From Nannocystis pusilla (GTDB lineage Bacteria; Myxococcota_A; Polyangia; Nannocystales; Nannocystaceae): a stretch of DNA of 64,000 nucleotides. The stretch spans positions 17,694 through 81,693 of the forward strand of contig NZ_JAIRAU010000002.1 of assembly GCF_020073745.1 (NCBI RefSeq). The letters are read 5' to 3'. The notes under the pieces were generated by a model. The model ran no database searches. It worked only from the letters and a program-made list of their open reading frames with translations, and was not told the origin of the DNA. Below, one piece after another: positions 1 through 64,000 of this stretch (within the stretch, counting starts at the first letter, position 1; every line of letters begins with the position of its first letter). The position numbers were made by a program, and so were the translations under genes.

Positions 1-2
1 AG

Positions 3-168
3 GTGCTCGTGGCCGCCAACGCCGCGCTCGGCGGTTGCCCTGCGGCGCTCTCCGCCTCCGAGCTCAGCGATTGCGCGGCGAAGATCAACCAGGCGTACGT
101 CGACGGCAAGGCAGAGGTCTGCAGCGGGACGCTTGAGATCCCAACCCCGACCCCGATCCCCGGTTGAT
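3..168 (+). CDS. 3' end of an upstream gene (partial, C-terminal ~55 aa; ...CAAKINQAYVDGKAEVCSGTLEIPTPTPIPG*)
   Basis: Open frame from the window edge to the TGA at 166-168, with high third-position GC. No domain recognised. Confidence 0.3.
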
Positions 169-341
169 CGGGAGGCCTGCCCTGGCCCGCGCGTCGCGGT
201 GGGGCCGCGCGCGCGGCGAGGATTGACCGCTGCGCCTTCGAGCCGTGACACTGTCCTCGTCGGCCGGCGACCCCCCCGCGAGCTGATTCTCGAAGGTCGC
301 GCGACCACTCGCCTGCGGCATGCAACCGGCACGGTGTCCTC

Positions 342-1373
342 GTGAACAACGCAGCATCCCCGTCCACTCCCCCCGCTGACGCACCGCCGACCGCATGGAT
401 CGGGTACACGCTCGACGGTCGTTATCGCCTCCGGGAGCTCCTCGGCGAGGGCGGCATGGGGGCCGTGTTCACGGCGGAGCAGATCAGCCTCCACACGCTC
501 GTGGCGGTCAAGATGATCCACGCCGAGTACACGGGGAACGCTGAGATCTCCGAGAGGTTCCGCCGCGAGGCGATGGCGACGGCGAAGATCGATCACCCGA
601 ACGTGACCCGCGCGATCGACTTCGGCCGTCTACCGACCGGTGGGGCATACCTCGTCACGCAGTTGGTCCGCGGACCGACGCTGACCCAAACGATTGCCGC
701 CGGGAAACTGCCCTGGCGGAGGGCGTGCGAGATCGGGTTTCAGATCGCCGACGCGCTCGTGGCGGCTCACGGCGCGGGTATCATCCACCGCGATCTGAAG
801 CCCGACAACATCCTCCTCGAACGGCGCGAGGACACGTCGGTGGTCAAGGTCCTCGACTTCGGGCTGGCCCGCCTGGCCGAAGGGCCAGGCGCGACCCCAT
901 TGACGCGCCTCGGCACGGTGATGGGCACGCCCGGTTACATGGCGCCCGAGCAGGGCGCGGGCGAACCGACCGACGAGCGCACGGACCTGTACGCGCTGGG
1001 CGTCATCCTCTGGGAGGGCCTCGCGGGCCGGGAGCTGTGGGACGGCGGCGAGCTGTCGGACATCCTGCTCCGTCAGCTCTCGCAGCCACCGCCGTCGCTG
1101 GCCGCCGAGATTCCAGATCTGCCGCCCGAACTCGATCGCCTGCTCCTCAAGTTGCTCGCGCGCGAAGCTCGCGACCGCCCGCAGACCGCTCGCGAGGTCC
1201 GAGACGCCCTGCGGGCCTTGGCTCATCGTCCGACGCAGGCAGTCGTGGCGCCCACGCCCACGCCCGCGCCCACGCCCACGCCGCCTCCGTCGAACCGAGG
1301 TTTGGTCGGCTTCCTCGCGGTGTTCGCCGGCCTGGCCCTGCTCGTCATCGTGCTCTGGGCGGTGCGGCAGTAG
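342..1373 (+). CDS. Hanks-type Ser/Thr protein kinase with a C-terminal TM anchor
   Basis: Glycine loop LGEGGMGAVF, VAVK lysine, catalytic loop HRDLKPDNILL, DFGLAR and GTPGYMAPEQ. A PTPTPAPTPTPP linker is followed by a hydrophobic C-terminal helix. The ORF opens with GTG. Confidence 0.9.
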   Translation: MNNAASPSTPPADAPPTAWIGYTLDGRYRLRELLGEGGMGAVFTAEQISLHTLVAVKMIHAEYTGNAEISERFRREAMATAKIDHPNVTRAIDFGRLPTGGAYLVTQLVRGPTLTQTIAAGKLPWRRACEIGFQIADALVAAHGAGIIHRDLKPDNILLERREDTSVVKVLDFGLARLAEGPGATPLTRLGTVMGTPGYMAPEQGAGEPTDERTDLYALGVILWEGLAGRELWDGGELSDILLRQLSQPPPSLAAEIPDLPPELDRLLLKLLAREARDRPQTAREVRDALRALAHRPTQAVVAPTPTPAPTPTPPPSNRGLVGFLAVFAGLALLVIVLWAVRQ

Positions 1374-1442
1374 TGGGAAGGGTCGGCAAGACGCCACGAA
1401 AGTGACGCCGCACCTCCTGGGGGTGTTGCAGCCGCGTCTCGA

Positions 1443-3011
1443 TCATCCGGAGGTCTCTGCCTCGAAGCGAGCGATCGCTCGCGCGAGATCGTCGCGGAGG
1501 CACTCGAGACAGTCGTAGCGGACGACCCACTTGCGACAGGAGTCCTTCGGCGTACGGGCGATGATCTTGAGGGCGGAGAGCGCTCGAACATCGCCGGCTG
1601 CTTCGATCCGCGCGAGCGCATCCTTCTTCGCGGCACACTTGCTGGCGCGCTCGAGCTCGGCGAGGTCGCGGAGATACTCGGGGATCGCGGCCTTCGCCGG
1701 CGCGCCGGCGATCGCCGCGCTGGCCAGCCGGCGCGCTTCGGGATAGGTGCTGCCGAGCAACATCCTGACGTCGTCGGCGTACGCGGCGGGCGCTTCGGCG
1801 ACGAGCTCGTCGATCGTGGCCCGACCGCGAGGAGCAGACGTCTCGGCGCTCTCGGACTCCTCGGGTGCCGCGTCGCCTCGGCTGGCGGACCACGCGACGA
1901 ACCCGAGCAGGACGAGCGCAGAGGCTCCCACGAACCACCGGCCAGGCGACGCTCGCCGGTTCGCGGAGCTCCGCGAGTCGGCGCCTGTGCTGGCTGCTGT
2001 TCCGCCCGGCCGGACGTCCGGGAGCGTGACGTCGCCGGGAGTCGGCTTTACGCCCGCGGGCAGGGACGTGGCCGCGGGATGGAGAGGCGGGGCGGCGGCT
2101 CGTTCGCCGTCGAACGCGAGTCGCCGCAGCTCGTCGCGGGCGGTCGCTGCCGACGCCAGGCGCTCCGCGGTCGAGCGCGCGAGCAGCCGCTCGAGCAGCT
2201 CTGCGAGCCCGTCGGGGACATCGCCGCGCAGGCTCGGTGCGCTGCGCGTGAGCTGCCGCGAGAACACCTCTGTCACCGAGTCGCCCTGCCACAGTTGTTG
2301 GCCTGTGCAGCACTCCCACAGGACCACGCCGAGGGCGTAGAGGTCGACGCGGTGATCGACCTGACCGCCGACTGCCTGCTCAGGCGCCATGTACCCCGGC
2401 GTCCCGATGACCGCGCCCATGCGCGTGAGCGGTTGCGCGGCGTCGGCGACGCCTCCGCCGAGCTCGCCGGAGACCCGGGCGATCCCGAAGTCGACCACCC
2501 GCGCGTGCAGCGATCCGTCGCCGCGTTGCTCGAGCAAGATGTTGTCGGGCTTGAGGTCGCGGTGAACGATCCCGAGCGCGTGCGCGGCCGCCAGGGCGTC
2601 CGCGACCTGGCTGCCGAGCTGGCACACCTGCGGCCACGAGAGCGGTCCCTGCGCGAGACGCTTGCTCAGGCTCGTGCCCCGGACGAGCTGGATCACCAGG
2701 TACGCGCCGCCCTCGGGCAGGTGCCCGTAGTCGATCGCGCTGGCGACGTGGGGGTGGTCGAGCTGGGCGGTCGCCAGCGCCTCACGGGTGAAGCGAGCCT
2801 CGGCCTGGCTGTTCGCGGCGAACTCGGCGCGGATGGTCTTGAGCGCGACCTGCTTGCGCAGCTTCAGGTGCTCGGCGACGAACACCGCGCCCATGCCACC
2901 CTCACCGAGCAGCTCGACGACCCGGTAACGACCGTCGATCACGCGGCCGATCCAGCGCGCCGCCGGACCGTCGGCCGCGGACGCCGGCAAATTCGGGGGG
3001 GTCGTCGGCAT
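1443..3011 (-). CDS. Hanks-type Ser/Thr protein kinase with a TM segment and C-terminal extracytoplasmic domain
   Basis: LGEGGMGAVFVAEH, VALK, HRDLKPDNILL, DFGIARV and GTPGYMAPEQ. A hydrophobic segment (FVGASALVLLGFVAWSA) precedes a ~150-aa C-terminal domain. Confidence 0.9.
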   Translation of the reverse strand: MPTTPPNLPASAADGPAARWIGRVIDGRYRVVELLGEGGMGAVFVAEHLKLRKQVALKTIRAEFAANSQAEARFTREALATAQLDHPHVASAIDYGHLPEGGAYLVIQLVRGTSLSKRLAQGPLSWPQVCQLGSQVADALAAAHALGIVHRDLKPDNILLEQRGDGSLHARVVDFGIARVSGELGGGVADAAQPLTRMGAVIGTPGYMAPEQAVGGQVDHRVDLYALGVVLWECCTGQQLWQGDSVTEVFSRQLTRSAPSLRGDVPDGLAELLERLLARSTAERLASAATARDELRRLAFDGERAAAPPLHPAATSLPAGVKPTPGDVTLPDVRPGGTAASTGADSRSSANRRASPGRWFVGASALVLLGFVAWSASRGDAAPEESESAETSAPRGRATIDELVAEAPAAYADDVRMLLGSTYPEARRLASAAIAGAPAKAAIPEYLRDLAELERASKCAAKKDALARIEAAGDVRALSALKIIARTPKDSCRKWVVRYDCLECLRDDLARAIARFEAETSG

Positions 3012-3071
3012 CGGGCCGCGAGACTATACCCCGAGCGGCGATCGAGTACGCCGCAGCGTTCGTCGCTTGTC

Positions 3072-3953
3072 CTAAAGCTCGCACTGACCCGGCGGCGGCG
3101 CCTCGATCGGCGGCACGCCGTAATTGTCGAGCAATGTCGCGTTGCTGGACGGCACCGTCGTCGGCCCGCAGAAGATGTTGCGCAGGTACGCCCCCGCCTG
3201 CCCGGTGATGCTCGTGGCCCCGAACACGCGCGAGAAGCTGATCCCGAAGTTGTTGCCCTTGGCGGCGAGGTCGCCGGTGATGGTGACGCCGCGCATCCGC
3301 ACGCCGTTGCCTTCGGCCGACACCGAGCCGTCGATGACGACCTCGTAGTCGCCCCAGCCCTCGCCGAAGACGACCACATCGGTGCCCTTGATCACGAGAT
3401 CGCCGACGTACACGCCCGGCCCGAGCACGACGACGACGTTGTCCTCCTCGAGCGTGGTGGCGATCTCCGACAGCCCCGTGACCGGGTCGAAGAAGATCGC
3501 GCCGCCGCCCTCGCCGACGGCGTAGCGGATCGGCGTGTTGGCGAAGTACGCGGTGGCGCCGCCGTCGAACGCGATGGGCGCGTCGTACACATCACCCGCG
3601 GCGTCGACGTCGAGGCCGAGCGTCGCCGGGCCGACGTGGAGGTCGATCGACGCGACCGGCACGTCGGCGACCGCGAGTCCGTCCACTGTAACGGCGGCGC
3701 CGCCGGGCTCCGGATCGACATCGACTCCGTCGCGCACATCGCCGAGCTCGCCTGGCACACCGGTGTTGTGCGGGCTGTTGACCACCGGGTTGACGACCGC
3801 GACGACGACGGTGCTGCCTGCCGGGACATCGGCCGTGTCGCCCGCGGTGTGACCTGCGGTGTCGGTCGAGACGTCGAGGTGCTGGTCGCCGCAGCCGAGA
3901 GCGGCCGCGAGGAGCGCAGCAGGAAGGAGCCTCATGGCGCGGATGTGCTTCAC
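3072..3953 (-). CDS. Secreted lipoprotein, possibly beta-helix fold
   Basis: Signal peptide with lipobox LAAALGC. Repetitive G/D/V-rich beta-strand-like segments (VVIDGSVSAEGNGVRMRGVTITGDL). No catalytic motif recognised. Confidence 0.55.
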   Translation of the reverse strand: MKHIRAMRLLPAALLAAALGCGDQHLDVSTDTAGHTAGDTADVPAGSTVVVAVVNPVVNSPHNTGVPGELGDVRDGVDVDPEPGGAAVTVDGLAVADVPVASIDLHVGPATLGLDVDAAGDVYDAPIAFDGGATAYFANTPIRYAVGEGGGAIFFDPVTGLSEIATTLEEDNVVVVLGPGVYVGDLVIKGTDVVVFGEGWGDYEVVIDGSVSAEGNGVRMRGVTITGDLAAKGNNFGISFSRVFGATSITGQAGAYLRNIFCGPTTVPSSNATLLDNYGVPPIEAPPPGQCEL

Positions 3954-4057
3954 GGCGCTTGGAGCGGTCTGCTCGCCGTTTTTCCAAGCGACGCGGCTTG
4001 CGCATGCCCGCCCACTGCCGGTAGCAAGCGCGAGCCCTCCGCGGGTACACTGACGCC

Positions 4058-5080
<1,023 letters not shown>

Positions 5081-5276
5081 TCAGCGACCGTCGCGCTCAG
5101 GACGCGAACGGGTCCTCGTCGGCTGCCCCTCGCAGTTCTCCCCCGGAGAGATCGATGATTGCGCGACGCCGATCCACCAGTCTCCGCGACTCGGGCTGAC
5201 GAAATCATGGCATCGTTCGCTAGACCGCGTCGCCCCCGCCCTTGCGCGGCGGCGCGGGCTCTGCGACGCTCTGTGC

Positions 5277-6413
5277 ATGCTGAGCGGACTCGCGCCGGGG
5301 GTGCTCCTCGAAGATCGCCATCGCATCATCACCGCGGGCCTCGGTGGGGCGCGCGACCGCGGCGCAGGGGCCACGCCACTCTCCCCGCTCATCATGATGG
5401 CACAGGCGGGTCCTCCGACGCCCCCGCCTCCGGACAAGTGGAGCGAGCTCCTCAGCGAAGAGCCGTCGGCGCCGCCCGGACCACCTCCCGCGCCGCGCGT
5501 TCCAGCACCGCCACCGCCGGGTAAGCGACGGTCGCCTGGGCTCATCGCTGTCCTCGCGCTGCTCGGACTGGGTGTGGTCGCTTTCGGCGTTCGCATGGCG
5601 AGTCCGGACGGGGACGAACGAGCGGAGCCGCCGGCGGCAGCATCCGCGGCCCCGGAGAGCGCTGATTCGTCATCGCCGAACGATACGCCTCCGGCCGATT
5701 CGTCTCCGTCCAGGGCGGGAGAGCCCGGCGCGGGAGAGCCGCGAGCTGGAGAGCCCGGCGCGGGAGAGCCGGAAGCCGCAGAGCCGGGGTCTGAGAGGTC
5801 CGGGTCCGAGAAGTCCGGGTCGGGGCAATCCGAGTCCGAGAAGTCCGGGTCGGGGCAATCCGATTCCGAGAAGTCCGGGTCCGAGAAGTCCGGGTCGGGG
5901 CAATCCGGGTCCGAGCAATCCGGGTCCGAGAAATCCGAGTCCGGGCAATCTGGATCGGAGAAGTCCGAATCAGCGAACACTTCCGCAGCGAAGTCCGAAT
6001 CGGCGGAGACTCGGGAGGCCGATCGGCAGAAACAATCACGCGGTGAGGCGGAGCCCGCGGCGCAAAAGACCTCCGAGAAGGCGCCCGCCGACAAGGGCTC
6101 GTCGGAGTCGAGTCCCGCGAGCGAGCAAGGGCCGCCGCCGGCCATGCCGGATCCGCCGACCGAGCCCGAGCACCTGTTCCGCCCGCATCGCGACGCGATC
6201 GCCAAACAATGCAAAAATCCGCGCGGGCTCGCCAACGCGCTCGTCGTCCTGCGGATCACGATCGAGGGGACCCGGGTCGCGCACGCCGAGGCGAACTTCA
6301 GCGAAGACAGCGCTCGCCAGGCGGCCGCCGGCTGCATCGAAACATATCTGCTCACCAAGGTGAAAGTGCCGACGACCTACACGGGGTCGAGGAGCTTCTC
6401 GTACGCGTTTTGA
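5277..6413 (+). CDS. Membrane-anchored protein with a low-complexity (SGSEKSGSGQSE)n tandem-repeat region and a conserved C-terminal domain
   Basis: Pro-rich N-terminus, one TM helix (LIAVLALLGLGVVAFGV), degenerate SGSEKS/SGSGQS repeats encoded by 30-33-nt nucleotide tandem repeats (~5716-5975), then a non-repetitive C-terminal ~90 aa. The start could instead be the ATG at 5394 (MMAQAG). Confidence 0.55.
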   Translation: MLSGLAPGVLLEDRHRIITAGLGGARDRGAGATPLSPLIMMAQAGPPTPPPPDKWSELLSEEPSAPPGPPPAPRVPAPPPPGKRRSPGLIAVLALLGLGVVAFGVRMASPDGDERAEPPAAASAAPESADSSSPNDTPPADSSPSRAGEPGAGEPRAGEPGAGEPEAAEPGSERSGSEKSGSGQSESEKSGSGQSDSEKSGSEKSGSGQSGSEQSGSEKSESGQSGSEKSESANTSAAKSESAETREADRQKQSRGEAEPAAQKTSEKAPADKGSSESSPASEQGPPPAMPDPPTEPEHLFRPHRDAIAKQCKNPRGLANALVVLRITIEGTRVAHAEANFSEDSARQAAAGCIETYLLTKVKVPTTYTGSRSFSYAF

Positions 6414-6443
6414 CGCCGGGCTGCGGAGGCGTCGCGGACGGCT

Positions 6444-7151
6444 TCATCGGGTCGGTGCGGCGACCGGAGGTGTGAGCATGAGCCGCCGGCCCTCGAGGCG
6501 GGCGAGGAGCGCCGAGGCGAAGACCGTCAGGCCGACGAACTCGAGCGTCTCCTCGCACCAGTCGATCAGCGCGTAGCCGAAGCTGTCGTCGCCGTAGCGC
6601 TCGGTCCACCAGCCGAGCGGCAGCTCGAACAGCACCGCGCCGGTGACGTAGATCGCGCCCGCGAGGACGAATCGCCGGGCCGTCTCGGGGGACAGGCGCC
6701 GCAGGAAGCCCAGGAAGGCGAGGCCGAGCACCGTCACCAGGAAGCCGGCGGGGATGACCCAGTCGAAGTAGAGGACGCCGCCGACGTCGAACTGGCCGCT
6801 GAGCCGCTCGTGGAAGCCGACCGCCTCGTCGATCGAGATGAGCAGGAAGCCGAGCGCGAGCAGGCGCCAGAAGAAGCGGTCGCTAGCCTCGCCGGCGGCG
6901 ACCCAGGTCAGGAGCCCGGAGCACAGGAGCGGCAGGACGCTCGCGTACCACGACGGCATGTTGCCCTCGTAGCTGAGCGACCACAGGGAGATCGCCGGAC
7001 CTTCGTGCCCTCCGAGATGCCGCAGCAGCTCGACGGCCAGGCCCGCGAGGCTGAAGGCGATACTCGTGACGGCGAGGACCCGGCGCGCCACGAACACGGG
7101 AAGCTCGACCGTACCGGCTGGCGAACGCTCCTCTCCGACTTGCGACGACAT
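6444..7151 (-). CDS. Integral membrane protein, unknown function
   Basis: Five or six hydrophobic helices, high GC3, 235 aa. Confidence 0.55.
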
Positions 7152-7599
7152 ATGTCAATGATACCAGCCCGGGGTGTCTCCCTCGGGGCAGATGCGTGAC
7201 AGTTGGGCTTTGCGCTCTCACCGCCTGACCACGCGTCCGAGCAGGGTCCCACGGCTTCAGGACAACTCACGCCGGAAGCGGTGACCTCTTCCGCGGAGGG
7301 TGTCGATCATCCACGCGGGGGCGCCGAGCTTCTCAGGCAGGCGGTCGATCGGGACGCGACCTGTCGCTCAGGAGCCTGGTGGTGCCGGGATCGGAGCCGC
7401 GACCCGGGCGCGCGGTGGCGGCGAAACAGCCGGCGAAGCCGCGAGCAGGGTTCGCGCCCGGCCGGGTGAGGCAGGGCGACGCGGAGAAAGAAACCGAAGC
7501 CGTGCCCGGGCGGTCGGAGTGAGCTGGGGTTTCGCCGCAGCGTGCAGAGACAGGAATGACAGGACAGGGCCCGCGCGGGGATCCTCCGATTCGGAGACG

Positions 7600-8742
7600 A
7601 TGGTGATGCGACTGGACAGGTGCCTGATCGGTTGGCTGACGATATCCACCCTCGACGCGTTCGGCTGCGCGCCGGTCGCGGCCGCCAAGCCGGCCGCAGT
7701 GGCGCCCGCCGAGGCCAGCGGACCTGCGCGCGCCGTTCCGCCGCCGCGGCCGCCGAAGGGGCCGGACGGGCCGATCACGGCGGCCGAGCGCGACCAGGCG
7801 ATCGAGGCGATCGCGCGCGAGCTGACCGAGAAGTACGTGTTCCCGAAGAAGGCGACCGAGGTGGCGCGCGCGCTCCGGGCCCGCAAGAAGCGCGGCGAAT
7901 ACAATGGCATCACCACGGGCCACGCGCTGGCGACGGCGCTGACCGCCCATATCAACGAGGTGCTGTTCGACGCCCACTTCCACGTGCGGTTCAGCAAGGA
8001 GACGCTGCCGCCGCAGCGGCAGCCCGGGCCGCCGTCGGCCGAGGATCTGGCGCGCTACGAGGCGTTCGCCAACCAGGTGAACGGCGGGTTCGAGCGGGTC
8101 GAGCGGCTGCCGGGCAACCTCGGCTACGTCGAGGTGCGGTCGTTCGAGTTCCCGGGGCGCGGCTTCACGGCGGCGAGCGCTGCGATGGACTTCGTGGCGG
8201 AGACCGACGGGCTCATCATCGACCTCCGTCGCAACGGCGGCGGGGCGCCCGAGGTGGTGGCGTACCTCTGCAGCTACTTCTTCGACGAGCCGGTGCACCT
8301 CAACGACCTGTACTTCCGGCCAGCCGACGCGACGCGCCAGTTCTGGACGGCGCCGGTGCCGGGCAAGGCGTATGTCGACCGCGAGATCTACGTGCTCACC
8401 AGCAAGAACACCGGGTCGGCGGCGGAGGAGTTCGCCTACAACCTGCAGAACCTCAAGCGCGCGACGATCGTCGGCGAGGTGACGTGGGGCGGGGCCAACC
8501 CCGGCGACATGGTCCGCCTCGGCGACCACTTCGCGGCGTTCGTGCCGACCGGACGCGCGATCAACCCGATCTCGAAGACGAACTGGGAGGGCGTCGGCGT
8601 GAAGCCCGACGTCGCGGTGCCGGCCGACGACGCGCTGCGCGTGGCCCAGGTCAAGCTGCTCGAGAGGCAGGTGGCGAAGGCGACGGACCCGCAGGCGAAG
8701 GAGACGCTCGAGGCGCGGCTGCGCGAGCTGCAGGCGAATTGA
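7600..8742 (+). CDS. S41 family peptidase (C-terminal processing protease / IRBP-like), secreted
   Basis: Signal peptide (MVMRLDRCLIGWLTISTLDAFGCAP). S41 signatures IIDLRRNGGGAPEVV and YVLTSKNTGSAAEEFAY. GGAGA RBS 5 nt before the ATG at 7600. The track ORF extends to 7300 but the upstream part is low-complexity. Confidence 0.8.
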   Translation: MVMRLDRCLIGWLTISTLDAFGCAPVAAAKPAAVAPAEASGPARAVPPPRPPKGPDGPITAAERDQAIEAIARELTEKYVFPKKATEVARALRARKKRGEYNGITTGHALATALTAHINEVLFDAHFHVRFSKETLPPQRQPGPPSAEDLARYEAFANQVNGGFERVERLPGNLGYVEVRSFEFPGRGFTAASAAMDFVAETDGLIIDLRRNGGGAPEVVAYLCSYFFDEPVHLNDLYFRPADATRQFWTAPVPGKAYVDREIYVLTSKNTGSAAEEFAYNLQNLKRATIVGEVTWGGANPGDMVRLGDHFAAFVPTGRAINPISKTNWEGVGVKPDVAVPADDALRVAQVKLLERQVAKATDPQAKETLEARLRELQAN

Positions 8743-8863
8743 GGGGGCGTCTTCGGTAGGCCGCCCCGCCAGGGAACGACGCGCGTGAAGGACGAGCCCG
8801 AGCTGGTGCGAGGGTCCGCGGCGGGGAATGAAACGCCGTCGATGACGAGAGGTGGGGTGTCGC

Positions 8864-9460
8864 TCAGGCGAAGAGCAGGGCCATCATGTGGTCGTCGACG
8901 AGCGCGCCGTCGTCGCGGAGGACGAACGCGCGGCGGGTGCCCTCGAGGCGGAAGCCGAGCGCGTGGTACAGGGCGAGGGCGCGGTGGTTGTCGGCGCGGG
9001 TGTAGAGCTCGACGCGGAGGACGCGGCCGCCGTCGGGGTCGCGGTGGTCGCGGGCCCAGGCGAGGAGATGGGTGAGCAGCGCGCGCCCGAGGCCGCGGCC
9101 CTGCGCGCGCGGGTGGACGCCCATGCCGAGGACGGCGACGTGGCGGAGCATGCGGAACGGCAGGCGCACCAGCGACGCCTCGCCCAGCAATTCGCCGTCG
9201 TCCTGGGCGGCGACGAGGGCGAAAGCGGCGCCGGAATTGGCGCGCTTCTCGGCGTACGCGGCGAGGTCGGGCGGCAGCTCGTCGGGGTACTTCACGACGC
9301 CGTCGCGGGCGTCCACGATGGCCTGCTCGAGCGCGTACAGGCCCGCGTCGTCGCCCTCGGCGGCGGCCCGGAGGGTGCAGCGACGACCGTCGGTGAGCTG
9401 GACGGTGACTGGCGCGAAGGACATGACGGACATGGAGGCGTGGTCGGGCGAGGCTGTCAA
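8864..9460 (-). CDS. GNAT family N-acetyltransferase (last gene of the RiPP-like operon)
   Basis: GNAT motif VHPRAQGRGLGRALLTHLL and C-terminal YHALGFRLEG. Its start overlaps the stop of the upstream TldD-like gene by 4 nt. Confidence 0.75.
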   Translation of the reverse strand: MTASPDHASMSVMSFAPVTVQLTDGRRCTLRAAAEGDDAGLYALEQAIVDARDGVVKYPDELPPDLAAYAEKRANSGAAFALVAAQDDGELLGEASLVRLPFRMLRHVAVLGMGVHPRAQGRGLGRALLTHLLAWARDHRDPDGGRVLRVELYTRADNHRALALYHALGFRLEGTRRAFVLRDDGALVDDHMMALLFA

Positions 9461-10581
9461 GGGCGGGCGATCGGGCGCAGGGTGGCGGCGCTCAGGGCCA
9501 GGTGCGGGGCGCCCTGGCTGACGGGCAGGTTGTTCTGGCCGTCCTTGTCGCAGCCGAGCGCGGAGTCGAAGAAGGTGAGGTCGTCGGCGATGCCGGCGAG
9601 CCGGGCGAGCGTGGCGAGCTTGTCACCGACGAGGTCGAAGCGGCGCAGGACCTCGCCGGTCGGCCGGCCGTCGCGGATCCGCAGGCCATACGCGGGGCGG
9701 AGGACGAACTCGCGGCCGGCCGAGCCGCCGCCGATCACGCCGCGGCAATAGATGGCGTCGGCCTGGTCCGCGAGCAGGGCCGCCGGCGACCGCCCGCCGG
9801 GCTCGACGTAGGTCACCGCCATGCGCGGGATGGCGGGCGCGTCGCCGACCCGCCGCGCGTGACCCGAGCTGTCGACGCCGAGCTGCCGGGCGCTGGCGCG
9901 GCTGTGCAGCAGGCCGCACCAGACGCCGTCGCGCACGAGCGAGGTGGCGCGCGCCGGGACGCCCTCGTCGTCGACGTCATAGCCGCCGACGCGACCGGCG
10001 AGGCGCGGATCGTCGACCACGTGGAGCGGCAGCTCGGTCCAGCGGTGCCCGAGCTGGATCCCCGCGGGGGCCATGTACGCGGCGTAGTTGTCGGCCTCGG
10101 AGCTGTGGCCGATGCACTCGTGCACCAGCGTGGACGCGAGCCACGGGTCGAGGACCACGGGGCAGCGCGTGACCTCGGCGAGCGGGACGCCGTCGACGGC
10201 GGCCCGCACCTCGCCGGTGATCGCGTCGCTTGCGAGCGCGGCGTGGAGCTGGCGGGCCAGCGCGTCGGTGGCGGCCTCGGGGACGCAGGTGTGCCAGACG
10301 ACGGGGATCCGCGAGCGCGAACCGGCGACGACGAGCCGGATCACGAGGGCGGTGTGCGCGACGCATGCGTCGCCGCGGAGCCGCGCGCGCGACTCGAGCG
10401 AGAGCTCGTGCGTGACGACCTCGGGGCCGAGCGTGGCGGCGAGCGCGAGCTGCAGCGCCTCGGCGGCAGCGGCGAGCTCGGACCAGGCGAGCAGCCCGGG
10501 GTGCTCGTGCGTCGCGCCGAACCACCGCGGCGCGGCGCCGCGGGCCAGGAGCACGCTGCGGTGGAGGCGGACGTCGGTCAT
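9457..10581 (-). CDS. TldD/PmbA family metallopeptidase-like protein
   Basis: HECIGHSSE metal-binding-like motif and the C-terminal family signature GCDKDGQNNLPVSQGAPHL (GxC-K-GQxxPVSxGxP). Translationally coupled on both sides. Confidence 0.6.
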   Translation of the reverse strand: MTDVRLHRSVLLARGAAPRWFGATHEHPGLLAWSELAAAAEALQLALAATLGPEVVTHELSLESRARLRGDACVAHTALVIRLVVAGSRSRIPVVWHTCVPEAATDALARQLHAALASDAITGEVRAAVDGVPLAEVTRCPVVLDPWLASTLVHECIGHSSEADNYAAYMAPAGIQLGHRWTELPLHVVDDPRLAGRVGGYDVDDEGVPARATSLVRDGVWCGLLHSRASARQLGVDSSGHARRVGDAPAIPRMAVTYVEPGGRSPAALLADQADAIYCRGVIGGGSAGREFVLRPAYGLRIRDGRPTGEVLRRFDLVGDKLATLARLAGIADDLTFFDSALGCDKDGQNNLPVSQGAPHLALSAATLRPIARP

Positions 10582-12707
10582 GTCGTGAGCGCCCGTTCGA
10601 CGCCGGCGAGCAGGGCCTCTCCGGCGGGCGTGAGGCGGGCGTGCTGCCGCAGGGTGGACATCGCGGCGGCGACCCGGTCCTCGATCTTTCGCAGGTAGCG
10701 ATCCATCGGCGCCTCGGCGAGCGCGGGGACGCCGGCCGCGAGCATGCGGCGGGTCAGCTGAATGTCGTGGAGGAACGAGTACACGCCGTGCACGAGCGCC
10801 GTCAGCGGCCGCGGGATGGCGACGAAGGGCGACGGGTGGAGCTCGTGGTCGGGGTTGGTGAGGAGCGGGTAGACGTCGAGGAGTGAGCTGAGCTTGTTGT
10901 GCGCGGCCTCGTGGACGAGCGTCTGCGCGGTCATGTAGTCGGGACGGGCGCTGGCGGTGATGAGGCCGCGAAAGCCGGCGACGCTGGCGTTGTGCGGTTG
11001 CAGGCCGCGCGAGCGTACGGGCAGCAGGAGGGCGACGCTGTCCTCGAGCTCGGCGCGGGCGGCGGGCCAGTGGTCGCCGACGCGCTGCAGGCCCTCGGTC
11101 ATCGCGGCTCGCCAGGCCGCGAGCGCGGCGTCGTCGATGTCGAGGAACAGCGGGCTGACGCGGCCCTCGACGTCCTCGCGCGCCGGGAAGAACTCGGTGT
11201 ACCAGCGGCTGGTCCGCAGCAGGAGCACGCGGGAGCCGGGCGCCCTCGGCAGCGGCACGACCTCCCAGCCGTCGCCGCGGGCAGGTTCACGCAGCGCGGC
11301 GCGAGGGATCGCCAGCGCCTCGCCGAGGCGGAGCTCGTCGCCGGCGGCGACGGCGGTGACGACCTCGGGCAGCGGCTCGCGGGTCCGCAGCGCGCATGCC
11401 AGTGAGAGCAGGTGGATCTCGGTCGAGTCCGTGGGGGCGAGCAAGACGGGCTCGTCCGCGGGGAGCGCGTCGTGGACGAACAACGCCGGCAGCAGGGCGA
11501 CGCCGAGGTGACGCACGAGCAGCTCGAGCTGCGGCGGGAAGGCGAACTCGAGCGCCTCGGCCATGCGCCAGATCCATGAGGTGAGCTCGGGCCGCAGCAG
11601 GAGGTCGCGCAGGACGTCGGGGGCGAGCCGCTGCACGCCGGCGATCAATGTGGCCAGCGAGCGCCGGTGGGCCTCGTCGTGCAGCTTGGCGTGCGCGCGG
11701 CCGCAGAGGACGAGCAGGCGCTTGAGGTACGGGCGCCAGGCGTAGTCGCGCAGCAAGCGATGGGCGGCGCCGTCGGGCTCGGGGTGCGCGAGCCGGGTCG
11801 GGTCGAGCGGCGGCAGCGGGGCCTGCAGCAGCGTCCGCACGCGGGCCATGTCGATCGGCAGCGCGTCGGCCGACGAGGCGTGGCGCGGGGGGGCGACGCC
11901 GGCGGCCTGCCGCAAGCGGGTGACCCGCGCCTGCCACCACCGCCGCGCCAGCGCGCGCGCGACCTCGGGGTCGCGCAGCGCCTCGCCGAGGTCGGACAGG
12001 ACCCGGGCGAGCGCATCCGGCAGCGCGGCCTCGGCGGACGCGAGATCGACGGGGACGGCGGGCAGCGGCGCCCAGAAGCGCTCGTCCTCCGAGAGCAGGG
12101 CCGCGAGCGTGGGCACGATCTCGCCGTGCGCCGACTCGGCGTCGACGAGCAGCGAGACGCTCGTCGACGGGCCGCGCGACAGCCCCCAGTGCGGCCAGAA
12201 GATCGGGATGTACAGCAGATCGCCCGGCTCGAGCGTGTACTCGATCGCGCCCGCGGGCATGGGCACCGGGCCGAGCTCCGGGTGCTTGAGCATGCGCAGG
12301 CGCTGCTGATCGCGCGGGATGATGTCGGGCGGGTGCAATCGCCACAGCTTGGCGCCGGACTGCTGGAGGATGAAGTTGTCGCTGTAATCGTAGTGACTGC
12401 CGATGCTGTGCCCGTCCCGCATCTTCGAGCCGTCGAAGCCGACGCAGGCGCTGCCGAACAGGGGCACGAGCCGCTGGGCGAGCGCCCGCAGCCGCGGCAC
12501 CACGGCGTCGATGCGCTGGGCGAACACGACGTCGTCGCCCGAGCGCTTGACGCGGTCGGGGTCGAGCCGGGACAGCCGCGCGATGGCGTCGTCGAGCTCG
12601 TCCTCCGTGACGCCGGGCGTGAGCAGGCGCGAGGCGCCGCCGCGGATGAGCAGCGGGCGGCGGCGCCAGTGGGTGGCGAAGAAATCGTCGGGCAGCCAGG
12701 TGCTCAC
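10578..12707 (-). CDS. Cupin/JmjC-like 2OG-oxygenase domain fused to a C-terminal HExxH-motif domain (aKG-HExxH-type peptide hydroxylase-like)
   Basis: N-terminal HxD...H cupin pattern (GSHYDYSD ... IFWPHWG) within a double-stranded beta-helix-like region. C-terminal VHEAAHNKL (HExxH). GTG start at 12707 overlaps the TGA of the upstream TPR gene (GTGA); the track ORF extends to 13106 but that extension is Arg-rich junk. Confidence 0.6.
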   Translation of the reverse strand: MSTWLPDDFFATHWRRRPLLIRGGASRLLTPGVTEDELDDAIARLSRLDPDRVKRSGDDVVFAQRIDAVVPRLRALAQRLVPLFGSACVGFDGSKMRDGHSIGSHYDYSDNFILQQSGAKLWRLHPPDIIPRDQQRLRMLKHPELGPVPMPAGAIEYTLEPGDLLYIPIFWPHWGLSRGPSTSVSLLVDAESAHGEIVPTLAALLSEDERFWAPLPAVPVDLASAEAALPDALARVLSDLGEALRDPEVARALARRWWQARVTRLRQAAGVAPPRHASSADALPIDMARVRTLLQAPLPPLDPTRLAHPEPDGAAHRLLRDYAWRPYLKRLLVLCGRAHAKLHDEAHRRSLATLIAGVQRLAPDVLRDLLLRPELTSWIWRMAEALEFAFPPQLELLVRHLGVALLPALFVHDALPADEPVLLAPTDSTEIHLLSLACALRTREPLPEVVTAVAAGDELRLGEALAIPRAALREPARGDGWEVVPLPRAPGSRVLLLRTSRWYTEFFPAREDVEGRVSPLFLDIDDAALAAWRAAMTEGLQRVGDHWPAARAELEDSVALLLPVRSRGLQPHNASVAGFRGLITASARPDYMTAQTLVHEAAHNKLSSLLDVYPLLTNPDHELHPSPFVAIPRPLTALVHGVYSFLHDIQLTRRMLAAGVPALAEAPMDRYLRKIEDRVAAAMSTLRQHARLTPAGEALLAGVERALTT

Positions 12708-13942
12708 AGTCCTGCGTCCTTTCGTGTCGCCTGCAACCGCTCGAGCCGCGCGCGGACCTCGTCGAGCTCGTGGGCGCGGCCGAGGCGGGCCGCGGCGATG
12801 CTGGCGAGCTGGTACGGCTCGGCTCGCATCGGGATCCGCTCGAGGCAGCGCAGCGCGGCGGCCAGGCCGGCCGCGAAGTCGCCGCGCCGGCACTCGGCGA
12901 GCGCGCGCAGGGAGAGGCTGTGGGCCTGCATGGTGTCGACGAGGTCGCCCTCGGCGCGCGCGAACCACTCGGCCGCCGCGCTCGGCTCGCGCCGCGCGAG
13001 GTGGCGCAGGCCGAGCTCGTAGGCCGGCCAGGTCGCGCGGTCGCCCAGCCTGCGCGCCTCGGCGTGGGCCTCCGAGGCCTCCTCGAGCCGGTCGGCGCGG
13101 GCGCACAGCACGGCGCGCAGGGCCGTGCCGGGGCCGCCCAGGGGGTCCAGCTCGCTCGCGGTGAGCTCGGCGAGCTCGGCGTGCGAGGCCGGCGTCGTGC
13201 GGGCGACGACGGCGAGGCTGCGCGCGGCCTGCTGCGAGCGCGGGGTCGAGGGGGCGAAGGCGAAGCCCATCGCCGCGGCCAGCCGGGCGCCGAGCGGCCG
13301 CAGGCGCTCGGGCATGAAGCCGCTGGCGATCGAATGGGTCATCGCCGGCGGCTCGTCGAGCAGGCCGGCGGCGGCCAGCTCGGCGGCGACGGCGGCTGGC
13401 TCATGGGTCAGGTCGGGGCCGCCGTCGTGAAAGAAGTCGAGGTCGACGTCGAGCCGGGCGCCGCGCAACCCGAGCCGCGACAACCTGCGCAGCGTGGTCG
13501 CCTCGACGCGCAGCCCGCCGACGCGCGCGCGGGCGGCGACGTCGTCGGCGACGAAGCTGGCGAGCACCTCGTGCCCGTGGTCGGGCAGCAGCGACAGCGC
13601 CGACCACAGCACCTCCGCGAGCTGGGCGGCGCTCCGCGGCCGCGGCTCGGGCAGGACCCACACCACGCGCTCGATCAGCCCGAGGTCGGCGGCGGCGTAG
13701 AGGAAGCTGTCGAGGCCGTAGGCGAACCGGTCGTCGTCGCGGAACGGGAGATCGCGGTGAAGCGGGTCGAGACCGCCGCCGCGGGCGCCGTCGCGGACGC
13801 GCGCGAGCTGGTCGGCGGCGATCCGCTTGAGGTCGAGGTGATGATCGAGGACGACCACGCACTCGCGCGACCAGCCCTGGCGATGCCAGTGCGCGAGCAC
13901 CTCGCCGTGCTCCTCGAAGGCGCGGACGAGACCCCGCGTCAC
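12704..13942 (-). CDS. Hypothetical protein with C-terminal TPR-like repeats
   Basis: C-terminal half has Ala/Leu-rich helical repeats typical of TPR. The N-terminal ~250 aa is unrecognised. 4-nt overlaps with both neighbours. Confidence 0.5.
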   Translation of the reverse strand: MTRGLVRAFEEHGEVLAHWHRQGWSRECVVVLDHHLDLKRIAADQLARVRDGARGGGLDPLHRDLPFRDDDRFAYGLDSFLYAAADLGLIERVVWVLPEPRPRSAAQLAEVLWSALSLLPDHGHEVLASFVADDVAARARVGGLRVEATTLRRLSRLGLRGARLDVDLDFFHDGGPDLTHEPAAVAAELAAAGLLDEPPAMTHSIASGFMPERLRPLGARLAAAMGFAFAPSTPRSQQAARSLAVVARTTPASHAELAELTASELDPLGGPGTALRAVLCARADRLEEASEAHAEARRLGDRATWPAYELGLRHLARREPSAAAEWFARAEGDLVDTMQAHSLSLRALAECRRGDFAAGLAAALRCLERIPMRAEPYQLASIAAARLGRAHELDEVRARLERLQATRKDAGL

Positions 13943-14739
13943 GCGATCACCCCCAGACGCGCGAGGCCCTCGCCGAGCGCGGCGAGCCTCTCGACGGTGA
14001 CCACCACACCCTGGCCCGCGAGCGCGGCGATTACGGCGTCCGGCCGCGCCCGCCCGTGTTCCAGCAGCGCCGCGATGATCGGCGTGGCGGGGCCGCGGAC
14101 GAAGCGCGCGGGCGTGGCGGCGTAGAGGAACAGCGCCGCGCCGGACGGATCCGGGGCGACCGGGCGCTGCGTCAAGGTGCGGACGAACTCGAGCGGATAG
14201 CGCTGCACCGCGTAGTGGGCGGCGCCGTTGTGCCGGATCAACGCGGTGCGCACGACGAAGCTCGGGTCCCGGTTGAGCACGAGGATCGAGAGGAGTCCGC
14301 TCAGGAACTCGTGGGTCAGCAGATCGACGGCGTGCGGTCCGGCGGCCCGCAGCGCGTCGTCACCGCGCAGGAACTCGAAGAAGGCCTCCTCGACCGAGAT
14401 CCCGCGCGGGCCGTACGGCACCTGCCGGCTGTCGGCGTACTGCGGCGAGGCGACGAAGCGCTCGACCAGCGCGGCCGCGCCGTGACCGGCGCGCTCCAGC
14501 TGCGCGAACAGATCGGGGAAGGTGCTGCGCAGGCCGCCGTCGTACTCGACGTTGCCGCGCAACAGGTCGCGCCCGATCGCGCCGCCGATGGCGACAAGCT
14601 CGTCCGGATCGATGGTGCGCAGGTGGGCCTGCGCCGAGGGCTCGAGCCCGAGATGTTCGAGGCGGCCGGCGAGGAACCGGTCGCGCGCGCGGCGATCGTG
14701 GAGCAGGCGGTAGAGCGCGGTCTGTAAGGTCTCAGGCAT
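13939..14739 (-). CDS. Putative partner protein of the MNIO/DUF692 enzyme (DUF2063-like?)
   Basis: 266 aa, sits immediately downstream of and overlapping the DUF692-like gene, as MNIO partner subunits do. N-terminus LQTALYRLLHD...FPDLFAQL resembles DUF2063-type partners. Assignment is by context. Confidence 0.4.
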   Translation of the reverse strand: MPETLQTALYRLLHDRRARDRFLAGRLEHLGLEPSAQAHLRTIDPDELVAIGGAIGRDLLRGNVEYDGGLRSTFPDLFAQLERAGHGAAALVERFVASPQYADSRQVPYGPRGISVEEAFFEFLRGDDALRAAGPHAVDLLTHEFLSGLLSILVLNRDPSFVVRTALIRHNGAAHYAVQRYPLEFVRTLTQRPVAPDPSGAALFLYAATPARFVRGPATPIIAALLEHGRARPDAVIAALAGQGVVVTVERLAALGEGLARLGVIA

Positions 14740-15691
14740 GGGCCTCCTCGCCGAGCCAGGCGGCGGCCATGGCCGCGAGCCGCTCGAAGTTGGCGACCGA
14801 CTTGGGCACCAGCTCGCCGTCCTCGAAGTAGCGCGGATCTTCGTAGGTGATCGCGCGCAGGTGAGGGCAGCGCGGCAGCAGGTAGGCGAGCAGCTCGAGC
14901 TGCTCGTCGAGCAGGACGCCGTGGTGAAGGTCGCGGAACTTGCCGCCGGAGATCTGGCAGCCGGACAGGTGAATCTCGTGACAGGCGAGGAGCGGCAGGC
15001 GATCGATCGCCTCGAAGCGGCGCGGACCCACGCGGCCCTGCGACCACTGGTAGCTGAGGAGGTGGCCGACGTCGAGCGTGACCGGCGAGCCGGTCTCCTC
15101 GGCGACGACGCGGAAGAACTCGAAGGCGTCCATCGCCCCGATCGTGATCGTGGCGCCCTCGGTGAAGCCGGGGAACTCGACGCACACCGGCGCGGCCAGG
15201 CGCGACTGCCAGCCGCGGACGTTGCGGATGCAGGCGGCCAGCCCCTCGGCGGTCAAGAACGGCGGCAGCGGGTACGGCAGCGACTTGCCGGCGATCGACC
15301 ACAGCCCGAGGTCCTCGACGATCCATGCGAAGCCGTAGCGCTCGACGAGCGCGTTGGTGAACGCGGCCACCGCGTCGAACTCGATCGGATCGAGGGTCGC
15401 CATGTTGAGCAGGGTGTGGTGCAGCGCGCGGTGTTCGATGCGCGGCGCCGCGGCGAACAGGGCGTCGTAGGCGGCGAAGTAGTCGCCGGCGCGCAGGCGG
15501 TTGCGGTTGCCCGGCTGGAACGCGAACACGAGGTAATGGAAGCGCTCCTGGTGGCGCGCGAGGAAGTTGGCGACCCGCGGGGTGATGGTGTCGCCGCGCT
15601 CGGGATCGCGGGTGAAGCCGATCCGCTCGCCCCACGGCAGGTCCATGCCGACTCCGAGGCCGAGCCGCGGCGTGGTCGGTCGTCGCGTCAT
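14732..15691 (-). CDS. DUF692 / multinuclear non-heme iron oxidase (MNIO; MbnB/TglH-like) TIM-barrel enzyme
   Basis: N-terminal LGLGVGMD (the DUF692 GlGl start), WIVEDLGLW...LPYPLP, LDVGHLLSYQW and EIHLSGCQISGGKFRDLHHG (the family's eiHLAGh...DtHg block). The ATG at 15691 overlaps the rSAM stop (ATGA); the track ORF extension to 15832 is Arg-rich and rejected. Confidence 0.6.
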   Translation of the reverse strand: MTRRPTTPRLGLGVGMDLPWGERIGFTRDPERGDTITPRVANFLARHQERFHYLVFAFQPGNRNRLRAGDYFAAYDALFAAAPRIEHRALHHTLLNMATLDPIEFDAVAAFTNALVERYGFAWIVEDLGLWSIAGKSLPYPLPPFLTAEGLAACIRNVRGWQSRLAAPVCVEFPGFTEGATITIGAMDAFEFFRVVAEETGSPVTLDVGHLLSYQWSQGRVGPRRFEAIDRLPLLACHEIHLSGCQISGGKFRDLHHGVLLDEQLELLAYLLPRCPHLRAITYEDPRYFEDGELVPKSVANFERLAAMAAAWLGEEAHA

Positions 15692-17679
15692 GCGGACCTC
15701 CGGGCCCGCACCGGCGTGCCCGCCCCGGTCGCGAGCAGTCGCGCGAGCACGCGGGCGGCCTCGTCGCCGTCGGCCCGCAGCAGCTCGCCGTCGTGCCGGA
15801 CGGCGGGCGGCAAGCGATAGATCGTCTGCCACAGCAAGTTGGCGAGGAACGGCGCGGCCGCGCCGTCACGCCAGGTGGCGCGCACGACCCGGACCCAGGG
15901 GTGCAGCTGGACCGCGTACACGGGCTCCGCGGGCGGCGGCGGCCCGCGGCGCTCGGGCGGGACGTCGTCGTTCTTGTGGGGATGGACGTTGTGATGAATG
16001 GCGAGGAAGCGCCGCTGCATCGCCTCGAAGGGCGGGGCGCCGCGCGCCTCGAAGCGCAGGCCGACGCGACCGAGGCCGTAGCTGAGCAATTCGTTGCCCT
16101 GCCAGCGCTCGCGGTCGGGGATGACGACGCCGAATTCCTCGGGGCGCTCGGCGAGCGGGGTGCCGGGCTCGCAGGTGAGCATCTGCATGACGTCGATGGC
16201 GATCTTGCCGGCGTTGGCGGCGAGGAACGCCTCGGAGGCGGCGACCTCCTCGGCGGTCTCGTCGAGGATCCCGCCCATGACCGACAGCCGCAGCTCGATG
16301 CCGACGGCGTGCAGGTTGTCGACGATCGGCTGGTAGTCGGCGGCGTCGACGCCTTTGTCCAGCCGATCGAGGAGGCGCTGCGAATTGGTCTCGTAGCCGA
16401 CCGCCATCTGGACGCAGCCGAGGGCGCGCAGCTCACGGCAGACCTCGAGGTCGCGGAGCTGGCGCTCGAAGCGGCAGCGGACGCTGAACTCGATGGCGAC
16501 GCCGCGGCGACGGAGCAGGCGCATGGCCCGACGCACGACCGGCAAGTTGGTCATCTCGTCGACGAAGTTGATGCGGCGGACGTCGTAGGTGCGGACCAGG
16601 TGCTCGCATTCGTCGGCGATCTGGCGCGGCGACTTCTGCTGATAGCCGACGCGGCGCGAGCGGGCGCCGTACGAACAAAAGGCGCAGCGGCCCCAGAAGC
16701 AGCCGATGCCGGTGACGAGCGGGAGCTGGACCGCGTCCATGACGTAGCGCTGCCACGGCAGATCGGTGAAGTCGGGCGGGGGCAGGGCGGCGATCGGCGG
16801 CGGCGGATCGTCCCGCGAGGGCGCGCGGCGGTCGAGCCACACCACGGAGGGCACGTCGCTCCACGCGGCGGCGCCCGCGGCCGCGCGCGCGAGCGCGACG
16901 AGGGTGGCCTCGCCGGCGCCGGTCGCCAGCGCGTCGACGACCCCGGCGATCGCCGGGACGCGGGCCAGCGCGTCGTGACGCAGCATGATCTGCGGGCCGC
17001 CGAGCACGATGACGGCGTCGGGGCAGCGCGCCCGGATCCGCCGCGCCAACCACAGCGCCGGCCCGATCTGGCTGTAGAACGCCACCGAGATGCCGACGAC
17101 CGCCGGACTCGATCGCGCGAGCGCGTCGTCCAGCAGCGCCGCGAGGGCGCGCGCGGCGAGGTCGTCCGCGTCCGGCTCGTCGGCGGCGGTGAGCCGGGCC
17201 GCGAGCTGCGACAGCGAGGTCGACGAGAACTTCAGGGCCGAACGCTCGAGCAACAAGTCGATCGCCTGGCCGGCGAGTCGCAGCGCCGAACGGCTGTCGA
17301 TCGCCGCCGCGGCCTTGTCGAACACGCGGGCGCGCAGCGAGTCGCAGATCGACAGCAGGTAGCGCGCCATCGCCGAGCGATAGGCCCGCTCGAGCGGCTG
17401 CGGCTCCGCCTCGGCGGCGAGCTCCGGCCCGAGGTAGGCGCGCAGCGTCGCGGGCGCGAGCAGGGCGTGGCACAGCTCGATGTTGAGGTCGCGCGGTCGC
17501 ACCGCGACGCCTTCGCGCCGCAGGTACGCGGTCAGGACCGGCAGGCTGAGGTACGGGAACAGCCGCGCCTCGGTGGCCGGGGGGAACAGCAAGAGCACCT
17601 CGGGCGGGCGGACACTCGCGCGTATGTCGACGGAGGCTGGCATGTCGGTGGGGCGACCGGCGGGCCCGACGCCATGCAA
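15688..17679 (-). CDS. B12-binding domain radical SAM protein (class B rSAM, likely methyltransferase-type)
   Basis: N-terminal cobalamin-binding-like region (VVGISVAFYSQ...VIVLGGPQI) and a radical SAM cysteine cluster GCFWGRCAFCS. 663 aa. Confidence 0.8.
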   Translation of the reverse strand: MHGVGPAGRPTDMPASVDIRASVRPPEVLLLFPPATEARLFPYLSLPVLTAYLRREGVAVRPRDLNIELCHALLAPATLRAYLGPELAAEAEPQPLERAYRSAMARYLLSICDSLRARVFDKAAAAIDSRSALRLAGQAIDLLLERSALKFSSTSLSQLAARLTAADEPDADDLAARALAALLDDALARSSPAVVGISVAFYSQIGPALWLARRIRARCPDAVIVLGGPQIMLRHDALARVPAIAGVVDALATGAGEATLVALARAAAGAAAWSDVPSVVWLDRRAPSRDDPPPPIAALPPPDFTDLPWQRYVMDAVQLPLVTGIGCFWGRCAFCSYGARSRRVGYQQKSPRQIADECEHLVRTYDVRRINFVDEMTNLPVVRRAMRLLRRRGVAIEFSVRCRFERQLRDLEVCRELRALGCVQMAVGYETNSQRLLDRLDKGVDAADYQPIVDNLHAVGIELRLSVMGGILDETAEEVAASEAFLAANAGKIAIDVMQMLTCEPGTPLAERPEEFGVVIPDRERWQGNELLSYGLGRVGLRFEARGAPPFEAMQRRFLAIHHNVHPHKNDDVPPERRGPPPPAEPVYAVQLHPWVRVVRATWRDGAAAPFLANLLWQTIYRLPPAVRHDGELLRADGDEAARVLARLLATGAGTPVRARRSA

Positions 17680-17709
17680 TGCACGGCGCGGGCCCGCCGG
17701 TCCGGTCGC

Positions 17710-18021
17710 TCACTTGGTGAACAGCTTCGCGTGGGCGATGACGTGGCGGGAGACCTGCTCGATCGGGTTGCTCTCCGCCGCCTCGTCGAGGATCCGCTGC
17801 TGCGCGGTCTTCTCGTCGATGCCGTGTTGCTTGGCCAGGAGCGTCGACGCCTCCTTGAGGACGTTGAAGGTCCGCTCGTCGAGCTCGTCGAGCGGCTGCG
17901 CGACGGCGAAGCGGAACGCGTGGAAGGCGTTGCCGACCTTCAGCTCGTTCGATTCGATCACGTCGAGCTGCTCGAGCTCCGCCAGCTGATTCACATCCTG
18001 CATGCTTGATTCGTATGCCAT
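17710..18021 (-). CDS. Candidate precursor peptide / small acidic protein (103 aa), first gene of the operon
   Basis: MAYESSMQDVNQLAELEQLD...SNPIEQVSRHVIAHAKLFTK, no Cys. GGAGGA RBS 5 nt upstream of the ATG at 18021. A 30-nt gap to the rSAM gene. High GC3. Confidence 0.5.
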   Translation of the reverse strand: MAYESSMQDVNQLAELEQLDVIESNELKVGNAFHAFRFAVAQPLDELDERTFNVLKEASTLLAKQHGIDEKTAQQRILDEAAESNPIEQVSRHVIAHAKLFTK

Positions 18022-18872
18022 AGATCCTCCAATTCGCCTGCGACGCGCGGGCGTTCGCCTGTCGCACCTATTCACGACAGCGCGGGAAAGCTAGCACGGT
18101 GTATGGAGCCCCTCAAGACCCATGACCGCGCGCGCGGGCAGGAGACGGCGGTGATTCGTTGGTGTCTGTCGACCACGCATTGCGCTGCGCAGTGTGTTGT
18201 TTCCGAGCGAATGCTCGCCGTGACGATTGCGAGCACTCGCCAGCGGCCGTCGATTCGCGCGAGATGCATCATTGCGCGGCGAGGCGCGGAGCGGTGCGGC
18301 CCCTGACGCGACCGCGAGCGGGGCGTGCAGGCCGGGGCCCTCGCCCCCGATTGGGGTCGACTGCACCGAGGCGCGGGCGCGCTTCGGTGCCACGCGGACG
18401 CCGTCGAGCTGCACGTACGGTCCCTTGGACTGGATGAATGTTGCCGACAATGCGACGCGGGTCTTCGCAGAGTCGCTCGTCGGCATCGCATCGTGACAGA
18501 GGGCGTACGGCATCCCGCTCTTGAGCGCGCTCCCGGCATTGCTCGACGGCCGGCGCTCGCACGCGCACGCGTCGGCCCCGCGCAGGTGTGCGGCCCGATC
18601 ACGTCCGGCTCTCTGTCGACGACGGCACGGCAGACGTTGGCGGGGACGAGCCTCGCGGCGGTCCCCTCGACGTCCTCCGGCAGATCACGTGCCGACTTCC
18701 AGTTCTTGCAGGAGTACCAGTCGACGGGCAGCCGGCGAGCGCGTTCGGCGTGAATGCGACCGAGGGCGGTCTACGTCACGTTTGACGCCCTGAAGCCCGT
18801 GTGCGAGGATGCCCTCGCAATGTCCACGGATGCCCAAGCGCGCGCAGGTCGTCGCGTCTCGAGATGTGCGTG

Positions 18873-20405
18873 ATGGAGGTCGCGATTCGCATCGGCCTCG
18901 CCCTCGCGCTCTCTCTCCTCGTGATCGCGCTGTTCAGGCTCGGCCGCCGCGCCCCGGCCCGGCCCGAGGATGAGGTGCGCCCCCGGGGATGGAGCTCGAT
19001 CGTCGGCAATGCGCTGTTCCTCGCCGCCTTGTGGGCCGTGGTCGGCGTCATCGCGGCGTTCATGGCTTTCGGCGGCAACCTGGTCGACGCCGTCCCACCG
19101 GTCGCCGAGTTCGTCGAAATACGGGGCGAGCCCGGCGACGCAGCGCCCGCGTGCGGCCCGCCTGGCCCGCGTGGGCGGCCACACCTCGTCGAGGTCGTCC
19201 ACAGCACCGACCAGGGGCCCTGGCTCGCGCAGGCCGCCGACGCCTTCATGGAGCAGTGCCCGAACGTCCAGCTCCGGCTGACCGCGCGCGATGACTTCGA
19301 GGCTGCCAGCGCCATTCTCCGCGGTGAACTGCGACCGACGCTGTGGGCGCCGGCCGAGGAGCTGTCTCTGCGCTATCTGGACATCCGGTGGCGCGAGCAG
19401 TCGGCCGAGTCGCTGTTCCGGATCGACGAGCGGCGCCCCCTCGTCCGCTCGCCGCTCGTCGTCCTGCTCCACGAGAAGCAGTTCCGGGCGCTGCGAGCGA
19501 TCCGCGAGGCCGACGGCGATGGGGTGGGGTTCTGGGTCGACGCGCTCTGTCCGACAATTCCTCGCGCACCCGCGCTCGACGGTGTGCTGGAGAAGGACAT
19601 GCTCCCGGGCAACTGGCTCGACTGGTACCAACAGCGGAACCCGCCGCCGCCGCAGCCCGACCCGCGGCTCGTGACGAAAAAAGCGCGCTCCGCCCCTGCG
19701 GTCCCGCCGACGCCCGCCGCTCCGCTGATTCCGACGCCCGAAGAGCTGGGCTCCTGGGGCCGCGTCAAGCTCGGGTTCCCCGCGCCCAACTCCGCCGGCG
19801 GCCTTGCGACGCTCCTGCTGATGGCCCGGCAGCACCTCCTCGCCGACACCGCCGGCGACATCGCGCTCGCGCTCGAGCGCGAGGGCGAGGTCCTGCAGCG
19901 GTGGCTGCGGCGCTGCCACGCGGGGCGTGACGTCTGGTTCGGCTCCGCGGCCCTGCTGACCGACCATTTCTTCGACCTCGGCCCGACGAGCTATGACGGC
20001 GTCGTCACCTACGAGAGCCTCGTCTTCCCGATCCTCGCGCGACTCAGCGCCGACGAGCTCGGAGAGGTCCGGGTGTACTACCCGTCGACGACCCTCGTCG
20101 CCGAGCACCCCGCGGTGCTGATGTGGCCCGACGACGAGGGGCGCGCCCTTGAACTCGACGCCGCGCGGCGCTGGCTGGAGTACCTCGATCGCCAGGAGGT
20201 CCAGCAGAGCGCGATCACGCACGGCCTGCGCCCGGGGCGACTCGAGCGCCCGCTCAGCGCCTTCGACCTCGAGAGGAACCCCTTCCTCGACCTGCGTCGC
20301 TTCGGCATCGAGCTCGAGCCGACCATCGAGGAGCCGCCGCGGCCGGACGGGTCGGTGCTGCGCAGGCTCCTCGAGCTGTGGCGAGACGCGACCGGCCGGA
20401 ATTGA
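18873..20405 (+). CDS. Membrane-anchored protein with a large extracytoplasmic domain, unknown function
   Basis: Two N-terminal hydrophobic helices, then a ~450-aa soluble domain. Divergent from the RiPP-like operon. The start could be as early as 18801. Confidence 0.55.
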   Translation: MEVAIRIGLALALSLLVIALFRLGRRAPARPEDEVRPRGWSSIVGNALFLAALWAVVGVIAAFMAFGGNLVDAVPPVAEFVEIRGEPGDAAPACGPPGPRGRPHLVEVVHSTDQGPWLAQAADAFMEQCPNVQLRLTARDDFEAASAILRGELRPTLWAPAEELSLRYLDIRWREQSAESLFRIDERRPLVRSPLVVLLHEKQFRALRAIREADGDGVGFWVDALCPTIPRAPALDGVLEKDMLPGNWLDWYQQRNPPPPQPDPRLVTKKARSAPAVPPTPAAPLIPTPEELGSWGRVKLGFPAPNSAGGLATLLLMARQHLLADTAGDIALALEREGEVLQRWLRRCHAGRDVWFGSAALLTDHFFDLGPTSYDGVVTYESLVFPILARLSADELGEVRVYYPSTTLVAEHPAVLMWPDDEGRALELDAARRWLEYLDRQEVQQSAITHGLRPGRLERPLSAFDLERNPFLDLRRFGIELEPTIEEPPRPDGSVLRRLLELWRDATGRN

Positions 20406-20412
20406 GCCGAGC

Positions 20413-21417
20413 TCAAGGCGCAGCGGTCGACTCGGAGGCCGGCGACTCGGAGGCCGGCGCCGCGGAGGCCGGCGCCGCGGAGGCCGGCGCCGCGGAGGCC
20501 GGCGTCGAGTCACCACCGACGTTGAACAGCAGCGAGGAGCCCGAGCCGGTCGCTCCGCCGAGGACGAGCACCTTGGAGTTGGACGACTTGGCGAGCTCCG
20601 ACGTCGCTTCGAGGTCGCGCCAGCGCAGCACGTCGGGGGAGAGGTCGCCGATGATCGTGTTGTAGTCGCGGATGCCGCTCGCCTCGGTCCGCTTGCGCTG
20701 GGCCTCCGCCTCCTCGCGCTCGAGCTTGTGGCGATACTCGAGCATCAGCTGTTCCTGGCGGTACCGCTCGGCGATCGCGGCGAGGACGACCTCCGGCAGC
20801 TCGAGGTCGACCAGCTCGAGCTCCTGGATCTGCACGTACGGCTTCTCCTTCTCGCCGTCGCCGGGTTCGTCGCGCCCGAGCGTGGCGATCCGGCGCAGTT
20901 CGAGCATCAGGTCGTTGGCGCTCGAGTAGATCTCGTAGGCGGCTCGATCCCCGAAAGCCCGCCGGACGTGGGCCTGGATGTCCGGCTCGATCACCCGATC
21001 GAAGTAATCGGGGCCGATGTCGCGGTGGAGATGCCCGAGCATGTCGCTGTCCGGCCGGAACTTCACCGAGACGGCGACCTGCAGGTTGAGCCCCTCGTCG
21101 CTGAGGACGTCGAAGTTCAACGTCTTCTGCTGCAGGCGCACCTCGTACAGCGTCAGGTGGTCCCACGGTGGGATGATGTGCAGCCCTTCGCCCCACACCC
21201 TGTCCGTCACCGTGCCTCCGGCGAAATAGCGGTACATCACACCCTGACTTCCGGTCGGGATGGTGATGAACATCCGCGGCCACAGGAAGCCGAGCAACAT
21301 CAGCACCACGACCAGCGCGGTGTAGGTGAGGTATTCGACCCGGCCGAGCGTCTTCTCGCTCCACTCGCGCAAGGGCGACCGGTCGTCGACCTTCCTCGTC
21401 TCCCCGGTGTTCGCCAT
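20413..21417 (-). CDS. SPFH/band-7 (stomatin/prohibitin/HflKC-like) membrane protein with a C-terminal (ASAAP)n repeat
   Basis: N-terminal TM, then a band-7-like core (GLHIIPPWDHLTLYEVR...NFDVLSDEGLNLQV), a coiled-coil EREEAEAQRK, and C-terminal PASAAPASAAPASAAP encoded by a 15-nt tandem repeat at ~20428-20506. Confidence 0.7.
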   Translation of the reverse strand: MANTGETRKVDDRSPLREWSEKTLGRVEYLTYTALVVVLMLLGFLWPRMFITIPTGSQGVMYRYFAGGTVTDRVWGEGLHIIPPWDHLTLYEVRLQQKTLNFDVLSDEGLNLQVAVSVKFRPDSDMLGHLHRDIGPDYFDRVIEPDIQAHVRRAFGDRAAYEIYSSANDLMLELRRIATLGRDEPGDGEKEKPYVQIQELELVDLELPEVVLAAIAERYRQEQLMLEYRHKLEREEAEAQRKRTEASGIRDYNTIIGDLSPDVLRWRDLEATSELAKSSNSKVLVLGGATGSGSSLLFNVGGDSTPASAAPASAAPASAAPASESPASESTAAP

Positions 21418-21423
21418 GAGCGG

Positions 21424-21612
21424 TCAGCCTGCTCGACGGTCGGCCTTGCGTGGGCCCGAGAGCTGAGCGGCGATGAATCCGCCGATCGGCGTCAGCACGA
21501 TCGACAGCAGCACCGTCAGCCAGAAGCCGAGGCGCCGCGTCGTGCCGAGCAACCCGAGCGCCAACAGGGTCACGACCGGCAGCGCATAGACGAAGAGCAG
21601 GGTCAATTCCAT
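21424..21612 (-). CDS. Small two-helix membrane protein (62 aa)
   Basis: MELTLLFVYALPVVTLLALGLLG...LTVLLSIVLTPIGGFIAAQL. GAAGGAG RBS 6 nt upstream of the ATG at 21612. Sits between the DUF697-like and SPFH genes. Confidence 0.55.
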   Translation of the reverse strand: MELTLLFVYALPVVTLLALGLLGTTRRLGFWLTVLLSIVLTPIGGFIAAQLSGPRKADRRAG

Positions 21613-21628
21613 CGCCCGCTCCTTCGGA

Positions 21629-22285
21629 CTACGCCGGCCCCTGGGGCGACACGTTCGGCGCGCCGGGTCGATTGCGCAGCTCGGCGACCTTCTCCTTCGC
21701 GCCCTCGAATTCGCGCCTGAAGTGCTCGCGCATCCGGTGCGGATCGAAGTCGAGGAAGGTGCCGCCGGACTCGAAGTGCATGACGAAGACGCGGCCAATG
21801 GCGTGAGTGAAGGCGCCGGACGCGACCGGCACGCTGATGATCCCCAGCGCCTGGCCGACCACAGGAATCAGCTTGGCGAGGCTCATCCCGAGCGCCGCGC
21901 CGACGCCGACGCCGCCGATCCCGACGAGCAGCGTGCCGACGAGCTTCTTGACGAGATCCTCGCGGAACGCGATGCCGTAGAGCGCGGACAGCTCCTTGAG
22001 CAGCTTGACCTGCACGGCGCTGACGGCGAGCACGTCGGCGACCGGGATCGGTACCGCCCCCGCGCCGAGCGCCCACAGCACGTTACGATGAATGATCGCG
22101 TCCGCCTGCATCAGCCGCGTCTCCGGATCAGTGGCCATTTCTTTCGCTTGCGTCGTCTCGCTCACCATGGACAGTACCTCACTGCGTTTGAGTCCCAATG
22201 TCAAGGTCGCTGCATCGTTTTCCGTATCGCGCATGGCGCGCGATTCGGGCCCAGGAGCCCGCTCCGGCCCCGTTTTGGCGCGCAT
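21629..22285 (-). CDS. DUF697 (YcjF-like) family membrane protein
   Basis: LWALGAGAVPIPVADVLAVSAVQVKLLKELSALYG matches the DUF697 core as I remember it. The start is uncertain; an internal Met at ~22168 is possible. Confidence 0.35.
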   Translation of the reverse strand: MRAKTGPERAPGPESRAMRDTENDAATLTLGLKRSEVLSMVSETTQAKEMATDPETRLMQADAIIHRNVLWALGAGAVPIPVADVLAVSAVQVKLLKELSALYGIAFREDLVKKLVGTLLVGIGGVGVGAALGMSLAKLIPVVGQALGIISVPVASGAFTHAIGRVFVMHFESGGTFLDFDPHRMREHFRREFEGAKEKVAELRNRPGAPNVSPQGPA

Positions 22286-22754
22286 GAACCCTCACGCCCG
22301 GCGCGTTCGCCTGGCGTGACGATTCGTCGATCAATTGCGCTGCGAGGCCTCCCGGGTCCACCCGAGGAGAGCGCCTTCGCATGGCACCTGATGAGGCCCT
22401 CGTATGGTTCGCCGGGGCCCCCTGTGACACGAGTCCGAGCGTGGCTGGCGGGCCCCTCGAACGGCTCACGTCGGTGTGCGGAATCGAGGCCACGAGCGGC
22501 TCCCTGCACGGGTACGCGAGCCTGTTCGACGGGTCGCGCAGATCCGCGCGGCCCGTAGGCAATGCCCGGGGATGTGCGCTCGAGACCTCGGTCATCCACG
22601 GTGAGTCGATACACGTACCGCGCTTTGTCTCGACGGTCCTGTTCACCGTCGTTGTTCGCCACGCGTCGCGCACCGGGTGTTGACGACGACCGGCCGACGT
22701 GCGAGCGTCCTGCCGTTCTCCACACCTGGATCCCGACCGATCAGGAACAATTCC

Positions 22755-22982
22755 ATGCGCGATGAAGAGACGGATGACACCCGTTACGAGGTGGTTATCA
22801 ACCACGAGGAGCAGTACTCGATTTGGCCCGCCGACCGGGAACTGCCGGCCGGGTGGCGCAAGGCGGGCAAGAATGGCACCAAGCGAGAGTGCCTCGCCCA
22901 CATCGATGAAGTGTGGACCGACATGCGGCCGCTGTCCTTGCGGCTCGCCATGGCAAAGGCCGCGGAAGACCCGACCGGCTGA
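22755..22982 (+). CDS. mbtH: MbtH-like protein
   Basis: [15 protein letters not shown]...PAGWRKAG...[20 protein letters not shown] is the classic MbtH signature. ~75 aa. Confidence 0.85.
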
Positions 22983-23018
22983 GCCCGCCCGGCCAGCGGT
23001 GTACGACGAAATCGATCC

Positions 23019-24653
23019 ATGACTATCGTCGAACTGTTCCTCGACGAGGCAGGGAGGGAGCGACGCGCGGTGCTGACCGCGGCAACCCTCGCCGGCGTCG
23101 CCAACGTGTTGGTGCTCGCGCTGGTCAATGCAGCGAGCGCTTCGTCCGACCCGACCGAATTCCGCATCTTCGCGATGTTCGCGCTGGGCGTCGTCCTGTA
23201 CGCCGTCGCGGGGCGCGCGACGTACCACCGCTGTGTGGCCATCGTCGAGTCGGCGCTGCACCGCATGAAGACTCGGATCGTCGACAAGGTCGAGCGCGCC
23301 GATCTGGCCAGCATCGAACGCATCGGCTCCGCCGAGATCTTCGACCGCCTCACGGAGAACGCGGCCGTGATCTCCGGATGGGCAGGGCACATGGCCCACG
23401 TGCTGCAGTCGGCCAGCATCTCCGTGTTCGCCTGCCTCTACCTCGCGTACGTGTCGCCGACCGCGTTCGTGTTGCTCGCGCTGCTGACCGCGATCAGCGT
23501 GAGCATCTACCGCGCCAGGGTCCGCGAGCTCGACGGCTACTTCCAGGAGAAGGCGGAGACACGCCTGCGCTTCTTCGACTCTCTGACGGATCTGTTGCGG
23601 GGCTTCAAGGAGGTCAAGTACAGCCGTCGTCGCGGCACCGAGGTGCGCGCCGGCATCGTCGCTCACTCCGAGCGGATGCGTCGGGCGACGGTCCTGTCCG
23701 GCCGGATCTTCGACGACAACTGGATCTTCGCCAATTGCAGCCTGTTCGCGCTGCTCGGCACCGTCGTGTTCGTGCTCCCCCAGTACGTCCCCACGGACAC
23801 GGCGATGACCGGCACCCTCGTCGCCGGCACGATGTTCATCTGGGGTCCGCTCAGCGGCATCATCAACGGGGTGGCCGCGTTCACTCGCTCCAACCAGGCG
23901 CTGGCCGAGATCGCGGCGCTCGAGGCCAAGCTCGACGCGGCCGGCCTCGAGAGCTCCGAACCCGGCGAGGACCCCTGGGGCGGGCGCTTCTCGTCGATCG
24001 AGCTGCGCGGCCTTCAATACGGCCACGCCGGGGGCACCGAGCAAGGCTTCCACATCGGCCCGATCGACCTCACCGTGAATGCCGGCGAGGTGCTGTTCAT
24101 CGTCGGCGGCAACGGCAGCGGCAAGACGACCCTGGTCAAGACGCTCACCGGCCTGTATGCGCCGAGCGGCGGGCGCCTGCTGGTCGACGGCATCGCCGTC
24201 GACCCGCGCAACGCCGCCGCCTACCGCGAGCTGTTCACGACGATCTACTCCGACTTCCACCTGTTCTCGCGCCTCTACGGCCTCGCCGACGTCGATGCCA
24301 GCGAGGTGCACCGGCTGCTCGCGCAGATGCACCTTCGCAGCCAGACGTCGTTCGCCGAGGGCGGCTTCACCAAGCGCGAGCTGTCGACCGGTCAGCGCAA
24401 GCGCCTGGCGATGATCGTCGCGCTGCTCGAGGACCGCCCGATCTACGTCTTCGACGAGTGGGCCGCCGACCAGGACCCCGAGTTCCGCAAGTACTTCTAC
24501 ACCGAGCTGCTCCCCACGCTCCGGGCCCGCGGAAAGACCGTCCTCGCGGTCAGCCACGACGACCGCTATTTCTCCTGCGCGGATCGTGTCATCACGATGG
24601 AGCAGGGACAGATCCGCGCCGTCCAGCGCTCGGCCGAGAGCGCCGGTCATTGA
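23019..24653 (+). CDS. Cyclic-peptide-type ABC exporter (fused TMD-NBD, SyrD/YojI-like)
   Basis: Six TM helices, then Walker A GGNGSGKTT, ABC signature LSTGQRKRL and Walker B IYVFDEW. Confidence 0.85.
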   Translation: MTIVELFLDEAGRERRAVLTAATLAGVANVLVLALVNAASASSDPTEFRIFAMFALGVVLYAVAGRATYHRCVAIVESALHRMKTRIVDKVERADLASIERIGSAEIFDRLTENAAVISGWAGHMAHVLQSASISVFACLYLAYVSPTAFVLLALLTAISVSIYRARVRELDGYFQEKAETRLRFFDSLTDLLRGFKEVKYSRRRGTEVRAGIVAHSERMRRATVLSGRIFDDNWIFANCSLFALLGTVVFVLPQYVPTDTAMTGTLVAGTMFIWGPLSGIINGVAAFTRSNQALAEIAALEAKLDAAGLESSEPGEDPWGGRFSSIELRGLQYGHAGGTEQGFHIGPIDLTVNAGEVLFIVGGNGSGKTTLVKTLTGLYAPSGGRLLVDGIAVDPRNAAAYRELFTTIYSDFHLFSRLYGLADVDASEVHRLLAQMHLRSQTSFAEGGFTKRELSTGQRKRLAMIVALLEDRPIYVFDEWAADQDPEFRKYFYTELLPTLRARGKTVLAVSHDDRYFSCADRVITMEQGQIRAVQRSAESAGH

Positions 24654-24688
24654 CCTGGTCAGGGCGATCGATGTCGGGCGCGCCGTGC

Positions 24689-25408
24689 TCATCGTAGAAC
24701 CGCATGGCTCGGTGGAAACGCCGCGTCCAGGACCGCCTCCCAGTTCACCGGTAGTTGCGGGACGCCCGCGGCGGCGATGCGCGCCGTGAGCTCGTCGCGG
24801 GCGGTGATGCCGAACCTCCGGACGTAGGCCGACAGGTACTCCGGGCGGGAGAACAGGAACATCAGATCGGTGAGCTGCATCGGCCGAATCACCAGCATCG
24901 GGTGCGGTGCTTCGAGCGGGCGGTAGTCGGGGTTGTGCAAGCCGGGCTCGCGGCAGCCGGGATAGAATTGGCCGATCATCAGACCCCGGGCGGTGATCTC
25001 GGGCTTCAGCGCCTGTTGCACCGGGTCGATGAACCGCGGCCCCGCGTCGTTCGGCAACCCGGGGAATAGGGTCAGGATGGCGCGGAACTCGCGGCCCATC
25101 CCGGTGGTGGGGAGCTCCGCGGGGAAGCGTGCCACCAGCGCGCGCATCACCGACTCCACGGCGGCGGGGCGGAGCTCGCCCTCGTACACATGAAAGCGGA
25201 TCGATCGGAAGCGGTTCAGGCCGGGCTCGACAAAGGGACACACGGACCCCTTGCGACCGATGATCGGGTTCGGCCTGGAGATGAACGTCCTGAGCCACGT
25301 CAGCACCTCCAGCAGCTGCGCGCGAGCAGCTGCCGGGAGACCGGCGCTCTGCTCGTCGAGCTGCTCGGCGCATAACAGCCGGGCTTGCGATGGATCTGTC
25401 AGTTCCAA
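24689..25408 (-). CDS. Hypothetical protein (239 aa) translationally coupled to the NRPS
   Basis: Its start overlaps the NRPS stop by 10 nt. No motif recognised (…GRKGSVCPFVEPGLNRF…GQFYPGCREPGLHNPDYRPLE…). Confidence 0.5.
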   Translation of the reverse strand: MELTDPSQARLLCAEQLDEQSAGLPAAARAQLLEVLTWLRTFISRPNPIIGRKGSVCPFVEPGLNRFRSIRFHVYEGELRPAAVESVMRALVARFPAELPTTGMGREFRAILTLFPGLPNDAGPRFIDPVQQALKPEITARGLMIGQFYPGCREPGLHNPDYRPLEAPHPMLVIRPMQLTDLMFLFSRPEYLSAYVRRFGITARDELTARIAAAGVPQLPVNWEAVLDAAFPPSHAVLR

Positions 25409-28400
25409 GACGTGTCCTCCCTCCGCCCGCCCGAGGAGCCCGAGGGCGCGCCCCCGAATGCGTCCATGGAGGAGCAGCAGGCGATGAGGCGCCGCAGCGA
25501 CGCGAGGAACGCTCCTGCCATCCGCTCGATCGTCGAGGTCTCATGGACAGCGCGGCTGAAGCTCCAGCCGAGCCGCAGTCGCCCGTCCACCACGATGCAG
25601 CTCACCACGAGCTCGTGATACAGCGCCATGTTCGGGCTGATGCTCGTATGCGCCGTCCCGTCGAATGTCCAGGGCGAGCCTGCCTCGTACTGCCCGAGGT
25701 AGTTGAACACCACCGGCATCGGTACGGACAGCGACGCGCGTACATTCGCGTCCGGATGCGCATACCGCAACCAGCCGTATCCGAGGCCCCGGCCGGGCAC
25801 GGACCGCAGCTGCTCTTTCACGTCGTTCAGCAGCACGCCAGGGTCGCAGCCCGGCGGCACGCTCAGCCACAGCGGGATCAGCGACGAGAACCATCCCAGG
25901 GTGCGGGACACGTCCACGTCTGCCACGACAGGCTCGCGACCGTGGTGCTGCAGCGCCACGCAGACCGTGTCTGTCCCGGAGGCGGCGCTCAGCGCGGATG
26001 CGAGGGCCGACAGCAGGACCGCGTCGATCTCCGTCCCATGCGCCGAGCCGACGGCGCGGAGGAGCGCGCTGGTGTCCGCCGGCGAGAGCTCCGCCTCCAC
26101 GGTGCGGCTATCGCCGAAGGTCCCCGGCGCGCCGTAGCGATCTCGCACGATCGGAGTCACGCGACGAGCGCACTGCGCCTGCCAGTACCCGAGCTCCTGC
26201 GACAGGCCGCCGCCGGCGATGAACGCGTGGAGTCGCTCGGACCACTGGCGGAGCGACGTCGTCTTGGGTCCGAGCTCCGGCGTCCGCCCGGCGAGCAGCG
26301 CATCGCAGGTGTGTTGCAGGTCCTCGCACACGATTCGCCACGACACGCCGTCGGTGACGAGGTGGTGCATGACGAGGACCAGCTGCGCGCCCGCTTCGCC
26401 CAGATCCAGCCACGCAGCGCGGCAGATCGGGCCGCGGGACAGATCCATGCCGCGTTGCAGCCGCGCCACCGCCTCGGCCGCCGCGGCGTCGCGGGCCGAG
26501 CGATCCAACGCCGACAGATCCACCCGCTCGAGCACGACGGTCGCGCCCGCCTCGTGCTCCTGAACCCACCCGGACGCGGCGCGACGATACCGCAACCGCA
26601 CCGCGTCATGCTGCTTTGCGACGATCCGCAGCGCCTCTGCGGCGATCTCGGGCGAGAGCGCGGACGGGGGCGTCCAGCGCATCGCCGGGCAGTAGTGATG
26701 GGCGTCCACGGGGTCGCCATCCAAGAACCAGTGCTGGATCGGCGTCAGCGGCACCGTCCCGACGACGGCTTCCTGCTCCGCCAGCACGGCGCTGTCTCTC
26801 CGCACCACCAGCGCGAGCTGGGCCACCGTCTGATGCGTGAACATGTCGCGCGCCGTGAGGTGGAGGCCGGCTCGCTTCGCGCGACCGATCACCTGGATCG
26901 CCAGGATCGAGTCCCCTCCGAGCGAGAAGAAGTTGTCGTGGATCCCGAGCGGCGAGCGCTGCAGCACCGCCGACCACAGCTCGGCGAGCACGCGCTCGAC
27001 CTCGGTCCGCGGCGCCACGCAGGACGTCTCGGCCGCGTCGCGCGTCGCGTCGGGCGGCGGCAGCGCCTTGCGGTCCACCTTGCCGCTGGGGCTCAGCGGC
27101 AGCGCCGTGAGCCGCGCGAACAGGGAGGGGATCATGTACGTCGGCAGCGCGGCCCCGAGGTGCTCGCGCAATGCATCGTCGGTGCATCCGCTCTCGCCGA
27201 GCACCACGTACGCGACCAGGCGCCTGTCACCGGACGCAGGTTCCCACATGACCACGGCGCACGCGCGCACGGACGGGTGCGACGACAGCACCGCCTCGAT
27301 CTCCCCGAGCTCGATGCGGAAGCCGCGGATCTTGACCTGGTGATCGATGCGCCCGAGAAACTCGAGCTCTCCGTTCGCGTCCCAGCGGACGAGGTCGCCC
27401 GTGCGGTACATCCGCGCCCCGGGCGCGGCGGAGAACGGGTCCGGCACGAAGCGCTCCGCCGTCAGTTCGGGCCGGCCCAGATAGCCGCGCGCGAGCCCGG
27501 CACCCCCGATGTACAGCTCGCCCGGGACACCCACCGGCGTCTGCCTCAGGTGTTTGTCGACCACGTGGAGCTGCGTATTGGCGATCCCTCGACCGAGCCG
27601 GACGGCACTCCGTCCGGAGTCGACGCGAGACAGCGCGGACCAGATCGTCGTCTCGGTCGGCCCATACGCGTTCCACACCGAGGACGCCCTGCGCGCCAGT
27701 TCGACCGCCAGATCCGGCGTCATCGCTTCCCCGCCGCACAGCACCTGCAGGGGCCTCTCACCGTCCCAGCCGGCGTCCAGCACCATGCGCCACGTCGCCG
27801 GCGTCGCCTGCATCATCGTCGCGCGATCGAGGGCGCGCACCAGCGCTTCGCCGTTGCTCGCGTCGTCGCGAGACGCCAGGTGGATCGAGGCCCCCCGGAT
27901 CAGAGGCATGAACAGCTCCAGCCCGGCGATGTCGAACGACATCGAGGTCACGGCCAGCATCGCGTCCCGGGGCCCGATCCCCGTCTGCTCGGCGAAGGAG
28001 TGCAGCAGGTTCGTCAGCGCCGCGTGCAGGATCTGGACGCCCTTGGGCCGCCCCGTCGAGCCCGACGTGTACAGCACGTAGCTCGTGTGGTCCGGCCCCA
28101 CGGCGACTGCGGGGGACGTGCGCGGCTGCTGCCACACGGGCGTGCCCGCGTCGAGGTGCACGGTCACGACCTCGTGCGGCGGAAGGCTGTCACGCAGGCG
28201 CGCCTGCGTGAGCAGCACGGCGGGCCGCGCGTCCGTCAGCATGAATGCCAGCCGCTCTCGCGGATAGCTCGGGTCGAGCGGCACGTAGGCCCCGCCCGCC
28301 TTCAGGATCCCCAGCAGCCCCACGACCATCTCCAGCGAACGCTCGACGCACAGCGCCACCAGCACCTCCGGGCCGACGCCCAGGCCGCGCAGGTGATGGG

Positions 28401-31400
28401 CCAGCCGGTTCGAGCGCTCGTCGAGCTCCCGGTAGGTCAGCTGCTGTTCGCCGAACACCAGCGCCACCGCAGCCGGCGTCCGCCTGGCCTGCTCCTCGAA
28501 CAGCTCGTGGATGCACCTCTCTGCGGGACAGGTCGCCGCCGTGTCGTTCCACGCCGCGAGCTCCGCCTGCTCCGCCTCCGTCAGGAGGTCGAGCTGCGAC
28601 AGGCGCCTGTCCGGGTGGAGCACCCCGTCCTGCACCAACACCTGCAGGTGCCTGCCGAGCCGCTCCACCGCGCCGGCGTCCACCCGGGTCGTATCGTAGG
28701 TCAGGGAGACCTCGGTCCCGTCCGCGTCATGCAGCACCCCGAGCGCCAGCGCCTGCTTCGCGGTCACCACGCCGGTGGGCACCGCGTCGAGGAGCGGTGA
28801 CCAGCCGGCCGCGGCGGGGGTCGTCGGCGGCGTCACCTCGAAGAAGGTCACGTCGAACAGCGGGTTCTCGCCGGCCTGCCGCGACAGCCCCTGATCCTGC
28901 ACGACGACGTCGAACGGCAGCGCCTGGTGCTCGTAGGTCTCCAGCGCCGTCCGCCGCGCCCGCGCGAGCAGCTCGGCGAAGGTCGGATCGCCCGAGAGGT
29001 CGGTCCGCAGCACCACCGTGTTCGTGAAGAATCCCAGCAGGTCGGCCGTGCCCGGCACCTCGCGGTTCGCCACCACGGCGCCGATCCCGAAGTCCGTCTG
29101 GCCGCTGTAGCGGGACAGCACCGCCGTGAGGGCGGCATACCAGGCCATGAAGGGCGTGCAGCCGTGGGCTCGCGCGAGCGCCTGCAGCCCGCGGCTCGCC
29201 TCCAGCGAGACGCGCAGCGCGACGCTCGCTTCGACGCCGGGGCCGCGCGCCGGAGCGGCGCGAACGATGGGGAGCTCCAGCCGGGGCACGCTCGCGAGCT
29301 TGTCCTTCCAGTAGGCCCGCGACGCCGCGAAGCCGCCGGTCGTGAGCGCCTCCTGCTCGGCGCGGGCGTGGTCGGCGAACTGGTAGGAGAGCGCCGGCAA
29401 CGCTGCCGCTTCGCCGCGACAGCACGCCTCGTACAGCCGCGAGAGCTCGGAGAGCAGCACGCCGCTCGACCACTCGTCGGTGATGATGTGGTGCTGGAGG
29501 ACGAGCACGACATGGCGCTCGGCCTCCAGGCTCACGACCAGCACGCGCGTCAGCGGTCCGGTCGCGAGATCGAAGCGGGCCGCGATTTCGGCCTCAAGGT
29601 GGGCGCGCAAGGCGGCTTCCCGCACCGCCTCGGACAGCGTCGAGACGTCCTCCACGCGCATCGGGATCGAAGCGCCGTCCGCCACCGTTCGCGTCAGCAC
29701 GCCGTCGACCTCGGGATAGGTGGTGCGCAGGATCTCCTGCCGCTCCGCGAGCTGCTTCACGCTCTCGCGCAGCGCCGGCTCCGAGAGCGCGCCGCGGACG
29801 ACGAACACGTGCGGGACCTGGTACGACCGCGCCTCGGGCGCGAGCTTGTCGACGAACCAGATCCGCCGCTCGGTCCCGGAGAGGCCGGCGTACGCCGGCT
29901 CGGCCGCGCCGCGCGGGGAGGGAGCGAGCGCGGGGCCCGGTCGCGTCTCGATCCCGACGAGCAACGCCGCCAGGGCCGCGATCGTCGGCCGCTGCAGCAA
30001 TGTGGCGAGAGTCAGCCCGAGCCCGAGCCTCGTCTTCACCGCAGACGCGACACGCACCGCCAGGAGCGAGTGGCCGCCGAGCGCGAAGAAGTCGTCGTCG
30101 ATGCCGATGGGCCGCACGTCGAGCAGCTCTTCCCAGATCGCCACGAGGGCGCGCTCGACCTCGGTCCGCGGCGCCGTGAATGTCTCGTCCGCGCCGCGGG
30201 TCGCCTCGGGGGAGGGCAAAGCCTTGCGATCGACCTTGCCGTTGGCGGAGAGCGGCAGCGCGTCGAGGAAGACGAACGCCGACGGGAGCATGTGGTCGGG
30301 CAGGTCGCTTCGCAGGTGCTCGCGCAGCACGGCCGCCGCGAGCGCGCTGTCCTTCGCCACCACGTAGGCGACGAGGCGGCTGTTCCCGGGGGTATCCTGT
30401 CGCGCGACGACGACGCAGGACGCCACCGCGGCGTGTGACGAGAGGGCGGCCTCGACCTCGCCGAGCTCGACACGGAAGCCGCGGATCTTGACCTGATGAT
30501 CGACGCGCCCGAGGAACTCGAGCTCACCGTCCTCGTTCCAGCGGGCGAGGTCGCCGGTGCAATACATGCGGGCGCCGGGCTCGTTCGAGAACGGATCGGG
30601 CACGAACCGCTCGGCCGTCATGGCGGGGCGACGGAGATAGCCGCGGGCCAGGCCGACGCCGGCGAGGTGGATCTCACCGGGCATGCCGATCGGGACCTGC
30701 CGCTTCGCGGCGTCGAGCAGGTAGAGGCGAACGCCGTGCACGGGCCGGCCGATCGAGAACCTCTGCGGGCGCGAGGGATCGAACCAGGCCTGCGCGGCGA
30801 AGATGCTGCACTCGGTGGGGCCGTAGGAATTGAGGACCTGGCGGCCCTCGGCCCATTGAGCGACGAGCGCGGGCGGCGTGCGGTCGCCGGCGAGGGTGAT
30901 GTGGCGCAGGGCGGGCGCGCGGCAGCGGAGCACGCGCAACATCGCGGGCGGGATGAAGGAGAAGGTGATGGCGCGGTGTTCGAGGCACTCGGCGATGCCC
31001 TCGACGGCGTCGTAGGCGTTGCTGGGCAACACGCAGGTGGCGCCGTTGCACAGCGAGAGCATCCAGTCGACGATGGCGCCGTCGAAGGCGATGGCGGCGC
31101 TGAAGAGGATGCGATCGCCGGGATGGACGACGATGTGCCGGCGCTGGAAGGCGACGCGGGCGGCGAGCCCGCGATGCTCGTTGATCACGGGCTTGGGCTT
31201 GCCGGTCGAGCCCGAGGTGAACACGACGTAGTTCGCGTGCTCGCGGGTCACGCCGCTCGCGGGCGGGGTGATGGGTTGTGAAGCCCACTGCGCTGCATCG
31301 ACGTCGAGCCGCACCACCGTCACGCCCGGGGCCGAGAGCCGGACGTCCGCGTGCGTCAGCAGCACCGGCGCCTCGGCCTCGGCCAGCAGCAGCGAGAGCC

Positions 31401-34400
31401 TGTCCGGCGGATACGACGGGTCGAGCGGCACGAACGCGCCGCCCGCCTTCAAGCTCGCAACCAGACCCACCACCATGTCGAAGGACCGCTCGACACAGAG
31501 GGCCACGCGCACCTCGGGCCCGACGCCGAGCGAGCGCAGGTGGTGCGCGAGCCGGTTGGCCTGCGCCTCGAATTCGCCGTAGCTCAACTGCCGCCCGTCC
31601 TGCTCGAGCGCGACGGCCTGCGGTGCCCTGACCGCCTGCTCGGCGATAAGCTCGTGAATGCAGCGGGCGGCAGGATCGATCGGCGGCGTGTCGTTCCACG
31701 CCGCGAGCTTCTCGGTCTCCTCGTCGGTCAGCAGCTCCAGCTGCGACACCCGCCTGTCCGGGTGCGCCGCCGCGTCGGTCACCAGAGTCCGCAGGTGCCC
31801 GCACAACCGCTCGGCCGCCGTTCGCGACACGCGCGTCGTGTCGTACAGGACCTCGACGACGGTCCCCTCGGCCGTGTGCTGCACGGACACGGCCAGCGCG
31901 TTCTTGGCGGTCGCCAGGCCCTGGGGCACACCGCCGAGGAGCGGCGACCAGCCGACCGCGGCGTCGCTCGCCGGCGGCGTCACCTCGAAGAAGGTCACGT
32001 CGAACAGCGGATTCTCGCCGGCCTGCCGCGCCAGCCCCTGATCCTGCACGACGACGTCGAACGGCAGCGCCTGGTGCTCGTAGGCATCGAGGGCAGTCCG
32101 CCGCGCCCGCGCGAGCAGCTCGCCGAACGTCGGGTCGCCCGAGAGGTCGGTCCGCAGCACCACCGTGTTCGTGAAGAACCCCAGCAGGTCGGCCGTGCCC
32201 GGCGCCTCGCGGTTCGCAATCACCGCGCCGAGCCCGAAGTCCGACTGGCCGCTGTAGCGCGACAGCACCGCCGCGAGGGCGGCATACCAGGCCATGAAGG
32301 GCGTGCATCCGTGGTCGCGCGCGAGCGCTTGCAACCCGCGGCTCGCCGCCAGCGGGACGCCGAGCGCGACGCTCGCCTCGGGGCCGCGCCCGGGGGTGGT
32401 GCGAACGATGGGCAGCTCCAGCCGCGGGACGCCTGCCAGCCTGTCCTTCCAGTGGGCCCGCGACGCCGCGAAGCCGCCGGTCGTGAGGGCTTCCTGCTCC
32501 GCCCGGGCATGGTCGGCGAACTGGTAGGAGAGCGCCGGCAACGCTGCCGTCTCGCCGCGGCAGCACGCCTCGTACAGCCGCGAGAGCTCGGAGAGCAGCA
32601 CGCCGCTGGACCACTCGTCGGTGATGATGTGGTGCTGGAGGACGAGCACGACATGGCGCTCGGCCTCCAGGCTCACGACCAGCACGCGCGTCAGCGGTCC
32701 GGTCGCGAGATCGAAGGGGACCGCGATTTCGGCCTCCAGGTGGGCGCGCAACGCCAATTCTCGCGCCGCTTCGGACAGCGCCGAGACGTCCTCCAGGCGC
32801 AGCGGGATCGACACGCTGTCCGCCACCATTCGCGTCGGCACGCCGTCGACCTCGGGATAGGTGGTGCGCAGGATCTCCTGCCGCTCCGCGAGCCGCTTCA
32901 CGCTCTGGCGCAGCGCCGGCTCCGAGAGCGCGCCGCGGACGACGAACACGTGCGGGACCTGGTACGACCGCGCCTCGGGCGCGAGCTTGTCGACGAACCA
33001 GATCCGCCGCTCGGTCCCCGAGAGGCCGGCGTACGCGGGCTCGGCCACGCCGCGCGGGGAGGGTGAGAGCGCGGCCCCGGGCGTCGGTCGCGTCGCTATC
33101 CCGTCGAGCAACGCCGCCAGGGCCGCGACCGTCGGTCGCTGCAGCAATGTGGCCAGAGTCAGCCCGAGCCCGAGCCTCGCCTTCACCGCCGATACGACGC
33201 GCACCGCCAGGAGCGAGTGGCCGCCGAGCGCGAAGAAGTCGTCGTCTACGCCGATGGGGCGGACGTCGAGCAGCTCTTCCCAGATGGCCACGAGGGCGCG
33301 CTCGACGTCGGTCCGCGGGGCCACGTAGGTCTCTGCCGCGCCGCGGGTCGTGTCGGGGGAGGGCAGGACCTTGCGATCGACCTTGCCGTTGGGGTTCAGC
33401 GGCAGCGCGTCGAGGCAGACGAACGCAGAGGGGACCATGTACTCCGGCACCCTCGCGCCGAGCCACTCCCGCAGCGCGCTCGCCGTGGCGTCGTCGCCGA
33501 CCACGTAAGCCACGAGCCGCTTGTCGCCGGTAGCATCCTCGCGAGCCACGACGACGCAGTCGCGCACCGACGGGTGGGCCGCGAGTGCGGCCTCGATCTC
33601 GCCGAGCTCGATGCGGAAGCCGCGGATCTTGACCTGGTGGTCGATGCGGCCGAGGAACTCGAGCGCACCGTCGCCGCGGAAGCGCGCGAGGTCGCCGGTG
33701 CGATACATGCGTGCGCCGGCCTCGAGTGCGAACGGATCGGGGACGAATCGCTCCGCGGTCAGCCCGGGGCGGCTCAGATAGCCGCGTGCGAGCTGCACGC
33801 CCGACAGATACAGCTCGCCTGCGACTCCGACGGGGACAGGGCGAAATGCAGCGTCGAGCACGTAGGTGCGCGTGTTGTCGATCGGGCGCCCGATGGGCAC
33901 CGGCCCTGTCTCGTCGGGCCGGCAGGCGTGGCTCGTCACGTCGATGGCGGCTTCGGTCGGGCCGTAGAGGTTGTGGAGCTCGCCGCGGCTGGCCGCATAC
34001 CAGGCCTCGCGCAAGTGCCCGGGCAACGCCTCGCCGCTGGCGAAGACGTGGCGGAGCGACGCGCGCTCCCGGGGCTCGGTCGCCGCCAGGAACACGCCGA
34101 GCATGGACGGTACGAAGTGCGCCACGGTGACGCCGGTGGCCGCGATGAGGGCCGCGAGGTAGCGGGGATCCTTGTGCCCCTCGGGCGCGGCGATCACCAT
34201 GCGGGCGCCCTCGAGCAGAGGCCACCACAGCTCCCAGCCCGAGACGTCGAACGACAGCGGCGTCTTCTGCAAGACGGCGTCGCTCGCGTTCAAGCCGTAG
34301 GCCCGCTGCATCCAGCGGAGGCGGTTGTAGAGCCCGCGATGGGTGTTGAGGACGCCCTTGGGCCGGCCTGTCGAGCCCGACGTGTAGATGACGTAGATCG

Positions 34401-37400
34401 CGTGATCCGGCCCGACGTGGACGACAGGGGACGTGCGCGGCTGGTGCTGCCAGGTGGGCGCATCGAGCTGCACGACCACCACCTCGTGCGCCGGGAGGCT
34501 GTCACGCAGGCGCGACTGCGTGAGCAGCACGGCGGGTCGCGCGTCCTCCAGCATGAAGGCCAGCCGTTCGCGCGGATAGCTCGGGTCGAGCGGCACGTAG
34601 GCCCCGCCCGCCTTCAGGATCGCCAGCAGCCCGACGAGCATCTCGAGGGACCGCTCGACGCACAGCCCGACCAGCACCTCCGGCCCCACGCCCAGCCCGC
34701 GGAGGTGATGGGCCAGCTGGTTCGAGCGCTCGTCGAGCTCGCGGTACGTCAGCCGCTCTTCGCCGAACACCAGCGCCACGGCGTCCGGTGTCCGCGCGGC
34801 CTGGTCCGCGAACAGCTCGTGGACGCACCTCGCCGGGGGATACGCCACCGCGGTGTCGTTCCACGCCGCCAGCTTCGCGTGCTCCGCCTCCGTCAGGAGG
34901 CCGAGCTCCGCCAGGCGTCTGTCCGGATGCGCGACCATGTCGAGGAGCACGGTCCGCAGGTGTCCCCAGAGCCGCTCGATGTCTTCGCCGCGAAGCGCTG
35001 CGGGTGCCCACATCCAGCGCAGGTCGAGGGTCGTCCCGGCAGCCACCGTGATGGCGAGCGGGTAGCTCGTCTGCTCGAACGCCGAGAAATCCTCGATCGG
35101 CAGGACCTCGGCCTGCTGCGCCGCTTCGTCCACCGGGTAGTTCTCGAAGATGAGGAGCGTGTCGAACAGCGCGCGACCGCCACCCACCGCGCTCGCGCGC
35201 TGCACCTCGTACAGCGGGGTCGCCTCGTGGACGCGCAGCTCGACCTGCTCGGCTTGCAGCCGCTGCAGCCATTCGACCACGCCCTCCGAACCGGACCACC
35301 GGGCCCGCAGCGGCAGCGTGTTGATGAACAGGCCCACCATCCGCTCGATGCCGCGGATCGGCGCGCTGCGACCTGCCGTCGTCATGCCGAAGACGACATC
35401 CGTCCGCCCCGTGATACGGCCGAGCAGCTGCGCGAGCGCTCCTTGCACCACCGTGTTCAAGGTCAGCCCGCGCCGCCGGGCGAAGGCCGTGACCACCTCG
35501 GTCTCGGCCGCGGTCAGCGAGGTGTCACGCTGCGCGTGCTCCCGCGTCGCCTCCGCGGGCGGCGGGAACGGCAGCCGCGTCGGTTCCTCGACGCCGGCCA
35601 GGTACTCGGCGAAGAACGCCGACGAGGCCGTGTGGTCTCGCGTCGCTAGCCAGGCGATGTACCGCTCGTAGGCCACCGGCTCCGGCAGCGCGAGCGGCCG
35701 CCCGCCGTGGTGCGCAGCATAGGCGGCCTGCAGCTCTCCGAGCACCACCGGCATCGACCAGCCGTCGGCCAGGATGTGATGCGTCGTCTTCAGCATCCAC
35801 GTCCGGCCCCCGGGCATGCGCACGAGCACGACCCGCGCCAGCGGGGCCCGCCCGAAATCGAAGCCGGCCGCCCGTTCCTCGCGCCGCAGGGCCTCCCACC
35901 GCGTCTCCGCCTCGACCGCGTCCAGCGACGACCAGTCGTACGTCGGCATCGCGAAGGCGACGCTCTTCCGCACCACCTGCAGCGGCTCCGGGACGCCCTG
36001 CCACACGAAAGACGTCCGATACACCGCATGGCGCGCGAGCACCGTCTTCCACGCGCACTCGAGCGCCGCGGCGTCCACGTCGCCTCCCAGTTGCAGCGCG
36101 AGCTGGACGGTGTAGGTCGGCGACTCCGGCTCGTTCAGGGCGTGGAACAACAGCCCCGCCTGCAGCGGTGAGAGCGGGTAGACGCTCTCGACGTCGCGCG
36201 TGGTCTCGAACAGCCCGTCCAGGGCCTGCTGCCCGAGCCGCGCGAGCGGGAAGTCCGAGGGCGTGTAGCCAAACGCCTCGTTCGCCGCGCAGTGAGCGAT
36301 GAGTCGCCGCAGCGCGGCGACGAACCGCGCTGCGAGCCGCTCCACCGTCGCGCGGTCGTGGGTCGCCGAGCTGTACGTCCATGCGAACCGCAGCCGTCCT
36401 TGCCACACGCCGCCGTTCACCGCCAGCGCGTGCCACAGCTCCATCCGCGAGCTCGTGGTACTCCCCGTCGACTCCGCCGCCGGTCCGAGCATCCCCCGAC
36501 CTTGCGCCTCCATGTCGAACTGCCCGAGGTAATTGAACACCACCGGCGGATCCACCGAGAGCGCGGCGCGCACCGCCTCGTCCGCGTGCGCGTACCGCAG
36601 CCAGCCGTATCCGAAGCCCCGGTTCGGCACCGCCCGCAGCTGTTCCTTGACCCCCTTCAGCAGCGCCGCAGGATCGTCGGCCTCCGGGACCGTCAGCCAC
36701 ACCGGAAACATCGACGTGAACCACCCGACCGTGCGGGACACATCGACGTCCTCGAGCGGCGCTTCGCGTCCATGTCCCTCGAGGGTGACGCACACCGTGT
36801 CCGTCTTGCAGAACGCGCTCAGCGCCGCTGCGAGCGCCGAGAGCAAGACATCATTGATCTCGGTGCGGTAGGCCGCGCTCACGTCGTGCAGGAGGGCCCG
36901 GGTCTCGGCCTCGGACAGCTCCACGTCCACCGTGCGACCGTCTCCGACCGTGCCGAGCGCCGCCTCGTGGTCCAGCGGCAGCGGCGTGATGCCCCGCGCA
37001 CACTGAGCTCGCCAGAAGCCGAGCTCCTGGGACAGGCCGCGGGCCGCGACGAATGCGTGGAGCCGCTCCGACCACTGCCGGAACGAGGTCGTCTTGGCCG
37101 CGAGCTCCGGCGTCCGTCCGGTCAGCAGGGCCTCGCAGGCGCGCTCGAGGTCCTCGTGCAAGATCCGCCACGACACGCCGTCGACCACGAGGTGATGCAC
37201 GACGAGCAGCAGCCGCGTGCCCTCCTCGCCCAGATCCAGCCACGCCGCGCGGGCCACGGGGCCCGCGGACAGCGACAGGCCGCTCTGCAGAGCGTCCGCC
37301 GACGCCTCCACGGCCGCCCTGCGCGCGCGCGGCGGCACCGCCGAGAGGTCCACGCGCTCGAGCGGCAGCGCGACCTCTTCCGCGTGGCTCTGCACCCACC

Positions 37401-40400
37401 CGGACTCCGCGTGGTGATACCGCAACCGCAGCGCGTCGTGCTGCCGCAATACGACCTTCAGCGCCTCGGTCACGATCCCGGGCGACAGCCCGGGCGACGG
37501 CGTCCACATGCAGGCCTGATTGAAGTGGTGCGCCTCTTCGGGGGTCTTGCCCAGGAACCACTGCTGGCTCGGCGTCAGCGAGGCCGCGCCGGTCACCGCC
37601 TGTTCGGCCACGGCTGCGCTCGATCTGCGCGCCACCTGCACCAGCTCCGCGACCGTCTGGTGCATGAACATGTCGCGCACCGTCACGTGCAAGCCGGCTC
37701 GCTTGGCCCGACCCACCACCTGGATCGCCAGGATCGAATCTCCGCCCAGCGAGAAGAAGTTGTCGTGGATCCCGACGGACGGGGCGCGCAGCACCTCCGA
37801 CCACACCTCCGCGAGCGCTCGCTCCGCTTCCGTGCGCGGCGCGACGTGGGCCGTCTCCCCGGCCTGCCGGGTGTCTTTTGGAGCAGGCAGGGCCTTGCGA
37901 TCGACCTTGCCGTTGGCGGAGAGCGGCAGCGCGTCCAGGAAGACGAACGCCGACGGGAGCATGTAATCGGGCAGGTTGTTTCGCAGGTGCTCGCGGAGCG
38001 AGCCCACCGCGAGCGCGCTGTCCTTCGCCACCACGTAGGCGACGAGGCGGCTGTTCCCGGGGGTATCCTGTCGCGCGACGACGACGCAGGACGCCACCGC
38101 GGCGTGGGACGAGAGGGCGGCCTCGACCTCGCCGAGCTCGACACGGAAGCCGCGGATCTTGACCTGATGATCGACGCGCCCGAGGAACTCGAGCTCACCG
38201 TCCTCGTTCCAGCGGGCGAGGTCGCCGGTGCAATACATGCGGGCGCCGGGCTCGTTCGAGAACGGATCGGGCACGAACCGCTCGGCCGTCATGGCAGGGC
38301 GATTCAGATAGCCGCGGGCCAGGCCGACGCCCGCGAGGTGGATCTCACCGGGCATGCCGAGCGGGACCTGCCGCTTCGCGGCGTCGAGCAGGTAGAGGCG
38401 AACGCCGTGGACGGGCCGGCCGATGGAGAACCTCTCCGGGCGCGAGGGATCGAACCAGGCCTGCGCGGCGAAGATGCTGAACTCGGTGGGGCCGTAGGAA
38501 TTGAGGACCTGGCGGCCCTCGGCCCATTGAGCGACGAGCGCGGGCGGCGTGCTGTCGCCGGCGAGGGTGATGTGGCGCAGGGCGGGCGCGCGGCAGCGGA
38601 GCACGCGCAACATCGCGGGCGGGATGAAGGAGAAGGTGATGGCGCGGTGTTCGAGGCACTCGGCGATGCCCTCGACGGCGTCGTAGGCGTTGCTGGGCAG
38701 AACGCAGGTGGCGCCGTTGCACAGCGAGATCACCCAGTCGACGATGGCGCCGTCGAAGGCGATGGCGGCGCTGAAGAGGATGCGATCGCCGGGATGGACG
38801 ACGATGTGCCGGCGCTGGAAGGCGACGCGGGCGGCGAGCCCGCGATGCTCGTTGATCACGGGCTTGGGCTTGCCGGTCGAGCCCGAGGTGAACACGACGT
38901 AGTTCGCGTGCTCGAGGGTCACGCCGCTCGCGGGCGGGGTGATGGGTCGTGAAGCCCACTGCGCTGCATCGACGTCGAGCCGCACCACCGTCACGCCCGG
39001 GGCCGAGAGCCGACCCTCGATGTCCGCGTGCGTCAGCAGCACCGGCGCCTCGGCCTCGGCCAGCAGCAGCGAGAGCCTGTCCGGCGGATACGACGGGTCG
39101 AGCGGCACGAACGCGCCGCCCGCCTTCAAGATCGCAACCAGACCCACCACCATGTCGAAGGACCGCTCGACACAGAGGGCCACGCGCACCTCGGGCCCGA
39201 CGCCGAGCGAGCGCAGGTGGTGCGCGAGCCGGTTGGCTTGCGCCTCGAATTCGCCGTAGCTCAGCGACAGCCCGTCCTGCTCGAGCGCGACGGCCTGCGG
39301 TGCCCTGACCGCCTGCTCGGCGATCAGCTCGTGAATGCACCGGGCGGCAGGATCGATCGGCGGCGTGTCGTTCCACGCCGCGAGCTTCTCGGTCTCCTCG
39401 TCGGTGAGCAGCTCCAGCTGCGACACCCGCCTGTCCGGGTGCGCCGCCGCGTCGGTCACCAGAGTCTTCAGGTGCCCGCACAGCCGCGCCGCTGCGGTTC
39501 GCGACACGCGCGTCGTGTCGTACAGGACCTCCACGACGGTCCCCTCGACCGTGTGCTGCACGGTCACGGCCAGCGCGTTCTTGGCGGTCATCACGCCTTG
39601 CGGCACCGCGCCGAGCCGCGGTGACCAGCCGGCCGCTGCCGCGGGCGGCGTCACCTCGAAGAAGGTCACGTCGAACAGCGGATTCTCGCCGGCCTGCCGC
39701 GACAGCCCCTGATCCTGCACGACGACGTCGAACGGCAGCGCCTGATGCTCATAAGCATCGAGGGCAGTCCGCCGCGCCCGCGCGAGCAGCTCGCCGAACG
39801 TCGGATCGCCCGAGAGGTCGGTCCGCAGCACCACCGTGTTCGTGAAGAACCCCAGCATCGCCTCGGTCCCGACGAGCTGGCGATTTGCCACCACCGCGCC
39901 GAGCCCGAAGTCCTGCTGGCCGCTGTAGCGCGACAGCACCGCCGTGAGGGCGGCATACCAGGCCATGAAAGGGGTCGCGGCATGTTCGTGCGCGAGCGCC
40001 TGCAGCTGGCGGCTCGTCTCCGGCGGTAGCCGGAGCGAGACCTGTCCTTCGAGCCCCGAGACCGCTCCCGAAGCGGGAGCGACGATCGAGAGGTCGAGCC
40101 GCGGTACGTCGGAGAGGGCCTCCTTCCAGTAGGCCCGAGATGCCGCGAGCCCGTCGCCCGCGAGCGCCGTCCCCTCTGCGCGCGCATAGTCCGAGTACTG
40201 ACAGGCGAGGGCAGGCAGAGCGAGCGTCTCCCCGCGGCGCGACGCTTCGTACAGGGACGAGAGCTCCGCGAGCAGCAGCCCCCAGGACCACTCGTCCGTG
40301 ATGATGTGGTGCTGATGCACGACGACGACGTGCCGGTCCGCAGCCGTCTTGACGGCCAGGACACGGGTCAGCGGCCCACGCTCCAGGTCGAAGCGGTCCT

Positions 40401-42708
40401 TCACCTCCGCGGCGAGCATCGTCTGCAACGCCGCACCGCGCTCCGCTGCGGGCAGCGACGAGACGTCCTCCACGCGGATCGGGATCCGCACGTCGTCGGA
40501 CACCTCCCGCTTCGGCGTTCCGTCCACCTCCGGATAGGTCGTGCGGAGGATCTGGTGGCGCAATGCCAGCGCGCGCACGCTCTCCTCGAGCGCCGGAGCA
40601 CACAGCGCGGACGCGACCTCGAACACGTGCGGGATCTGGTACGACCTCGCCTCGGGCGACAACTTCTCCAGGAACCAGATCCGCCGCTCGGTGCCCGACA
40701 CGCCCTCGAACGGCGCCTCGCCGTCCGCTCGCGGCGAGAGGCCGATCTGCGGCCGCTCCGCTCTCGTGTCCCAGAGAGCAGCCAGCGCCTCGATCGTCGG
40801 GTTGCGAAGCAGCGTCGCCAGGCTCGGCGCACCCCCGAGTCGCGTCTGGACAGCCGATACGACACGGAAAGCGAGGAGCGAGTGACCACCCAGCAGGAAG
40901 AAATTGTCGCTGACGCCGATGGGGCGGACCTCGAGCAGCTCTTCCCAGATGGCGACGAGGGCGCGCTCGACGTCGGTCCGCGGGGCCACGTAGGTCGCTG
41001 CCGCGCCGCGGGTCGTGTCGGGGGAGGGCAGGGCCTTGCGATCGACCTTGCCGTTGGGGTTCAGCGGCAGCGCGTCGAGGCAGACGAACGCAGAGGGGAC
41101 CATGTACTCCGGCACCCTCTTGCCGAGCCAGTCCCGCAGCGCGTTCGCCGTGGCGTCGTCGCCGACCACGTAAGCCACGAGCCGCTTGTCGCCGGTAGCA
41201 TCCTCGCGAGCCACGACCACGCAGCCGCGCACCGACGGGTGAGCCGCGAGTGCGGCCTCGATCTCGCCGAGCTCGATGCGGAAGCCGCGGATCTTGACCT
41301 GGTGGTCGATGCGGCCGAGGAACTCGAGGGCGCCGTCGTCGCGGAAGCGCGCGAGGTCGCCGGTGCGATACATGCGTGCGCCGGCCTCGAGCGCGAACGG
41401 ATCGGGCACGAATCGCTCCGCGGTCAGCCCGGGGCGGCTGAGGTAGCCGCGTGCGAGCTGCACGCCCGCCAGATACAGCTCGCCTGCGACTCCGACGGGG
41501 ACAGGGCGAAACGCAGCGTCGAGCACGTAAGTGCGCGTGTTGTCGATCGGGCGCCCGATGGGCACCGGCCCTGTCTCGTCGGGCCGGCAGGCGTGGCTCG
41601 TCACGTCGATGGCGGCTTCGGTCGGGCCGTAGAGGTTGTGGAGCTCGCCGCGGCAGCCCGCATACCAGGCCTCGCGCAAGTGCCCGGGCAACGCCTCGCC
41701 GCTGGCGAAGACGTGGCGGAGCGACGCGCGCTCCCGGGGCTCGGTCGCCGCCAGGAACACGCCGAGCATGGACGGTACGAAGTGCGCCACGGTGACGCCG
41801 GTGGCCGCGATGAGGGCCGCGAGGTAGCGGGGATCCTTGTGCCCCTCGGGCGCGGCGATCACCATGCGGGCGCCCTCGAGCAGAGGCCACCACAGCTCCC
41901 AGCCCGAGACGTCGAACGACAGCGGCGTCTTCTGCAAGACGGCGTCGCTCGCGTTCAAGCCGTAGGCCCGCTGCATCCAGCGGAGGCGGTTGTAGAGTCC
42001 GCGATGGGTGTTGAGGACGCCCTTGGGCCGGCCTGTCGAGCCCGACGTGTAGATGACGTAGATGGCGTGATCCGGCCCGACGTGGACGACAGGGGACGTA
42101 CGCGGCTGGTGCTGCCAGGTGGGCGCATCGAGCTGCACGACCACCACCTCGTGCGCCGGGAGGCTGTCACGCAGGCGCGACTGCGTGAGCAGCACGGCGG
42201 GTCGCGCGTCCTCCAGCATGAAGGCCAGCCGTTCGCGCGGATAGCTCGGGTCGAGCGGCACGTAGGCCCCGCCCGCCTTCAGGATCGCCAGCAGCCCGAC
42301 GAGCATCTCGAGGGACCGCTCGACGCACAGCCCGACCAGCACCTCCGGCCCCACGCCCAGCCCGCGGAGGTGATGGGCCAGCTGGTTCGAGCGCTCGTCG
42401 AGCTCGCGGTACGTCAGCCGCTCTTCGCCGAACACCAGCGCCACGGCGTCCGGTGTCCGCGCGGCCTGGTCCGCGAACAGCTCGTGGACGCACCTCGCCG
42501 GGGGATACGCCACCCCGGTGTCGTTCCACGCCGCCAGCTGACGCAGCTCGTCCGAGGTGAGCTGCGGCAGGTGCTCGATCGGGCTGTTCGGGTCGGCCAC
42601 GGCGGCCCAGCGGAGCACGTCCCCGGCGTCGTCCTGCTGCGCCGCGACATTCTGCTCCGACCTCGGCTCGATCCCCCGAACGTTCCAGCTCTCGTCGTGC
42701 ATGCTCAT
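25399..42708 (-). CDS. Non-ribosomal peptide synthetase, five modules: A-T | C-A-T-E | C-A-T | C-A-T | C-A-T-E (5769 aa)
   Basis: Five sets of A-domain motifs (LTYRELDERSNQLA, YTSGSTGRPKG / FTSGSTGKPKP, NxYGPTE, GELYLAGVQLARGYL, YRTGDL, VKIRGFRIELGEIE). Five T domains (DNFFxLGG[HD]S[IL]L). Three C domains with HHIITDEWS and one with HHILADGWS following the first E domain. Two E domains (LTPxQxWF ... HHLVxDGVSWRI). No TE. The N-terminal 50 aa look like the tail of a C-A linker. Confidence 0.95.
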   Translation of the reverse strand: MSMHDESWNVRGIEPRSEQNVAAQQDDAGDVLRWAAVADPNSPIEHLPQLTSDELRQLAAWNDTGVAYPPARCVHELFADQAARTPDAVALVFGEERLTYRELDERSNQLAHHLRGLGVGPEVLVGLCVERSLEMLVGLLAILKAGGAYVPLDPSYPRERLAFMLEDARPAVLLTQSRLRDSLPAHEVVVVQLDAPTWQHQPRTSPVVHVGPDHAIYVIYTSGSTGRPKGVLNTHRGLYNRLRWMQRAYGLNASDAVLQKTPLSFDVSGWELWWPLLEGARMVIAAPEGHKDPRYLAALIAATGVTVAHFVPSMLGVFLAATEPRERASLRHVFASGEALPGHLREAWYAGCRGELHNLYGPTEAAIDVTSHACRPDETGPVPIGRPIDNTRTYVLDAAFRPVPVGVAGELYLAGVQLARGYLSRPGLTAERFVPDPFALEAGARMYRTGDLARFRDDGALEFLGRIDHQVKIRGFRIELGEIEAALAAHPSVRGCVVVAREDATGDKRLVAYVVGDDATANALRDWLGKRVPEYMVPSAFVCLDALPLNPNGKVDRKALPSPDTTRGAAATYVAPRTDVERALVAIWEELLEVRPIGVSDNFFLLGGHSLLAFRVVSAVQTRLGGAPSLATLLRNPTIEALAALWDTRAERPQIGLSPRADGEAPFEGVSGTERRIWFLEKLSPEARSYQIPHVFEVASALCAPALEESVRALALRHQILRTTYPEVDGTPKREVSDDVRIPIRVEDVSSLPAAERGAALQTMLAAEVKDRFDLERGPLTRVLAVKTAADRHVVVVHQHHIITDEWSWGLLLAELSSLYEASRRGETLALPALACQYSDYARAEGTALAGDGLAASRAYWKEALSDVPRLDLSIVAPASGAVSGLEGQVSLRLPPETSRQLQALAHEHAATPFMAWYAALTAVLSRYSGQQDFGLGAVVANRQLVGTEAMLGFFTNTVVLRTDLSGDPTFGELLARARRTALDAYEHQALPFDVVVQDQGLSRQAGENPLFDVTFFEVTPPAAAAGWSPRLGAVPQGVMTAKNALAVTVQHTVEGTVVEVLYDTTRVSRTAAARLCGHLKTLVTDAAAHPDRRVSQLELLTDEETEKLAAWNDTPPIDPAARCIHELIAEQAVRAPQAVALEQDGLSLSYGEFEAQANRLAHHLRSLGVGPEVRVALCVERSFDMVVGLVAILKAGGAFVPLDPSYPPDRLSLLLAEAEAPVLLTHADIEGRLSAPGVTVVRLDVDAAQWASRPITPPASGVTLEHANYVVFTSGSTGKPKPVINEHRGLAARVAFQRRHIVVHPGDRILFSAAIAFDGAIVDWVISLCNGATCVLPSNAYDAVEGIAECLEHRAITFSFIPPAMLRVLRCRAPALRHITLAGDSTPPALVAQWAEGRQVLNSYGPTEFSIFAAQAWFDPSRPERFSIGRPVHGVRLYLLDAAKRQVPLGMPGEIHLAGVGLARGYLNRPAMTAERFVPDPFSNEPGARMYCTGDLARWNEDGELEFLGRVDHQVKIRGFRVELGEVEAALSSHAAVASCVVVARQDTPGNSRLVAYVVAKDSALAVGSLREHLRNNLPDYMLPSAFVFLDALPLSANGKVDRKALPAPKDTRQAGETAHVAPRTEAERALAEVWSEVLRAPSVGIHDNFFSLGGDSILAIQVVGRAKRAGLHVTVRDMFMHQTVAELVQVARRSSAAVAEQAVTGAASLTPSQQWFLGKTPEEAHHFNQACMWTPSPGLSPGIVTEALKVVLRQHDALRLRYHHAESGWVQSHAEEVALPLERVDLSAVPPRARRAAVEASADALQSGLSLSAGPVARAAWLDLGEEGTRLLLVVHHLVVDGVSWRILHEDLERACEALLTGRTPELAAKTTSFRQWSERLHAFVAARGLSQELGFWRAQCARGITPLPLDHEAALGTVGDGRTVDVELSEAETRALLHDVSAAYRTEINDVLLSALAAALSAFCKTDTVCVTLEGHGREAPLEDVDVSRTVGWFTSMFPVWLTVPEADDPAALLKGVKEQLRAVPNRGFGYGWLRYAHADEAVRAALSVDPPVVFNYLGQFDMEAQGRGMLGPAAESTGSTTSSRMELWHALAVNGGVWQGRLRFAWTYSSATHDRATVERLAARFVAALRRLIAHCAANEAFGYTPSDFPLARLGQQALDGLFETTRDVESVYPLSPLQAGLLFHALNEPESPTYTVQLALQLGGDVDAAALECAWKTVLARHAVYRTSFVWQGVPEPLQVVRKSVAFAMPTYDWSSLDAVEAETRWEALRREERAAGFDFGRAPLARVVLVRMPGGRTWMLKTTHHILADGWSMPVVLGELQAAYAAHHGGRPLALPEPVAYERYIAWLATRDHTASSAFFAEYLAGVEEPTRLPFPPPAEATREHAQRDTSLTAAETEVVTAFARRRGLTLNTVVQGALAQLLGRITGRTDVVFGMTTAGRSAPIRGIERMVGLFINTLPLRARWSGSEGVVEWLQRLQAEQVELRVHEATPLYEVQRASAVGGGRALFDTLLIFENYPVDEAAQQAEVLPIEDFSAFEQTSYPLAITVAAGTTLDLRWMWAPAALRGEDIERLWGHLRTVLLDMVAHPDRRLAELGLLTEAEHAKLAAWNDTAVAYPPARCVHELFADQAARTPDAVALVFGEERLTYRELDERSNQLAHHLRGLGVGPEVLVGLCVERSLEMLVGLLAILKAGGAYVPLDPSYPRERLAFMLEDARPAVLLTQSRLRDSLPAHEVVVVQLDAPTWQHQPRTSPVVHVGPDHAIYVIYTSGSTGRPKGVLNTHRGLYNRLRWMQRAYGLNASDAVLQKTPLSFDVSGWELWWPLLEGARMVIAAPEGHKDPRYLAALIAATGVTVAHFVPSMLGVFLAATEPRERASLRHVFASGEALPGHLREAWYAASRGELHNLYGPTEAAIDVTSHACRPDETGPVPIGRPIDNTRTYVLDAAFRPVPVGVAGELYLSGVQLARGYLSRPGLTAERFVPDPFALEAGARMYRTGDLARFRGDGALEFLGRIDHQVKIRGFRIELGEIEAALAAHPSVRDCVVVAREDATGDKRLVAYVVGDDATASALREWLGARVPEYMVPSAFVCLDALPLNPNGKVDRKVLPSPDTTRGAAETYVAPRTDVERALVAIWEELLDVRPIGVDDDFFALGGHSLLAVRVVSAVKARLGLGLTLATLLQRPTVAALAALLDGIATRPTPGAALSPSPRGVAEPAYAGLSGTERRIWFVDKLAPEARSYQVPHVFVVRGALSEPALRQSVKRLAERQEILRTTYPEVDGVPTRMVADSVSIPLRLEDVSALSEAARELALRAHLEAEIAVPFDLATGPLTRVLVVSLEAERHVVLVLQHHIITDEWSSGVLLSELSRLYEACCRGETAALPALSYQFADHARAEQEALTTGGFAASRAHWKDRLAGVPRLELPIVRTTPGRGPEASVALGVPLAASRGLQALARDHGCTPFMAWYAALAAVLSRYSGQSDFGLGAVIANREAPGTADLLGFFTNTVVLRTDLSGDPTFGELLARARRTALDAYEHQALPFDVVVQDQGLARQAGENPLFDVTFFEVTPPASDAAVGWSPLLGGVPQGLATAKNALAVSVQHTAEGTVVEVLYDTTRVSRTAAERLCGHLRTLVTDAAAHPDRRVSQLELLTDEETEKLAAWNDTPPIDPAARCIHELIAEQAVRAPQAVALEQDGRQLSYGEFEAQANRLAHHLRSLGVGPEVRVALCVERSFDMVVGLVASLKAGGAFVPLDPSYPPDRLSLLLAEAEAPVLLTHADVRLSAPGVTVVRLDVDAAQWASQPITPPASGVTREHANYVVFTSGSTGKPKPVINEHRGLAARVAFQRRHIVVHPGDRILFSAAIAFDGAIVDWMLSLCNGATCVLPSNAYDAVEGIAECLEHRAITFSFIPPAMLRVLRCRAPALRHITLAGDRTPPALVAQWAEGRQVLNSYGPTECSIFAAQAWFDPSRPQRFSIGRPVHGVRLYLLDAAKRQVPIGMPGEIHLAGVGLARGYLRRPAMTAERFVPDPFSNEPGARMYCTGDLARWNEDGELEFLGRVDHQVKIRGFRVELGEVEAALSSHAAVASCVVVARQDTPGNSRLVAYVVAKDSALAAAVLREHLRSDLPDHMLPSAFVFLDALPLSANGKVDRKALPSPEATRGADETFTAPRTEVERALVAIWEELLDVRPIGIDDDFFALGGHSLLAVRVASAVKTRLGLGLTLATLLQRPTIAALAALLVGIETRPGPALAPSPRGAAEPAYAGLSGTERRIWFVDKLAPEARSYQVPHVFVVRGALSEPALRESVKQLAERQEILRTTYPEVDGVLTRTVADGASIPMRVEDVSTLSEAVREAALRAHLEAEIAARFDLATGPLTRVLVVSLEAERHVVLVLQHHIITDEWSSGVLLSELSRLYEACCRGEAAALPALSYQFADHARAEQEALTTGGFAASRAYWKDKLASVPRLELPIVRAAPARGPGVEASVALRVSLEASRGLQALARAHGCTPFMAWYAALTAVLSRYSGQTDFGIGAVVANREVPGTADLLGFFTNTVVLRTDLSGDPTFAELLARARRTALETYEHQALPFDVVVQDQGLSRQAGENPLFDVTFFEVTPPTTPAAAGWSPLLDAVPTGVVTAKQALALGVLHDADGTEVSLTYDTTRVDAGAVERLGRHLQVLVQDGVLHPDRRLSQLDLLTEAEQAELAAWNDTAATCPAERCIHELFEEQARRTPAAVALVFGEQQLTYRELDERSNRLAHHLRGLGVGPEVLVALCVERSLEMVVGLLGILKAGGAYVPLDPSYPRERLAFMLTDARPAVLLTQARLRDSLPPHEVVTVHLDAGTPVWQQPRTSPAVAVGPDHTSYVLYTSGSTGRPKGVQILHAALTNLLHSFAEQTGIGPRDAMLAVTSMSFDIAGLELFMPLIRGASIHLASRDDASNGEALVRALDRATMMQATPATWRMVLDAGWDGERPLQVLCGGEAMTPDLAVELARRASSVWNAYGPTETTIWSALSRVDSGRSAVRLGRGIANTQLHVVDKHLRQTPVGVPGELYIGGAGLARGYLGRPELTAERFVPDPFSAAPGARMYRTGDLVRWDANGELEFLGRIDHQVKIRGFRIELGEIEAVLSSHPSVRACAVVMWEPASGDRRLVAYVVLGESGCTDDALREHLGAALPTYMIPSLFARLTALPLSPSGKVDRKALPPPDATRDAAETSCVAPRTEVERVLAELWSAVLQRSPLGIHDNFFSLGGDSILAIQVIGRAKRAGLHLTARDMFTHQTVAQLALVVRRDSAVLAEQEAVVGTVPLTPIQHWFLDGDPVDAHHYCPAMRWTPPSALSPEIAAEALRIVAKQHDAVRLRYRRAASGWVQEHEAGATVVLERVDLSALDRSARDAAAAEAVARLQRGMDLSRGPICRAAWLDLGEAGAQLVLVMHHLVTDGVSWRIVCEDLQHTCDALLAGRTPELGPKTTSLRQWSERLHAFIAGGGLSQELGYWQAQCARRVTPIVRDRYGAPGTFGDSRTVEAELSPADTSALLRAVGSAHGTEIDAVLLSALASALSAASGTDTVCVALQHHGREPVVADVDVSRTLGWFSSLIPLWLSVPPGCDPGVLLNDVKEQLRSVPGRGLGYGWLRYAHPDANVRASLSVPMPVVFNYLGQYEAGSPWTFDGTAHTSISPNMALYHELVVSCIVVDGRLRLGWSFSRAVHETSTIERMAGAFLASLRRLIACCSSMDAFGGAPSGSSGGRREDTSWN

Positions 42709-42950
42709 GCGAAGTCCTGATCGATTCCCCGGGCATCCATCCGCGCGCAGGCCATACCGAGCGTCGTGCCGAGCATGGGATGCACCATGCTGTGTCGCCC
42801 TCGCTGACGCCCTGCAACGGTCCGGAGCTTGCCGTCATCGAGGAAGGCCGTGTTCACATTCGGCTCGTCTCCGAAGAGAGAAAAGACATCATCAGAAATG
42901 GCGGATTGATCGGGGAAATCGAACGAGCCGTGGAGCTCGCGTCATCGAGC

Positions 42951-42990
42951 GGTGGGCGGGCGCCCGCCGGGCGCCCAATAGGCGCCCGCC
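42951..42990. terminator. GC-rich perfect 14-nt palindrome GGCGGGCGCCCGCC plus adjacent GGCGCC...GGCGCC hairpin, downstream of the MCO gene and upstream of the NRPS start
   Basis: GGCGGGCGCCCGCC equals its own reverse complement. It lies in the 459-nt gap between the MCO stop (43168) and the NRPS start (42708). Could be a terminator/attenuator or operator. No clean U-tract follows. Confidence 0.25.
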
Positions 42991-43167
42991 TGGCCGGTGT
43001 GGAGCGCGATGGCACGCATGCTCGCGTGCGTCGGCGAGCGCCAGCACGGCCGTCTGCGATCCACGGATCACCACGGGTATTCGACGCAGTGGTCGAGGGC
43101 GCCGAAGCTCATGGCGGATCGTTTCGGAGAGGTTCGGGGGCGTCGTTCTCCGTGGATGGAAGGGGGC

Positions 43168-45117
43168 TCATTCGCTCTCGCAAGCGGCGTCCACCGGCGG
43201 CGCCGGGCAGGCCGCCTGCTGCACCTCGACGAGCTGCATCATGCCTTCATCCTCGTGCTCCAGGATGTGGCAGTGCAGCACGTACTGCCCCTGGAAATGC
43301 AGGAAGCGCGACAGGAACGTGAGGGTGCCGTCGGCGTTCGTGCCGCTCGTGGGTATGAGACACGTGTCGCGCCAGACAGGGTATGCCGGACTCTTCCCGT
43401 TGATGGACGTCACGAGGAACGAGTTGACATGGATGTGGAAGGGATGAATCGACTCTCCCGCCGTATCGGTGAATTTGTTGATGATTGTCCATTCCTCCAC
43501 GGCGTCGAGGAGGATGCACTGATCGACGCGGCCCTCGCAGAACGTCCTGCCGTCGATGAGGAAGTGCGCTCCGTCGGCGTCCTGGGTCACCGCGAATTCG
43601 ACCTGACGTGTGTTCGTGACCGCGTTACCAGGCTTCGACATGTCGTCGAACGACGGGTAAAGCGCCGGCGGCGTGAGCACCTGCGGGATCTGGAGGCTCG
43701 TGTCCGGCTTCCCCGAGACGACCACGGTGGCGAGGACCTGCGGCGCCCAGCAGACGAAGTCGAGGTAGCCGAGCGCCACCATCTGGTAGGTGCCCGCCTC
43801 GAATTGGACGAGCATGTCCACGCGGCCCCCCGGCGGGATGACGTACTCGACCTCGGAGACGGGGTCGGCGAGCGGCATCTTCAGGGGGGCGCCGTACGTG
43901 ATCCCGTCCGTCGCGACCTGGTAGTACGTGGCCGACTTCGCTCGCAGCGCGTCCCGGTCGAGCATGGGTGGGCCGTTCGACGAGGCGCAAGAATAGCCAA
44001 ATGGATCATAGCCGGGCTTCGGCAACGACGTCGCGGTGTCCACCTGATCGTCCGGCACGCGGAGGAAGGCGACGTCCAGCGGGGCACGAAAGCCCGTGTG
44101 CAGCACACGAAGACGCTGCACCTCGCCCGGGCGCATGCGAAGGATCGGATTCAGCTGGCCGTTGATGTGGAAGAAATCCTCGACGCCAGGAGGGAGGGGA
44201 CCGGAGTGGCCCATCTCCCCATACGTAGCGAGGCGGGTCTTCCCGTCGCATGAATCCTCGGTCTGGATCATGAACTCGCCGACGACGAGGAGTTGCTCCT
44301 TGCCCTGCCCCGGACCGGGCTCGGTAGAGAACAGCTTGTCGAGGTCGTCTCGCTCTTCGTCGCGAATGATGATCGCCCCGACCATGCCGCCCGCCACCTG
44401 GATCGCCGTCGATCCGTGCATGTGCGGGTGATACCAGTAGGTTCCGGCGGGATGATTGGCCTTCGTCCCGTCCGGCATCTCGATGTCTCGCGGGATATCG
44501 AAGACGAAGTCGTAGCTTTGACCAGGACCGATCGCCAGGAAGACGTCGTCTCCGGGCGGCCCGGGATCGACGTGCAGGCCGTGCGTGTGGAGGTTGGTCG
44601 TGTTGTTGTGGGTGCCCGCGCCGTGCCCGCCGCCGCCGTGCCCGCCGCTGCCCCCGCCCATGGCGCAGTCGGGGGGGTCCACGGCGCTGCTGTCGTCCGG
44701 AAGGCCGTTGATGAGCTTCAGCTTGAGCTGATCACCCGGGCGGAGCTCGATGCTCGGGCCCGGGACCGTCCCCGTATACGTCGTCGTATCGCCGAGGCTC
44801 GACTCCCCGTGATTGACCTTGAGACCCGTGTACGCGCGGGTCATGAACGTATACTGGCCGACCGTCACCTCGGTCTCGGTGATGGTCAGCTCGATATCGA
44901 GGACGCCGTCCCGGGAGCGGACGCTGGCGGGCGTGAAGAGCTCGGCGTTCTCGACCGGCTGCGGATTGTCGTCATCGACCGAGCTGCAGCCTGTGAGATC
45001 GGGCAGCAAGATGCCGGCGCCGAGCGTGGCGCCCACCCTGAGGAAGCCGCGTCGATCGAGCGTCAGCGCGACATGGGACGGGTTGTTGCCAGTCGAAGGT
45101 TTTCTCTGAAAGGTCAT
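43168..45117 (-). CDS. Multicopper oxidase with a Tat signal peptide
   Basis: RRGFLRVGATLGAGILL twin-arginine signal. Copper-site motifs HTHGLHV, WYHPHMHG, HCHILEHEDEGMM. Confidence 0.85.
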   Translation of the reverse strand: MTFQRKPSTGNNPSHVALTLDRRGFLRVGATLGAGILLPDLTGCSSVDDDNPQPVENAELFTPASVRSRDGVLDIELTITETEVTVGQYTFMTRAYTGLKVNHGESSLGDTTTYTGTVPGPSIELRPGDQLKLKLINGLPDDSSAVDPPDCAMGGGSGGHGGGGHGAGTHNNTTNLHTHGLHVDPGPPGDDVFLAIGPGQSYDFVFDIPRDIEMPDGTKANHPAGTYWYHPHMHGSTAIQVAGGMVGAIIIRDEERDDLDKLFSTEPGPGQGKEQLLVVGEFMIQTEDSCDGKTRLATYGEMGHSGPLPPGVEDFFHINGQLNPILRMRPGEVQRLRVLHTGFRAPLDVAFLRVPDDQVDTATSLPKPGYDPFGYSCASSNGPPMLDRDALRAKSATYYQVATDGITYGAPLKMPLADPVSEVEYVIPPGGRVDMLVQFEAGTYQMVALGYLDFVCWAPQVLATVVVSGKPDTSLQIPQVLTPPALYPSFDDMSKPGNAVTNTRQVEFAVTQDADGAHFLIDGRTFCEGRVDQCILLDAVEEWTIINKFTDTAGESIHPFHIHVNSFLVTSINGKSPAYPVWRDTCLIPTSGTNADGTLTFLSRFLHFQGQYVLHCHILEHEDEGMMQLVEVQQAACPAPPVDAACESE

Positions 45118-45231
45118 GGCGGGCTCTCGAGCCTCGGGGTGGATGGGCCCGCCCGGTTCAGGTTTCGTCGGAGGACGACCGGTGATTGCGGGGCTCGAGG
45201 GTGAAGAGCCAGGACCACCCCGTTGCGATCC

Positions 45232-45251
45232 AAAAAACTTCGAACTTTTTT
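45232..45251. promoter_or_regulatory. AT-rich 20-nt near-palindrome AAAAAACTTCGAACTTTTTT in a divergent promoter region
   Basis: 18 of 20 positions are palindromic around the TTCGAA centre, a striking AT island in ~70% GC DNA. It sits between the MCO/NRPS gene start (45117, -) and the lipoprotein gene (45572, +). Confidence 0.35.
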
Positions 45252-45571
45252 CGCGCCCTTGCGCCGACCGTTTTCGCGCTTCTGGGCTCCCTGATCGAGC
45301 GCCACGACCTCGCGCTGTTGGTCGAGTTCATGCGCTCGACCTGGCGCACCGCCGAATTCGCCGAGTTCGCGCCGATCTTCGCCGAGGTGTTCGGCGAGCC
45401 GCTCGAGGCGGCGATGGCCGGTCTCGAGGTCGTGGGTTCGTGCCTCGACCCCGGCGGCCACGGCCCCGAGCACCAGCTGTCCCGAAGGACATCTAGCTCT
45501 CCTGCGGCCACGGACCGCGATCACCCCGCGCTTGCCTGCGCCTTGCGGCCTCTCTAGCCTGTCGGGACCCG

Positions 45572-46408
45572 ATGTCGCGCCGCCGGAGCTCGCCATGGAC
45601 CTTCGCCCGGAGCGCCCTCGTGCTCGTCACCGCCTGTCGCCCCGCGCCCGCGACCGTCGTGGCGGCTCCGAGCCCCCCAGAGCGCGCGTCGCCGCGGCCC
45701 GGCACCGCGATCGACCTGTGCGCCGATCCGCCGGCCGCCTTCGCCAGCTACCGCTGGCTCCCCAACGAGGTCTTCACCCTCGTCACGGTGCGCCCCGACG
45801 AGCCCGCGCTCGCGACCTCGCTGCGGGCGCTCGAAGCGCGGGCCACCAACGCCTTCGGCGACGCGACACTCGCGTTCCCGGACCACTTCGCCCGCGAGCT
45901 CCCGCAGGTCCGCGCCCTGCTCGCGCGGGCAGGGCTGCGCCCCGCGGAGCTGGTGTTCCTCGGGGCCGGCGACACCGAGGCGTGGGCCGCCCCGCGGCTG
46001 TGCGGAGCCGACGCCCTGCGCCGCGCCAGCGCAGCCATGGGCCTGCGCGTGCGCGAGGTCCAGGCCCCGCTCGCGGCCGTGATCGCCGAACCAAGCGCGT
46101 CGGGGTACGCCCTCCTGCAGCTCGCGTCCGGCGGACCGCTGTGGATCGCCCAGGCGGACCGGCTCGAGAGGCTGCAGTCGTGGCTGGCCGTCCTGTCCGG
46201 CGACGTCGGCGAGTACTACGCCGAGTGGCTGCGCGACCCGGAGCGGCGAGGCACCCTGCGCGTCCTCGACACCGACCCCTTCCCCCCGGGCGCGGTGGAC
46301 GTGCTGGTCTGCGTGACCACGCGGAAGACCGCCGTGACGGGCGCCGAGGTCGACCACGGCGCGGACATCACCGAGGTCTTCATCACCGCGCGCAAGCCCG
46401 GGACGTGA
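45572..46408 (+). CDS. Lipoprotein, unknown function
   Basis: Signal peptide with lipobox LVTAC. 278 aa, high GC3. Confidence 0.5.
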   Translation: MSRRRSSPWTFARSALVLVTACRPAPATVVAAPSPPERASPRPGTAIDLCADPPAAFASYRWLPNEVFTLVTVRPDEPALATSLRALEARATNAFGDATLAFPDHFARELPQVRALLARAGLRPAELVFLGAGDTEAWAAPRLCGADALRRASAAMGLRVREVQAPLAAVIAEPSASGYALLQLASGGPLWIAQADRLERLQSWLAVLSGDVGEYYAEWLRDPERRGTLRVLDTDPFPPGAVDVLVCVTTRKTAVTGAEVDHGADITEVFITARKPGT

Positions 46409-46601
46409 GGCCCGATGCCAGTCCCCGAGCGGGCTCGGGAGGGGTCAGGAGGGGTCGCTGCTCCTCTCGCAGAACGCCGATGATAGGGGCGTTCGGCCAG
46501 CGGTCGTGCGGATCTCGGGCCACGATGGGACCGACGCGCAGCGCGGCCGGCGTGGCGGAGCACAGGCGAGGGCTGCTCGGAATGGTGCGGCGTCGCGGCG
46601 A

Positions 46602-48398
46602 CTACGGGGCGACGACCGGTTCGGCGCCGAGATCGCGGGCGAGGTCGGCGAGCTCGCCGATCGGGACCTGCAGCGCGGGCAGGCGGGTGATGTCGGCCCG
46701 CGCGGCCTGGGCGATCGACTCGCTGGCGCGCATGATGAGGCCGCCGTGGCCGTCGGCGACGACGGTGTAGCCGGCCCGGCGCAGGCGCGTGAGGCGGGCC
46801 TGGGCCTCCGGCGAGAGGTCGGTGGCGGACGGGCGCAGGGTGGGCACGCGGCCGGGCCAGACGGCAGCCAGGTAGGCGGTGATCCGCGGCGGGTAGAGGA
46901 CGCCGCCGGCTGTCTTTTCGTTCAGGTGGACGTCGACCAGGGCGGCGTAGCCGTGGACGTGGCAGCGGACGGCTCCGTGCAGGTGGCTGGTCCACATCGC
47001 CTCGGGGCTGACGGGGGCGGGCCACAGGCCGTCGAACCACGCGACGATGGCGTCGTAGCTGGGCAGGCGCTGGCCGCCGAGGGCCTCGCCGAGGCGCTGG
47101 ACCTCGGCGCCGAACCGCTCGCCGCGCTCCTCCCGGCGCAGGCGGAGGAGGACGGCGAGCAAGGCGATCGGGGCGGCGACGTACCACAGGCCGAACACGA
47201 CGAGGACGACGCAGACGACGGCGGTGAGCAGGAGGCCGGAGCCGCCGTCGCGGACCTGCTGCTGGCGCCGCTCGTCGGCGTGGCGGGCCAGGAGGGCCCG
47301 GCGGGCCACGGCGAGGGCGGTGGCGGGGATCCGGCCCTCGGGCTCGGGCCCGGCGGCGTCGGGCCGATCGGGGAGGAAGGAGCGGACGGCGGCGACGAGC
47401 TCGCTGGTCGTTCGGACAGGTGGACCGTCGGCCGGCTCGCGCACGGCGGCGACCAGCAGCGGCGCCTCGGCCAGCCCGCCGGGCGGGGCGGCCAGGCCTG
47501 CCGCCGACGAGGGGGTGCTCTGGCTGGCGCCGGCGCGGTTGTAGAGGATCGCCAGCAGCGAGGAGTTCGAGGGGCCGGCGCCGGGGATGGTGTCGCCGGC
47601 GCCGACGGGGCTGGTCGAAAGGACAGGTGAGTGCGGGGCCGGCAGCGGGCCGGACAGGGCCGCCGGGTCGAAGGCCGGCGCGAGGGGGACGTCGGAGAGC
47701 CTGTCTGCAGGGACATGTGGGATGTCCGCACGGACAGGTCGATCGAGGCTGGCCGCGGGGACAGGCGATGAGGGGCTGTCTGCAAGGACAGGTGAGCCGT
47801 CGGGCGGCGAGAGGTGGGCGAACACGCCGGCCGGGGCCGGCTCGGCGGCGAGGCCCTCGGCGACGAGGCCGGCAGCCAGCTCGGCCGCGAGCGAGCCGGG
47901 CTTGTGCCCGGGGACCGGCGGCCGGGCGGCGAGCTGGCCCGACAGGGTGGCGGGGCCGGGCCTGGCGGGCAGCGGGGCGCGCATGGTCTCGCCCGGCATC
48001 GGCTCGTAGCTGTCCTTGGGGGCAGGTCCCGCGGGGCCGGGGACGGGCGGCGCGGGGGCGGGGCCGATCGCCAGCAGGGTGGTGGGATGGACCGGCGCGC
48101 CGAGCAGTCTGGCCGAGGGCCCGGGCTGGCTGGGCGCGTAGGCGCGGGGCTGAGGCGGCGCGAGGTCGGCGGGCTCGGGGTCCGGCTCCGGGCTGACTGT
48201 TGGGACAGGTGCGCTGCGGACCAGATCGCTGACGGCCTGCTGGATGGCCCGCTCGTACAGGGCGAGCGCGTCGGCGACGGCCGCCGGCAGACCGTGATCC
48301 TGACCGCAGGCCGGGCAGGTGGCGGCACCGCGGATGTCGGCGAGCCCGAGCGCGTGCTGGCAATGCGGGCAGCGCAACGCGAGAGTCGGGGAGAGCAC
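46602..48398 (-). CDS. Hypothetical protein: N-terminal zinc ribbon, long Pro-rich linker, TM helix, C-terminal ~200-aa domain
   Basis: CPHCQ...CPACGQ zinc ribbon. Pro/Ala-rich low-complexity middle that carries several copies of the GGACAKGTG motif family at nucleotide level. TM LLLTAVVCVVLVVFGLWYVAAPIALLAVLL. Confidence 0.55.
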   Translation of the reverse strand: MLSPTLALRCPHCQHALGLADIRGAATCPACGQDHGLPAAVADALALYERAIQQAVSDLVRSAPVPTVSPEPDPEPADLAPPQPRAYAPSQPGPSARLLGAPVHPTTLLAIGPAPAPPVPGPAGPAPKDSYEPMPGETMRAPLPARPGPATLSGQLAARPPVPGHKPGSLAAELAAGLVAEGLAAEPAPAGVFAHLSPPDGSPVLADSPSSPVPAASLDRPVRADIPHVPADRLSDVPLAPAFDPAALSGPLPAPHSPVLSTSPVGAGDTIPGAGPSNSSLLAILYNRAGASQSTPSSAAGLAAPPGGLAEAPLLVAAVREPADGPPVRTTSELVAAVRSFLPDRPDAAGPEPEGRIPATALAVARRALLARHADERRQQQVRDGGSGLLLTAVVCVVLVVFGLWYVAAPIALLAVLLRLRREERGERFGAEVQRLGEALGGQRLPSYDAIVAWFDGLWPAPVSPEAMWTSHLHGAVRCHVHGYAALVDVHLNEKTAGGVLYPPRITAYLAAVWPGRVPTLRPSATDLSPEAQARLTRLRRAGYTVVADGHGGLIMRASESIAQAARADITRLPALQVPIGELADLARDLGAEPVVAP

Positions 48399-48539
48399 GT
48401 CGGGACGATACCTCAGAAAATCGGCCCCGGGCCGGACGTGGCGCGGGCGCGGGCGCGCAGGCCGGCGAGGCCCGCGATGGCGGGCGCGCGAGGTGAGGCG
48501 AGCGACCGCCGGCGCGGTCGCGAGTCGCAGCGGCGCAGA

Positions 48540-48900
48540 AGGTGACGCGAGTGACAGGTCGCGGCCGCAACATGGGGCCGAGGCGAGCGCGTGGCGGGGA
48601 GACCCGGGACGCGGAGGTGACGCGTGCGGGTGGCGGGCGCGAGGAGCCGAGACGAGCGCGTGGCGGGGAGACCGGGGCGCGGAGGTGACGCGTGCGGGTG
48701 GCGGGCGCGAGGGGCCGAGGCGAGCGCGTTCGCGGAGGTGACGCGTGCGGGTGGCGGGCGCGAGGGGCCGAGGCGAGCGCGTTCGCGGAGGTGACGCGTG
48801 CGGGTGGCGGGCGCGAGGGGCCGAGGCGAGCGCGTCACGGTGAGTCGGGAGGTCGGCCGTGCCGGCCGAGGCGAGCGCGTCGCGGTGAGACCGGGCGCTG
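48540..48900. repeat. Tandem direct repeat array: 53-68 bp unit GGAGGTGACGCGTGCGGGTGGCGGGCGCGAGGGGCCGAGGCGAGCGCGTTCGC, 4 full plus 2-3 partial copies
   Basis: Unit starts at ~48613, 48681, 48734 and 48787, with partial copies at ~48540-48611 and 48840-48900. It lies in the divergent intergenic region between 46602..48398 (-) and 49151..51859 (+). Confidence 0.85.
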
Positions 48901-49150
48901 GCAGGTCGTGCGGAGCCGTGCCGCGCGGACGCGGCGCGGGCTGGCCGGCGGAGGCGCGGAAGGGCCTGGAGGACGCGGGAGACGGCGGTCCGCGGCCCCG
49001 GCGAGGCCGGTCCCGGGTCGACGAGCCGCGGACGGCGGGCGATCGCCCGGACCTCGGCGGGGCGGCGCGGGTCGCGGGCGAGGATGCGCGCGGCGGCGAC
49101 TCGGGGTATGAGGGGGCGCCGCGCGCGACAGGCGGGCGGCGAGCAACACC

Positions 49151-51859
49151 GTGCCCGATCTGCCCGTCTCGCCTCCCTCGCCCCGCGGCCTCGACCTTCC
49201 GGGCGCCGCCTCCGAATTCGCGTCGCTCGTCGACGAGCGGCTGGCCAACGGCGCCCGCCTGCTGATCTTGCCGGCCCGCCCGGTCGGCGCCGGACCGGCG
49301 GCGATCCAGCTATGGGTGGGCTCGGGGACCGCGGCCGAGCGCCCGGACGAGCACGGGTGCGCCCACCTGCTCGAGCACATGCTCTTCAAGCCATGTGCTC
49401 TGGGACATGGCCCGAAGAGCATCCGCGCGCGCCTGGCGAAGGCCGGGGTGCGGCGGACCGAGCCGGCGCTCGACCTCGCGGGGGCGATCGAGGCGCTCGG
49501 CGGCGACATCAACGCGTTCACCAGCCACGACGAGACGGTGGTGCACGTGACGGCCCCGGCGGCGCGGGCGGCCGAGGCGGCGGCGCTGATCGCCGCGGCG
49601 ACGCTGCACCCGACGCTCGACCCGACCACGCTGGCGCAGGAGCGCGAGGTGGTGATCGAGGAGATCAAGCAGTACGACGACGACCCGGGCCAGCGGGTGA
49701 CGCAGGCGGCGCTCGGGCGGGTGTACGGGGGGCACGCGTACGCGCGGCCGGTGCTCGGGCTCGAGGCCGAGGTCGCCGGCCACACGGCGGCGCGGCTGCG
49801 GGCGTATCACCGCCGGGCCTACGCGGGCGAGCGGCTGACGCTGGTGGCCGTCGGCGCGGTCGACGTGGCGGCGCTGCGCAAGGTGGCGCGGGCGACCGTC
49901 GGGGCGCTGCCGGCCGCGCCGGCCCGGCGGCCGACGGGCGAGCCGGCGCCGCGGCCCGGGGTGACGGTGAAGCGCGCCGAGGTCCAGGAGGCCTATGTGC
50001 TGCTGGCCTGGCCGGCGCCCGCGGCCGGGGCGGCCGACGCGGCGGCGATCGACGCGGCGGCGGTGGTGCTCGGCAACGGCGAGTCGTCGCGCCTGGTCGC
50101 CGAGACACGGCGCAAAGAACAGGTCGTTTCGGACATCCAGGCCCACTGCGACACGCTGCGGCTCGGCGGGTCGGTGCTGGTGTCGGCGCGCACGACCGCG
50201 GCCCAGGCGGCCGCGGCGGTGACGGCGGTGCTGGCCCAGGTGCGGCGGCTGGCGGCGGCGCCGGTGTCGCCCGAGGAGCTGGCGCGGGCCAAGGCGATCC
50301 TCGAGAGCGACCTGGTGTACCGGCGCGAGACGGTGCAGGGGCAGGCGCACGCGCTCGGGGCGTGCGCGACGATCTTCGGCGACCTGGCGCGCGAGCGCGA
50401 GTACTACGCGGCCCTGGCCGCGCTGACGCCGGAGGCGGTCCGCTCGGCCTGCGCCCGCTGGCTCGACCCGGCGCGCGCGTGCGTCAGCCTCGAGCTGCCG
50501 CGCGCCGAGGTGGATGTCGCCAAGGCCAGGTCGGTCAAGTCCGCGGTCGACGCGGCGCTGAAGCCGGCGGAGGGGCCGCGGCGCGACGGTCCGGCGCCGA
50601 AGCGCGCGCCCGACGGGATCGACACGCTGACGCTGCCGAACGGGCTGCGGCTGCTGGCGCGGGTCGAGCGGGCGGTGCCGGTGGCGGCGGGCTGGCTGAT
50701 CTGGCCCGGGGGACAGCGGCGCGAGCCGGCGGCGCTGGCCGGCTCGAACTCGGTGGCCGCGGCCCTGCTCACCCGCGGCAACGCGCGCATGGACGGCGAG
50801 GCGCTGAGCCGGGCGATCGACGGCATGGCGGCGGGGCTCGACGGGTTCGCCGGCCGCAACAGCCTCGGGCTGCACTTCGAGTGCCTGGCGCGCCACTTCC
50901 CGGCGGTGCTCGGGCACGCGCTCGACTGCACGATCACGCCGACGTTCGCGGCCGACGAGCTCGAGGAGGAGCGGCGCGTGGCCCTGCAGGATCTGGCGGC
51001 GGAGGTCGACGACCCGGGCCAGGTGGCGTCCCGCGGGCTGCACAAGCTCCTGTACGGCGAGCACCCGTTCAGCCGCCCGGTCCGCGGCACTCCCGAGGGG
51101 CTGCGCGCGCTGACGCCGGCCAAGTTGAAGGCGCTGTGGCGGCGCGACTACCCGATCGGCCAGGCGGTGCTGGCGCTGGCCGGCGACGTCGACGTCGCGG
51201 CGGCGGCGGCCCAGGTCGAGGCGGCGCTGCGCGAGGCTGGCCTCTGGGACAGGATGTCCGAAAGGCCAGGCAAGGCGAAGCCGGTGCAGGCGCCGCGAGG
51301 GCCGCGCGAGCGCGAGATCTTCCAGGACCGCGAGCAGGCCCACATCGCCCTCGGCTGGCCGGGGATCGCCGTCGGCGACGAGCGCGAGCCGACGCTCGAC
51401 GTGCTCAGCGCGGTGCTCGGCGGCCAGACGGGGCGGCTGTTCACGGCGCTGCGCGAGGTCCAGGGGCTGGTGTACGAGGTGTCGATGTCGAGCGTCGAGG
51501 GCGTCGACGCCGGTCACGTGGCGATCCACGCGTCGACCAGCCAGGACAAGCTGCCGAAGGCGCTGGCCGCGATCGCGGCGGAGGTCGAGCGCGCGGTGCG
51601 AGAGCCGCCGTCGCCGGCCGAGGTGGCGCGCGCGCAGGCGTGGCTGGTCGGCCAGTTCGAGCTCGGGCAGCAGCGCCGCAGCCGGATGGCGTCGCTGCTG
51701 GCGCTGTCGGAGGTGTACGGGCTGCCGCGGGCGCGCGCGTTCGCCTACCCGCAGCGGGTCCGGGCGGTCACGCCGGAGGGGGTGTGGGCGCTGGCCCGCA
51801 CGCTGTTCCGCCCGCAGGTCGCGGCGCGCTGCGTGGTGCGGGCGAAGCGGCGCAAGTGA
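49151..51859 (+). CDS. M16 family zinc peptidase (pitrilysin/insulinase-like), two tandem M16 units
   Basis: Inverted zinc motif HLLEHM (HxxEH). Downstream GGDINAFTS...ETV. 902 aa is consistent with two M16 halves. An ~18-aa insertion (PCALGHGPKSIRARLAKA) sits right after HMLFK relative to the usual HFLEHMxFKGT...NAFTS spacing. Confidence 0.8.
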   Translation: MPDLPVSPPSPRGLDLPGAASEFASLVDERLANGARLLILPARPVGAGPAAIQLWVGSGTAAERPDEHGCAHLLEHMLFKPCALGHGPKSIRARLAKAGVRRTEPALDLAGAIEALGGDINAFTSHDETVVHVTAPAARAAEAAALIAAATLHPTLDPTTLAQEREVVIEEIKQYDDDPGQRVTQAALGRVYGGHAYARPVLGLEAEVAGHTAARLRAYHRRAYAGERLTLVAVGAVDVAALRKVARATVGALPAAPARRPTGEPAPRPGVTVKRAEVQEAYVLLAWPAPAAGAADAAAIDAAAVVLGNGESSRLVAETRRKEQVVSDIQAHCDTLRLGGSVLVSARTTAAQAAAAVTAVLAQVRRLAAAPVSPEELARAKAILESDLVYRRETVQGQAHALGACATIFGDLAREREYYAALAALTPEAVRSACARWLDPARACVSLELPRAEVDVAKARSVKSAVDAALKPAEGPRRDGPAPKRAPDGIDTLTLPNGLRLLARVERAVPVAAGWLIWPGGQRREPAALAGSNSVAAALLTRGNARMDGEALSRAIDGMAAGLDGFAGRNSLGLHFECLARHFPAVLGHALDCTITPTFAADELEEERRVALQDLAAEVDDPGQVASRGLHKLLYGEHPFSRPVRGTPEGLRALTPAKLKALWRRDYPIGQAVLALAGDVDVAAAAAQVEAALREAGLWDRMSERPGKAKPVQAPRGPREREIFQDREQAHIALGWPGIAVGDEREPTLDVLSAVLGGQTGRLFTALREVQGLVYEVSMSSVEGVDAGHVAIHASTSQDKLPKALAAIAAEVERAVREPPSPAEVARAQAWLVGQFELGQQRRSRMASLLALSEVYGLPRARAFAYPQRVRAVTPEGVWALARTLFRPQVAARCVVRAKRRK

Positions 51860-51904
51860 GCGCGGGCGCCGGCGCGCGGCGCTTCGCGTGGGCGAGAGTG
51901 CGTG

Positions 51905-52072
51905 TGTCCGAAAGGATATGCTCTTTCGGGCATGTGCTCTTCTATGTGTACAGGAAGACATGTCTGCGGAGACATGTCTTGTTCACCTCGCGCGCTCGGA
52001 GGCGCGGCCCCACGGTCGCCATCGCAGGGGACGTGATGAAAAGGACATGTTTTAAGAGGCATGTCTTCGGGG
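51905..52072. repeat. Intergenic cluster of 14-nt-periodic CATG-core decamer repeats (lower-GC island)
   Basis: ccgaaaggATATGCTCTttcgGGCATGTGCtctt...AGACATGTCTgcggAGACATGTCT...GGACATGTTTtaagAGGCATGTCT. Each decamer pair is separated by 4 nt. Confidence 0.8.
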
Positions 52073-52999
52073 CTAGCTGCGAGCGCGCCGCGCGGTGGCC
52101 CGGGCGGAGCCGCGCCCGACGTGCGCGCCGAGGCCGGCCCACAGCGCGTCGAAGACGGTCCGGCAGCGCCGTGAGGCCTTGAGATCTTCGTGCATGGCGA
52201 GCCACATCTCGACCTTCGGCGCGAACTCGCCGGCGAGCACGCGCACAAGCCCGGCGCGGCGGGCCAGCGAGACGTGGCAGGCACCGATCCCGCACCCGGC
52301 CCGGATCGCCGCGAACTGGGCGACGTCGTCGTCGGTGCGGAAGCTGAAGGCGTCGCGCGTGAGCGGCCGGCCGCCGAGGCGCAGGGTGCCGGTGTACGGG
52401 GCGGGCACGTCGAAGCCGACCAGGGCGTGCCGGGCCAGGGCCGCGGGAGTGGTCGGGGCCGGCCGGCGCGCGAGGTAGCCGGGCGCGGCGAACAGGCCGA
52501 GCTCGAAGGCGCCGACGCGTTTGGCCAGCAGCGCGCCCTGGCTCGGGCGAACCGTCCGCACGGCGATGTCGGCGTCGCGCCGCACGAGGTCGGCGATCCG
52601 GTTCGACACCACCAGCTCGACGACGATGCCGGGGTGCTCGGCCTGGAGGGCGGCGAGGACCGGCGGTAAGACCTCGGCGGCGACGATCTCGCTGGCGGTG
52701 ATCCGCACGGCGCCGACGTTCTCGGCCAGCGGGCCCGAGGCCTTGCGCAGCAGCGAGTCGGTGGCGGCGACCAGGGCCTCGACCTCGGGGCGCAGCGCCT
52801 CGGCGGCGGGCGTGGGCGCGAGCCCGCCGCGCGAGCGGGTGAACAGGGGCAGCCCGAGCGCCGCCTCGAGCGCGGCGACGTGACGGCCGAGCGTGGGCTG
52901 GCTGAGTCCGAGCCGACGCGCGGCCGCCGACAGCGAACCCTCGCGCAGGACCGCGGCGAACGCCCGGTACAGCGACCAGTCCGGCGGAGCGAGAGACAT
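52073..52999 (-). CDS. LysR family transcriptional regulator
   Basis: N-terminal wHTH (LYRAFAAVLREGSLSAAARRLGLSQPTLGRHVAALE) and a LysR substrate-binding domain. Divergent from the epoxide hydrolase gene. Confidence 0.85.
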   Translation of the reverse strand: MSLAPPDWSLYRAFAAVLREGSLSAAARRLGLSQPTLGRHVAALEAALGLPLFTRSRGGLAPTPAAEALRPEVEALVAATDSLLRKASGPLAENVGAVRITASEIVAAEVLPPVLAALQAEHPGIVVELVVSNRIADLVRRDADIAVRTVRPSQGALLAKRVGAFELGLFAAPGYLARRPAPTTPAALARHALVGFDVPAPYTGTLRLGGRPLTRDAFSFRTDDDVAQFAAIRAGCGIGACHVSLARRAGLVRVLAGEFAPKVEMWLAMHEDLKASRRCRTVFDALWAGLGAHVGRGSARATARRARS

Positions 53000-53081
53000 T
53001 CAAGGATGAATAGACGTTCCCCACTTTTATGCAATTCCAAACGGATGGCCGGACCGGCAGGTTCGCGGGCGGAGACCGAAC

Positions 53082-54194
53082 ATGCAGACCATCGACGTCC
53101 AGCCCTTCACCGTCGCGGTGCCCGAGGCCGCGCTCACCGACCTGCGGCGCCGCCTGGCCCAGACCCGCTTCACCGACGCGCTCGCCGACGCCGGGCCCGA
53201 CTGGGGCGTCGAGCCGGCGGCGCTGCGGGCCCTGGTGGCCCACTGGCAGCGCTTCGACTGGCGCGCCGCCGAGGCGGCGATCAACGCGTTCCCGGCGTTC
53301 CGCGCGCAGATCGGCGGGATCGGGCTGCACTTCGTGCACGCGCGCGGACGGGCGCCTCGGCGGCTGCCGCTCGTGCTCACCAACGGCTGGCCGAGCTGCT
53401 TCACCGAGCTGCTGCCGCTGGTGCCGCTGCTGACCGAGCCGGTCGACGGGGTCGGGTTCGACGTGGTGATCCCGTCGCTGCCCGGATACGGCTTTTCGGA
53501 CAGGCCGAGCCGGAGCGGCATGAACATCACCCGGATCGCGGCGCTGTGGGCCGAGCTGATGGCCGAGCTCGGCTACCCGCGGTTCTTCGCCCACGGCAGC
53601 GACATGGGCGCGGGCGTGGTCGAGCGACTGCGGGCCGACCACCCCGAGCGCGTGCTCGGCATCCACATGGTCAACGTGTTCTGGGGCTATCCGCGGCCGC
53701 CGGCGCCGACGCCCGCGGAGGCGGCGTACCTCGAGCGCGGGCCGCAGTGGCAGCAGCGCGAGGGCGCCTACGCGGCGCTCCACGCGACCCGGCCGCACAC
53801 GATCGCGGCCGGCCTCAACGACTCGCCGGCCGGCCTGGCGGCGTGGATCGGCGAGAAATTCGCGGCGTGGAGCGAGCGGCCGCCGTCGCTCGACGCGCTG
53901 TGCACGATCTTGACGATCTACTGGGTGACCGAGACGATCGCGTCGTCGCAGCGGCTGTACCGCGAGACATTCGCCGACGCGGGCGCGATGGCCCCGCCGC
54001 CCCGGCGCGGGCCGCCCGTGGCGGTGGCGATCTTCCCCGGCGACATCCTGCCGGCCCCGCGCGCGTGGGGCGAGCGGTGGTTCGAGCTCGCGCGTTGGAC
54101 GGAGATGCCGCGCGGCGGCCACTTCCCCGGCCTGGAGGCGCCCGAGCTGCTGGCGGCGGACATCCGCGCGTTCGCGGCGGGGCTCGTGGCGTGA
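53082..54194 (+). CDS. Epoxide hydrolase (alpha/beta-hydrolase with N-terminal EHN domain)
   Basis: Epoxide-hydrolase N-terminal-domain-like start (FTVAVPEAALTDLRRRLAQTRF), GIGLHFVHARG and alpha/beta-hydrolase features. Confidence 0.7.
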   Translation: MQTIDVQPFTVAVPEAALTDLRRRLAQTRFTDALADAGPDWGVEPAALRALVAHWQRFDWRAAEAAINAFPAFRAQIGGIGLHFVHARGRAPRRLPLVLTNGWPSCFTELLPLVPLLTEPVDGVGFDVVIPSLPGYGFSDRPSRSGMNITRIAALWAELMAELGYPRFFAHGSDMGAGVVERLRADHPERVLGIHMVNVFWGYPRPPAPTPAEAAYLERGPQWQQREGAYAALHATRPHTIAAGLNDSPAGLAAWIGEKFAAWSERPPSLDALCTILTIYWVTETIASSQRLYRETFADAGAMAPPPRRGPPVAVAIFPGDILPAPRAWGERWFELARWTEMPRGGHFPGLEAPELLAADIRAFAAGLVA

Positions 54195-54200
54195 CGGGCG

Positions 54201-54520
54201 ATGGCTGGACTTGAGGGCATGTTCGTGAGGGCATGTCCTCCCGGCCATGAGCGCGCGGCGACGGGCGCGCGGCCGCGGAGACATGTCCATGAGCGTATGT
54301 CCTCGGGTTCACGCGCGTGCGAACCGGCGCTCCTCGCCGACCGGCGGCGATTCGCTCGTCGGGGCAGCAGGAACGACGCGGCGGCGCGAGCGAGGCGGCC
54401 CTCGCTCGGGCGCTTCATGGCAGTCTCGTCGGAATAGCGACAGCTACCGGAGCCGCTCGAGTGGAGCGGTCCAGTCATGCCCCGGCGCGCGAGGCGGGTT
54501 GTCCTTGAGGGCATGTCCTC
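54201..54520. repeat. Intergenic cluster of 14-nt-periodic CATG-core decamer repeats
   Basis: GGGCATGTTCgtgaGGGCATGTCC (54218-54241), AGACATGTCCatgaGCGTATGTCC (54279-54302), GTTGTCCTTGAGGGCATGTCC (54495-54515). Confidence 0.75.
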
Positions 54521-54734
54521 AGGGCCAGTCGTCGAGATCGAGGCCGCGGCCGAGCTCCGGGTCGGCCGCGAGCAGGTCCCGCAGGGTGGCCTCGCGCAGG
54601 CCGAGGGCGCGCGCGCCGGCGCTCACGCTGGCCTGGGCCGTCAGGACGGCCCGGACCTCGCGGCGGAAGGCGGCGGGATCCGTGCGGCGCAGGGCCAGCA
54701 GCAGCGGCTCGCGGGGCTCGGCGGGGAGGGTCAC
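54519..54734 (-). CDS. Small Fis-type HTH protein (71 aa)
   Basis: SVSAGARALGLREATLRDLL resembles the Fis/NtrC C-terminal HTH. GTG start, no clear RBS. Confidence 0.35.
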   Translation of the reverse strand: MTLPAEPREPLLLALRRTDPAAFRREVRAVLTAQASVSAGARALGLREATLRDLLAADPELGRGLDLDDWP

Positions 54735-54772
54735 GCGCGGACTGTAGCGCGCTTGTCGCCGGCGGGGCGGTC

Positions 54773-55381
54773 GTGCTTCAGTCGCCCGGGATGACGAGGC
54801 GACGGACAGGCGCGTGGTCGTTCGTGGGGCTGATGTTGCTGGGGTGCGACCCGGCCGGGCGCGAGCGGGCGGCGCTGCAGGCCGAGCTGGAGGCGATGTC
54901 GGCGCTGCTCGCGGAGCACCGGGCGCAGATCGAGGCGCTGCAGGCCGATCTGGTGCAGCAGCAGCTCGCGCTGCAGGAGTGCCGACGGCCGAGCGCGCCG
55001 AATTTGCCGGCGCTGCCGGCGAGCGGGCCGGACGCGCCGGCGCTGACGCCGACGTGCGACGCCGGGGTTTGCGTGGTGAAGCGCGCCGAGTTCGAGGCGC
55101 TGATGGAGGCGCCGGCGGTGCTGGCCCGGCTCGCTCGCGTGATCCCGTCGACGCGAGAGGGGAAGGTCGTGGGGTACAAGCTGTACTCCGTCCGGCCGGG
55201 CACGCCGCTGGAGCTCGCCGGCTTCAAGAACGGCGATCTGATCCAGACCATCGACGGTGAGGCGCTCGGCGGCGCCGACGAGGTGTTGGGGCTGTTCGTC
55301 AAGCTGCGCCGGCTCGACCGCTGGACGATCGCGGGGCTGCGCAAGGACGCGCCGTTCGAGCTGACGATCGCGGTCGAGTGA
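54773..55381 (+). CDS. Lipoprotein with coiled-coil and a C-terminal PDZ-like domain
   Basis: Lipobox LLGC. EALQADLVQQQLALQ coiled-coil. C-terminal GYKLYSVRPGTPLELAGFKNGDLIQTIDGEAL is PDZ-like. Confidence 0.55.
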   Translation: MLQSPGMTRRRTGAWSFVGLMLLGCDPAGRERAALQAELEAMSALLAEHRAQIEALQADLVQQQLALQECRRPSAPNLPALPASGPDAPALTPTCDAGVCVVKRAEFEALMEAPAVLARLARVIPSTREGKVVGYKLYSVRPGTPLELAGFKNGDLIQTIDGEALGGADEVLGLFVKLRRLDRWTIAGLRKDAPFELTIAVE

Positions 55382-55420
55382 GCGCGAACGGGGGCCTGCC
55401 CGGCCCGGATTCGGATGGCT

Positions 55421-55800
55421 GAAAGGACATGTCGTCGGCGCCAGCCGCGAGCGACGACATGCCCGAAAGGACACGTTCGCTCCGCGGCTCGCCGAGCGCG
55501 CCGTCGCCCTGAGCGACAGCGACCCGATGGGAAGCGCGCTCTCGGTGCTCGACGCCGACTCGCCGGCGTCGACGCGGGTCGGTCGGGGCGGGGCCGTGAG
55601 GTCGCGGCCTGCGGGGGGCCGGGGGCGACGCTCGTAGGACACGGCCCCCCGCAGGGCGGGTCCGTGGAGGCGTTTGTGCATGTTCGAGTGGACATGTCTC
55701 AAGGGACATTTGCGAACGACGGACCCGAGGGGGCGGAGCTGCCCGTGGACATGTGTCCGCATGGACATGTCGTTCGCGCCAGCTCCGGTCGAGTGTCCGC
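55421..55800. repeat. Intergenic cluster of the same repeat family in a convergent region
   Basis: tgaaaGGACATGTCG...CGACATGCCCgaaaGGACACGTTC (55421-55475). TGGACATGTCtcaaGGGACATTTG and GTGGACATGTGTCCGCATGGACATGTCG (55690-55790). Confidence 0.75.
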
Positions 55801-55950
55801 GGGCGCGGGATCTCGCGTCGATCGCCGTCGCGGTCTCGAACGACATTCAGTAACTGGGCGGAGCGCGGAGCGGGTCCGCGCTGTTGACCGGGGTTCAAGC
55901 GCGGCGCGTCGCGGTGTGGCGCGGGCCACACGGATCTGCACCGTGTCGGA

Positions 55951-57720
55951 TCAGGCGGCCGAGGCGACGCCGAGGCTGCGCGCGAGGGCGCGGGCGACGG
56001 CGAGCGGGCGGCCCTTGAACACGCGGACGTAAGGAATGGCGCTGGCCCGGGCGGCGCGGGCCAGGATCCCGTCGATGTTGTGGGCCTGGAAGCCGGTGGC
56101 GATGAGCACGTAGTCGTAGCTGTGGCGCGAGATGCTCTCGCACTGGGCCTGGACCTTGCGGGCGTTGCCGTCGCACCAGGTGATGTCGAGGCCGAGCGAC
56201 TCCTCGAGCTTGGACTTGAGATCGGGGTCCTCGCGGTTGCTGACGAACAGGACCCGCTTGCCCTCGACCTTGGGCCGGACCTGGGCGACGAGGTGCGCGC
56301 CCGGATCGTCGACGTCGTCGGTCTCCTCCTCGAGGTCGCCGTCGCCTTCGGACGGCAGCACGCCGAGCTCGCCGCGCTTGAGCACGTCGTGCAGGCCGGT
56401 GAGGCGGCGACGCAGGCGGCGATCCTCGAACAGGTCGGGCCGCAGGGCGTCGATGCGCGGCCGGATCGGCTGGACCAGCGAGGCGACCTCGGGCGTGTTG
56501 TGGGCGTCGAAGGCCCGCTGCAAGAAGGCGAGCAGGGCCTCGTCGTCGAAGCTGTCGGCGGCCGCCAGCGCGTCGCGTTCGGCCCGCACGGCCGCCTGTT
56601 GCTGGCGCACCTGATCGGCGGAGGGACCGGTGCGGGCCCGCTCCGGCGGGGGGATGAACTCGGGGTCGAGCCAGCGGCGGAGCAGCGGCAGACGCTCGCC
56701 GAGGCGCCCCGCGAGCCAGCGCAGGCGACCCATGACGGCGCCCCAGGTCTCGGGGTCCTCGGCGGCGATGAAGCGACGGATCTCGCGCAGCGCCTGGGCG
56801 TGCTTGAGCAGCGCGTCGAGCTGCTCGTTGGGCAGCTCCTCGGGCGGCGTGGTGAGGTGGCGCGGCGGCGGGTCGGTGACGTTGCCGGCGATGGCCTCGA
56901 TGGCCCGCTGGGCCTCACGCAAGAGCGTGCGCGGCGGGCCCGGCGGGGTCTTGCGCGCGCGATCGGCCCAGCCGTAATCGTCGACCGGGACCTCGCTGGT
57001 CAGCGCCCGATCCTTGTGGTTCTGCACGAACTCGTGGGCCTCGGCCCAGGTCTTCGGCGCGTGCAGGGTCTTGAGCCCGAGCTCGGTGACCACGCACGCG
57101 GGCACGGCGTTCATCTGCAGCGCCTGCACCGAACCCGGCCACAAGGTCTTGCTCAGGTTGGTCAGCTCGTGGGCGATGCGCCGCACCAGCACGGTGATCT
57201 TGTGCTCGCCCTGGAACTGCTCGTCGAAGCTGCGCGCGCGCGAGATCCAGGCCAGCATGTAGACCTTTTGGTAGCGCGGGGACATGAGCGCGAAGTCGGG
57301 GCGCATGTCCTGGATGTCCTTGAGGATCTCTTCCAGCGTCTCGCGCGCCTCGGCGACCGCCGCCGCAGGATAGGTGGGCAGCTGAATTCGGCCGACGATC
57401 GGGCTGCGCGGCTGCTCGGGCTCGGGCGAGGCGGCAGCAGGCGGGGCGGAGATAGGTTCGGTGGATACGGAGGGCGGGACCGGCGCCGCGGGCGGGCGCG
57501 CTGGCTCCTGGAGGCCGTCGCGGAAGCGATCGAAGAGCTGACGCGCCGCCGCCGAGGGGAACATCTGCGTCAGCGCGTCTTCGAGGGCGCTGTCGCGGTC
57601 GGGTCCGCGGCCGAGCCAGCGCTCCGCGTCGCGCCAGATCAGCACCTCGGTCCACTGATGGGTATACATCGCGTGGCGATAGCCGCTGTCCGCGAGAAAC
57701 TTGGGTAGCCCGTCGTGCAT
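55951..57720 (-). CDS. Hypothetical protein (589 aa)
   Basis: Long ORF with high GC3. The C-terminal KRVLFVSNR...YDYVLIATGF...IPYVRV region is reminiscent of DUF2325-like domains. Function unknown. Confidence 0.5.
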   Translation of the reverse strand: MHDGLPKFLADSGYRHAMYTHQWTEVLIWRDAERWLGRGPDRDSALEDALTQMFPSAAARQLFDRFRDGLQEPARPPAAPVPPSVSTEPISAPPAAASPEPEQPRSPIVGRIQLPTYPAAAVAEARETLEEILKDIQDMRPDFALMSPRYQKVYMLAWISRARSFDEQFQGEHKITVLVRRIAHELTNLSKTLWPGSVQALQMNAVPACVVTELGLKTLHAPKTWAEAHEFVQNHKDRALTSEVPVDDYGWADRARKTPPGPPRTLLREAQRAIEAIAGNVTDPPPRHLTTPPEELPNEQLDALLKHAQALREIRRFIAAEDPETWGAVMGRLRWLAGRLGERLPLLRRWLDPEFIPPPERARTGPSADQVRQQQAAVRAERDALAAADSFDDEALLAFLQRAFDAHNTPEVASLVQPIRPRIDALRPDLFEDRRLRRRLTGLHDVLKRGELGVLPSEGDGDLEEETDDVDDPGAHLVAQVRPKVEGKRVLFVSNREDPDLKSKLEESLGLDITWCDGNARKVQAQCESISRHSYDYVLIATGFQAHNIDGILARAARASAIPYVRVFKGRPLAVARALARSLGVASAA

Positions 57721-57900
57721 CGCCCGTTACGCTAGTCTTTTCGCGCTGCTGCTGCAACGAAGGGGCAAAATGCCGCGCGCGGCCCGAGGTCCGCGCGGGC
57801 AGGGTGAGGGCCTGCCCCGGCGGAGGCTGTTCAGCGCCGCGCGCGCCGCGAGGACGCCGTTCGCCGCCCTCGCAATCGGACCTGAACCGCGTGCCGCGGC

Positions 57901-58680
57901 TCAGGTGCCGAGGACCGAGCCGCCGTCGACGCTCAAAGTGGCGCCGGTGATGAAGCTCGACTTCTCGTCGGCGAGGAAGAGGTAGGCGCGAGCGATGTCG
58001 TCGGGCTGACCCGCGCGGCCGACCGGGGTGTGCTCGATCATCGACTTCAGGACCTTCTCCGGGATGCTCTCCACCATCGACGTGGCGACGAAACCCGGGG
58101 CGACGACGTTGGCGGTGATGCCGTAGCGGCCGAGCTCGCGCGCCCATACGCGCGTCATGCCGATCACGCCGGCCTTGGCGGCGACGTAGTTGGTCTGGCC
58201 GAAGTTGCCGTAGAGGGCGACGACCGAGCTGGTGCTGACGATGCGGCCGTACTTCTGGGCGATCATGGTCGGGACGACCGCCTGGGTGCAGTTGAACACG
58301 CCCTTGAGGCAGACATCGAGGACGAACTGGAACTGCTCGGCGCTCATCTGGCCGACCACCTGTCCGTCCTTGACCTTGACCAGCTGGCCGTCGCGGACGA
58401 CCCCGGCGTTGTTGATGAGGACGTCGATGCGGCCGAACCGCTCGACCACGGCGGCGGCCGCGGCGGCGCAGTCCTCGGGCTTGCTGACGTCGACCTTGCG
58501 GGCGATGGCGACGCCGCCGGCGGCGGTGATCGCGGACACGACCTCCTCGGCTGCCTGTTCGGCCAGGTCCCACACGGCGACGGCGTAGCCGGCGTCGGCG
58601 AGCATGCGAGCGGTGGCGCGGCCGATGCCGTTGCCGCCGCCGGTGACGATGGCGATCCGCGGTGAATTGGTGCTTGTCAT
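57901..58680 (-). CDS. fabG: SDR family 3-oxoacyl-ACP reductase (FabG-like)
   Basis: IAIVTGGGNGIGRA (TGxxxGxG), NNAG, YVAAKAGV (YxxxK). Divergent from the ACP-led lipid cluster. Confidence 0.85.
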   Translation of the reverse strand: MTSTNSPRIAIVTGGGNGIGRATARMLADAGYAVAVWDLAEQAAEEVVSAITAAGGVAIARKVDVSKPEDCAAAAAAVVERFGRIDVLINNAGVVRDGQLVKVKDGQVVGQMSAEQFQFVLDVCLKGVFNCTQAVVPTMIAQKYGRIVSTSSVVALYGNFGQTNYVAAKAGVIGMTRVWARELGRYGITANVVAPGFVATSMVESIPEKVLKSMIEHTPVGRAGQPDDIARAYLFLADEKSSFITGATLSVDGGSVLGT

Positions 58681-58853
58681 GGGGCGGCGAGGGTACCGAG
58701 AGGCGCTCGGAGCCGCCTGCACCAAGAGCCAGCCCGAAGATGTGAGCTTGCGCCGTGTCGGTGGGGCAAAGCACGCTCCGCTCGGGTGTCCACGGAGGGG
58801 GAAGGGCGAGGCTTGTCGGCTCCCGGGCGATCCCCGTAGGATGCGCCGACCCC

Positions 58854-59144
58854 ATGACAGATGCCGCCCCGCCCGACGCGCTGGTCCGCGAGATCAAGGA
58901 GCTCATCATCGAGGCCCTGATGCTGCAGGACATGACCCCCGAGGACATCGACCCCGAGGCGCCGCTGCTGGTCGAGGGGCTGGGCCTCGACTCGATCGAC
59001 GTGCTCGAGCTGGCGATGGCGATCGGCAAGAAGTACGGGGTCAAGACCAAGGCCGACGACGCGCAGAACCGGCACATCTTCGCCAGCGTGACCAACCTGG
59101 CCCGCTTCGTCGCCGAGCAGCGGGCGGCCGCGGCGGCGAGCTGA
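58854..59144 (+). CDS. Acyl carrier protein
   Basis: LGLDSIDVLELAMAIGKKYG, with the DSI/DSL phosphopantetheine-attachment serine. ~96 aa. Confidence 0.75.
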   Translation: MTDAAPPDALVREIKELIIEALMLQDMTPEDIDPEAPLLVEGLGLDSIDVLELAMAIGKKYGVKTKADDAQNRHIFASVTNLARFVAEQRAAAAAS

Positions 59145-59156
59145 GAACCGGCGGCC

Positions 59157-59810
59157 GTGATGGCGGACCCTGACGGCAAGCCGCAGCGGGCCGCGGGGGT
59201 CCCGAGGTGGCTCCCGGCGGTGCTGCGTTCGCTGCTGGTCGGCGGCTACCCGCTGGTGGTGTACCTCGGCATGACGCGCTGGAGCCCGCGCACGCTGGCG
59301 CTGGTGCTCGCCTGCGCGCTGCTGCCGGGGCTCGTGCTGCGCCTGCGCGAGGCCCGGCGCGAGGACCTGTGGCCGGTGCTGCGGGTGCCGCTGTCGCTCC
59401 TCGGGCTGTTCGCGGCGGCGGCGCTGTCGGGCGAGCAGCGGCTGTTCATGGCCCTGCCGGTGCTGGTCAACCTGGGGCTTTTGGCCAACTTCGCGGCGAG
59501 CCTGCGCGGGCCGGCGTCGCTGGTCGAGCGGTTCGCGCGGCTGCAGGAGCCCGAGCTGCCGCCCGGCGGGCCGGCGTACTGTCGCAAGGTCACGGTGGTC
59601 TGGTGCGGGTTCTTCGTCGCCAACGCGGCCGCCAGCGCCGCGCTCGCGCTGTGGGCCCCGGTGTCCTGGTGGACGCTGTACACCGGACTTTTGGCGTACC
59701 TGCTGATCGGGGTAATGTTCACCGTCGAGTACGTCGTCCGCAAGGCGACCTTCCGCCGGTTCGGCGACGCGTTGCCCGACCGCCTGCTCCGCCGTCTGCT
59801 CCGCGCATGA
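59157..59810 (+). CDS. Integral membrane protein (possibly COG4648-like, as found in aryl-polyene clusters)
   Basis: Five or six TM helices. Sits between the ACP and AMP-ligase genes. Its stop overlaps the next gene's start (ATGA). Confidence 0.45.
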   Translation: MMADPDGKPQRAAGVPRWLPAVLRSLLVGGYPLVVYLGMTRWSPRTLALVLACALLPGLVLRLREARREDLWPVLRVPLSLLGLFAAAALSGEQRLFMALPVLVNLGLLANFAASLRGPASLVERFARLQEPELPPGGPAYCRKVTVVWCGFFVANAAASAALALWAPVSWWTLYTGLLAYLLIGVMFTVEYVVRKATFRRFGDALPDRLLRRLLRA

Positions 59811-61633
59811 GGTCCTTCGTCCCGCTCGTCTACACCGATCCCGCGGCGCGCGTCGCCGTCGGCGAGGCCGGCCCGCGCAGCGCGGGCGAGCTGATGCGCG
59901 ACGCGAGCCTCGTCGCCGAGCGCCTGCCGCCGGCGCGGCCCGGCAGCGAGGTGCTGGTGGTCTGCGGCGACCGCTATCACCTGGCGGTCACGGCCCTGGG
60001 CGCGTGGCTGCGCGGCCACGCGGTCGCGCTGCCGCCGAACGCCCAGCCGGCGGCGGTGCGCGAGCTGGCGGGGCGGCCCGACGTGGTGGCGCTGATCCAC
60101 GACTCCGACCTGGCCGACGCCCAGGACGTCCGCGAGTGGCTCTCGGGACATGCTCTCGGGGTCATGGCCGATCCGACATGGCCCGAAGCGCTACCGGCGG
60201 ACCGGCGGCTGGCGGTCGTGTACACCTCGGGCAGCACCGGCGACCACCAGCCGTGCGCCAAGACGGCCGGGCAATTGCTCGGCGAGGCGCAGGCGCTGGC
60301 GGCCACGTTCGCGCTGGCGGCCGGCGAGGTGGCGCTGGCGACGGTGCCGCCGTACCACCTCTACGGGCTGCTGTTCGGGGTGCTGGCGCCGCTGGCCGCG
60401 GGGGCGGCGTTCGCCCGCGAGACGCCGCTGCACGCCGAGACGGTGGCGAGGGCGGCGCGCGAGGTCGGGGCGACGGTGCTGGTCAGCACGCCGGCGCACC
60501 TGCGCGGGCTGACGGTGCTGCAGCGCGGCGACCTGCCGCCGCTGCGGCGGGTGTTCTCGTCGGGCGCGCCGCTGCCGCGGGCGACCGCGGACGAGCTGCT
60601 GGCCCAGCTCGGGCTGGCGGTGACCGAGGTGTACGGCTCGTCGGAGACCGGCGGGATCGGCTGGCGGCGGCACGAACAAGTCTTGGGGGACATGTCCCCG
60701 GAGCCAGCCTGGACGCCGCTGCCGGGGGTCGCGGTCGAGGTCGCGGCCGAGGGGCGGCTGCTGCTGCGCTCGCCGTTCCTGGCCCCCGACGCGCCGTCGC
60801 CGTACCCGTGCGAGGACCGGGCCCTGCTCGACGCGCGCGGCGGGTTTCACCTGCGCGGGCGGCTCGACGGGGTGGTGAAGGTCGCCGGCAAGCGAGTGGC
60901 CGTGGCGGAGGTCGAGCAGCGGCTGCTGGCGCTGCCGGCCGTGGCCGACGCGGCGGTGGTGGCGACCGAGACGCCGGGCGCCCGCGGGCACGAATTGATG
61001 GCCGCGGTGGTGGCCCGCGATTCGGGGCGCGACGCCGGCGAGCTGGTGGCCGAGCTGCGGCGGGGGCTGCTCCCGTGGTTCGACCCGGTGGTGGTGCCGC
61101 GGCGGATCAAGGTGGTGCCGGCGCTGCCGCGCGAGCCCAACGGCAAGCTGACGAAGCGGCGCCTGCACGCGCTGCTCGGGCTGACGGCGGAGGAGCCGGC
61201 CGAGGCGGAGCGCGGCGGATCGGTCGCGGCCGCGGACGCGAGCGGGGCTGCGGGGGACTCGGCGGGCGCGGCTGTGATCGGGTTCGAGGTCCGTGGGCAC
61301 GTGCGGCGCGAGGCGGGCGACGCGGCGGTGCACGAGGTCGAGGTCGGGGTGCCGGTCGACCTGGCGTTCTTCCGCGGGCACTTCGACGGCGCGCCGGTGC
61401 TGCCCGGCGTGGCGCAGCTGACGGCCCTGGTGGTGCCGCAGGTGGCGGCGCTGCGGCCCGAGCTGGGGCGGCTGCGGCAGGCGGCGCGGCTGAAGTTCAC
61501 CCGGCCGATCGCGCCGGGCGACGCGCTGGTGCTGCGGCTCGAGGTGCGGGGGACGAGCGTCCGCTTCTCGCTGGCCCGCGCGGGCGAGGTGGTCACCGCC
61601 GGGGCGCTCGAGTACGAGGCGCGCGGTGACTGA
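59807..61633 (+). CDS. AMP-dependent synthetase/ligase fused to a C-terminal FabZ/FabA-type hotdog dehydratase domain
   Basis: AMP-binding motifs YTSGSTGDHQP, SSGAPL, YGSSETG, GKRVAVAEVEQ, PREPNGKL. C-terminal FFRGHFDGAPVLPGVAQL is the FabZ signature. The ATG at 59807 is translationally coupled. Confidence 0.8.
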   Translation: MRSFVPLVYTDPAARVAVGEAGPRSAGELMRDASLVAERLPPARPGSEVLVVCGDRYHLAVTALGAWLRGHAVALPPNAQPAAVRELAGRPDVVALIHDSDLADAQDVREWLSGHALGVMADPTWPEALPADRRLAVVYTSGSTGDHQPCAKTAGQLLGEAQALAATFALAAGEVALATVPPYHLYGLLFGVLAPLAAGAAFARETPLHAETVARAAREVGATVLVSTPAHLRGLTVLQRGDLPPLRRVFSSGAPLPRATADELLAQLGLAVTEVYGSSETGGIGWRRHEQVLGDMSPEPAWTPLPGVAVEVAAEGRLLLRSPFLAPDAPSPYPCEDRALLDARGGFHLRGRLDGVVKVAGKRVAVAEVEQRLLALPAVADAAVVATETPGARGHELMAAVVARDSGRDAGELVAELRRGLLPWFDPVVVPRRIKVVPALPREPNGKLTKRRLHALLGLTAEEPAEAERGGSVAAADASGAAGDSAGAAVIGFEVRGHVRREAGDAAVHEVEVGVPVDLAFFRGHFDGAPVLPGVAQLTALVVPQVAALRPELGRLRQAARLKFTRPIAPGDALVLRLEVRGTSVRFSLARAGEVVTAGALEYEARGD

Positions 61634-62459
61634 GATGTCCGCAGGGACAGGTGAGAACGAGGTGTCCGGAGGGGCAGGTGAGATGTCCGGCGGGACAGGT
61701 CCGTTCCGGCCGTGCGCGCTGATCCCGACCTACGACAACCCGCGGACGGTGCGCGACGTGGTGCTGCGGGTCAAGGCGCACCTGCCCGACGTGGTCGTGA
61801 TCGACGACGGCAGCGGCGAGGCGGGGCGGCAGGCGGTCGCGGCCCTGGGGGCCGAGGGGCTGGCGCACGTGCGCCGGCGGGCGCAAAACGGCGGCAAGGG
61901 GGCGGCGGTCAAGACCGGGTTCCAGTTCGCGCGCGAGCTCGGCTACACCCACGCGCTGCAGGTCGACGCCGACGGGCAACATGACCTCGGGGACATCCCG
62001 AAATTCCTGGCGACCGCGCGCGAGCGGCCGGACGCGCTGATCCTCGGGGCGCCGGTGTACGACGCGTCGGCGCCGAAGGGGCGGCTGGTCGCCCGCAAGA
62101 TCACGCTGTTCTGGACCGACTTCGAGGCCGGCCGCGGGGTCATCACCGATCCGATGTGCGGCTTCCGGGTCTACCCGCTGGACCCCGCGCTGGCGCTCGG
62201 ACGCACCGGCGACCGCATGGACTTCGACATCGAGGTGGCGGTGCGCCTGGTGTGGGCCGGGGTGCCGGTGATCAACCTGCCGACGAAGGTCCGCTACATC
62301 GGCCGCGACGAGGGCGGGGTGTCGCACTTCCGCGTGTTCGGCGACAACCTCAAGATCTCGTGGCTGCACACCCGGCTGTCGTTCCAGCGGGTGATGGTGC
62401 GGCCGTGGATCAAGCTGTGGCGGCGCCTGCGGCGGCCGGCGCTGCCGGCTGGGCGCTGA
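61626..62459 (+). CDS. Family 2 glycosyltransferase
   Basis: CALIPTYDNPRTV...VVVIDDGSGE (DxD)...QVDADGQHD. The first ~19 codons (MTEMSAGTGENEVSGGAGEMSGG) are encoded by 7-nt-periodic repeats, so the real start may be the ATG at 61680. Confidence 0.8.
   Translation: MTEMSAGTGENEVSGGAGEMSGGTGPFRPCALIPTYDNPRTVRDVVLRVKAHLPDVVVIDDGSGEAGRQAVAALGAEGLAHVRRRAQNGGKGAAVKTGFQFARELGYTHALQVDADGQHDLGDIPKFLATARERPDALILGAPVYDASAPKGRLVARKITLFWTDFEAGRGVITDPMCGFRVYPLDPALALGRTGDRMDFDIEVAVRLVWAGVPVINLPTKVRYIGRDEGGVSHFRVFGDNLKISWLHTRLSFQRVMVRPWIKLWRRLRRPALPAGR
61630..61705. repeat. 7-nt-periodic repeat block overlapping the ligase stop and GT2 start
   Basis: gatgtcc gcaggga caggtga gaacgag gtgtccg gagggg caggtga gatgtcc ggcggga caggtcc. 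A 21-nt super-unit GATGTCCGSMGGGACAGGTSM occurs twice. Confidence 0.7.
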
Positions 62460-62462
62460 GCG

Positions 62463-62535
62463 AGAGGACAGGTTCGATCGGCCATGGCGGAAGAGGCAGG
62501 TTCGGAGGGACATGTCCCGGCGGTCAGGCCCGAGG
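62463..62535. repeat. Five contiguous 14-nt units of the repeat family at the GT2/acyltransferase junction
   Basis: gaggACAGGTTCGA / tcggCCATGGCGGA / agagGCAGGTTCGG / agggACATGTCCCG / gcggTCAGGCCCGA. Confidence 0.8.
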
Positions 62536-63509
62536 CGAGCGGCGCGGCGACCGGGGGCGCGGGCGAGCGGTCCGGCAGCGCGGCGTCGGCTGTCCCGGCG
62601 GTCAGGTCCGACGAGGGCGACCGGGCGTGGATGACCCGGCCCGAGCGCGGGACGGTGCTGGGGATCCGGGCGACGCTGCTGTTCTGCCGGGTGTTCGGCC
62701 GCCGCGGCGCCGGGGTGCTGCTGGCGGTGATCACGTTCTACTACGCGCTGTTCGCCGGCAAGGCGCGGCGGGCCTCGCAGGACTACCTGCGGCGGATCGG
62801 CCAGCCGCACGGGTTCTGGGCCGGCTGGCGCCACATCTACACGTTCGCCCGCTGCGCGCTCGACCGCGTGTTCCTGGTCCGCGGCGAGACCGGGCGGTTC
62901 CGCATCACCCACACCGGCATCGAGCACCTGCGGGCGCTGCAGGCCGAGGGGAAGGGGGCGCTGCTGCTCGGGGCGCACCTCGGCTCGTTCGAGGCGATGC
63001 GGGCCAGCAGCGTCGACAAGCGGATCCCGATCCACATCCTCGCGTACTGGCAGAACGCGAAGATGATCAACGACTTCCTGCGCACGGTGCAGGCCGACTT
63101 CGACGTGCGGGTGATCCCGATCGACCCGCGCGACACGAGCTACATCCTGACGGCGAAGGAGGCGATCGAGCGCGGGGAGCTGGTGGCGGTGCTCGGCGAC
63201 CGGGTCGGGGTCAACGACAAGACCTGCACGGCCGAATTCCTCGGCGCCCCGGCGCGCTTCCCGACCGGGCCCTATACCCTCGCGGCGCTGCTAAAGTGCC
63301 CGATTTACTTGACTTTCGGTCTTTATCACGGGCCCGACCGCTACGATCTTTATTGCGAGCCCTTCGCCGAACAATTAGAACTGCCCCGGGGCCGCCGCGA
63401 GGCCGCCACCGCCGCCCATGTCCAGCGCTACGCCGAACGCCTCGAGCACTACTGCCGCCTCGCGCCGCTCAACTGGTTCAACTTCTACGAGTTCTGGAGG
63501 GCGGAGTGA
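62484..63509 (+). CDS. LpxL/HtrB-like lysophospholipid / lipid A acyltransferase
   Basis: HLGSFEA (HxGxxE motif of the lauroyl acyltransferase family) and membrane-interacting N-terminal region ITFYYALF. The 5' end overlaps the 14-nt repeat array; an alternative start is the ATG at 62631. Confidence 0.6.
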   Translation: MAEEAGSEGHVPAVRPEASGAATGGAGERSGSAASAVPAVRSDEGDRAWMTRPERGTVLGIRATLLFCRVFGRRGAGVLLAVITFYYALFAGKARRASQDYLRRIGQPHGFWAGWRHIYTFARCALDRVFLVRGETGRFRITHTGIEHLRALQAEGKGALLLGAHLGSFEAMRASSVDKRIPIHILAYWQNAKMINDFLRTVQADFDVRVIPIDPRDTSYILTAKEAIERGELVAVLGDRVGVNDKTCTAEFLGAPARFPTGPYTLAALLKCPIYLTFGLYHGPDRYDLYCEPFAEQLELPRGRREAATAAHVQRYAERLEHYCRLAPLNWFNFYEFWRAE

Positions 63510-64000
63510 GTAGCGCGCGGGTGCTGCTCGTCGGCCCGCAAGGGCTCGGCCTCGGGGACGTCGTCGAGCTGGCCGAAGGGACAGCTTTTCCGGCGCTCGA
63601 CGACGCGCCGGAGTACCGGGCGCTGCTGGCCCGCGGCGCCGATCACCTGGCGCGCCGGCTGGCGTCGGGCGAGGTGGTGTACGGGGTGACGACCGGGTTC
63701 GGCGACTCGTGCGAGACGGCGGTGCCGGCCGAGCACGTGGCGGCGATGCCGGTCAACCTGATGCGCTTTCACGGCTGCGGCACCGGGCGGATCCTCGACG
63801 AGGTCGAGGCGGCGGCGGTGGTGGCGGTGCGCCTGGTGGCGCTGGCGCGCGGCTGGTCGGGCGTGCGCGTCGAGGTGCTCGAGCGGCTGTGCGACCTGCT
63901 CCGGCACCGCCTGTTGCCGCGGATCCCGGCCGAGGGCTCGGTCGGGGCCAGCGGCGACCTGACGCCGCTGTCGTACGTGGTCGCGGCGCTGGTCGGCGAG
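63507..64000 (+). CDS. MIO-dependent aromatic amino acid ammonia-lyase (HAL/TAL/PAL family), 5' partial; continues past the window end
   Basis: GVTTGFGDS and the MIO-forming tripeptide ASG in GSVGASGDLTPLSYV. The GTG start overlaps the upstream stop (GTGA). Confidence 0.8.

Follow-up and report, generated by a model that had tools for sequence, protein, structure and literature searches.

A natural fusion of two predicted peptide hydroxylases in a biphenomycin-type gene cluster of Nannocystis pusilla

Introduction

Which reactions should be expected of a single protein that joins the signatures of two different iron oxygenases within one RiPP operon? We considered this question for a gene in a 64,000-nucleotide stretch of the N. 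pusilla contig NZ_JAIRAU010000002.1 (the window).

Biphenomycins are potent antibiotics against Gram-positive bacteria, and their RiPP pathway was solved only in 2025. BipG, BpmG, and PbsQ hydroxylate ornithine, and in Streptomyces the gamma-hydroxylation of ornithine by BipG or BpmG is carried out by a protein that is separate from BipH or BpmH (PMC12707348, PMC12257519). The extra beta-hydroxyl group that distinguishes biphenomycin A from biphenomycin B has been assigned to BipH (PMC12707348). In the published text that was accessible, the regiochemistry of BipH and BpmH was assigned from product structures and from gene presence or absence, and no reconstituted reaction was found there.

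Results

The fused gene and its neighborhood

The open reading frame of the fused gene runs from a GTG start at position 12707 to a TGA stop at 10580-10578 on the minus strand (Table 1). Its start shares the letters GTGA with the stop of the upstream gene; at the other end, its stop and the ATG start codon of the TldD-like gene downstream overlap as ATGA. The protein is 100% identical to the already deposited WP_224190628.1 of N. pusilla, and no signal peptide was seen at its N-terminus, as judged by eye.

Table 1. Coordinates of the fused gene, its parts and the neighboring genes in the window.
Feature	Position	Strand	Basis
Precursor peptide, 103 aa, ELKVGNAFHAFRF motif, GGAGGA Shine-Dalgarno	17710..18021	-	Sequence
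B12-binding radical SAM enzyme, BipD/PbsB counterpart, predicted biaryl cross-linker	15688..17679	-	PF04055, PF02310
MNIO, BipE/PbsC counterpart	14732..15691	-	PF05114; NCBIfam MNIO-family matches below cut-offs
MNIO partner, BipF/PbsD counterpart, 266 aa	13939..14739	-	Synteny; 29-44% identity to L002-L008 genes
TPR-type protein, 412 aa, putative BipC/BpmC/PbsE peptide arginase counterpart	12704..13942	-	Synteny, size, 29-45% identity to L002-L008 genes
Fused hydroxylase gene	10578..12707	-	Single ORF, 709 aa plus stop, GTG start
G domain, aa 1-268: JmjC/ROX-type double-stranded beta-helix plus helical subdomain	11904..12707	-	PF08007, PDB, Foldseek matches
H105-Y-D107, predicted ligands 1 and 2 of the 2-His-1-carboxylate triad	12387..12395	-	Aligned to YcfD H125/D127
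K120, putative 2-oxoglutarate C5-carboxylate binder	12348..12350	-	Aligned to YcfD R140; predicted role
H173, predicted third triad ligand	12189..12191	-	Aligned to YcfD H187
Inter-domain linker, aa 269-289, AGVAPPRHASSADALPIDMAR	11841..11903	-	Length variable, poorly conserved in alignment
H domain, aa 290-709: aKG-HExxH oxygenase fold	10581..11840	-	TIGR04267, PDB, Foldseek matches
VHEAAHNKL, aa 598-606, with predicted iron-binding HExxH H599-E600-x-x-H603	10890..10916	-	Sequence
H640, candidate third metal ligand of the H domain	10788..10790	-	Aligned to a His in ChlH; predicted role
TldD-type metalloprotease, BipI/PbsP counterpart	9457..10581	-	PF19289, E 9e-38
GNAT acetyltransferase, last operon gene, translationally coupled (TTGA)	8864..9460	-	PF00583

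The gene neighborhood is a biphenomycin-type RiPP cluster of Nannocystis, a variant of the known pathway and no new kind of system. One operon combined the MNIO and its partner, the B12-radical SAM enzyme, the TPR protein, and the TldD-type protease, the gene content by which we recognized clusters of this type. The precursor comprises a leader ending in ELKVGNAFHA, the core F36-R37-F38 (17908-17916) and an unusually long follower of 65 residues that starts with Ala after FRF. A motif ELKVG[NG]AFHAFRF was common to the precursors of loci L001-L008, and a conserved AFHAFRF precursor motif has been described (PMC12257519). Clusters whose H domain is intact differed in the residue that follows FRF (A, S/N, R, K), and no pattern was apparent.

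The B12-radical SAM enzyme, whose start is uncertain (TTG 17679 or ATG 17643), had 40-47% identity to the syntenic genes in L002-L008, and its stop is overlapped by the ATG of the MNIO gene (ATGA). The MNIO partner had no family match in Pfam or NCBIfam. The TPR-type protein is close in length to BpmC, which has 413 residues (PMC12257519, Table S8). The TldD-type gene was syntenic in L001, L002, L004, L006-L008, and L010, and the GNAT gene was found only in the Nannocystis loci among those compared. The gene order A-D-E-F-C-G/H-I was shared by clusters from Nannocystis, Sorangium, Thermoactinomycetaceae, an actinomycete MAG, and Streptomyces, some of these loci being rearranged or lacking genes.

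The initial annotation had placed an HxD...H cupin/JmjC signature and a C-terminal VHEAAHNKL in one protein, inside a RiPP operon adjoining an MNIO and a radical SAM enzyme. Both statements were borne out, the former with exact coordinates and with PF08007 (JmjC_2) and TIGR04267 both matched above their cut-offs. Its expectation that the radical SAM enzyme would methylate needs correcting: in the biphenomycin pathway, what the B12-radical SAM enzyme installs is a biaryl C-C cross-link, not a methyl group (PMC12707348, PMC12257519).

The N-terminal JmjC domain

The PF08007 match covered residues 99-192 (E 2.5e-15, 56.5 bits, gathering score 22). Sequence searches of the PDB with the G domain matched 4csw (E 6e-13) and YcfD (4ccl, E 9e-11). 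An AF2 model of the whole protein, built from 71 sequences, had a mean pLDDT of 89.8 and a pTM of 0.71, with pLDDT values of 90-98 over most of residues 11-200. Foldseek searches with the G half of this model returned 4csw and 4ccl at E about 1e-11, and the matches to 4csw, 4ccl, 4lit, 1vrb, and NO66 (E 1e-11 to 1e-8) supported a double-stranded beta-helix fold. The predicted triad was present within this high-confidence part of the model.

The aligned residues H125, D127, and H187 are the metal ligands of E. coli YcfD (PDB 4ccl). H105 was kept in 56 of the 57 fused relatives described below and D107 in all 57, both being present in 60-61 of 62 G-only relatives; H173 was likewise kept in 56/57 fused relatives. 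A lysine occupied position 120 in 53/57 fused and 56/62 G-only relatives.

YcfD/RoxA, NO66, and MINA53 (4ccl, 4lit, 4csw, 4diq, 4bu2) were the closest solved structures to the N-terminal half, and these ribosomal oxygenases share with it a JmjC double-stranded beta-helix, a helical subdomain, the aligned triad, and the basic 2-oxoglutarate-binding residue. Unlike them, the G domain lacks PF20514, is set apart by a gap in bit scores, and lies in a RiPP operon with a predicted peptide ornithine substrate.

The characterized pathway proteins are WP_062020578.1, WP_388423691.1, GenBank PV659837, and PbsQ; our comparisons used the G and H genes of Streptomyces loci L006-L008 as proxies. The G domain had 38-39% identity to the G genes of these loci. 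It shares with BipG, BpmG, and PbsQ the JmjC_2 family, the slot after the TPR-arginase gene, the AFHAFRF precursor, and an intact HxD...H triad, and appears to be the counterpart of these enzymes. BipG (271 aa) and BpmG (288 aa) stand alone, whereas here the domain forms the N-terminal 268 residues of a 709-residue protein.

The C-terminal aKG-HExxH domain

TIGR04267 matched residues 537-702 (E 1.3e-24, 87.2 bits, cut-off 40). Sequence searches of the PDB with the H domain matched 8s5f (ChlH; E 5.6e-7, phmmer) and 22nu (E 1e-5); the only proteins matched were ChlH and an rSAM-HExxH protein, with no peptidase among them. Foldseek searches with the H half of the model returned SjiH (22ob, E 3.5e-12, TMt 0.68) and 8s5f (E 1.3e-11, TMt 0.76). 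Domains of the aKG-HExxH type are Fe/aKG oxygenases in their own right and use the HExxH motif to hold iron (PMC13060819, PMC12636437). Their chemistry is versatile and includes hydroxylation of His, Asp, Phe, Gln, and Pro as well as oxidative backbone cleavage (PMC12636437, PMC13060819).

H599, E600, and H603 were conserved in 100% of 62 intact H domains. H640 was conserved in 94% of the intact domains and was lost together with H599 and H603 in degenerate ones. A nine-residue signature (R580/R588/H599/E600/H603/N604/S626/R633/H640) was complete in the fused protein, and the same pattern was present in 32 of 36 stand-alone H enzymes.

The H domain had 34-35% identity over about 390-437 residues to the stand-alone H genes of Streptomyces L006 and L007. 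It resembles BipH and BpmH in family (TIGR04267/IPR026337), HExxH motif, and cluster type, and appears to be their counterpart. BipH and BpmH stand alone, at about 349 and 351 residues respectively, whereas the H region here, about 420 residues, is covalently joined to a JmjC domain. Orthology of the two halves to BipG and BipH is suggested by synteny and by 34-39% identity to the Streptomyces cluster genes.

ChlBHExxH (ChlH) and SjiH have the same fold as the H domain, and the HExxH and downstream SP...RP...H motifs align. In both, which belong to cyclophane RiPP pathways, the aKG-HExxH domain is likewise fused naturally to a further RiPP-tailoring enzyme. Their partner is a radical SAM cyclophane synthase, whereas that in N. 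pusilla is a second Fe/2OG oxygenase; in addition, their identity to the H domain is 16-19% and their substrates (His/Asp) differ.

Conservation of the fusion

The fusion is real: the same architecture was found in 57 of the 155 best relatives, spanning three phyla, and dN/dS in comparison with N. radixulma was 0.27 overall (0.38 for G, 0.17 and 0.38 for two parts of H). Several Nannocystis and Sorangium genomes had the same fused ORF, as did Thermoactinomycetaceae and actinomycetes. G-only proteins (about 250-350 aa) aligned to profile positions 1 to about 270 and H-only proteins (about 350-460 aa) to positions about 282 to 719. We place the domain boundary at about residues 270-285 because the stand-alone forms end or begin there. 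The pLDDT fell below 50 at residues 275-280 within the linker, and likewise in two other short segments of the H domain.

The whole H catalytic signature was lost, often by replacement of His with Arg, in 31 of the 57 fused relatives; the JmjC triad was kept in 56/57 despite a dead H domain in about half. In loci L003 and L004 the only fusion present was one with a dead H domain. In addition, G proteins of roughly 700 residues in Streptomyces ended in a C-terminal extension that hhalign showed to be a homologue of H (probability 94.9%, E 4.7e-8) and that lacked HExxH. Both catalytic signatures are intact in the N. pusilla protein.

Discussion

The N. pusilla protein contains two unrelated Fe/2-oxoglutarate oxygenase folds, with two metal sites, in one chain. 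We consider it likely that the protein is a bifunctional peptide hydroxylase whose two domains are the naturally fused tailoring oxygenases of the biphenomycin pathway. Peptide hydroxylation, as the initial annotation proposed, is the best prediction for the protein. Its reading of the fusion and of the operon stands, and its single-enzyme name does not: aKG-HExxH applies to the C-terminal domain alone, and the halves correspond to BipG and BipH. The prediction is of two hydroxylations, not of one hydroxylase with an accessory motif.

By analogy with the characterized bip, bpm, and pbs pathways, we infer that both domains are active, what their substrates and regiochemistry are, and in which order the steps occur. 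The MNIO and its partner would ortho-hydroxylate both core Phe residues, the TPR-type arginase would convert Arg37 to ornithine, and the B12-radical SAM enzyme would form the biaryl bond. The JmjC domain, probably with Fe(II) held by H105, D107, and H173 and 2-oxoglutarate by K120, would hydroxylate the ornithine side chain to give the gamma-hydroxyl. The aKG-HExxH domain, with a second Fe(II) predicted at H599 and H603 and probably also H640, would hydroxylate the beta-carbon of the C-terminal ortho-tyrosine. The leader and follower would then be trimmed by the TldD-type protease.

Two other readings concern what the HExxH half does. Rather than beta-hydroxylate the macrocycle, it might cut off the long follower, through either oxidative cleavage of the backbone (alpha-hydroxylation) or hydrolysis, and leave a C-terminal amide or acid after Phe38. 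PflC and PosC, which beta-hydroxylate Gln and cleave the backbone oxidatively (PMC12636437), are of the same family and their cluster also has an MNIO and a GNAT; they cleave at an ARMD motif, where small residues (Ala, Gly) at the first position favor cleavage (PMC12636437), and the Nannocystis precursor has both Ala after FRF and the long follower. PflC and PosC have another precursor and no JmjC fusion, and BpmH was reported in a separate SSN cluster (PMC12636437). Against cleavage, the TldD-type protease is kept in the cluster, its homologue BipI trimming both N- and C-terminally (PMC12707348); the residue after FRF follows no pattern among intact-H clusters, and the nearest relatives of H come from clusters of the biphenomycin type, in which the assigned function is the extra beta-hydroxyl. 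We regard follower cleavage as improbable. Alternatively, the HExxH half could be mainly a non-catalytic dock or scaffold for the JmjC domain, its hydroxylase activity secondary or absent, as the degenerate H domains, the dead-only loci, and the extended Streptomyces G proteins might suggest. Against this, the N. pusilla protein has all nine signature residues, as do most stand-alone H enzymes, the H-C region is under purifying selection (dN/dS 0.38), and stand-alone BipG, BpmG, and PbsQ are active with no H domain at all (PMC12257519, PMC12707348). A mainly structural role in N. pusilla seems quite improbable to us.

The presence of HExxH, and a fold described as reminiscent of zincins (PMC12636437), could also point to a leader peptidase of the conventional zincin type that is joined to a hydroxylase, and PflC hydrolyzes truncated substrates in a metal-dependent manner (PMC12636437). 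The H half, however, matched ChlBHExxH and SjiH; there was no Pfam peptidase family match at E <= 0.01, the NCBIfam match was to a hydroxylase domain model, and no peptidase appeared in the top 50 Foldseek matches. Together with the lack of an apparent signal peptide and a dedicated TldD-type protease gene directly downstream, this makes a peptidase very unlikely. Least credible of all, with hardly any probability, is that the N-terminal domain is a ribosomal oxygenase (RoxA/YcfD, the L16 Arg81 hydroxylase) or that the fusion is an assembly or frameshift artefact. Many G-like relatives have been named '50S ribosomal protein L16 3-hydroxylase' by JGI, and the best solved homologues are YcfD-type enzymes; but true RoxA-like proteins (370-385 aa, PF20514) scored at most 78 bits as opposed to 141-290 for the G clade, and a Pfam search found no PF20514 winged-helix domain in the fused protein. 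An artefact is at odds with the recurrence of the same ORF across genera and with its dN/dS.

Returning to the bifunctional hydroxylase, what is new here is the fusion of two hydroxylases that are separate in the known biphenomycin pathway. Such a fusion is Rosetta-stone-type evidence that one and the same intermediate is acted on jointly by the two tailoring hydroxylases. With it, a single gene could serve to install both hydroxyl groups in engineered producers, and it places a biphenomycin A-type cluster in myxobacteria (Nannocystis, Sorangium). The 65-residue follower and the GNAT of Nannocystis may yield a modified congener.

Based on the dead H domains in about half of the fused relatives, the H fold may also serve a non-catalytic role; dead HExxH domains beside live JmjC domains suggest such a use of a recently recognized fold. 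We speculate, tentatively and with less than even confidence, that the aKG-HExxH fold is a partner of the JmjC ornithine hydroxylase and a docking platform for the macrocyclic precursor, because many lineages retain the H domain after its metal site has died. The N. pusilla protein would then be a fully live dihydroxylase passing one bound substrate between two different iron centers, and in the dead forms the aKG-HExxH fold would have its first pseudo-enzymes.

No mention of a JmjC-HExxH fusion was found in the searchable literature. Current database names mask one catalytic domain of the two, and in some gene models it is cut short.

Gene Structure and Database Entries of the Fused Gene

The fused gene was a single open reading frame of 709 codons on the minus strand, with its GTG start codon at 12707 and its TGA stop codon at 10580-10578, in a window with a G+C content of about 70-75%. 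The start was placed at 12707 because the homologues begin there and because the same frame 5' of this position is an Arg/Pro-rich, out-of-frame sequence overlapping the preceding gene. The junctions with the upstream gene (GTGA) and the downstream gene (ATGA) indicated translational coupling on both sides, and a further overlap, TTGA, coupled the downstream gene, for a TldD-type protease, to the final gene of the operon. The database protein WP_224190628.1 (Nannocystis pusilla) was 100% identical to the fused protein, and fused orthologues were found in N. radixulma, Nannocystis sp. SCPEA4 and three Sorangium strains. Against the N. radixulma orthologue, codon-based dN/dS was 0.27 for the whole gene; by region it was 0.38 in the N-terminal (G) domain, 0.20 in the linker, and 0.17 and 0.38 in the two parts of the C-terminal (H) domain.

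RefSeq also holds models of 614/615 aa (WP_263429295.1 from N. pusilla, WP_276599785.1, and one from Sorangium). These begin at M96 and so lack the 95 N-terminal residues of the JmjC domain (aa 1-95; window 12422-12707, minus strand). The public names of the fused protein cite just one of its two domains.

Two Oxygenase Domains in One Chain

The initial annotation had described an HxD...H signature joined to a VHEAAHNKL motif, and both were located in the protein where it had placed them, as H105-Y-D107 with H173 and as aa 598-606. The first lies in a match to the Pfam family PF08007 (JmjC_2, formerly Cupin_4) at aa 99-192 (E 2.5e-15; 56.5 bits against a gathering score of 22). Among solved structures, the N-terminal half matched the ribosomal-oxygenase-type JmjC enzymes, namely a Rhodothermus YcfD-like protein (4csw, E 6e-13), Escherichia coli YcfD (4ccl/4lit, E 1e-10) and NO66 (E 1e-6). 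The alignment paired H105, D107 and H173 with YcfD H125, D127 and H187, and K120 with YcfD R140, the residue that binds the 2-oxoglutarate C5-carboxylate. For the C-terminal half, the matches were ChlH (8s5f) at E 5.6e-7 and 22nu, an rSAM-HExxH protein, at E 1e-5, and the HExxH, SP(F/W) and RP motifs were aligned together with a His further downstream; we infer the metal ligands of ChlH from conservation. The aKG-HExxH proteins are Fe/2-oxoglutarate dioxygenases that hold iron via HExxH and differ in fold from canonical 2OG enzymes (PMC13060819, PMC12636437).

Homologue searches by word index, using the full protein or an alignment of its homologues, returned just 5-6 matches each, and the first AF2 model, from 6 sequences, had pLDDT values below 50 across the JmjC core. 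A search with a G-domain alignment gave 103 matches, and a second model drew in addition on about 65 stand-alone JmjC relatives. This model had a mean pLDDT of 89.8 and a pTM of 0.71, with pLDDT below 50 solely at aa 275-280 (the linker), 515-517 and 569-576. By Foldseek, the H half matched SjiH (22ob; E 3.5e-12, TMt 0.68) and ChlBHExxH (8s5f; E 1.3e-11, TMt 0.76) and the JmjC half the YcfD-like structures 4csw, 4ccl and 4lit (E about 1e-11); no peptidase was among the top 50 matches of the fused protein. Because each half matches its own oxygenase fold, the name aKG-HExxH hydroxylase, which had been applied to the whole fusion, covers the C-terminal domain alone, and the JmjC half is a separate oxygenase. 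As judged from alignments and model, the fused protein would have two metal centres of unlike architecture.

Of the 57 fused relatives, 53-57 had the residues of the JmjC triad and K120; among the 62 relatives with a G domain only, the number was about 56-61. In the H domain (window 10581-11840), nine positions were at least 94% conserved across 62 intact domains (R580, R588, H599, E600, H603, N604, S626, R633 and H640), and all nine residues were present in the window protein and in 32/36 stand-alone H enzymes. Since the JmjC residues are kept and the nine-residue signature is complete, both predicted catalytic sites of the window protein look intact.

Probable Correspondence of the Two Halves to BipG and BipH

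Searching 1.84 billion representative proteins with a profile yielded 5,871 matches at E <= 1e-3. From these the best 150 were taken for classification, along with P0001, P0002, P0004, P0005 and the window protein itself (n = 155). Both halves, and both profile regions, were present in 57 proteins of about 570-780 aa. The N-terminal half only was found in 62, mostly of 250-350 aa and matching profile positions of about 1-270, and the C-terminal half only in 36, of about 350-460 aa and matching about 282-719. The limits of these single-half matches fix the predicted domain boundary at aa 270-285, a variable, low-confidence linker.

The genes Sg_bipG and Sg_bipH are 816 and 1050 bp, and PMC12257519 gives 288 aa for BpmG and 351 aa for BpmH. 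Because the stand-alone classes and these sizes fit the halves, the window protein would represent BipG and BipH in a single chain. BipG, BpmG and PbsQ hydroxylate the ornithine derived from the central Arg (PMC12707348, PMC12257519), and to BipH was assigned the beta-hydroxylation of the C-terminal ortho-tyrosine, which sets biphenomycin A apart from B (PMC12707348). The substrates, regiochemistry and reaction order of the fused protein would follow by analogy. The BipG of S. griseorubiginosus was not among the 10 relatives looked up. Fused and unfused forms were intermixed in an unbootstrapped NJ tree of G domains that included metagenomic fragments.

Degenerate H Domains in Fused Relatives

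The HExxH was kept in 26/57 fused relatives, and the full nine-residue signature in 22; in the 31 that had lost HExxH, the JmjC site was intact. Loss was typically by His to Arg replacement (LVRKLARTKL, LARELARTKF) or by divergence past alignment. H599, H603 and H640 were lost jointly in these dead H domains, which supports H640 as the predicted candidate for the third metal ligand.

The Streptomyces loci could have been read as having G and H merely split by an MFS gene. This reading was overruled by their 'G' ORFs of about 700 aa: hhalign identified the C-terminal extension of these as a degenerate H-domain homologue (probability 94.9%, E 4.7e-8, 329 columns), with LVTVLARSRW where the window protein has LVHEAAHNKL. 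Two of these loci (L006 and L007) had an additional, separate live H gene after the MFS gene. Of the clusters with a dead H domain, some also encode a live H protein separately; others have none. When dead fusions were compared in pairs, the H part proved to evolve faster than the G part, yet was still recognisable. That a dead HExxH fold has repeatedly been retained next to a live JmjC domain may point to a non-catalytic role, e.g., docking or scaffolding. Stand-alone BipG, BpmG and PbsQ are active without an H domain (PMC12707348, PMC12257519).

Operon, Precursor and Related Loci

Upstream on the same strand, behind the ribosome-binding site GGAGGA, was a precursor ORF of 103 aa (window 17710-18021), consisting of MAYESSMQDVNQLAELEQLDVIESNELKVGNAFHAFRF and then 65 aa more. 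AFHAFRF is a conserved motif of biphenomycin-type precursors (PMC12257519); ELKVG[NG]AFHAFRF was encoded in every one of the loci L001-L008, and FHSFRF in the Sorangium precursor. The 65-aa follower after the FRF core appeared helical by eye (predicted) and was under weaker constraint than the leader (dN/dS about 0.68 vs N. radixulma). Followers elsewhere were 1-13 aa long, the entire Sorangium precursor was 51 aa, and each Thermoactinomycetaceae precursor (L002, L004) had two FHAFRF cores.

Features of the window and of related loci (dead, H domain without the HExxH signature; live, signature intact)
Locus	Feature	Position	Strand	Remarks
Window	Ser/Thr protein kinase	1443-3011	-	flanking gene
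Window	S41 peptidase	7300-8742	+	opposite strand, just downstream of operon
Window	GNAT acetyltransferase	8864-9460	-	last gene of operon
Window	TldD-type protease		-	after fused gene; PF19289
Window	TPR-like protein		-	before fused gene; 412 aa
Window	266-aa protein		-	after MNIO
Window	MNIO		-	after B12-rSAM; PF05114
Window	B12-binding radical SAM enzyme	15688-17679	-	after precursor
Window	solute-binding-like protein	18801-20405	+	divergent from precursor
Window	multimodular NRPS	25399-42708	-	5,769 aa; about 7 kb from RiPP cluster
Window	multicopper oxidase	43168-45117	-	flanking gene
L001	Nannocystis radixulma			91-96% identity
L002	Thermoactinomyces daqus			
L003	Salinithrix halophila, fusion	9956-12091		dead fusion only
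L004	Thermoactinomycetaceae MAG, fusion	6169-8334		dead fusion only
L005	actinomycete MAG, dead-H fusion	10747-13074		also live fusion and stand-alone H
L006	Streptomyces, 'G' ORF	6046-8622		
L007	Streptomyces, 'G' ORF	9464-12055		
L008	Streptomyces, 'G' ORF	9341-12112		
L010	Sorangium sp. So ce693			shares the A-D-E-F-C-G/H-I order

We class the window operon as a cluster of the biphenomycin type. The bip/bpm clusters in the literature comprise genes for a precursor, MFS transporter, TPR-arginase, B12-rSAM, MNIO and its partner, the JmjC protein BipG/BpmG, the aKG-HExxH hydroxylase BipH/BpmH and a TldD-type protease (PMC12707348, PMC12257519). In tblastn searches with the window genes, the related loci had the order A-D-E-F-C-G/H-I (precursor, B12-rSAM, MNIO, MNIO partner, TPR-type protein, hydroxylase(s), TldD-type protease), some with rearranged or lacking genes. 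The B12-rSAM protein was 40-47% identical to the products of the syntenic genes of L002-L008. Methylation had been predicted for it, a role not borne out by its counterpart in the characterised pathway, BipD/PbsB, a cross-linker whose product is a biaryl C-C bond and not methylation (PMC12707348, PMC12257519).

The TPR protein, MNIO partner and follower peptide had no significant family or PDB match, and a UPF0489 match from this search was set aside as weak (E 0.064). The GNAT gene, coupled to that of the TldD-type protease, was confined to the Nannocystis loci; Sorangium carries an MFS transporter at that place, and no MFS transporter adjoined the Nannocystis cluster. The HaaN model (cyclophane-RiPP N-acetyltransferase) matched the GNAT protein weakly (E 0.01), whose role may be product acetylation or self-protection.

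Neither the two domain families nor the pathway or type of cluster is new, and the databases already contain this very protein under a name. In the literature searched, we found no mention of a JmjC-HExxH fusion, nor of these biphenomycin-type clusters of myxobacteria or Thermoactinomycetaceae. Known natural aKG-HExxH fusions have radical SAM enzymes as partner (PMC12636437), whereas the partner in the window protein is a JmjC oxygenase. The fusion would not greatly surprise a specialist. It is Rosetta-stone evidence for cooperation of BipG and BipH, and the protein represents a compact tailoring enzyme and a way into the question of the dead domains.

Other Genes in the Window

Two stretches, 46001-50000 and 60001-62000, had a G+C of 0.77-0.79 and a strong positive GC skew, and large ORFs in such stretches (e.g., 46216-48573 and 49310-51961) had no Pfam match. 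The first 2,000 aa of the NRPS contained adenylation, condensation and PCP domains.

What the first reader, a model, noticed from the sequence alone, without database searches (positions are those of the whole stretch)
49376..62535. Dispersed family of 14-nt-periodic repeats: CATG-core palindromic decamer (GGACATGTCC-like) plus 4-nt spacer
At least twelve loci carry 2-5 contiguous 14-nt units. Each unit is a 10-nt RRRCATGYYY-like palindrome plus a 4-nt spacer (GAAA, GAAG, TCAA, GCGG, TCGG). The motif CGAAAGGACAKG recurs at least six times (47617, 51257, 51911, 52040, 55424, 55461). Intergenic copies sit in lower-GC islands (51905-52072, 54201-54520, 55421-55800), including a convergent 3' region, so they are not simply promoter sites. 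Other copies lie at gene 5' ends and inside ORFs. None of the protein features explain this.
Basis: seen in the sequence. Interest (0 to 1): 0.8.

Follow-up and report, generated by a model that had tools for sequence, protein, structure and literature searches.

The report
Genus-wide palindromic repeat arrays in Nannocystis
The window, from a Nannocystis myxobacterium, carries a real and apparently undescribed family of short palindromic DNA repeats (GGACATGTCC every 14 bases) that is scattered over all sampled Nannocystis genomes, lies mostly just downstream of genes, and looks like a binding platform for an unidentified DNA-binding protein.

Summary
The window has 12 phased arrays of at least 2 units, against 0.09 in shuffles, all between 47.7 and 61.7 kb. 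An exact 20-mer scan of 185,579 species' genomes returned 98 of 120 loci from Nannocystis or Nannocystaceae. In 771 kb of those loci, CATG-to-CATG distances peak sharply at 14, 28, 42 and 56 nt.

The basic unit is better read as a 14-bp inverted repeat, TGTCC-N4-GGACA. Abutting copies create the CATG core and the 14-nt period. Arrays are extragenic and biased to gene 3' ends (convergent 74, tandem 75, divergent 14), and half the tandem cases lie within 31 nt of the stop codon. Spacers are unrelated but AT-enriched. Between species the core changes least (3%), then the decamer flanks (15%), then the spacers (24%). There is no strand asymmetry, no U-tract, no GNRA preference and no larger mobile element. 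Arrays gain and lose 14-nt units.

The motif equals the canonical PadR operator, ATGT-N8-ACAT. All 8 actinobacterial exact hits lie next to a PadR gene.

Best reading: a REP/BIME-like, genus-specific repeat kept by sequence-specific recognition on double-stranded DNA. The binding protein and the function are not identified.

The parts
51900..51979 (.). Six-unit array on a strict 14-nt grid (decamers start at 51900, 51914, 51928, 51942, 51956, 51970). It lies between the convergent M16 peptidase (+) and LysR (-) genes.
   Evidence: Sequence read. Phased CATG pair at 51959. PWM arrays at 51914-51937 and 51956-51979. As single-stranded DNA it folds at -20 kcal/mol, z = -6.3. The orthologous site has 2 units in N. 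radixulma and 3 in L155.
52043..52066 (.). Doublet GGACATGTTT-TAAG-AGGCATGTCT, 7 nt from the LysR stop codon.
   Evidence: Conserved in L001 at 8966-8989.
54215..54252 (.). Three phased units (CATG at 54218, 54232, 54246), 21 nt after the epoxide hydrolase stop codon.
   Evidence: L001 has one unit fewer at the same place, a 14-nt indel.
54279..54302 (.). Doublet AGACATGTCC-ATGA-GCGTATGTCC.
   Evidence: The orthologous doublet in L001 is GTGCATGTCC-ATGA-GGACATGTCC.
54495..54518 (.). Doublet with a degenerate first unit (CGGGTTGTCC-TTGA-GGGCATGTCC). It abuts the stop codon of the small minus-strand ORF 54522-54749.
55425..55478 (.). Decamer 55425-55434 plus doublet 55455-55478, embedded in a longer inverted repeat. 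It lies 44 nt after the stop codon of the PDZ protein gene.
   Evidence: Folds at -18.3 kcal/mol, z = -3.7.
55676..55713 (.). Three-unit array GTGCATGTTC-GAGT-GGACATGTCT-CAAG-GGACATTTGC.
   Evidence: The orthologous region in L155 is a near-perfect repeat of 8.9 copies of a 14-nt unit.
55747..55772 (.). Two decamers 16 nt apart that enclose an exact 14-bp site, TGTCC-GCAT-GGACA, at 55754-55767.
   Evidence: Conserved in L001 at 12587-12612.
49375..49426 (.). Intragenic array of 3-4 units inside the M16 peptidase gene. It starts at the conserved HxxEH-MLFK codons and runs into a lineage-specific loop insertion.
   Evidence: Present in all four Nannocystis orthologues. Absent from more distant orthologues, which have shorter loops.
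60146..60183 (.). Intragenic three-unit array inside the AMP-ligase/ApeI-like gene.
   Evidence: Conserved at the orthologous position in L001 (17011/17025) and L155 (19851/19865).
60674..60697 (.). Intragenic doublet ending in an exact GGACATGTCC at 60688-60697.
61636..61697 (.). Three 14-bp sites of the CTGTCC-N4-GGACAG flavour (61636, 61663 degenerate, 61684). They lie at the junction of the AMP-ligase stop codon and the glycosyltransferase start codon.
   Evidence: TRF periods 21 and 27. Conserved in L001 at 18525.
62508..62517 (.). Solitary exact decamer GGACATGTCC in the 5' part of the acyltransferase gene.
47718..47741 (.). Weak doublet containing an exact site, TGTCC-GCAC-GGACA, at 47723-47736.
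45478..45491 (.). Isolated exact 14-bp site TGTCC-CGAA-GGACA.

Best explanation
This is a Nannocystis-specific family of repetitive extragenic palindromes, comparable in position and abundance to REP/BIME elements.

Anatomy. The elementary unit is a 14-bp inverted repeat, TGTCC-N4-GGACA. It has two 5-bp half-sites whose centres are 9 bp apart, and an AT-enriched centre whose sequence is otherwise free. Copies that abut head to tail create the GGACA|TGTCC decamer with its CATG core, and with it the strict 14-nt period. The commonest array is a 24-bp doublet; arrays reach 6-7 units.

Shown here: the elements lie mainly just after stop codons, especially between convergent genes. They grow and shrink by 14-nt steps. 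Their half-sites are conserved while their spacers drift.

Inferred: the family is maintained because a dimeric, sequence-specific protein recognises it on double-stranded DNA and can line up side by side along an array. A PadR-type winged-helix protein is the best lead, because the motif is the canonical PadR operator ATGT-N8-ACAT. Its role would be structural or insulating at gene ends (for example blocking read-through, or organising supercoiling and the nucleoid) rather than promoter control. Neither the protein nor the role has been identified.
For: Reality and range:
- 12 phased arrays in the window against 0.09 in shuffles.
- 98 of 120 loci from the scan of the exact 20-mer over all genomes are Nannocystis or Nannocystaceae, spread over whole chromosomes.
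- In 771 kb of those loci the CATG-CATG distances are 14:323, 28:114, 42:84, 56:31, against a background of about 5-25.
- At the M16-peptidase locus, arrays are present in four Nannocystis genomes. They are absent from Enhygromyxa and two other Nannocystaceae.

Sequence-specific constraint:
- The consensus is GGACATGTCC, with 70-75% conservation at the flank positions. Spacers are unrelated to each other. Spacer GC is 0.49 against 0.69 in the flanks.
- Differences between orthologous arrays of different species: CATG core 3.1%, decamer flanks 14.6%, spacers 24.1% (Fisher p = 0.003).

Symmetry at the DNA level:
- No G.U versus A.C asymmetry (74 vs 67), a symmetric unit matrix on the sense strand, and no T-run after arrays (0 of 75).
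- No GNRA preference.
- Complementarity does not extend beyond the decamers.

What the unit is:
- 85 of 127 exact 14-bp sites stand alone; only 16 of 53 exact decamers do.
- The doublet dominates the size distribution: 2:134, 3:19, 4:14, 5:5, 6:4.

Position:
- Convergent 74, tandem 75, divergent 14, against length-based expectations of 33, 87 and 43 (chi-square p = 9e-17).
- In tandem intergenic regions half the arrays lie within 31 nt of the upstream stop codon. The median distance to the next start codon is 225 nt.

Dynamics:
- Orthologous arrays differ in unit number (6 vs 2 vs 3 units).
- L155 has 8.9 copies of a 14-nt unit at 89% identity.

PadR lead:
- ATGT/ACAT with an 8-10 nt spacer is the canonical PadR operator (PMC3506622).
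- All 8 actinobacterial exact hits (five Kribbella/Kribbellaceae, two Nocardia, one Amycolatopsis) lie beside a PadR-family gene.
Against: - No binding protein was identified. No PadR homologue was found in about 1 Mb of Nannocystis DNA sampled.
- A position after stop codons is atypical for a PadR repressor and typical of REP hairpins.
- Adjacent units show more reverse-complement (compensated) deviations than shuffled partners: 21.8% against 13.1 +/- 1.3%. A pure protein-site model does not predict this. It could reflect hairpin selection, or templated correction of quasi-palindromes.
- Some arrays fold very stably as single strands (z = -6.3 and -3.7).
- How a 14-24 bp element reaches what the sampled density suggests is thousands of loci is unexplained.
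- The locus sample was ascertained on perfect doublets. Gene calls came from a crude GC3-based caller. Orthologue pairs are not phylogenetically independent.
Confidence: 0.5

Rival explanations
1. These are classical REP/REPIN elements. The 24-nt doublet is a single-stranded DNA hairpin (10-bp stem, 4-nt loop) that a domesticated Y1 transposase (RAYT) recognises and spreads. The 3' location reflects where insertions are tolerated.
For: - The position and abundance profile is REP-like: extragenic, close to stop codons, enriched between convergent genes.
- The doublet is the dominant form and even unit numbers are favoured.
- Adjacent units show compensated changes while loops are free.
- Some copies form strong hairpins.
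- A dissemination mechanism is needed to explain what is probably thousands of loci.
Against: - Nothing conserved flanks the doublet, so there is no GTAG-like tetranucleotide and no asymmetry.
- Within one genome, copies share no more than 37 nt and their loops are unrelated.
- The isolated 14-bp site, with only a 5-bp stem, is the commonest form.
- Many degenerate arrays do not fold.
- No RAYT-like ORF was found in about 1 Mb. This is a weak test, because the query sequence was recalled from memory.
Confidence: 0.2
2. The arrays act as RNA elements in 3' UTRs. Hairpins formed by neighbouring palindromic units would terminate transcription or protect mRNA 3' ends, in both directions between convergent genes.
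For: - Half the tandem-context arrays start within 31 nt of the stop codon, and arrays are enriched between convergent genes.
- Perfect doublets give a 10-bp stem with a tetraloop.
- One canonical terminator-like hit overlaps the array at 51900-51937.
Against: - No U-tract after arrays (0 of 75) and no tolerance bias for G.U on the sense strand (74 vs 67).
- No stable-tetraloop preference.
- The primary sequence, not just the pairing, is conserved across the genus.
- The 14-nt register holds across odd numbers of units.
- Copies also occur inside genes.
Confidence: 0.15
3. The word is over-represented because of a mutational or repair bias. The analogy is the cyanobacterial HIP1 palindrome, or short-patch repair linked to a methyltransferase. 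No binding function would be involved.
For: - TGTCC-N4-GGACA is hugely over-represented inside coding DNA too: 38 of 74 sites that lack CATG flanks are coding.
- It is also frequent in a sister lineage that lacks arrays: L157 has 7 sites in 22.6 kb, all of them coding.
- Reading frames follow GC3 compatibility rather than a peptide motif.
Against: This does not explain the strict abutting register, the 3' and convergent bias, the AT-enriched spacer, or array growth by whole units.
Confidence: 0.07
4. These are ordinary operator sites of a transcription factor regulon that controls the neighbouring genes from their promoters.
For: - The motif equals a PadR operator and is used that way in actinomycetes.
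- A few copies overlap gene starts, for example 61636.
Against: - Only 14 of 163 classified intergenic arrays lie between divergent genes, and those lie 100-500 nt from either start codon.
- Genes downstream of start-proximal arrays share no function and include no regulator.
- Sampled density is roughly one array per 5-10 kb, which is far above the size of a regulon.
Confidence: 0.05

Closest known systems
REP / BIME elements of enterobacteria and pseudomonads (REPIN-RAYT systems)
   Same: Both are short extragenic palindromes present in many copies per genome. Both lie close to stop codons and between convergent genes, are often clustered, and have variable loops. Copy number differs between related strains.
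   Different: Here the arm is itself a perfect palindrome, so the element has no orientation, and there is no GTAG-type flank. Units abut in a strict 14-bp register with unrelated spacers, whereas BIMEs have conserved linkers. The minimal unit is only 14 bp. No RAYT gene was found.
PadR-family operators (ATGT-N8-ACAT), e.g. LmrR and PadR (PMC3506622)
   Same: The half-sites and spacing are identical. The exact 20-mer ACATGTCC-N4-GGACATGT lies beside PadR genes in Kribbella, Nocardia and Amycolatopsis. Conservation is strongest at CATG plus the adjacent A/T.
   Different: In Nannocystis the sites are not next to PadR genes and not at promoters. They are present at roughly one array per 5-10 kb and are multimerised.
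Tandem operator arrays bound by cooperative dimers (MetJ metboxes with an 8-bp period; omega repressor heptads; ParR/TubR centromere iterons)
   Same: Short palindromic or repeated units are directly abutted in variable number. Binding is expected to be side by side around the helix: a 14-bp step is a rotation of about 120 degrees, and 42 bp is 4 helical turns.
   Different: Those arrays lie at single promoters or centromeres. They are not dispersed genome-wide at gene 3' ends.
HIP1 (GCGATCGC), the highly iterated palindrome of cyanobacteria
   Same: Both are clade-specific palindromic words that are massively over-represented in both coding and non-coding DNA, with unknown function.
   Different: HIP1 is not phased into arrays and has no bias to gene 3' ends.
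Rickettsia palindromic elements (RPE)
   Same: Copies occur in frame inside protein-coding genes. In the M16 peptidase the array coincides with a lineage-specific loop insertion.
   Different: RPEs are 100-150 bp mobile elements with conserved full-length sequence.
p53 response-element half-site RRRCWWGYYY (GGACATGTCC)
   Same: The 10-bp consensus is the same. Every paper found in the library search for this word concerns p53 or unrelated primers.
   Different: This is a sequence coincidence only. No p53-like protein is implied and none was tested.

Membership tests
REP/REPIN-RAYT | Short palindromic extragenic repeats in many copies, near gene 3' ends | tested here: met
   239 arrays in 771 kb. 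184 of 239 are intergenic, against 24% non-coding DNA. The convergent and stop-proximal bias is strong.
REP/REPIN-RAYT | Conserved asymmetric flank (a GTAG-like tetranucleotide) that gives the element an orientation | tested here: not met
   Positions flanking 104 perfect doublets show no conserved bases beyond the decamers, and no complementarity.
REP/REPIN-RAYT | A cognate Y1 (RAYT) transposase gene flanked by the repeats | tested here: inconclusive
   phmmer with an E. coli RayT sequence recalled from memory found nothing in about 1 Mb of six-frame ORFs. Whole genomes could not be searched.
BIME | Mosaic of REPs in alternating orientation, joined by conserved linker motifs | tested here: not met
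   Spacers are unrelated to each other: direct similarity z of about 2, reverse-complement similarity not significant.
PadR operator | ATGT-N8-10-ACAT inverted repeat | tested here: met
   ACATGTCC-N4-GGACATGT contains ATGT-N8-ACAT. The consensus is from PMC3506622. The core is the most conserved part.
PadR operator | Located at the promoter of a PadR gene or of its target gene | tested here: not met
   This holds for 8 of 8 actinobacterial hits. Nannocystis copies are 3'-located, and no PadR gene was found in the sample.
PadR operator | Bound by a PadR-family protein | not testable with these tools
   Needs EMSA, DAP-seq or ChIP-seq.
Intrinsic (Rho-independent) terminator | GC-rich hairpin followed by a U-tract | tested here: not met
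   0 of 75 oriented arrays have a T-run of at least 4 within 15 nt. The terminator scan of the region found 3 hits against 2.7 expected.
MITE / larger mobile element | Conserved full-length sequence with terminal inverted repeats, shared between copies | tested here: not met
   Within one genome, arrays at different loci share no more than 37 nt and no flanks.
Known structured RNA families (Rfam) | Match to a curated covariance model | tested here: not met
   0 matches at gathering score over the whole window.
Minisatellite (simple tandem duplication) | Units, including spacers, similar to each other | tested here: inconclusive
   True for some young arrays: L155 has 8.9 copies at 89%, and L130 and L134 also look recent. 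Most arrays have random spacers, and TRF misses them in the window.

The most novel reading that the evidence does not exclude
Nannocystis uses a dedicated sequence-specific DNA-binding protein, possibly a recruited PadR-type winged-helix dimer. It would coat arrays of abutting 14-bp sites just after stop codons and act as a genome-wide, bidirectional roadblock or insulator at gene ends. That would be a protein-mediated termination and domain-boundary system in a bacterium whose high-GC genome shows no U-tract terminators at these sites. It would also explain why array-bearing junctions are where gene content differs between species.
Probability: 0.12. Interest if true: 0.85.

Novelty: new variant of a known kind. 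Interest (0 to 1): 0.6.

Why it matters
Dispersed palindromic repeats such as REPs shape mRNA stability, termination, supercoiling and genome plasticity. None turned up for myxobacteria in the literature searched here.

This family has an unusually simple and symmetric grammar: one 5-bp half-site, alternating spacings of 0 and 4 bp, and a strict register. It is restricted to one genus, and it shows clear purifying selection on the half-sites. That makes the binding partner easy to look for, for example by pull-down with a 24-bp probe.

It also offers a case of a local repressor's operator motif being re-used as a genome-wide element at gene 3' ends. Practically, the arrays mark junctions where gene content varies. 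They can also confuse annotation and repeat finders in Nannocystis genomes that are rich in biosynthetic gene clusters.

Tried and rejected
- Rfam at gathering score and tRNA scans of the window found nothing.
- The generic repeat finder was swamped by GC-rich noise. It flagged only the two intragenic copies as related (family D20).
- TRF misses the window arrays because the spacers differ.
- A viral-contig scan gave 33 single hits that look like chance.
- An exact-protein look-up of the window's LysR protein failed.
- A search for a larger mobile element or MITE found no shared flanks.
- A search for extended palindromes across spacers found none.
- Genes next to start-proximal or divergent arrays showed no common family and no regulator.
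- A PadR homologue search in the Nannocystis loci found none.
- A RAYT search with a sequence recalled from memory found none.
- Non-actinobacterial single hits of the 20-mer (Bryobacter, Planctomycetaceae and others) show no consistent neighbouring gene and are compatible with chance.
- Literature searches for the motif, for Nannocystis repeats, for REPs in myxobacteria and for PadR in Myxococcus returned nothing relevant.
- One Pfam batch failed because of wrong frames and was not repeated.
- I ran no further search on the Kribbella PadR. Its best 120 hits would almost certainly all be actinobacterial.

Full report
**Source and gene context.** The window is about 72% GC. Its epoxide hydrolase and M16 peptidase are 96-97% identical to those of Nannocystis radixulma, and the N. 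radixulma locus L001 is syntenic. The window therefore comes from a close relative of that myxobacterium.

Genes around the finding:
- M16 peptidase, 49151-51859 (+)
- LysR regulator, 52073-52999 (-)
- epoxide hydrolase, 53082-54194 (+)
- a roughly 75-aa ORF, 54522-54749 (-)
- PDZ protein, 54773-55381 (+)
- a 589-aa protein of unknown function, 55951-57720 (-)
- then a lipid or aryl-polyene-like cluster: SDR, ACP, AMP-ligase/ApeI-like, GT2 glycosyltransferase and an LpxL-like acyltransferase

The three intergenic motif clusters all lie between convergent genes.

- RRRCATGYYY occurs 14 times against 2.1 expected.
- CATG-to-CATG distances in the window peak at 14 and 28 nt.
- A position-weight scan finds 12 phased arrays of at least 2 units, against 0.09 in dinucleotide shuffles. 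All lie in 47.7-61.7 kb.

CGAAAGGACAKG occurs once exactly. The six listed places match only with 0-2 mismatches, although the relaxed pattern is still enriched at 24 against 5.8. Only one of the three 'low-GC islands' is clearly low in GC.

**Distribution beyond the window.** I scanned one genome from each of 185,579 species for ACATGTCC-N4-GGACATGT. Of these, 98 come from 11 Nannocystis or Nannocystaceae assemblies, at positions spread over whole chromosomes.

In these 98 blocks of 8 kb (771 kb in total), CATG-CATG distances are 14:323, 28:114, 42:84, 56:31 and 70:18, against a background of about 5-25. About 104 of the 323 pairs at distance 14 come from the scan pattern itself. The peaks at 28, 42 and 56 do not.

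At the orthologous M16 locus:
- A N. pusilla-like genome (89% identity) and a MAG (77%) have arrays at the same junctions.
- A MAG at 59% identity has no arrays, but has seven isolated TGTCC-N4-GGACA sites.
- Two other Nannocystaceae and Enhygromyxa have neither.

**Anatomy.** I found 239 arrays of 2-6 units. The unit consensus is GGACATGTCC, with 70-75% conservation at the flank positions. The 4-nt spacer has no preferred sequence.
- Spacers within an array are unrelated to each other, whether compared directly or as reverse complements.
- Spacers are AT-enriched: GC 0.49 against 0.69 in the flanks.
- GNRA and UNCG loops are not enriched.
- Away from the scan seeds, the exact 14-bp inverted repeat usually stands alone (85 of 127), whereas the exact decamer rarely does (16 of 53).
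- With seed-containing arrays removed, sizes are 2:134, 3:19, 4:14, 5:5, 6:4.

The elementary unit is therefore the spacer-centred site TGTCC-N4-GGACA. Abutting sites create the CATG core and the 14-nt period, and the 24-bp doublet is the typical form.

A second flavour, CTGTCC-N4-GGACAG, is also strongly over-represented. Half of its copies are inside genes, and their reading frames follow GC3 compatibility.

**Position.** With a crude GC3-based gene caller, 184 of 239 arrays are intergenic, although only about 24% of the DNA is non-coding.
- Among classified intergenic arrays, 74 are between convergent genes, 75 between tandem genes and 14 between divergent genes. The length-based expectations are 33, 87 and 43 (p = 9e-17).
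- In tandem regions half the arrays begin within 31 nt of the upstream stop codon. The median distance to the next start codon is 225 nt.
- Isolated sites show the same preference for positions just after stop codons.
- Genes next to the few start-proximal or divergent arrays share no family.

**DNA or RNA, structure or sequence?**

Points favouring sequence recognition on double-stranded DNA:
- Oriented arrays show no G.U versus A.C asymmetry (74 vs 67). The unit matrix is symmetric on the sense strand. No array is followed by a T-run.
- Complementarity stops at the decamer edges.
- Perfect arrays fold strongly as single strands (z = -6.3 and -3.7), but degenerate ones do not (z = +0.6 and -0.4).
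- Between species, the CATG core differs at 3.1% of positions, decamer flanks at 14.6% and spacers at 24.1%. These pairs are not phylogenetically independent.

One point favouring hairpins:
- Adjacent units share reverse-complement deviations more often than shuffled partners do: 21.8% against 13.1 +/- 1.3%. Hairpin selection would produce this. So would templated correction of quasi-palindromes.

**Dynamics.**
- Orthologous arrays differ in unit number. Downstream of the M16 gene there are 6 units in the window, 2 in L001 and 3 in L155. There is also a 14-nt indel at 54215.
- L155 carries 8.9 copies of the unit GCGAGGACATGCGC at 89% identity.
- Within one genome, arrays at different loci share no more than 37 nt and no flanks. 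There is therefore no larger mobile element.

**Lead to a binding protein.** ATGTCC-N4-GGACAT contains ATGT-N8-ACAT, the canonical PadR-family operator (PMC3506622). All eight actinobacterial exact hits lie next to a PadR-family gene, typically paired with a short-chain dehydrogenase gene. These are five Kribbella/Kribbellaceae, two Nocardia and one Amycolatopsis. The other non-Nannocystis single hits look like chance.

The half-site centres are 9 bp apart and the centre is AT-rich, as in typical helix-turn-helix dimer sites. The conservation gradient, strongest at CATG and the adjacent A/T, fits the ATGT/ACAT contacts. No PadR homologue lies in the roughly 1 Mb of Nannocystis DNA sampled, so this remains a lead and not a result.

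**Comparison with known systems.** By position, abundance and variability the family behaves like REP/BIME elements. However, it fails several tests:
- It has no asymmetric flank.
- It has no conserved linkers.
- No RAYT gene was found, though that test was weak.
- It is not an intrinsic terminator, not a MITE and not in Rfam.

The library searches found the decamer only as the p53 half-site or in unrelated primers. They found nothing on such repeats in Nannocystis or other myxobacteria.

**Verdict.** This is a real, genus-wide and apparently undescribed dispersed repeat family, and a new variant of the REP-like kind. The most likely mechanism is sequence-specific recognition of abutting 14-bp palindromic sites on double-stranded DNA by a dimeric protein acting at gene 3' ends (confidence about 0.5). 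The main rivals are RAYT-type single-stranded hairpins (0.2) and RNA 3' hairpins (0.15).

Noticed in passing
window 51860-52072, 52073-54194, 55382-55950; L001 8486-8911; L155 12777-13205 and 14542-15191; L156 13909-17353: Gene content differs between Nannocystis species exactly at the array-bearing junctions. A gene of about 141 aa is present in L001 and L155 but missing from the window. The LysR and epoxide hydrolase genes are present only in the window and L001. An HTH_3 gene plus a 139-aa gene are present only in L155, and three extra genes only in L156. Arrays flank each variable segment.
   Followed up: partly
window 49375-49460 (M16 peptidase): The intragenic array starts at the conserved HxxEH-MLFK codons and runs into a loop insertion of about 20 aa. 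The insertion is found only in Nannocystis orthologues; Paraliomyxa, Enhygromyxa and other Nannocystaceae have 4-15 residues there. The repeat may have expanded in frame inside a gene.
   Followed up: partly
L157 13854-14000, also 1925, 4471, 11997, 19837: A more distant Nannocystaceae MAG (59% M16 identity) has no CATG arrays. It does have seven CTGTCC-N4-GGACAG sites in 22.6 kb, all in coding DNA, three of them about 36-96 nt apart inside a TPR protein gene.
   Followed up: partly
L049 990-1065, L062 6720-6790, L081 1000-1060, L055 6255-6300, L097, L100, L083, L150: In Kribbella, Nocardia and Amycolatopsis the same 20-mer lies between a PadR-family gene and a short-chain dehydrogenase gene. 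It often has a second, phased copy nearby. This is probably a conserved operator of that gene pair.
   Followed up: partly
window 48577-48871: A perfect tandem repeat (53-nt unit, 3.0 copies, 100% match, with overlapping 68- and 106-nt periods) lies in the very GC-rich stretch upstream of the M16 peptidase gene. ORFs in the 46-49 kb region have no Pfam match.
   Followed up: no
window 25399-42834 (-): A single ORF of about 5,800 aa. The orthologous gene in L001 is an NRPS with AMP-binding, PP-binding and Condensation domains.
   Followed up: no
window 14732-18090 (-): A RiPP-like gene set: an MbnB/TglH/ChrH-family enzyme, a B12-binding radical SAM enzyme and a small 126-aa ORF.
   Followed up: no
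window 57901-64000; L001 14764-21113: An aryl-polyene or flexirubin-like lipid cluster: SDR, ACP, AMP-ligase with an ApeI-like domain, GT2, an LpxL-type acyltransferase and, in L001, an aromatic ammonia-lyase. Several motif copies lie inside it or at its gene junctions.
   Followed up: no
L087 (Bryobacter MAG) 5857-5900 and 6007-6441: The Bryobacter hit is followed by repeated GTCCGGACGGACA-like words. Translated, these give reiterated 'RTD/VRTDR' peptides. It may be an unrelated repeat.
   Followed up: no
all loci: The decamer consensus GGACATGTCC is identical to the optimal p53 half-site. Every paper found for this word concerns p53 or unrelated primers. This looks like a coincidence of sequence.
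   Followed up: partly

What the first reader, a model, noticed from the sequence alone, without database searches (positions are those of the whole stretch)
49376..49444. In-frame insertion of the repeat element into the M16 peptidase active-site-proximal loop
Right after the zinc motif HLLEHMLFK the gene carries cacatgctcttcaa/gccatgtgctctgg/gacatggcccgaag/agcatccgcgcgcg. This encodes PCALGHGPKSIRARLAKA, an ~18-aa segment absent from the usual M16 spacing between HxxEHxxFKG and GGxxNAFTS. The length is a multiple of three, so the frame is preserved, much as Rickettsia palindromic elements create in-frame peptide insertions.
Basis: partly seen in the sequence, partly recalled or inferred. Interest (0 to 1): 0.7.

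Follow-up and report, generated by a model that had tools for sequence, protein, structure and literature searches.

The report
Repeat-derived loop inside a protease gene
A short palindromic DNA repeat that is scattered through Nannocystis genomes also sits in frame inside a zinc-protease gene, where it is translated as an extra loop beside the metal-binding helix, so a repeat has become protein sequence in a free-living bacterium.

Summary
Window 49391-49444 encodes PCALGHGPKSIRARLAKA, right after HLLEHMLFK of a 902-aa tandem M16 peptidase. The FK-to-GGDINAFT loop is 36 aa, against 15-19 aa in most orthologues and about 17 in solved M16B structures.

The DNA has CATG at 49378, 49392 and 49406, an exact 14-nt register. 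This is the signature of a repeat family: core GGACATGTCC plus 4 variable nt, with spacing of exactly 14. The family is dense in Nannocystis genomes and almost absent from other Nannocystaceae.

The six codons 81-86 hold the gene's only CAT, its only TGT, one of two CCA and one of three GGA. Gene GC3 is 0.97; permutation p = 9e-5.

- The first "unit" (cacatgctcttcaa) is native HMLFK codons, present in outgroups.
- Pro81 is ancestral.
- The segment is ancient, not recent. Every Nannocystis-clade orthologue (56-97% identity) has a repeat-bearing extended loop.
- A sister lineage has a same-length loop with no repeat signature, so insertion versus later overwriting is unresolved for part of the segment.

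The same units occur in frame in another gene and twice more in this one. I read it as an RPE-like phenomenon from an apparently undescribed repeat family.

The parts
49151..51859 (+). Tandem M16 (pitrilysin-family) metallopeptidase gene, 902 aa, which hosts the segment
   Evidence: Pfam PF00675 and PF05193, two stretches each. 97% identical to the N. radixulma M16 peptidase. H72, E75, H76, E164, E170 and E171 are invariant in 32 orthologues. AlphaFold2 mean pLDDT 88.7.
49364..49390 (+). Native HLLEHMLFK codons. Positions 49376-49389 (cacatgctcttcaa) look like a repeat unit by chance and set the phase of the 14-nt register
   Evidence: Near-identical DNA (gagcacatgct[c/g]ttcaagcc) in outgroup orthologues that lack the repeat family.
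49391..49444 (+). Extra loop segment PCALGHGPKSIRARLAKA. The 10-nt cores start one base earlier, at 49389, 49403 and 49417. The three units are read in three different frames
   Evidence: Gap against PDB homologues. Loop lengths. Core matches 7/10, 9/10 and 5/10 at 49389, 49403 and 49417. Rare codons cca tgt gct gga cat. Orthologous loops carry exact GGACATGTCC cores in L007 and L178. pLDDT 90-93 with a helix at residues 91-97.
49369..49432 (+). Imperfect palindrome (hairpin) formed by the native HMLFKPC codons and the inserted units
   Evidence: 28-nt arms, 79% complementary. RNA fold -36.2 kcal/mol, z = -3.3.
50117..50140 (+). Weak unit-like pair in the same gene (GAACAGGTCG tttc GGACATCCAG), in a conserved stretch with no length change
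   Evidence: A/T-ending codons aaa, gaa and gtt are conserved in most N. exedens-group genomes (L002 has gac and gtc); L007, L008 and L064 have different codons there (cgc/cgg/cga, gac/gat, gtg/gtc). Weak, and could be chance.
51245..51270 (+). Second unit-like segment in the same gene (tGGGACAGGATGTCCGAAAGGCCAGG, encoding WDRMSERPG), in a variable, lower-confidence loop
   Evidence: At the same place L064 and L007 have ...GGGACATGTCCgaaagg... (TGRKGHVRKA). pLDDT falls to 63-78 here.
51900..51985 (.). Intergenic array of the same repeat family, immediately 3' of the M16 stop codon
   Evidence: Units listed. Hairpins total -39.1 kcal/mol, z = -4.7. 51900-51937 scores as terminator-like, a stem followed by a T-rich tail.
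52040..52072 (.). Intergenic two-unit hairpin of the family, next to the stop of the convergent gene 52073-52999 (-)
54207..54310 (.). About 100-nt palindromic intergenic element built from 5 units (reference copy of the family)
   Evidence: RNA fold -67.3 kcal/mol, z = -5.9. Units.
55420..55780 (.). Two further intergenic arrays (55420-55480 and 55676-55780)
60143..60190 (+). Three units in frame in a different gene, an AMP-ligase/dehydratase fusion at 59807-61633, encoding GHALGVMADPTWPE
   Evidence: CATG at 60149, 60163 and 60177. Orthologues read GHVxxDMADPTWPE, the GHV / DM / TW frames of one core.
60674..60705 (+). Exact GGACATGTCC core in frame in the same ligase gene (VLGDMSPE), a 6-7-aa insertion relative to outgroups

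Best explanation
Window 49391-49444 is a translated, in-frame copy of a Nannocystis-specific short palindromic repeat.

The family's unit is a 10-bp palindrome, GGACATGTCC, followed by 4 variable nt. Because the core is palindromic, two adjacent units form a hairpin with a 10-bp stem and a 4-nt loop. In the sampled DNA most copies lie outside coding sequence, and the intergenic arrays inspected in the window and in L001-L005 lie just 3' of genes.

An array of about three units (3 x 14 = 42 nt = 14 codons, the smallest in-frame multiple) entered the loop that follows the HxxEH zinc-binding helix. It landed next to native codons, CAC ATG CTC TTC AAG CC, that already resemble a unit. This happened in an ancestor of the Nannocystis clade. 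The loop tolerates length changes in many lineages.

The insert was kept as protein. It is read in three frames (x-C-x / G-H-x-P / x-S/M-x). It has since decayed or been remodelled to different degrees in different lineages, and in the window's lineage it now accounts for about 18 extra residues that are predicted to be ordered.

Shown: the extra length, family membership of the DNA, restriction to one clade, antiquity, and preservation of the frame and of the catalytic residues.
Inferred: that insertion, rather than later overwriting, created the extension; the 42-nt ancestral size; the mimicry of a unit by the target site. How the family spreads is unknown.
For: - Length. There is an 18-19-aa gap against PDB M16B chains. 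Loops are 15-19 aa in most orthologues and 22-37 aa only in one clade.
- Family membership. The 14-nt CATG register is far above chance. The middle core is GGACATGGCC here and an exact GGACATGTCC in L007 and L178; it is GAACATGTCC in L008, L064 and L175 and GGGCATGTCC in L177, which is in a shifted register. By base composition the exact 10-mer is expected about 7e-7 per position.
- Family definition. Core-to-core spacing is 14 nt in 179 cases, against 2 at 13 nt and 1 at 15 nt. The linker is variable.
- Clade restriction. Cores with at most one mismatch, per 100 kb: 18.7 in the window, 45 in Nannocystis loci, 1.1 in other Nannocystaceae, 2.0 in Kofleriaceae and others. The same clade holds the extended loops.
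- Foreign composition. The gene's only CAT, its only TGT, 1 of 2 CCA and 1 of 3 GGA lie in codons 81-86; p = 9e-5.
- Size. L064-type loops are exactly 14 codons longer than the 18-aa basal loop.
- Preformed arrays inserted elsewhere. The same multi-unit DNA, read in the same frame, gives KRTGAKGHVPKD in the loop of L177 and GTGRKGHVRKA at a different site of the protein in L064. A 6-7-aa GDMSPE insertion in the ligase carries an exact core. About 24% of additional cores in Nannocystis-like metagenome contigs lie in apparently coding DNA.
- Tolerated as protein. The catalytic residues are invariant, and residues 81-100 have pLDDT 90-93.
Against: - L180 (P0048) is a sister or long-branch relative, 51-54% identical to one Nannocystis subclade. 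It has a same-length 32-aa loop sharing VPR..LRAAG, with no CATG register and no cores in 10.5 kb. The C-terminal half of the extra segment (IRARLAKAG) may therefore predate the repeats or be unrelated to them.
- Unit-like DNA also occurs where there is no net length gain: ligase site 1, M16 51245-51270 and M16 50117-50140. Some copies must therefore arise by replacement or conversion rather than by simple insertion.
- No target-site duplication was seen, and no filled-versus-empty polymorphism was found.
- In L176 and L177 the units are out of phase with the native CATG, so there has been more than one event or several indels.
- The right-hand arm is also about 80% complementary to the native HMLFKPC codons, as a local inverted duplication would predict.
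Confidence: 0.62

Rival explanations
1. Overwriting rather than insertion. The loop extension arose by ordinary means before the repeat family existed. The repeat-like nucleotides were written into it later, by gene conversion or patch replacement from genomic repeat copies, or by selection for the palindrome as a DNA or RNA signal. The signature is then actively maintained.
For: - L180 has the same-length homologous loop without any repeat signature.
- Unit-like DNA occurs at sites with no length change.
- The His codon of the middle unit is CAT in every lineage that keeps His, although CAT is only 0-22% of His codons in these genes. Synonymous differences between the deep lineages are 34-37%.
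Against: - It needs an unknown conversion mechanism working against a strong GC bias.
- The cores visibly decay in several lineages: GGACAGGGCA in L172, GGCAAGGGGC in L173, deleted in L174. That argues against strict maintenance.
- L180 sits on a long branch in a lower-GC genome, so its signature could simply have eroded.
Confidence: 0.2
2. Local inverted duplication. A fold-back or template-switch event copied the reverse complement of the adjacent HMLFKPC codons into the loop. The resemblance to the genomic repeat family is then secondary.
For: Arms 49369-49396 and 49405-49432 are 79% complementary, and GGCCCGAAGAGCATC is close to the reverse complement of CATGCTCTTCAAGCC. The hairpin is stable, -36.2 kcal/mol.
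Against: - Other lineages carry canonical cores (GGACATGTCCC, GAGGAACATGTCCCGAGGAACATGTT) that cannot be derived from the HMLFK codons.
- In L064 the hairpin register differs and the fold is no better than shuffles, z = +0.17.
- CCCGAAAG-type linkers are common in intergenic copies.
- Any palindromic unit placed next to a unit-like native sequence produces such complementarity.
Confidence: 0.08
3. Ordinary length variation in a hypervariable loop, with the repeat resemblance due to chance.
For: The loop varies in length in unrelated lineages with unrelated sequences: P0036 has 27 aa, P0037 has 36 aa, and L066 has a 32-aa GA/GE low-complexity run.
Against: - Triple-unit scores of this size occur 0.07 times per shuffled window.
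- Exact 10-mer cores sit at the homologous position in several lineages.
- The rare-codon cluster has p = 9e-5.
- The extended loop co-occurs with the repeat family in one clade.
Confidence: 0.04

Closest known systems
Rickettsia palindromic elements (RPEs)
   Same: Palindromic repeats found both between genes and, in frame, inside unrelated protein-coding genes, where they are translated as extra peptide segments compatible with the host protein's fold (review PMC10969869, read). Here in-frame copies were found at two or three places in the M16 gene and two in a ligase gene. About a quarter of additional cores in related metagenome contigs lie in apparently coding DNA.
   Different: RPEs are about 100-150 bp, fall into families that each encode a conserved peptide, and occur in reduced genomes of obligate intracellular alphaproteobacteria. 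Here the module is 14 nt, coding copies are about 14-54 nt, the same core is read in all three frames (GHV(P), DMS, TC(P)), and the host is a free-living myxobacterium (related assemblies here hold contigs of 11-13 Mb). No sequence relationship to RPEs is expected; none was tested.
REP / REPIN elements mobilised by RAYT transposases
   Same: Short hairpin-forming palindromes specific to a genus or species. Copy number is high: thousands per genome if the sampled density is extrapolated. The intergenic arrays inspected lie just 3' of genes, often in pairs that form longer hairpins.
   Different: There is no GTAG head. The unit is a perfect 10-bp palindrome in a strict 14-nt tandem register. No RAYT or other mobilising gene was identified (not tested). 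REPs are extragenic by definition, whereas these also occur inside genes.
HIP1, the highly iterated palindrome GCGATCGC of cyanobacteria (from my own knowledge, not checked here)
   Same: A short perfect palindrome enormously over-represented in one lineage: 13 exact copies in 142 kb against about 0.1 expected from composition, and 0 in 531 kb of outgroup DNA. It occurs in coding as well as non-coding DNA, sometimes with no change in length.
   Different: HIP1 is an 8-mer and is not organised in 14-nt tandem arrays or hairpins. The Nannocystis cores are strongly depleted in coding DNA relative to the coding share of the genome (the roughly nine-tenths coding share is my estimate for bacterial genomes).
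Bacterial MITEs (Correia/NEMIS, ERIC and others)
   Same: Small non-autonomous repeats with inverted-repeat architecture. They can be co-transcribed, can act as terminators, and occasionally fuse in frame with genes (PMC10969869). The roughly 100-nt element at 54207-54310 looks like a MITE.
   Different: No target-site duplications and no parent insertion sequence were found. Elements are built from a variable number of 14-nt modules rather than having a fixed length.
M16B peptidases of known structure (3amj, 3hdi, PqqL 6ofs)
   Same: HxxEH zinc motif, conserved downstream Glu residues, and the M16 plus M16_C domain pairs.
   Different: The link between the zinc-binding helix (FK) and the next helix is 18-19 residues longer. 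In the model it contains an extra short helix at residues 91-97.

Membership tests
M16 (pitrilysin) metallopeptidase | HxxEH zinc-binding motif | tested here: met
   HLLEH at residues 72-76. H72, E75 and H76 are invariant in 32 orthologues.
M16 (pitrilysin) metallopeptidase | Conserved downstream Glu that serves as third zinc ligand | tested here: met
   E164, E170 and E171 in EREVVIEEI are invariant. Which Glu binds zinc was not determined. Spacing from H76 is lengthened by the extra loop.
M16 (pitrilysin) metallopeptidase | Peptidase_M16 and Peptidase_M16_C domain architecture | tested here: met
   PF00675 E = 2e-30 and PF05193 E = 6.6e-56, two stretches each. PDB hits 3amj and 3hdi.
Rickettsia palindromic elements (RPE) | Repeat copies inserted in frame in protein-coding genes and translated | tested here: met
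   M16 loop. Ligase GDMSPE insertion. Reading frame is open, GC3 is high on both flanks, and the model is confident.
Rickettsia palindromic elements (RPE) | Element of about 100-150 bp that encodes a family-specific conserved peptide | tested here: not met
   The unit is 14 nt, coding copies are 14-54 nt, and the same core is read in three frames.
Rickettsia palindromic elements (RPE) | Sequence homology to RPE families 1-10 | not tested
   No RPE sequences were compared. Rfam gave no hit in 46000-64000.
REP/REPIN (RAYT-associated) | Short hairpin-forming palindrome, high copy number, mostly extragenic | tested here: met
   10-bp palindrome at 14-nt spacing. Hairpins with z down to -5.9. 19-45 cores per 100 kb. 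About 76% of additional cores are non-coding.
REP/REPIN (RAYT-associated) | Conserved 5' GTAG tetranucleotide | tested here: not met
   The unit consensus is GGACATGTCC plus 4 variable nt, with no GTAG.
REP/REPIN (RAYT-associated) | Cognate RAYT (Y1 HUH transposase) gene flanked by the repeats | not tested
   Needs whole Nannocystis genomes; only about 8-kb loci were held.
MITE | Terminal inverted repeats plus target-site duplication | tested here: inconclusive
   Long palindromic elements exist, for example 54207-54310. No direct-repeat flanks or clean filled/empty sites appeared in the window-versus-L001 comparisons.
HIP1-like highly iterated palindrome | Lineage-specific gross over-representation of one short palindrome in both coding and non-coding DNA | tested here: met
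   13 exact cores in 142 kb of Nannocystis DNA against 0 in 531 kb of outgroup DNA. Coding copies.
HIP1-like highly iterated palindrome | The motif GCGATCGC, dispersed as single copies | tested here: not met
   The motif is different, and it shows a strong tandem 14-nt organisation.

The most novel reading that the evidence does not exclude
The GGACATGTCC/14-nt family is not only a litter of hairpins. It is an active, genus-wide system that repeatedly writes itself into coding sequence in all three frames, by insertion and by conversion without length change, and its copies inside genes are maintained at the DNA level over genus-scale divergence. That would imply a dedicated enzyme or binding protein, and hundreds of Nannocystis proteins with element-encoded surface loops (peptide signatures TCP / GHVP / DMS). 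The M16 loop beside the active-site helix would be one domesticated example.
Probability: 0.25. Interest if true: 0.75.

Novelty: new variant of a known kind. Interest (0 to 1): 0.55.

Why it matters
In-frame colonisation of genes by palindromic repeats is best known from Rickettsia, where it is usually discussed in the setting of reduced, intracellular genomes. Here the same outcome appears in a free-living myxobacterium, with a much smaller modular unit. Its arithmetic (14 nt, so three units make 14 codons) explains why three-unit arrays survive inside genes.

I found no description of this repeat family in the searchable literature or in Rfam. It offers a tractable system for three questions: how short repeats spread, whether they terminate or stabilise transcripts, and how often they seed new protein loops.

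For the M16 peptidase itself, the result is a clade-specific, apparently ordered excursion that starts five residues after the second zinc-binding histidine. It could be tested for an effect on substrate access.

Tried and rejected
- Rfam, E-value mode, on 46000-64000: no family matched.
- Literature. "Nannocystis" with repeat or palindromic terms gave nothing relevant. "GGACATGTCC" appeared only as a p53 half-site among the 15 highest-ranked of 47 papers listed.
- Recent-insertion idea (sister genomes lacking the 54 nt): rejected. All Nannocystis species genomes carry it.
- Conserved tetraloop in the 4-nt linker (GAAA or TTCG): rejected. Linkers in 91 perfect doublets are highly variable.
- All orthologous loops keeping phase with the native CATG: not general. 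L176 and L177 are out of phase.
- Target-site duplication or a clean empty site, sought by comparing the window with N. radixulma L001. Only complex indels and a gene-sized replacement between arrays were found.
- An alternative nucleotide alignment of the window loop against the L064 loop, with two compensating 14-nt unit indels. It is about as good as the codon alignment and cannot be told apart from it.
- A 27-nt stretch of the intergenic array at 51917-51943 is 20/27 identical to 49377-49403. I judged this compatible with both being CATGCTC-variant units rather than a specific copying event.
- The AlphaFold2 model gave confidence and secondary structure only, with no coordinates. The spatial relation of the insert to the catalytic chamber could not be measured.
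Full report
**1. What is there**

The window is 72% GC. It comes from a Nannocystis strain: a ligase encoded at 59807-61633 is 100% identical to a protein recorded as N. pusilla.

The finding lies in ORF 49151-51859 (+), 902 aa. The ORF matches Pfam Peptidase_M16 and Peptidase_M16_C, two stretches each. It is 97% identical to an N. radixulma M16 peptidase.

The quoted DNA is present exactly as written. HLLEHMLFK is 49364-49390 and PCALGHGPKSIRARLAKA is 49391-49444.

**2. Is the loop really longer?**

Yes.
- HMMER alignments to solved M16B chains (3amj, 3hdi) open an 18-19-residue gap between FK and the helix that precedes GGxxNAFT.
- In 116 orthologue-group proteins the FK-to-GGxxNAxT distance is 15-19 aa in 75. 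It is 22-27 aa in about 20, and 32-37 aa in 14.
- In a neighbour-joining tree built without the loop, nearly all loops above 21 aa fall in one clade. That clade is the Nannocystis lineage at 56-97% identity to the window, plus the long-branch protein P0048.
- Three scattered outgroup proteins are exceptions, with unrelated sequences: P0036, P0037 and P0055. Outgroup locus L066 has a 32-aa low-complexity loop. The loop therefore tolerates length change in general.

**3. Is the DNA repeat-like beyond chance?**

Yes.
- CATG sits at 49378, 49392 and 49406. In the window, CATG-CATG distance 14 occurs 9 times against 0.45 in shuffles, and distance 28 occurs 5 times against 0.43.
- Units collected from intergenic tandem pairs give the consensus GGACATGTCC plus 4 variable nt.
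- In 704 kb of Nannocystis-like DNA the core-to-core spacing is 14 nt in 179 cases, against 2 at 13 nt and 1 at 15 nt.
- The 4-nt linker is highly variable. Because the core is a palindrome, two adjacent units make a hairpin with a 10-bp stem and a 4-nt loop.
- Intergenic arrays fold strongly. 54205-54310 gives -67.3 kcal/mol, z = -5.9, and 51900-51990 gives z = -4.7.
- The array directly after the M16 stop codon scores as terminator-like.
- Three successive cores at 14-nt steps matching at 21/30 or better occur at 18 window positions, against 0.07 in shuffles. All lie in about eight array loci, one of which is the M16 loop at 49375 and 49389.
- The loop's cores are AGCCATGTGC (7/10), GGACATGGCC (9/10) and GAGCATCCGC (5/10).

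**4. Codon evidence**

- The gene has GC3 = 0.97 and 28 A/T-ending codons in 902. Five of them are codons 81, 82, 83, 85 and 86: cca tgt gct gga cat.
- These include the gene's only CAT (of 20 His codons), its only TGT (of 9 Cys), one of two CCA (of 62 Pro) and one of three GGA (of 72 Gly).
- A cluster this tight has permutation p = 9e-5.

**5. Phyletic pattern**

Cores with at most one mismatch, per 100 kb:

| Sample | Cores per 100 kb |
|---|---|
| Window | 18.7 |
| Nine Nannocystis M16 loci | 45 |
| 26 loci from other Nannocystaceae (Enhygromyxa, Plesiocystis, Paraliomyxa, MAGs) | 1.1 |
| 45 loci from Kofleriaceae and others | 2.0 |

- Exact cores number 13 in 142 kb of Nannocystis DNA and 0 in 531 kb of outgroup DNA.
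- A metagenome scan for the perfect doublet returned 91 contigs, of which 86 have 66-77% GC.
- The repeat family and the extended, repeat-bearing M16 loop therefore occur in the same clade.

**6. The orthologous loops**

All six other Nannocystis species genomes (88-97% identity) have the same 36-aa loop. Its DNA is cca tgt NNN [c/t]tg gga cat ggc cc[g/a] aag agc.

Deeper lineages carry clearer cores at the homologous codons:

| Locus | Loop (aa) | Core DNA in the loop |
|---|---|---|
| L007 | 31 | ...gagGGACATGTCCcaaaggCCATGctg |
| L064 | 32 | ...gaaGAACATGTCCcgagGGCCATGTTG |
| L008 | 32 | gagGAACATGTCCcgagGAACATGTTA |
| L178 | 22 | ccgGGACATGTCCcaaaa |
| L175 | 26 | GAACATGTCCcgagGGGCATCCCG |
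| L177 | 32 | GGACAGGTgcgaagGGGCATGTCCcgaaGGACAGGCCC |
| L172 | 37 | decayed core (GGACAGGGCA) |
| L173 | 36 | decayed core (GGCAAGGGGC) |
| L174 | 32 | this core deleted |
| L176 | 23 | decayed cores (GGACAGGGTC, GGCCAGGTCG) |

- Codon alignment puts the His codon, always CAT, at the same offset in the PC... and PLP... loop types.
- L064-type loops are exactly 14 codons longer than the 18-aa basal loop. That equals 3 x 14 nt, the smallest number of units that keeps the frame.
- The three units are necessarily read in three frames. The consensus would give x-T-C-P-x-G-H-V-x-x-D-M-S. The window reads K-P-C-A-L-G-H-G-P-K-S-I-R.

**7.

- The first "unit", cacatgctcttcaa, is native. Orthologues that lack the family have gagcacatgct[c/g]ttcaagcc. 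It merely resembles a unit, about 11/16 to ACATGTCCTTCGGGAC.
- Pro after FK is conserved throughout the orthologue group. Only its third base (cca, a rare codon) looks element-derived.
- The insertion is not recent and is not absent from sister genomes.

**8. Generality**

- In the ligase gene, 60143-60190 is three units read as GHA-LG-VMA-DP-TWP. Orthologues read GHVxxDMADPTWPE, and there is no net length gain against outgroups.
- In the same gene, 60686 has an exact core read as GDMSPE, in a 6-7-aa insertion relative to outgroups.
- The M16 gene has a second unit-like segment at 51245-51270. In L064 the same place reads GGGACATGTCCgaaagg, translated TGRKGHVRKA.
- It has a weak third segment at 50117-50140, with no length change.
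- The multi-unit DNA that gives KRTGAKGHVPKD in L177's first loop, and the DNA that gives GTGRKGHVRKA at L064's second site, are the same array in the same frame. This argues for copying of preformed arrays.
- In Nannocystis-like metagenome contigs, 32 of 135 additional cores lie in DNA that looks coding by a crude GC3 test. That is a strong depletion relative to the coding share of the genome, which I take to be roughly nine-tenths. It still implies many coding copies per genome.

**9. The protein**

- The catalytic residues are intact: H72, E75, H76, E164, E170 and E171 are invariant.
- AlphaFold2, using 32 sequences, gives mean pLDDT 88.7. Residues 81-100 score 90-93 and a short helix forms at 91-97. 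The extra segment is therefore predicted to be ordered.
- No coordinates were available, so its position relative to the catalytic chamber is unknown.
- As RNA the region forms a hairpin of -36.2 kcal/mol, z = -3.3.

**10. What complicates the story**

- P0048/L180 is 51-54% identical to one Nannocystis subclade and 40-45% identical to outgroups. It has a 32-aa loop, PFAATAVPRVVLRAAGLSPSAPV. This shares VPR..LRAAG with L064-type loops and RLAxAG with the window.
- Its DNA shows no CATG register, and there are no cores in 10.5 kb of a 67%-GC contig.
- One reading is that the signature eroded on this long branch. The other is that the extension, at least its helix-forming half, predates the family, and that Nannocystis copies were written in later.
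- Unit-like DNA at sites without length change also points to some replacement or conversion process. So does the universal CAT at the His codon, since CAT is only 0-22% of His codons in these genes and synonymous divergence between the deep lineages is 34-37%.
- Against strict maintenance, several lineages show plainly decayed cores.

**11. Verdict**

- The DNA of 49391 to about 49431 is a member or derivative of a Nannocystis-specific 14-nt palindromic repeat family. My confidence in this is about 0.85.
- That it arrived as an in-frame insertion of about 42 nt, creating the loop extension in an ancestor of the clade, is the most economical reading (about 0.6). Later overwriting of an older extension is the main rival (about 0.2).
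- Functionally it behaves like an RPE. It fails RPE, REP and HIP1 membership on defining features: size and encoded peptide for RPE, the GTAG head for REP, and the motif for HIP1.
- I found no prior description of the family.
- I rate it a new variant of a known kind, of moderate interest.

Noticed in passing
window 60143-60190 and 60674-60705: An AMP-ligase/dehydratase fusion gene (59807-61633) carries the same repeat units in frame. Three units read GHALGVMADPTWPE with no net length change. An exact GGACATGTCC core reads GDMSPE within a 6-7-aa insertion relative to outgroups.
   Followed up: yes
window 51245-51270; L064 about 5090-5130; L007 about 5026: There is a second repeat-like segment inside the same M16 gene, in a variable low-confidence loop. 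It encodes WDRMSERPG in the window and TGRKGHVRKA, with an exact core, in L064 and L007.
   Followed up: partly
window 50117-50140: A weak unit-like pair, GAACAGGTCGtttcGGACATCCAG, lies in a conserved part of the M16 gene. It has a cluster of A/T-ending codons (aca, aaa, gaa, gtt) shared by most N. exedens-group genomes, and no length change. It could be chance or conversion.
   Followed up: partly
window 51883-52019 versus L001 5736-6275: N. radixulma has a gene-sized stretch of about 0.5 kb between two repeat arrays downstream of the M16 gene. The window has 137 nt made largely of repeat units instead, so the arrays sit at the edges of a gene-sized indel.
   Followed up: partly
window 48576-48930: Tandem repeats of 53 and 68 nt (GGCCGAGGCGAGCGCGT...GGAGGTGACGCGTGCGGGTGGCGGGCG) lie just upstream of the M16 start. 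They are also present in N. radixulma (L001 2473-2774).
   Followed up: no
window about 47640-47800 (- strand ORF 46602-48398): A Pro-rich ORF contains in-frame CCTGTCC / GGACAGG / GGACATG units, giving the peptides PVLAD, PVRAD and PHVPAD. This suggests that a CAGG variant of the core is also used in coding DNA.
   Followed up: no
window 62466-62520: A four-unit array (aggacaggttcgat cggccatggcggaa gaggcaggttcgga gGGACATGTCCcgg) lies at the junction of ORFs 61494-62459 and 62460-63509. If the downstream gene starts at 62484 its N-terminus, MAEEAGSEGHVPAV, is encoded by repeat units. The true start is uncertain.
   Followed up: no
window 25399-42834 (- strand): A giant ORF of about 5,800 aa has module repeats of 3.1 kb, which looks like a non-ribosomal peptide synthetase.
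   Followed up: no
window 5742-6023: A tandem array with a 15-nt period; at least 13 overlapping registers were reported.
   Followed up: no
L180 2843-5470 (GCA_964563905.1 contig): A long-branch relative of the Nannocystis M16 clade has a same-length 32-aa loop (PFAATAVPRVVLRAAGLSPSAPV). It shows no repeat signature, and there are no cores in 10.5 kb.
   Followed up: partly
L066 3121-3267: An outgroup M16 orthologue has an independent 32-aa low-complexity loop, (GA)n(GE)n, at the same position. This shows that the site accepts unrelated expansions.
   Followed up: no
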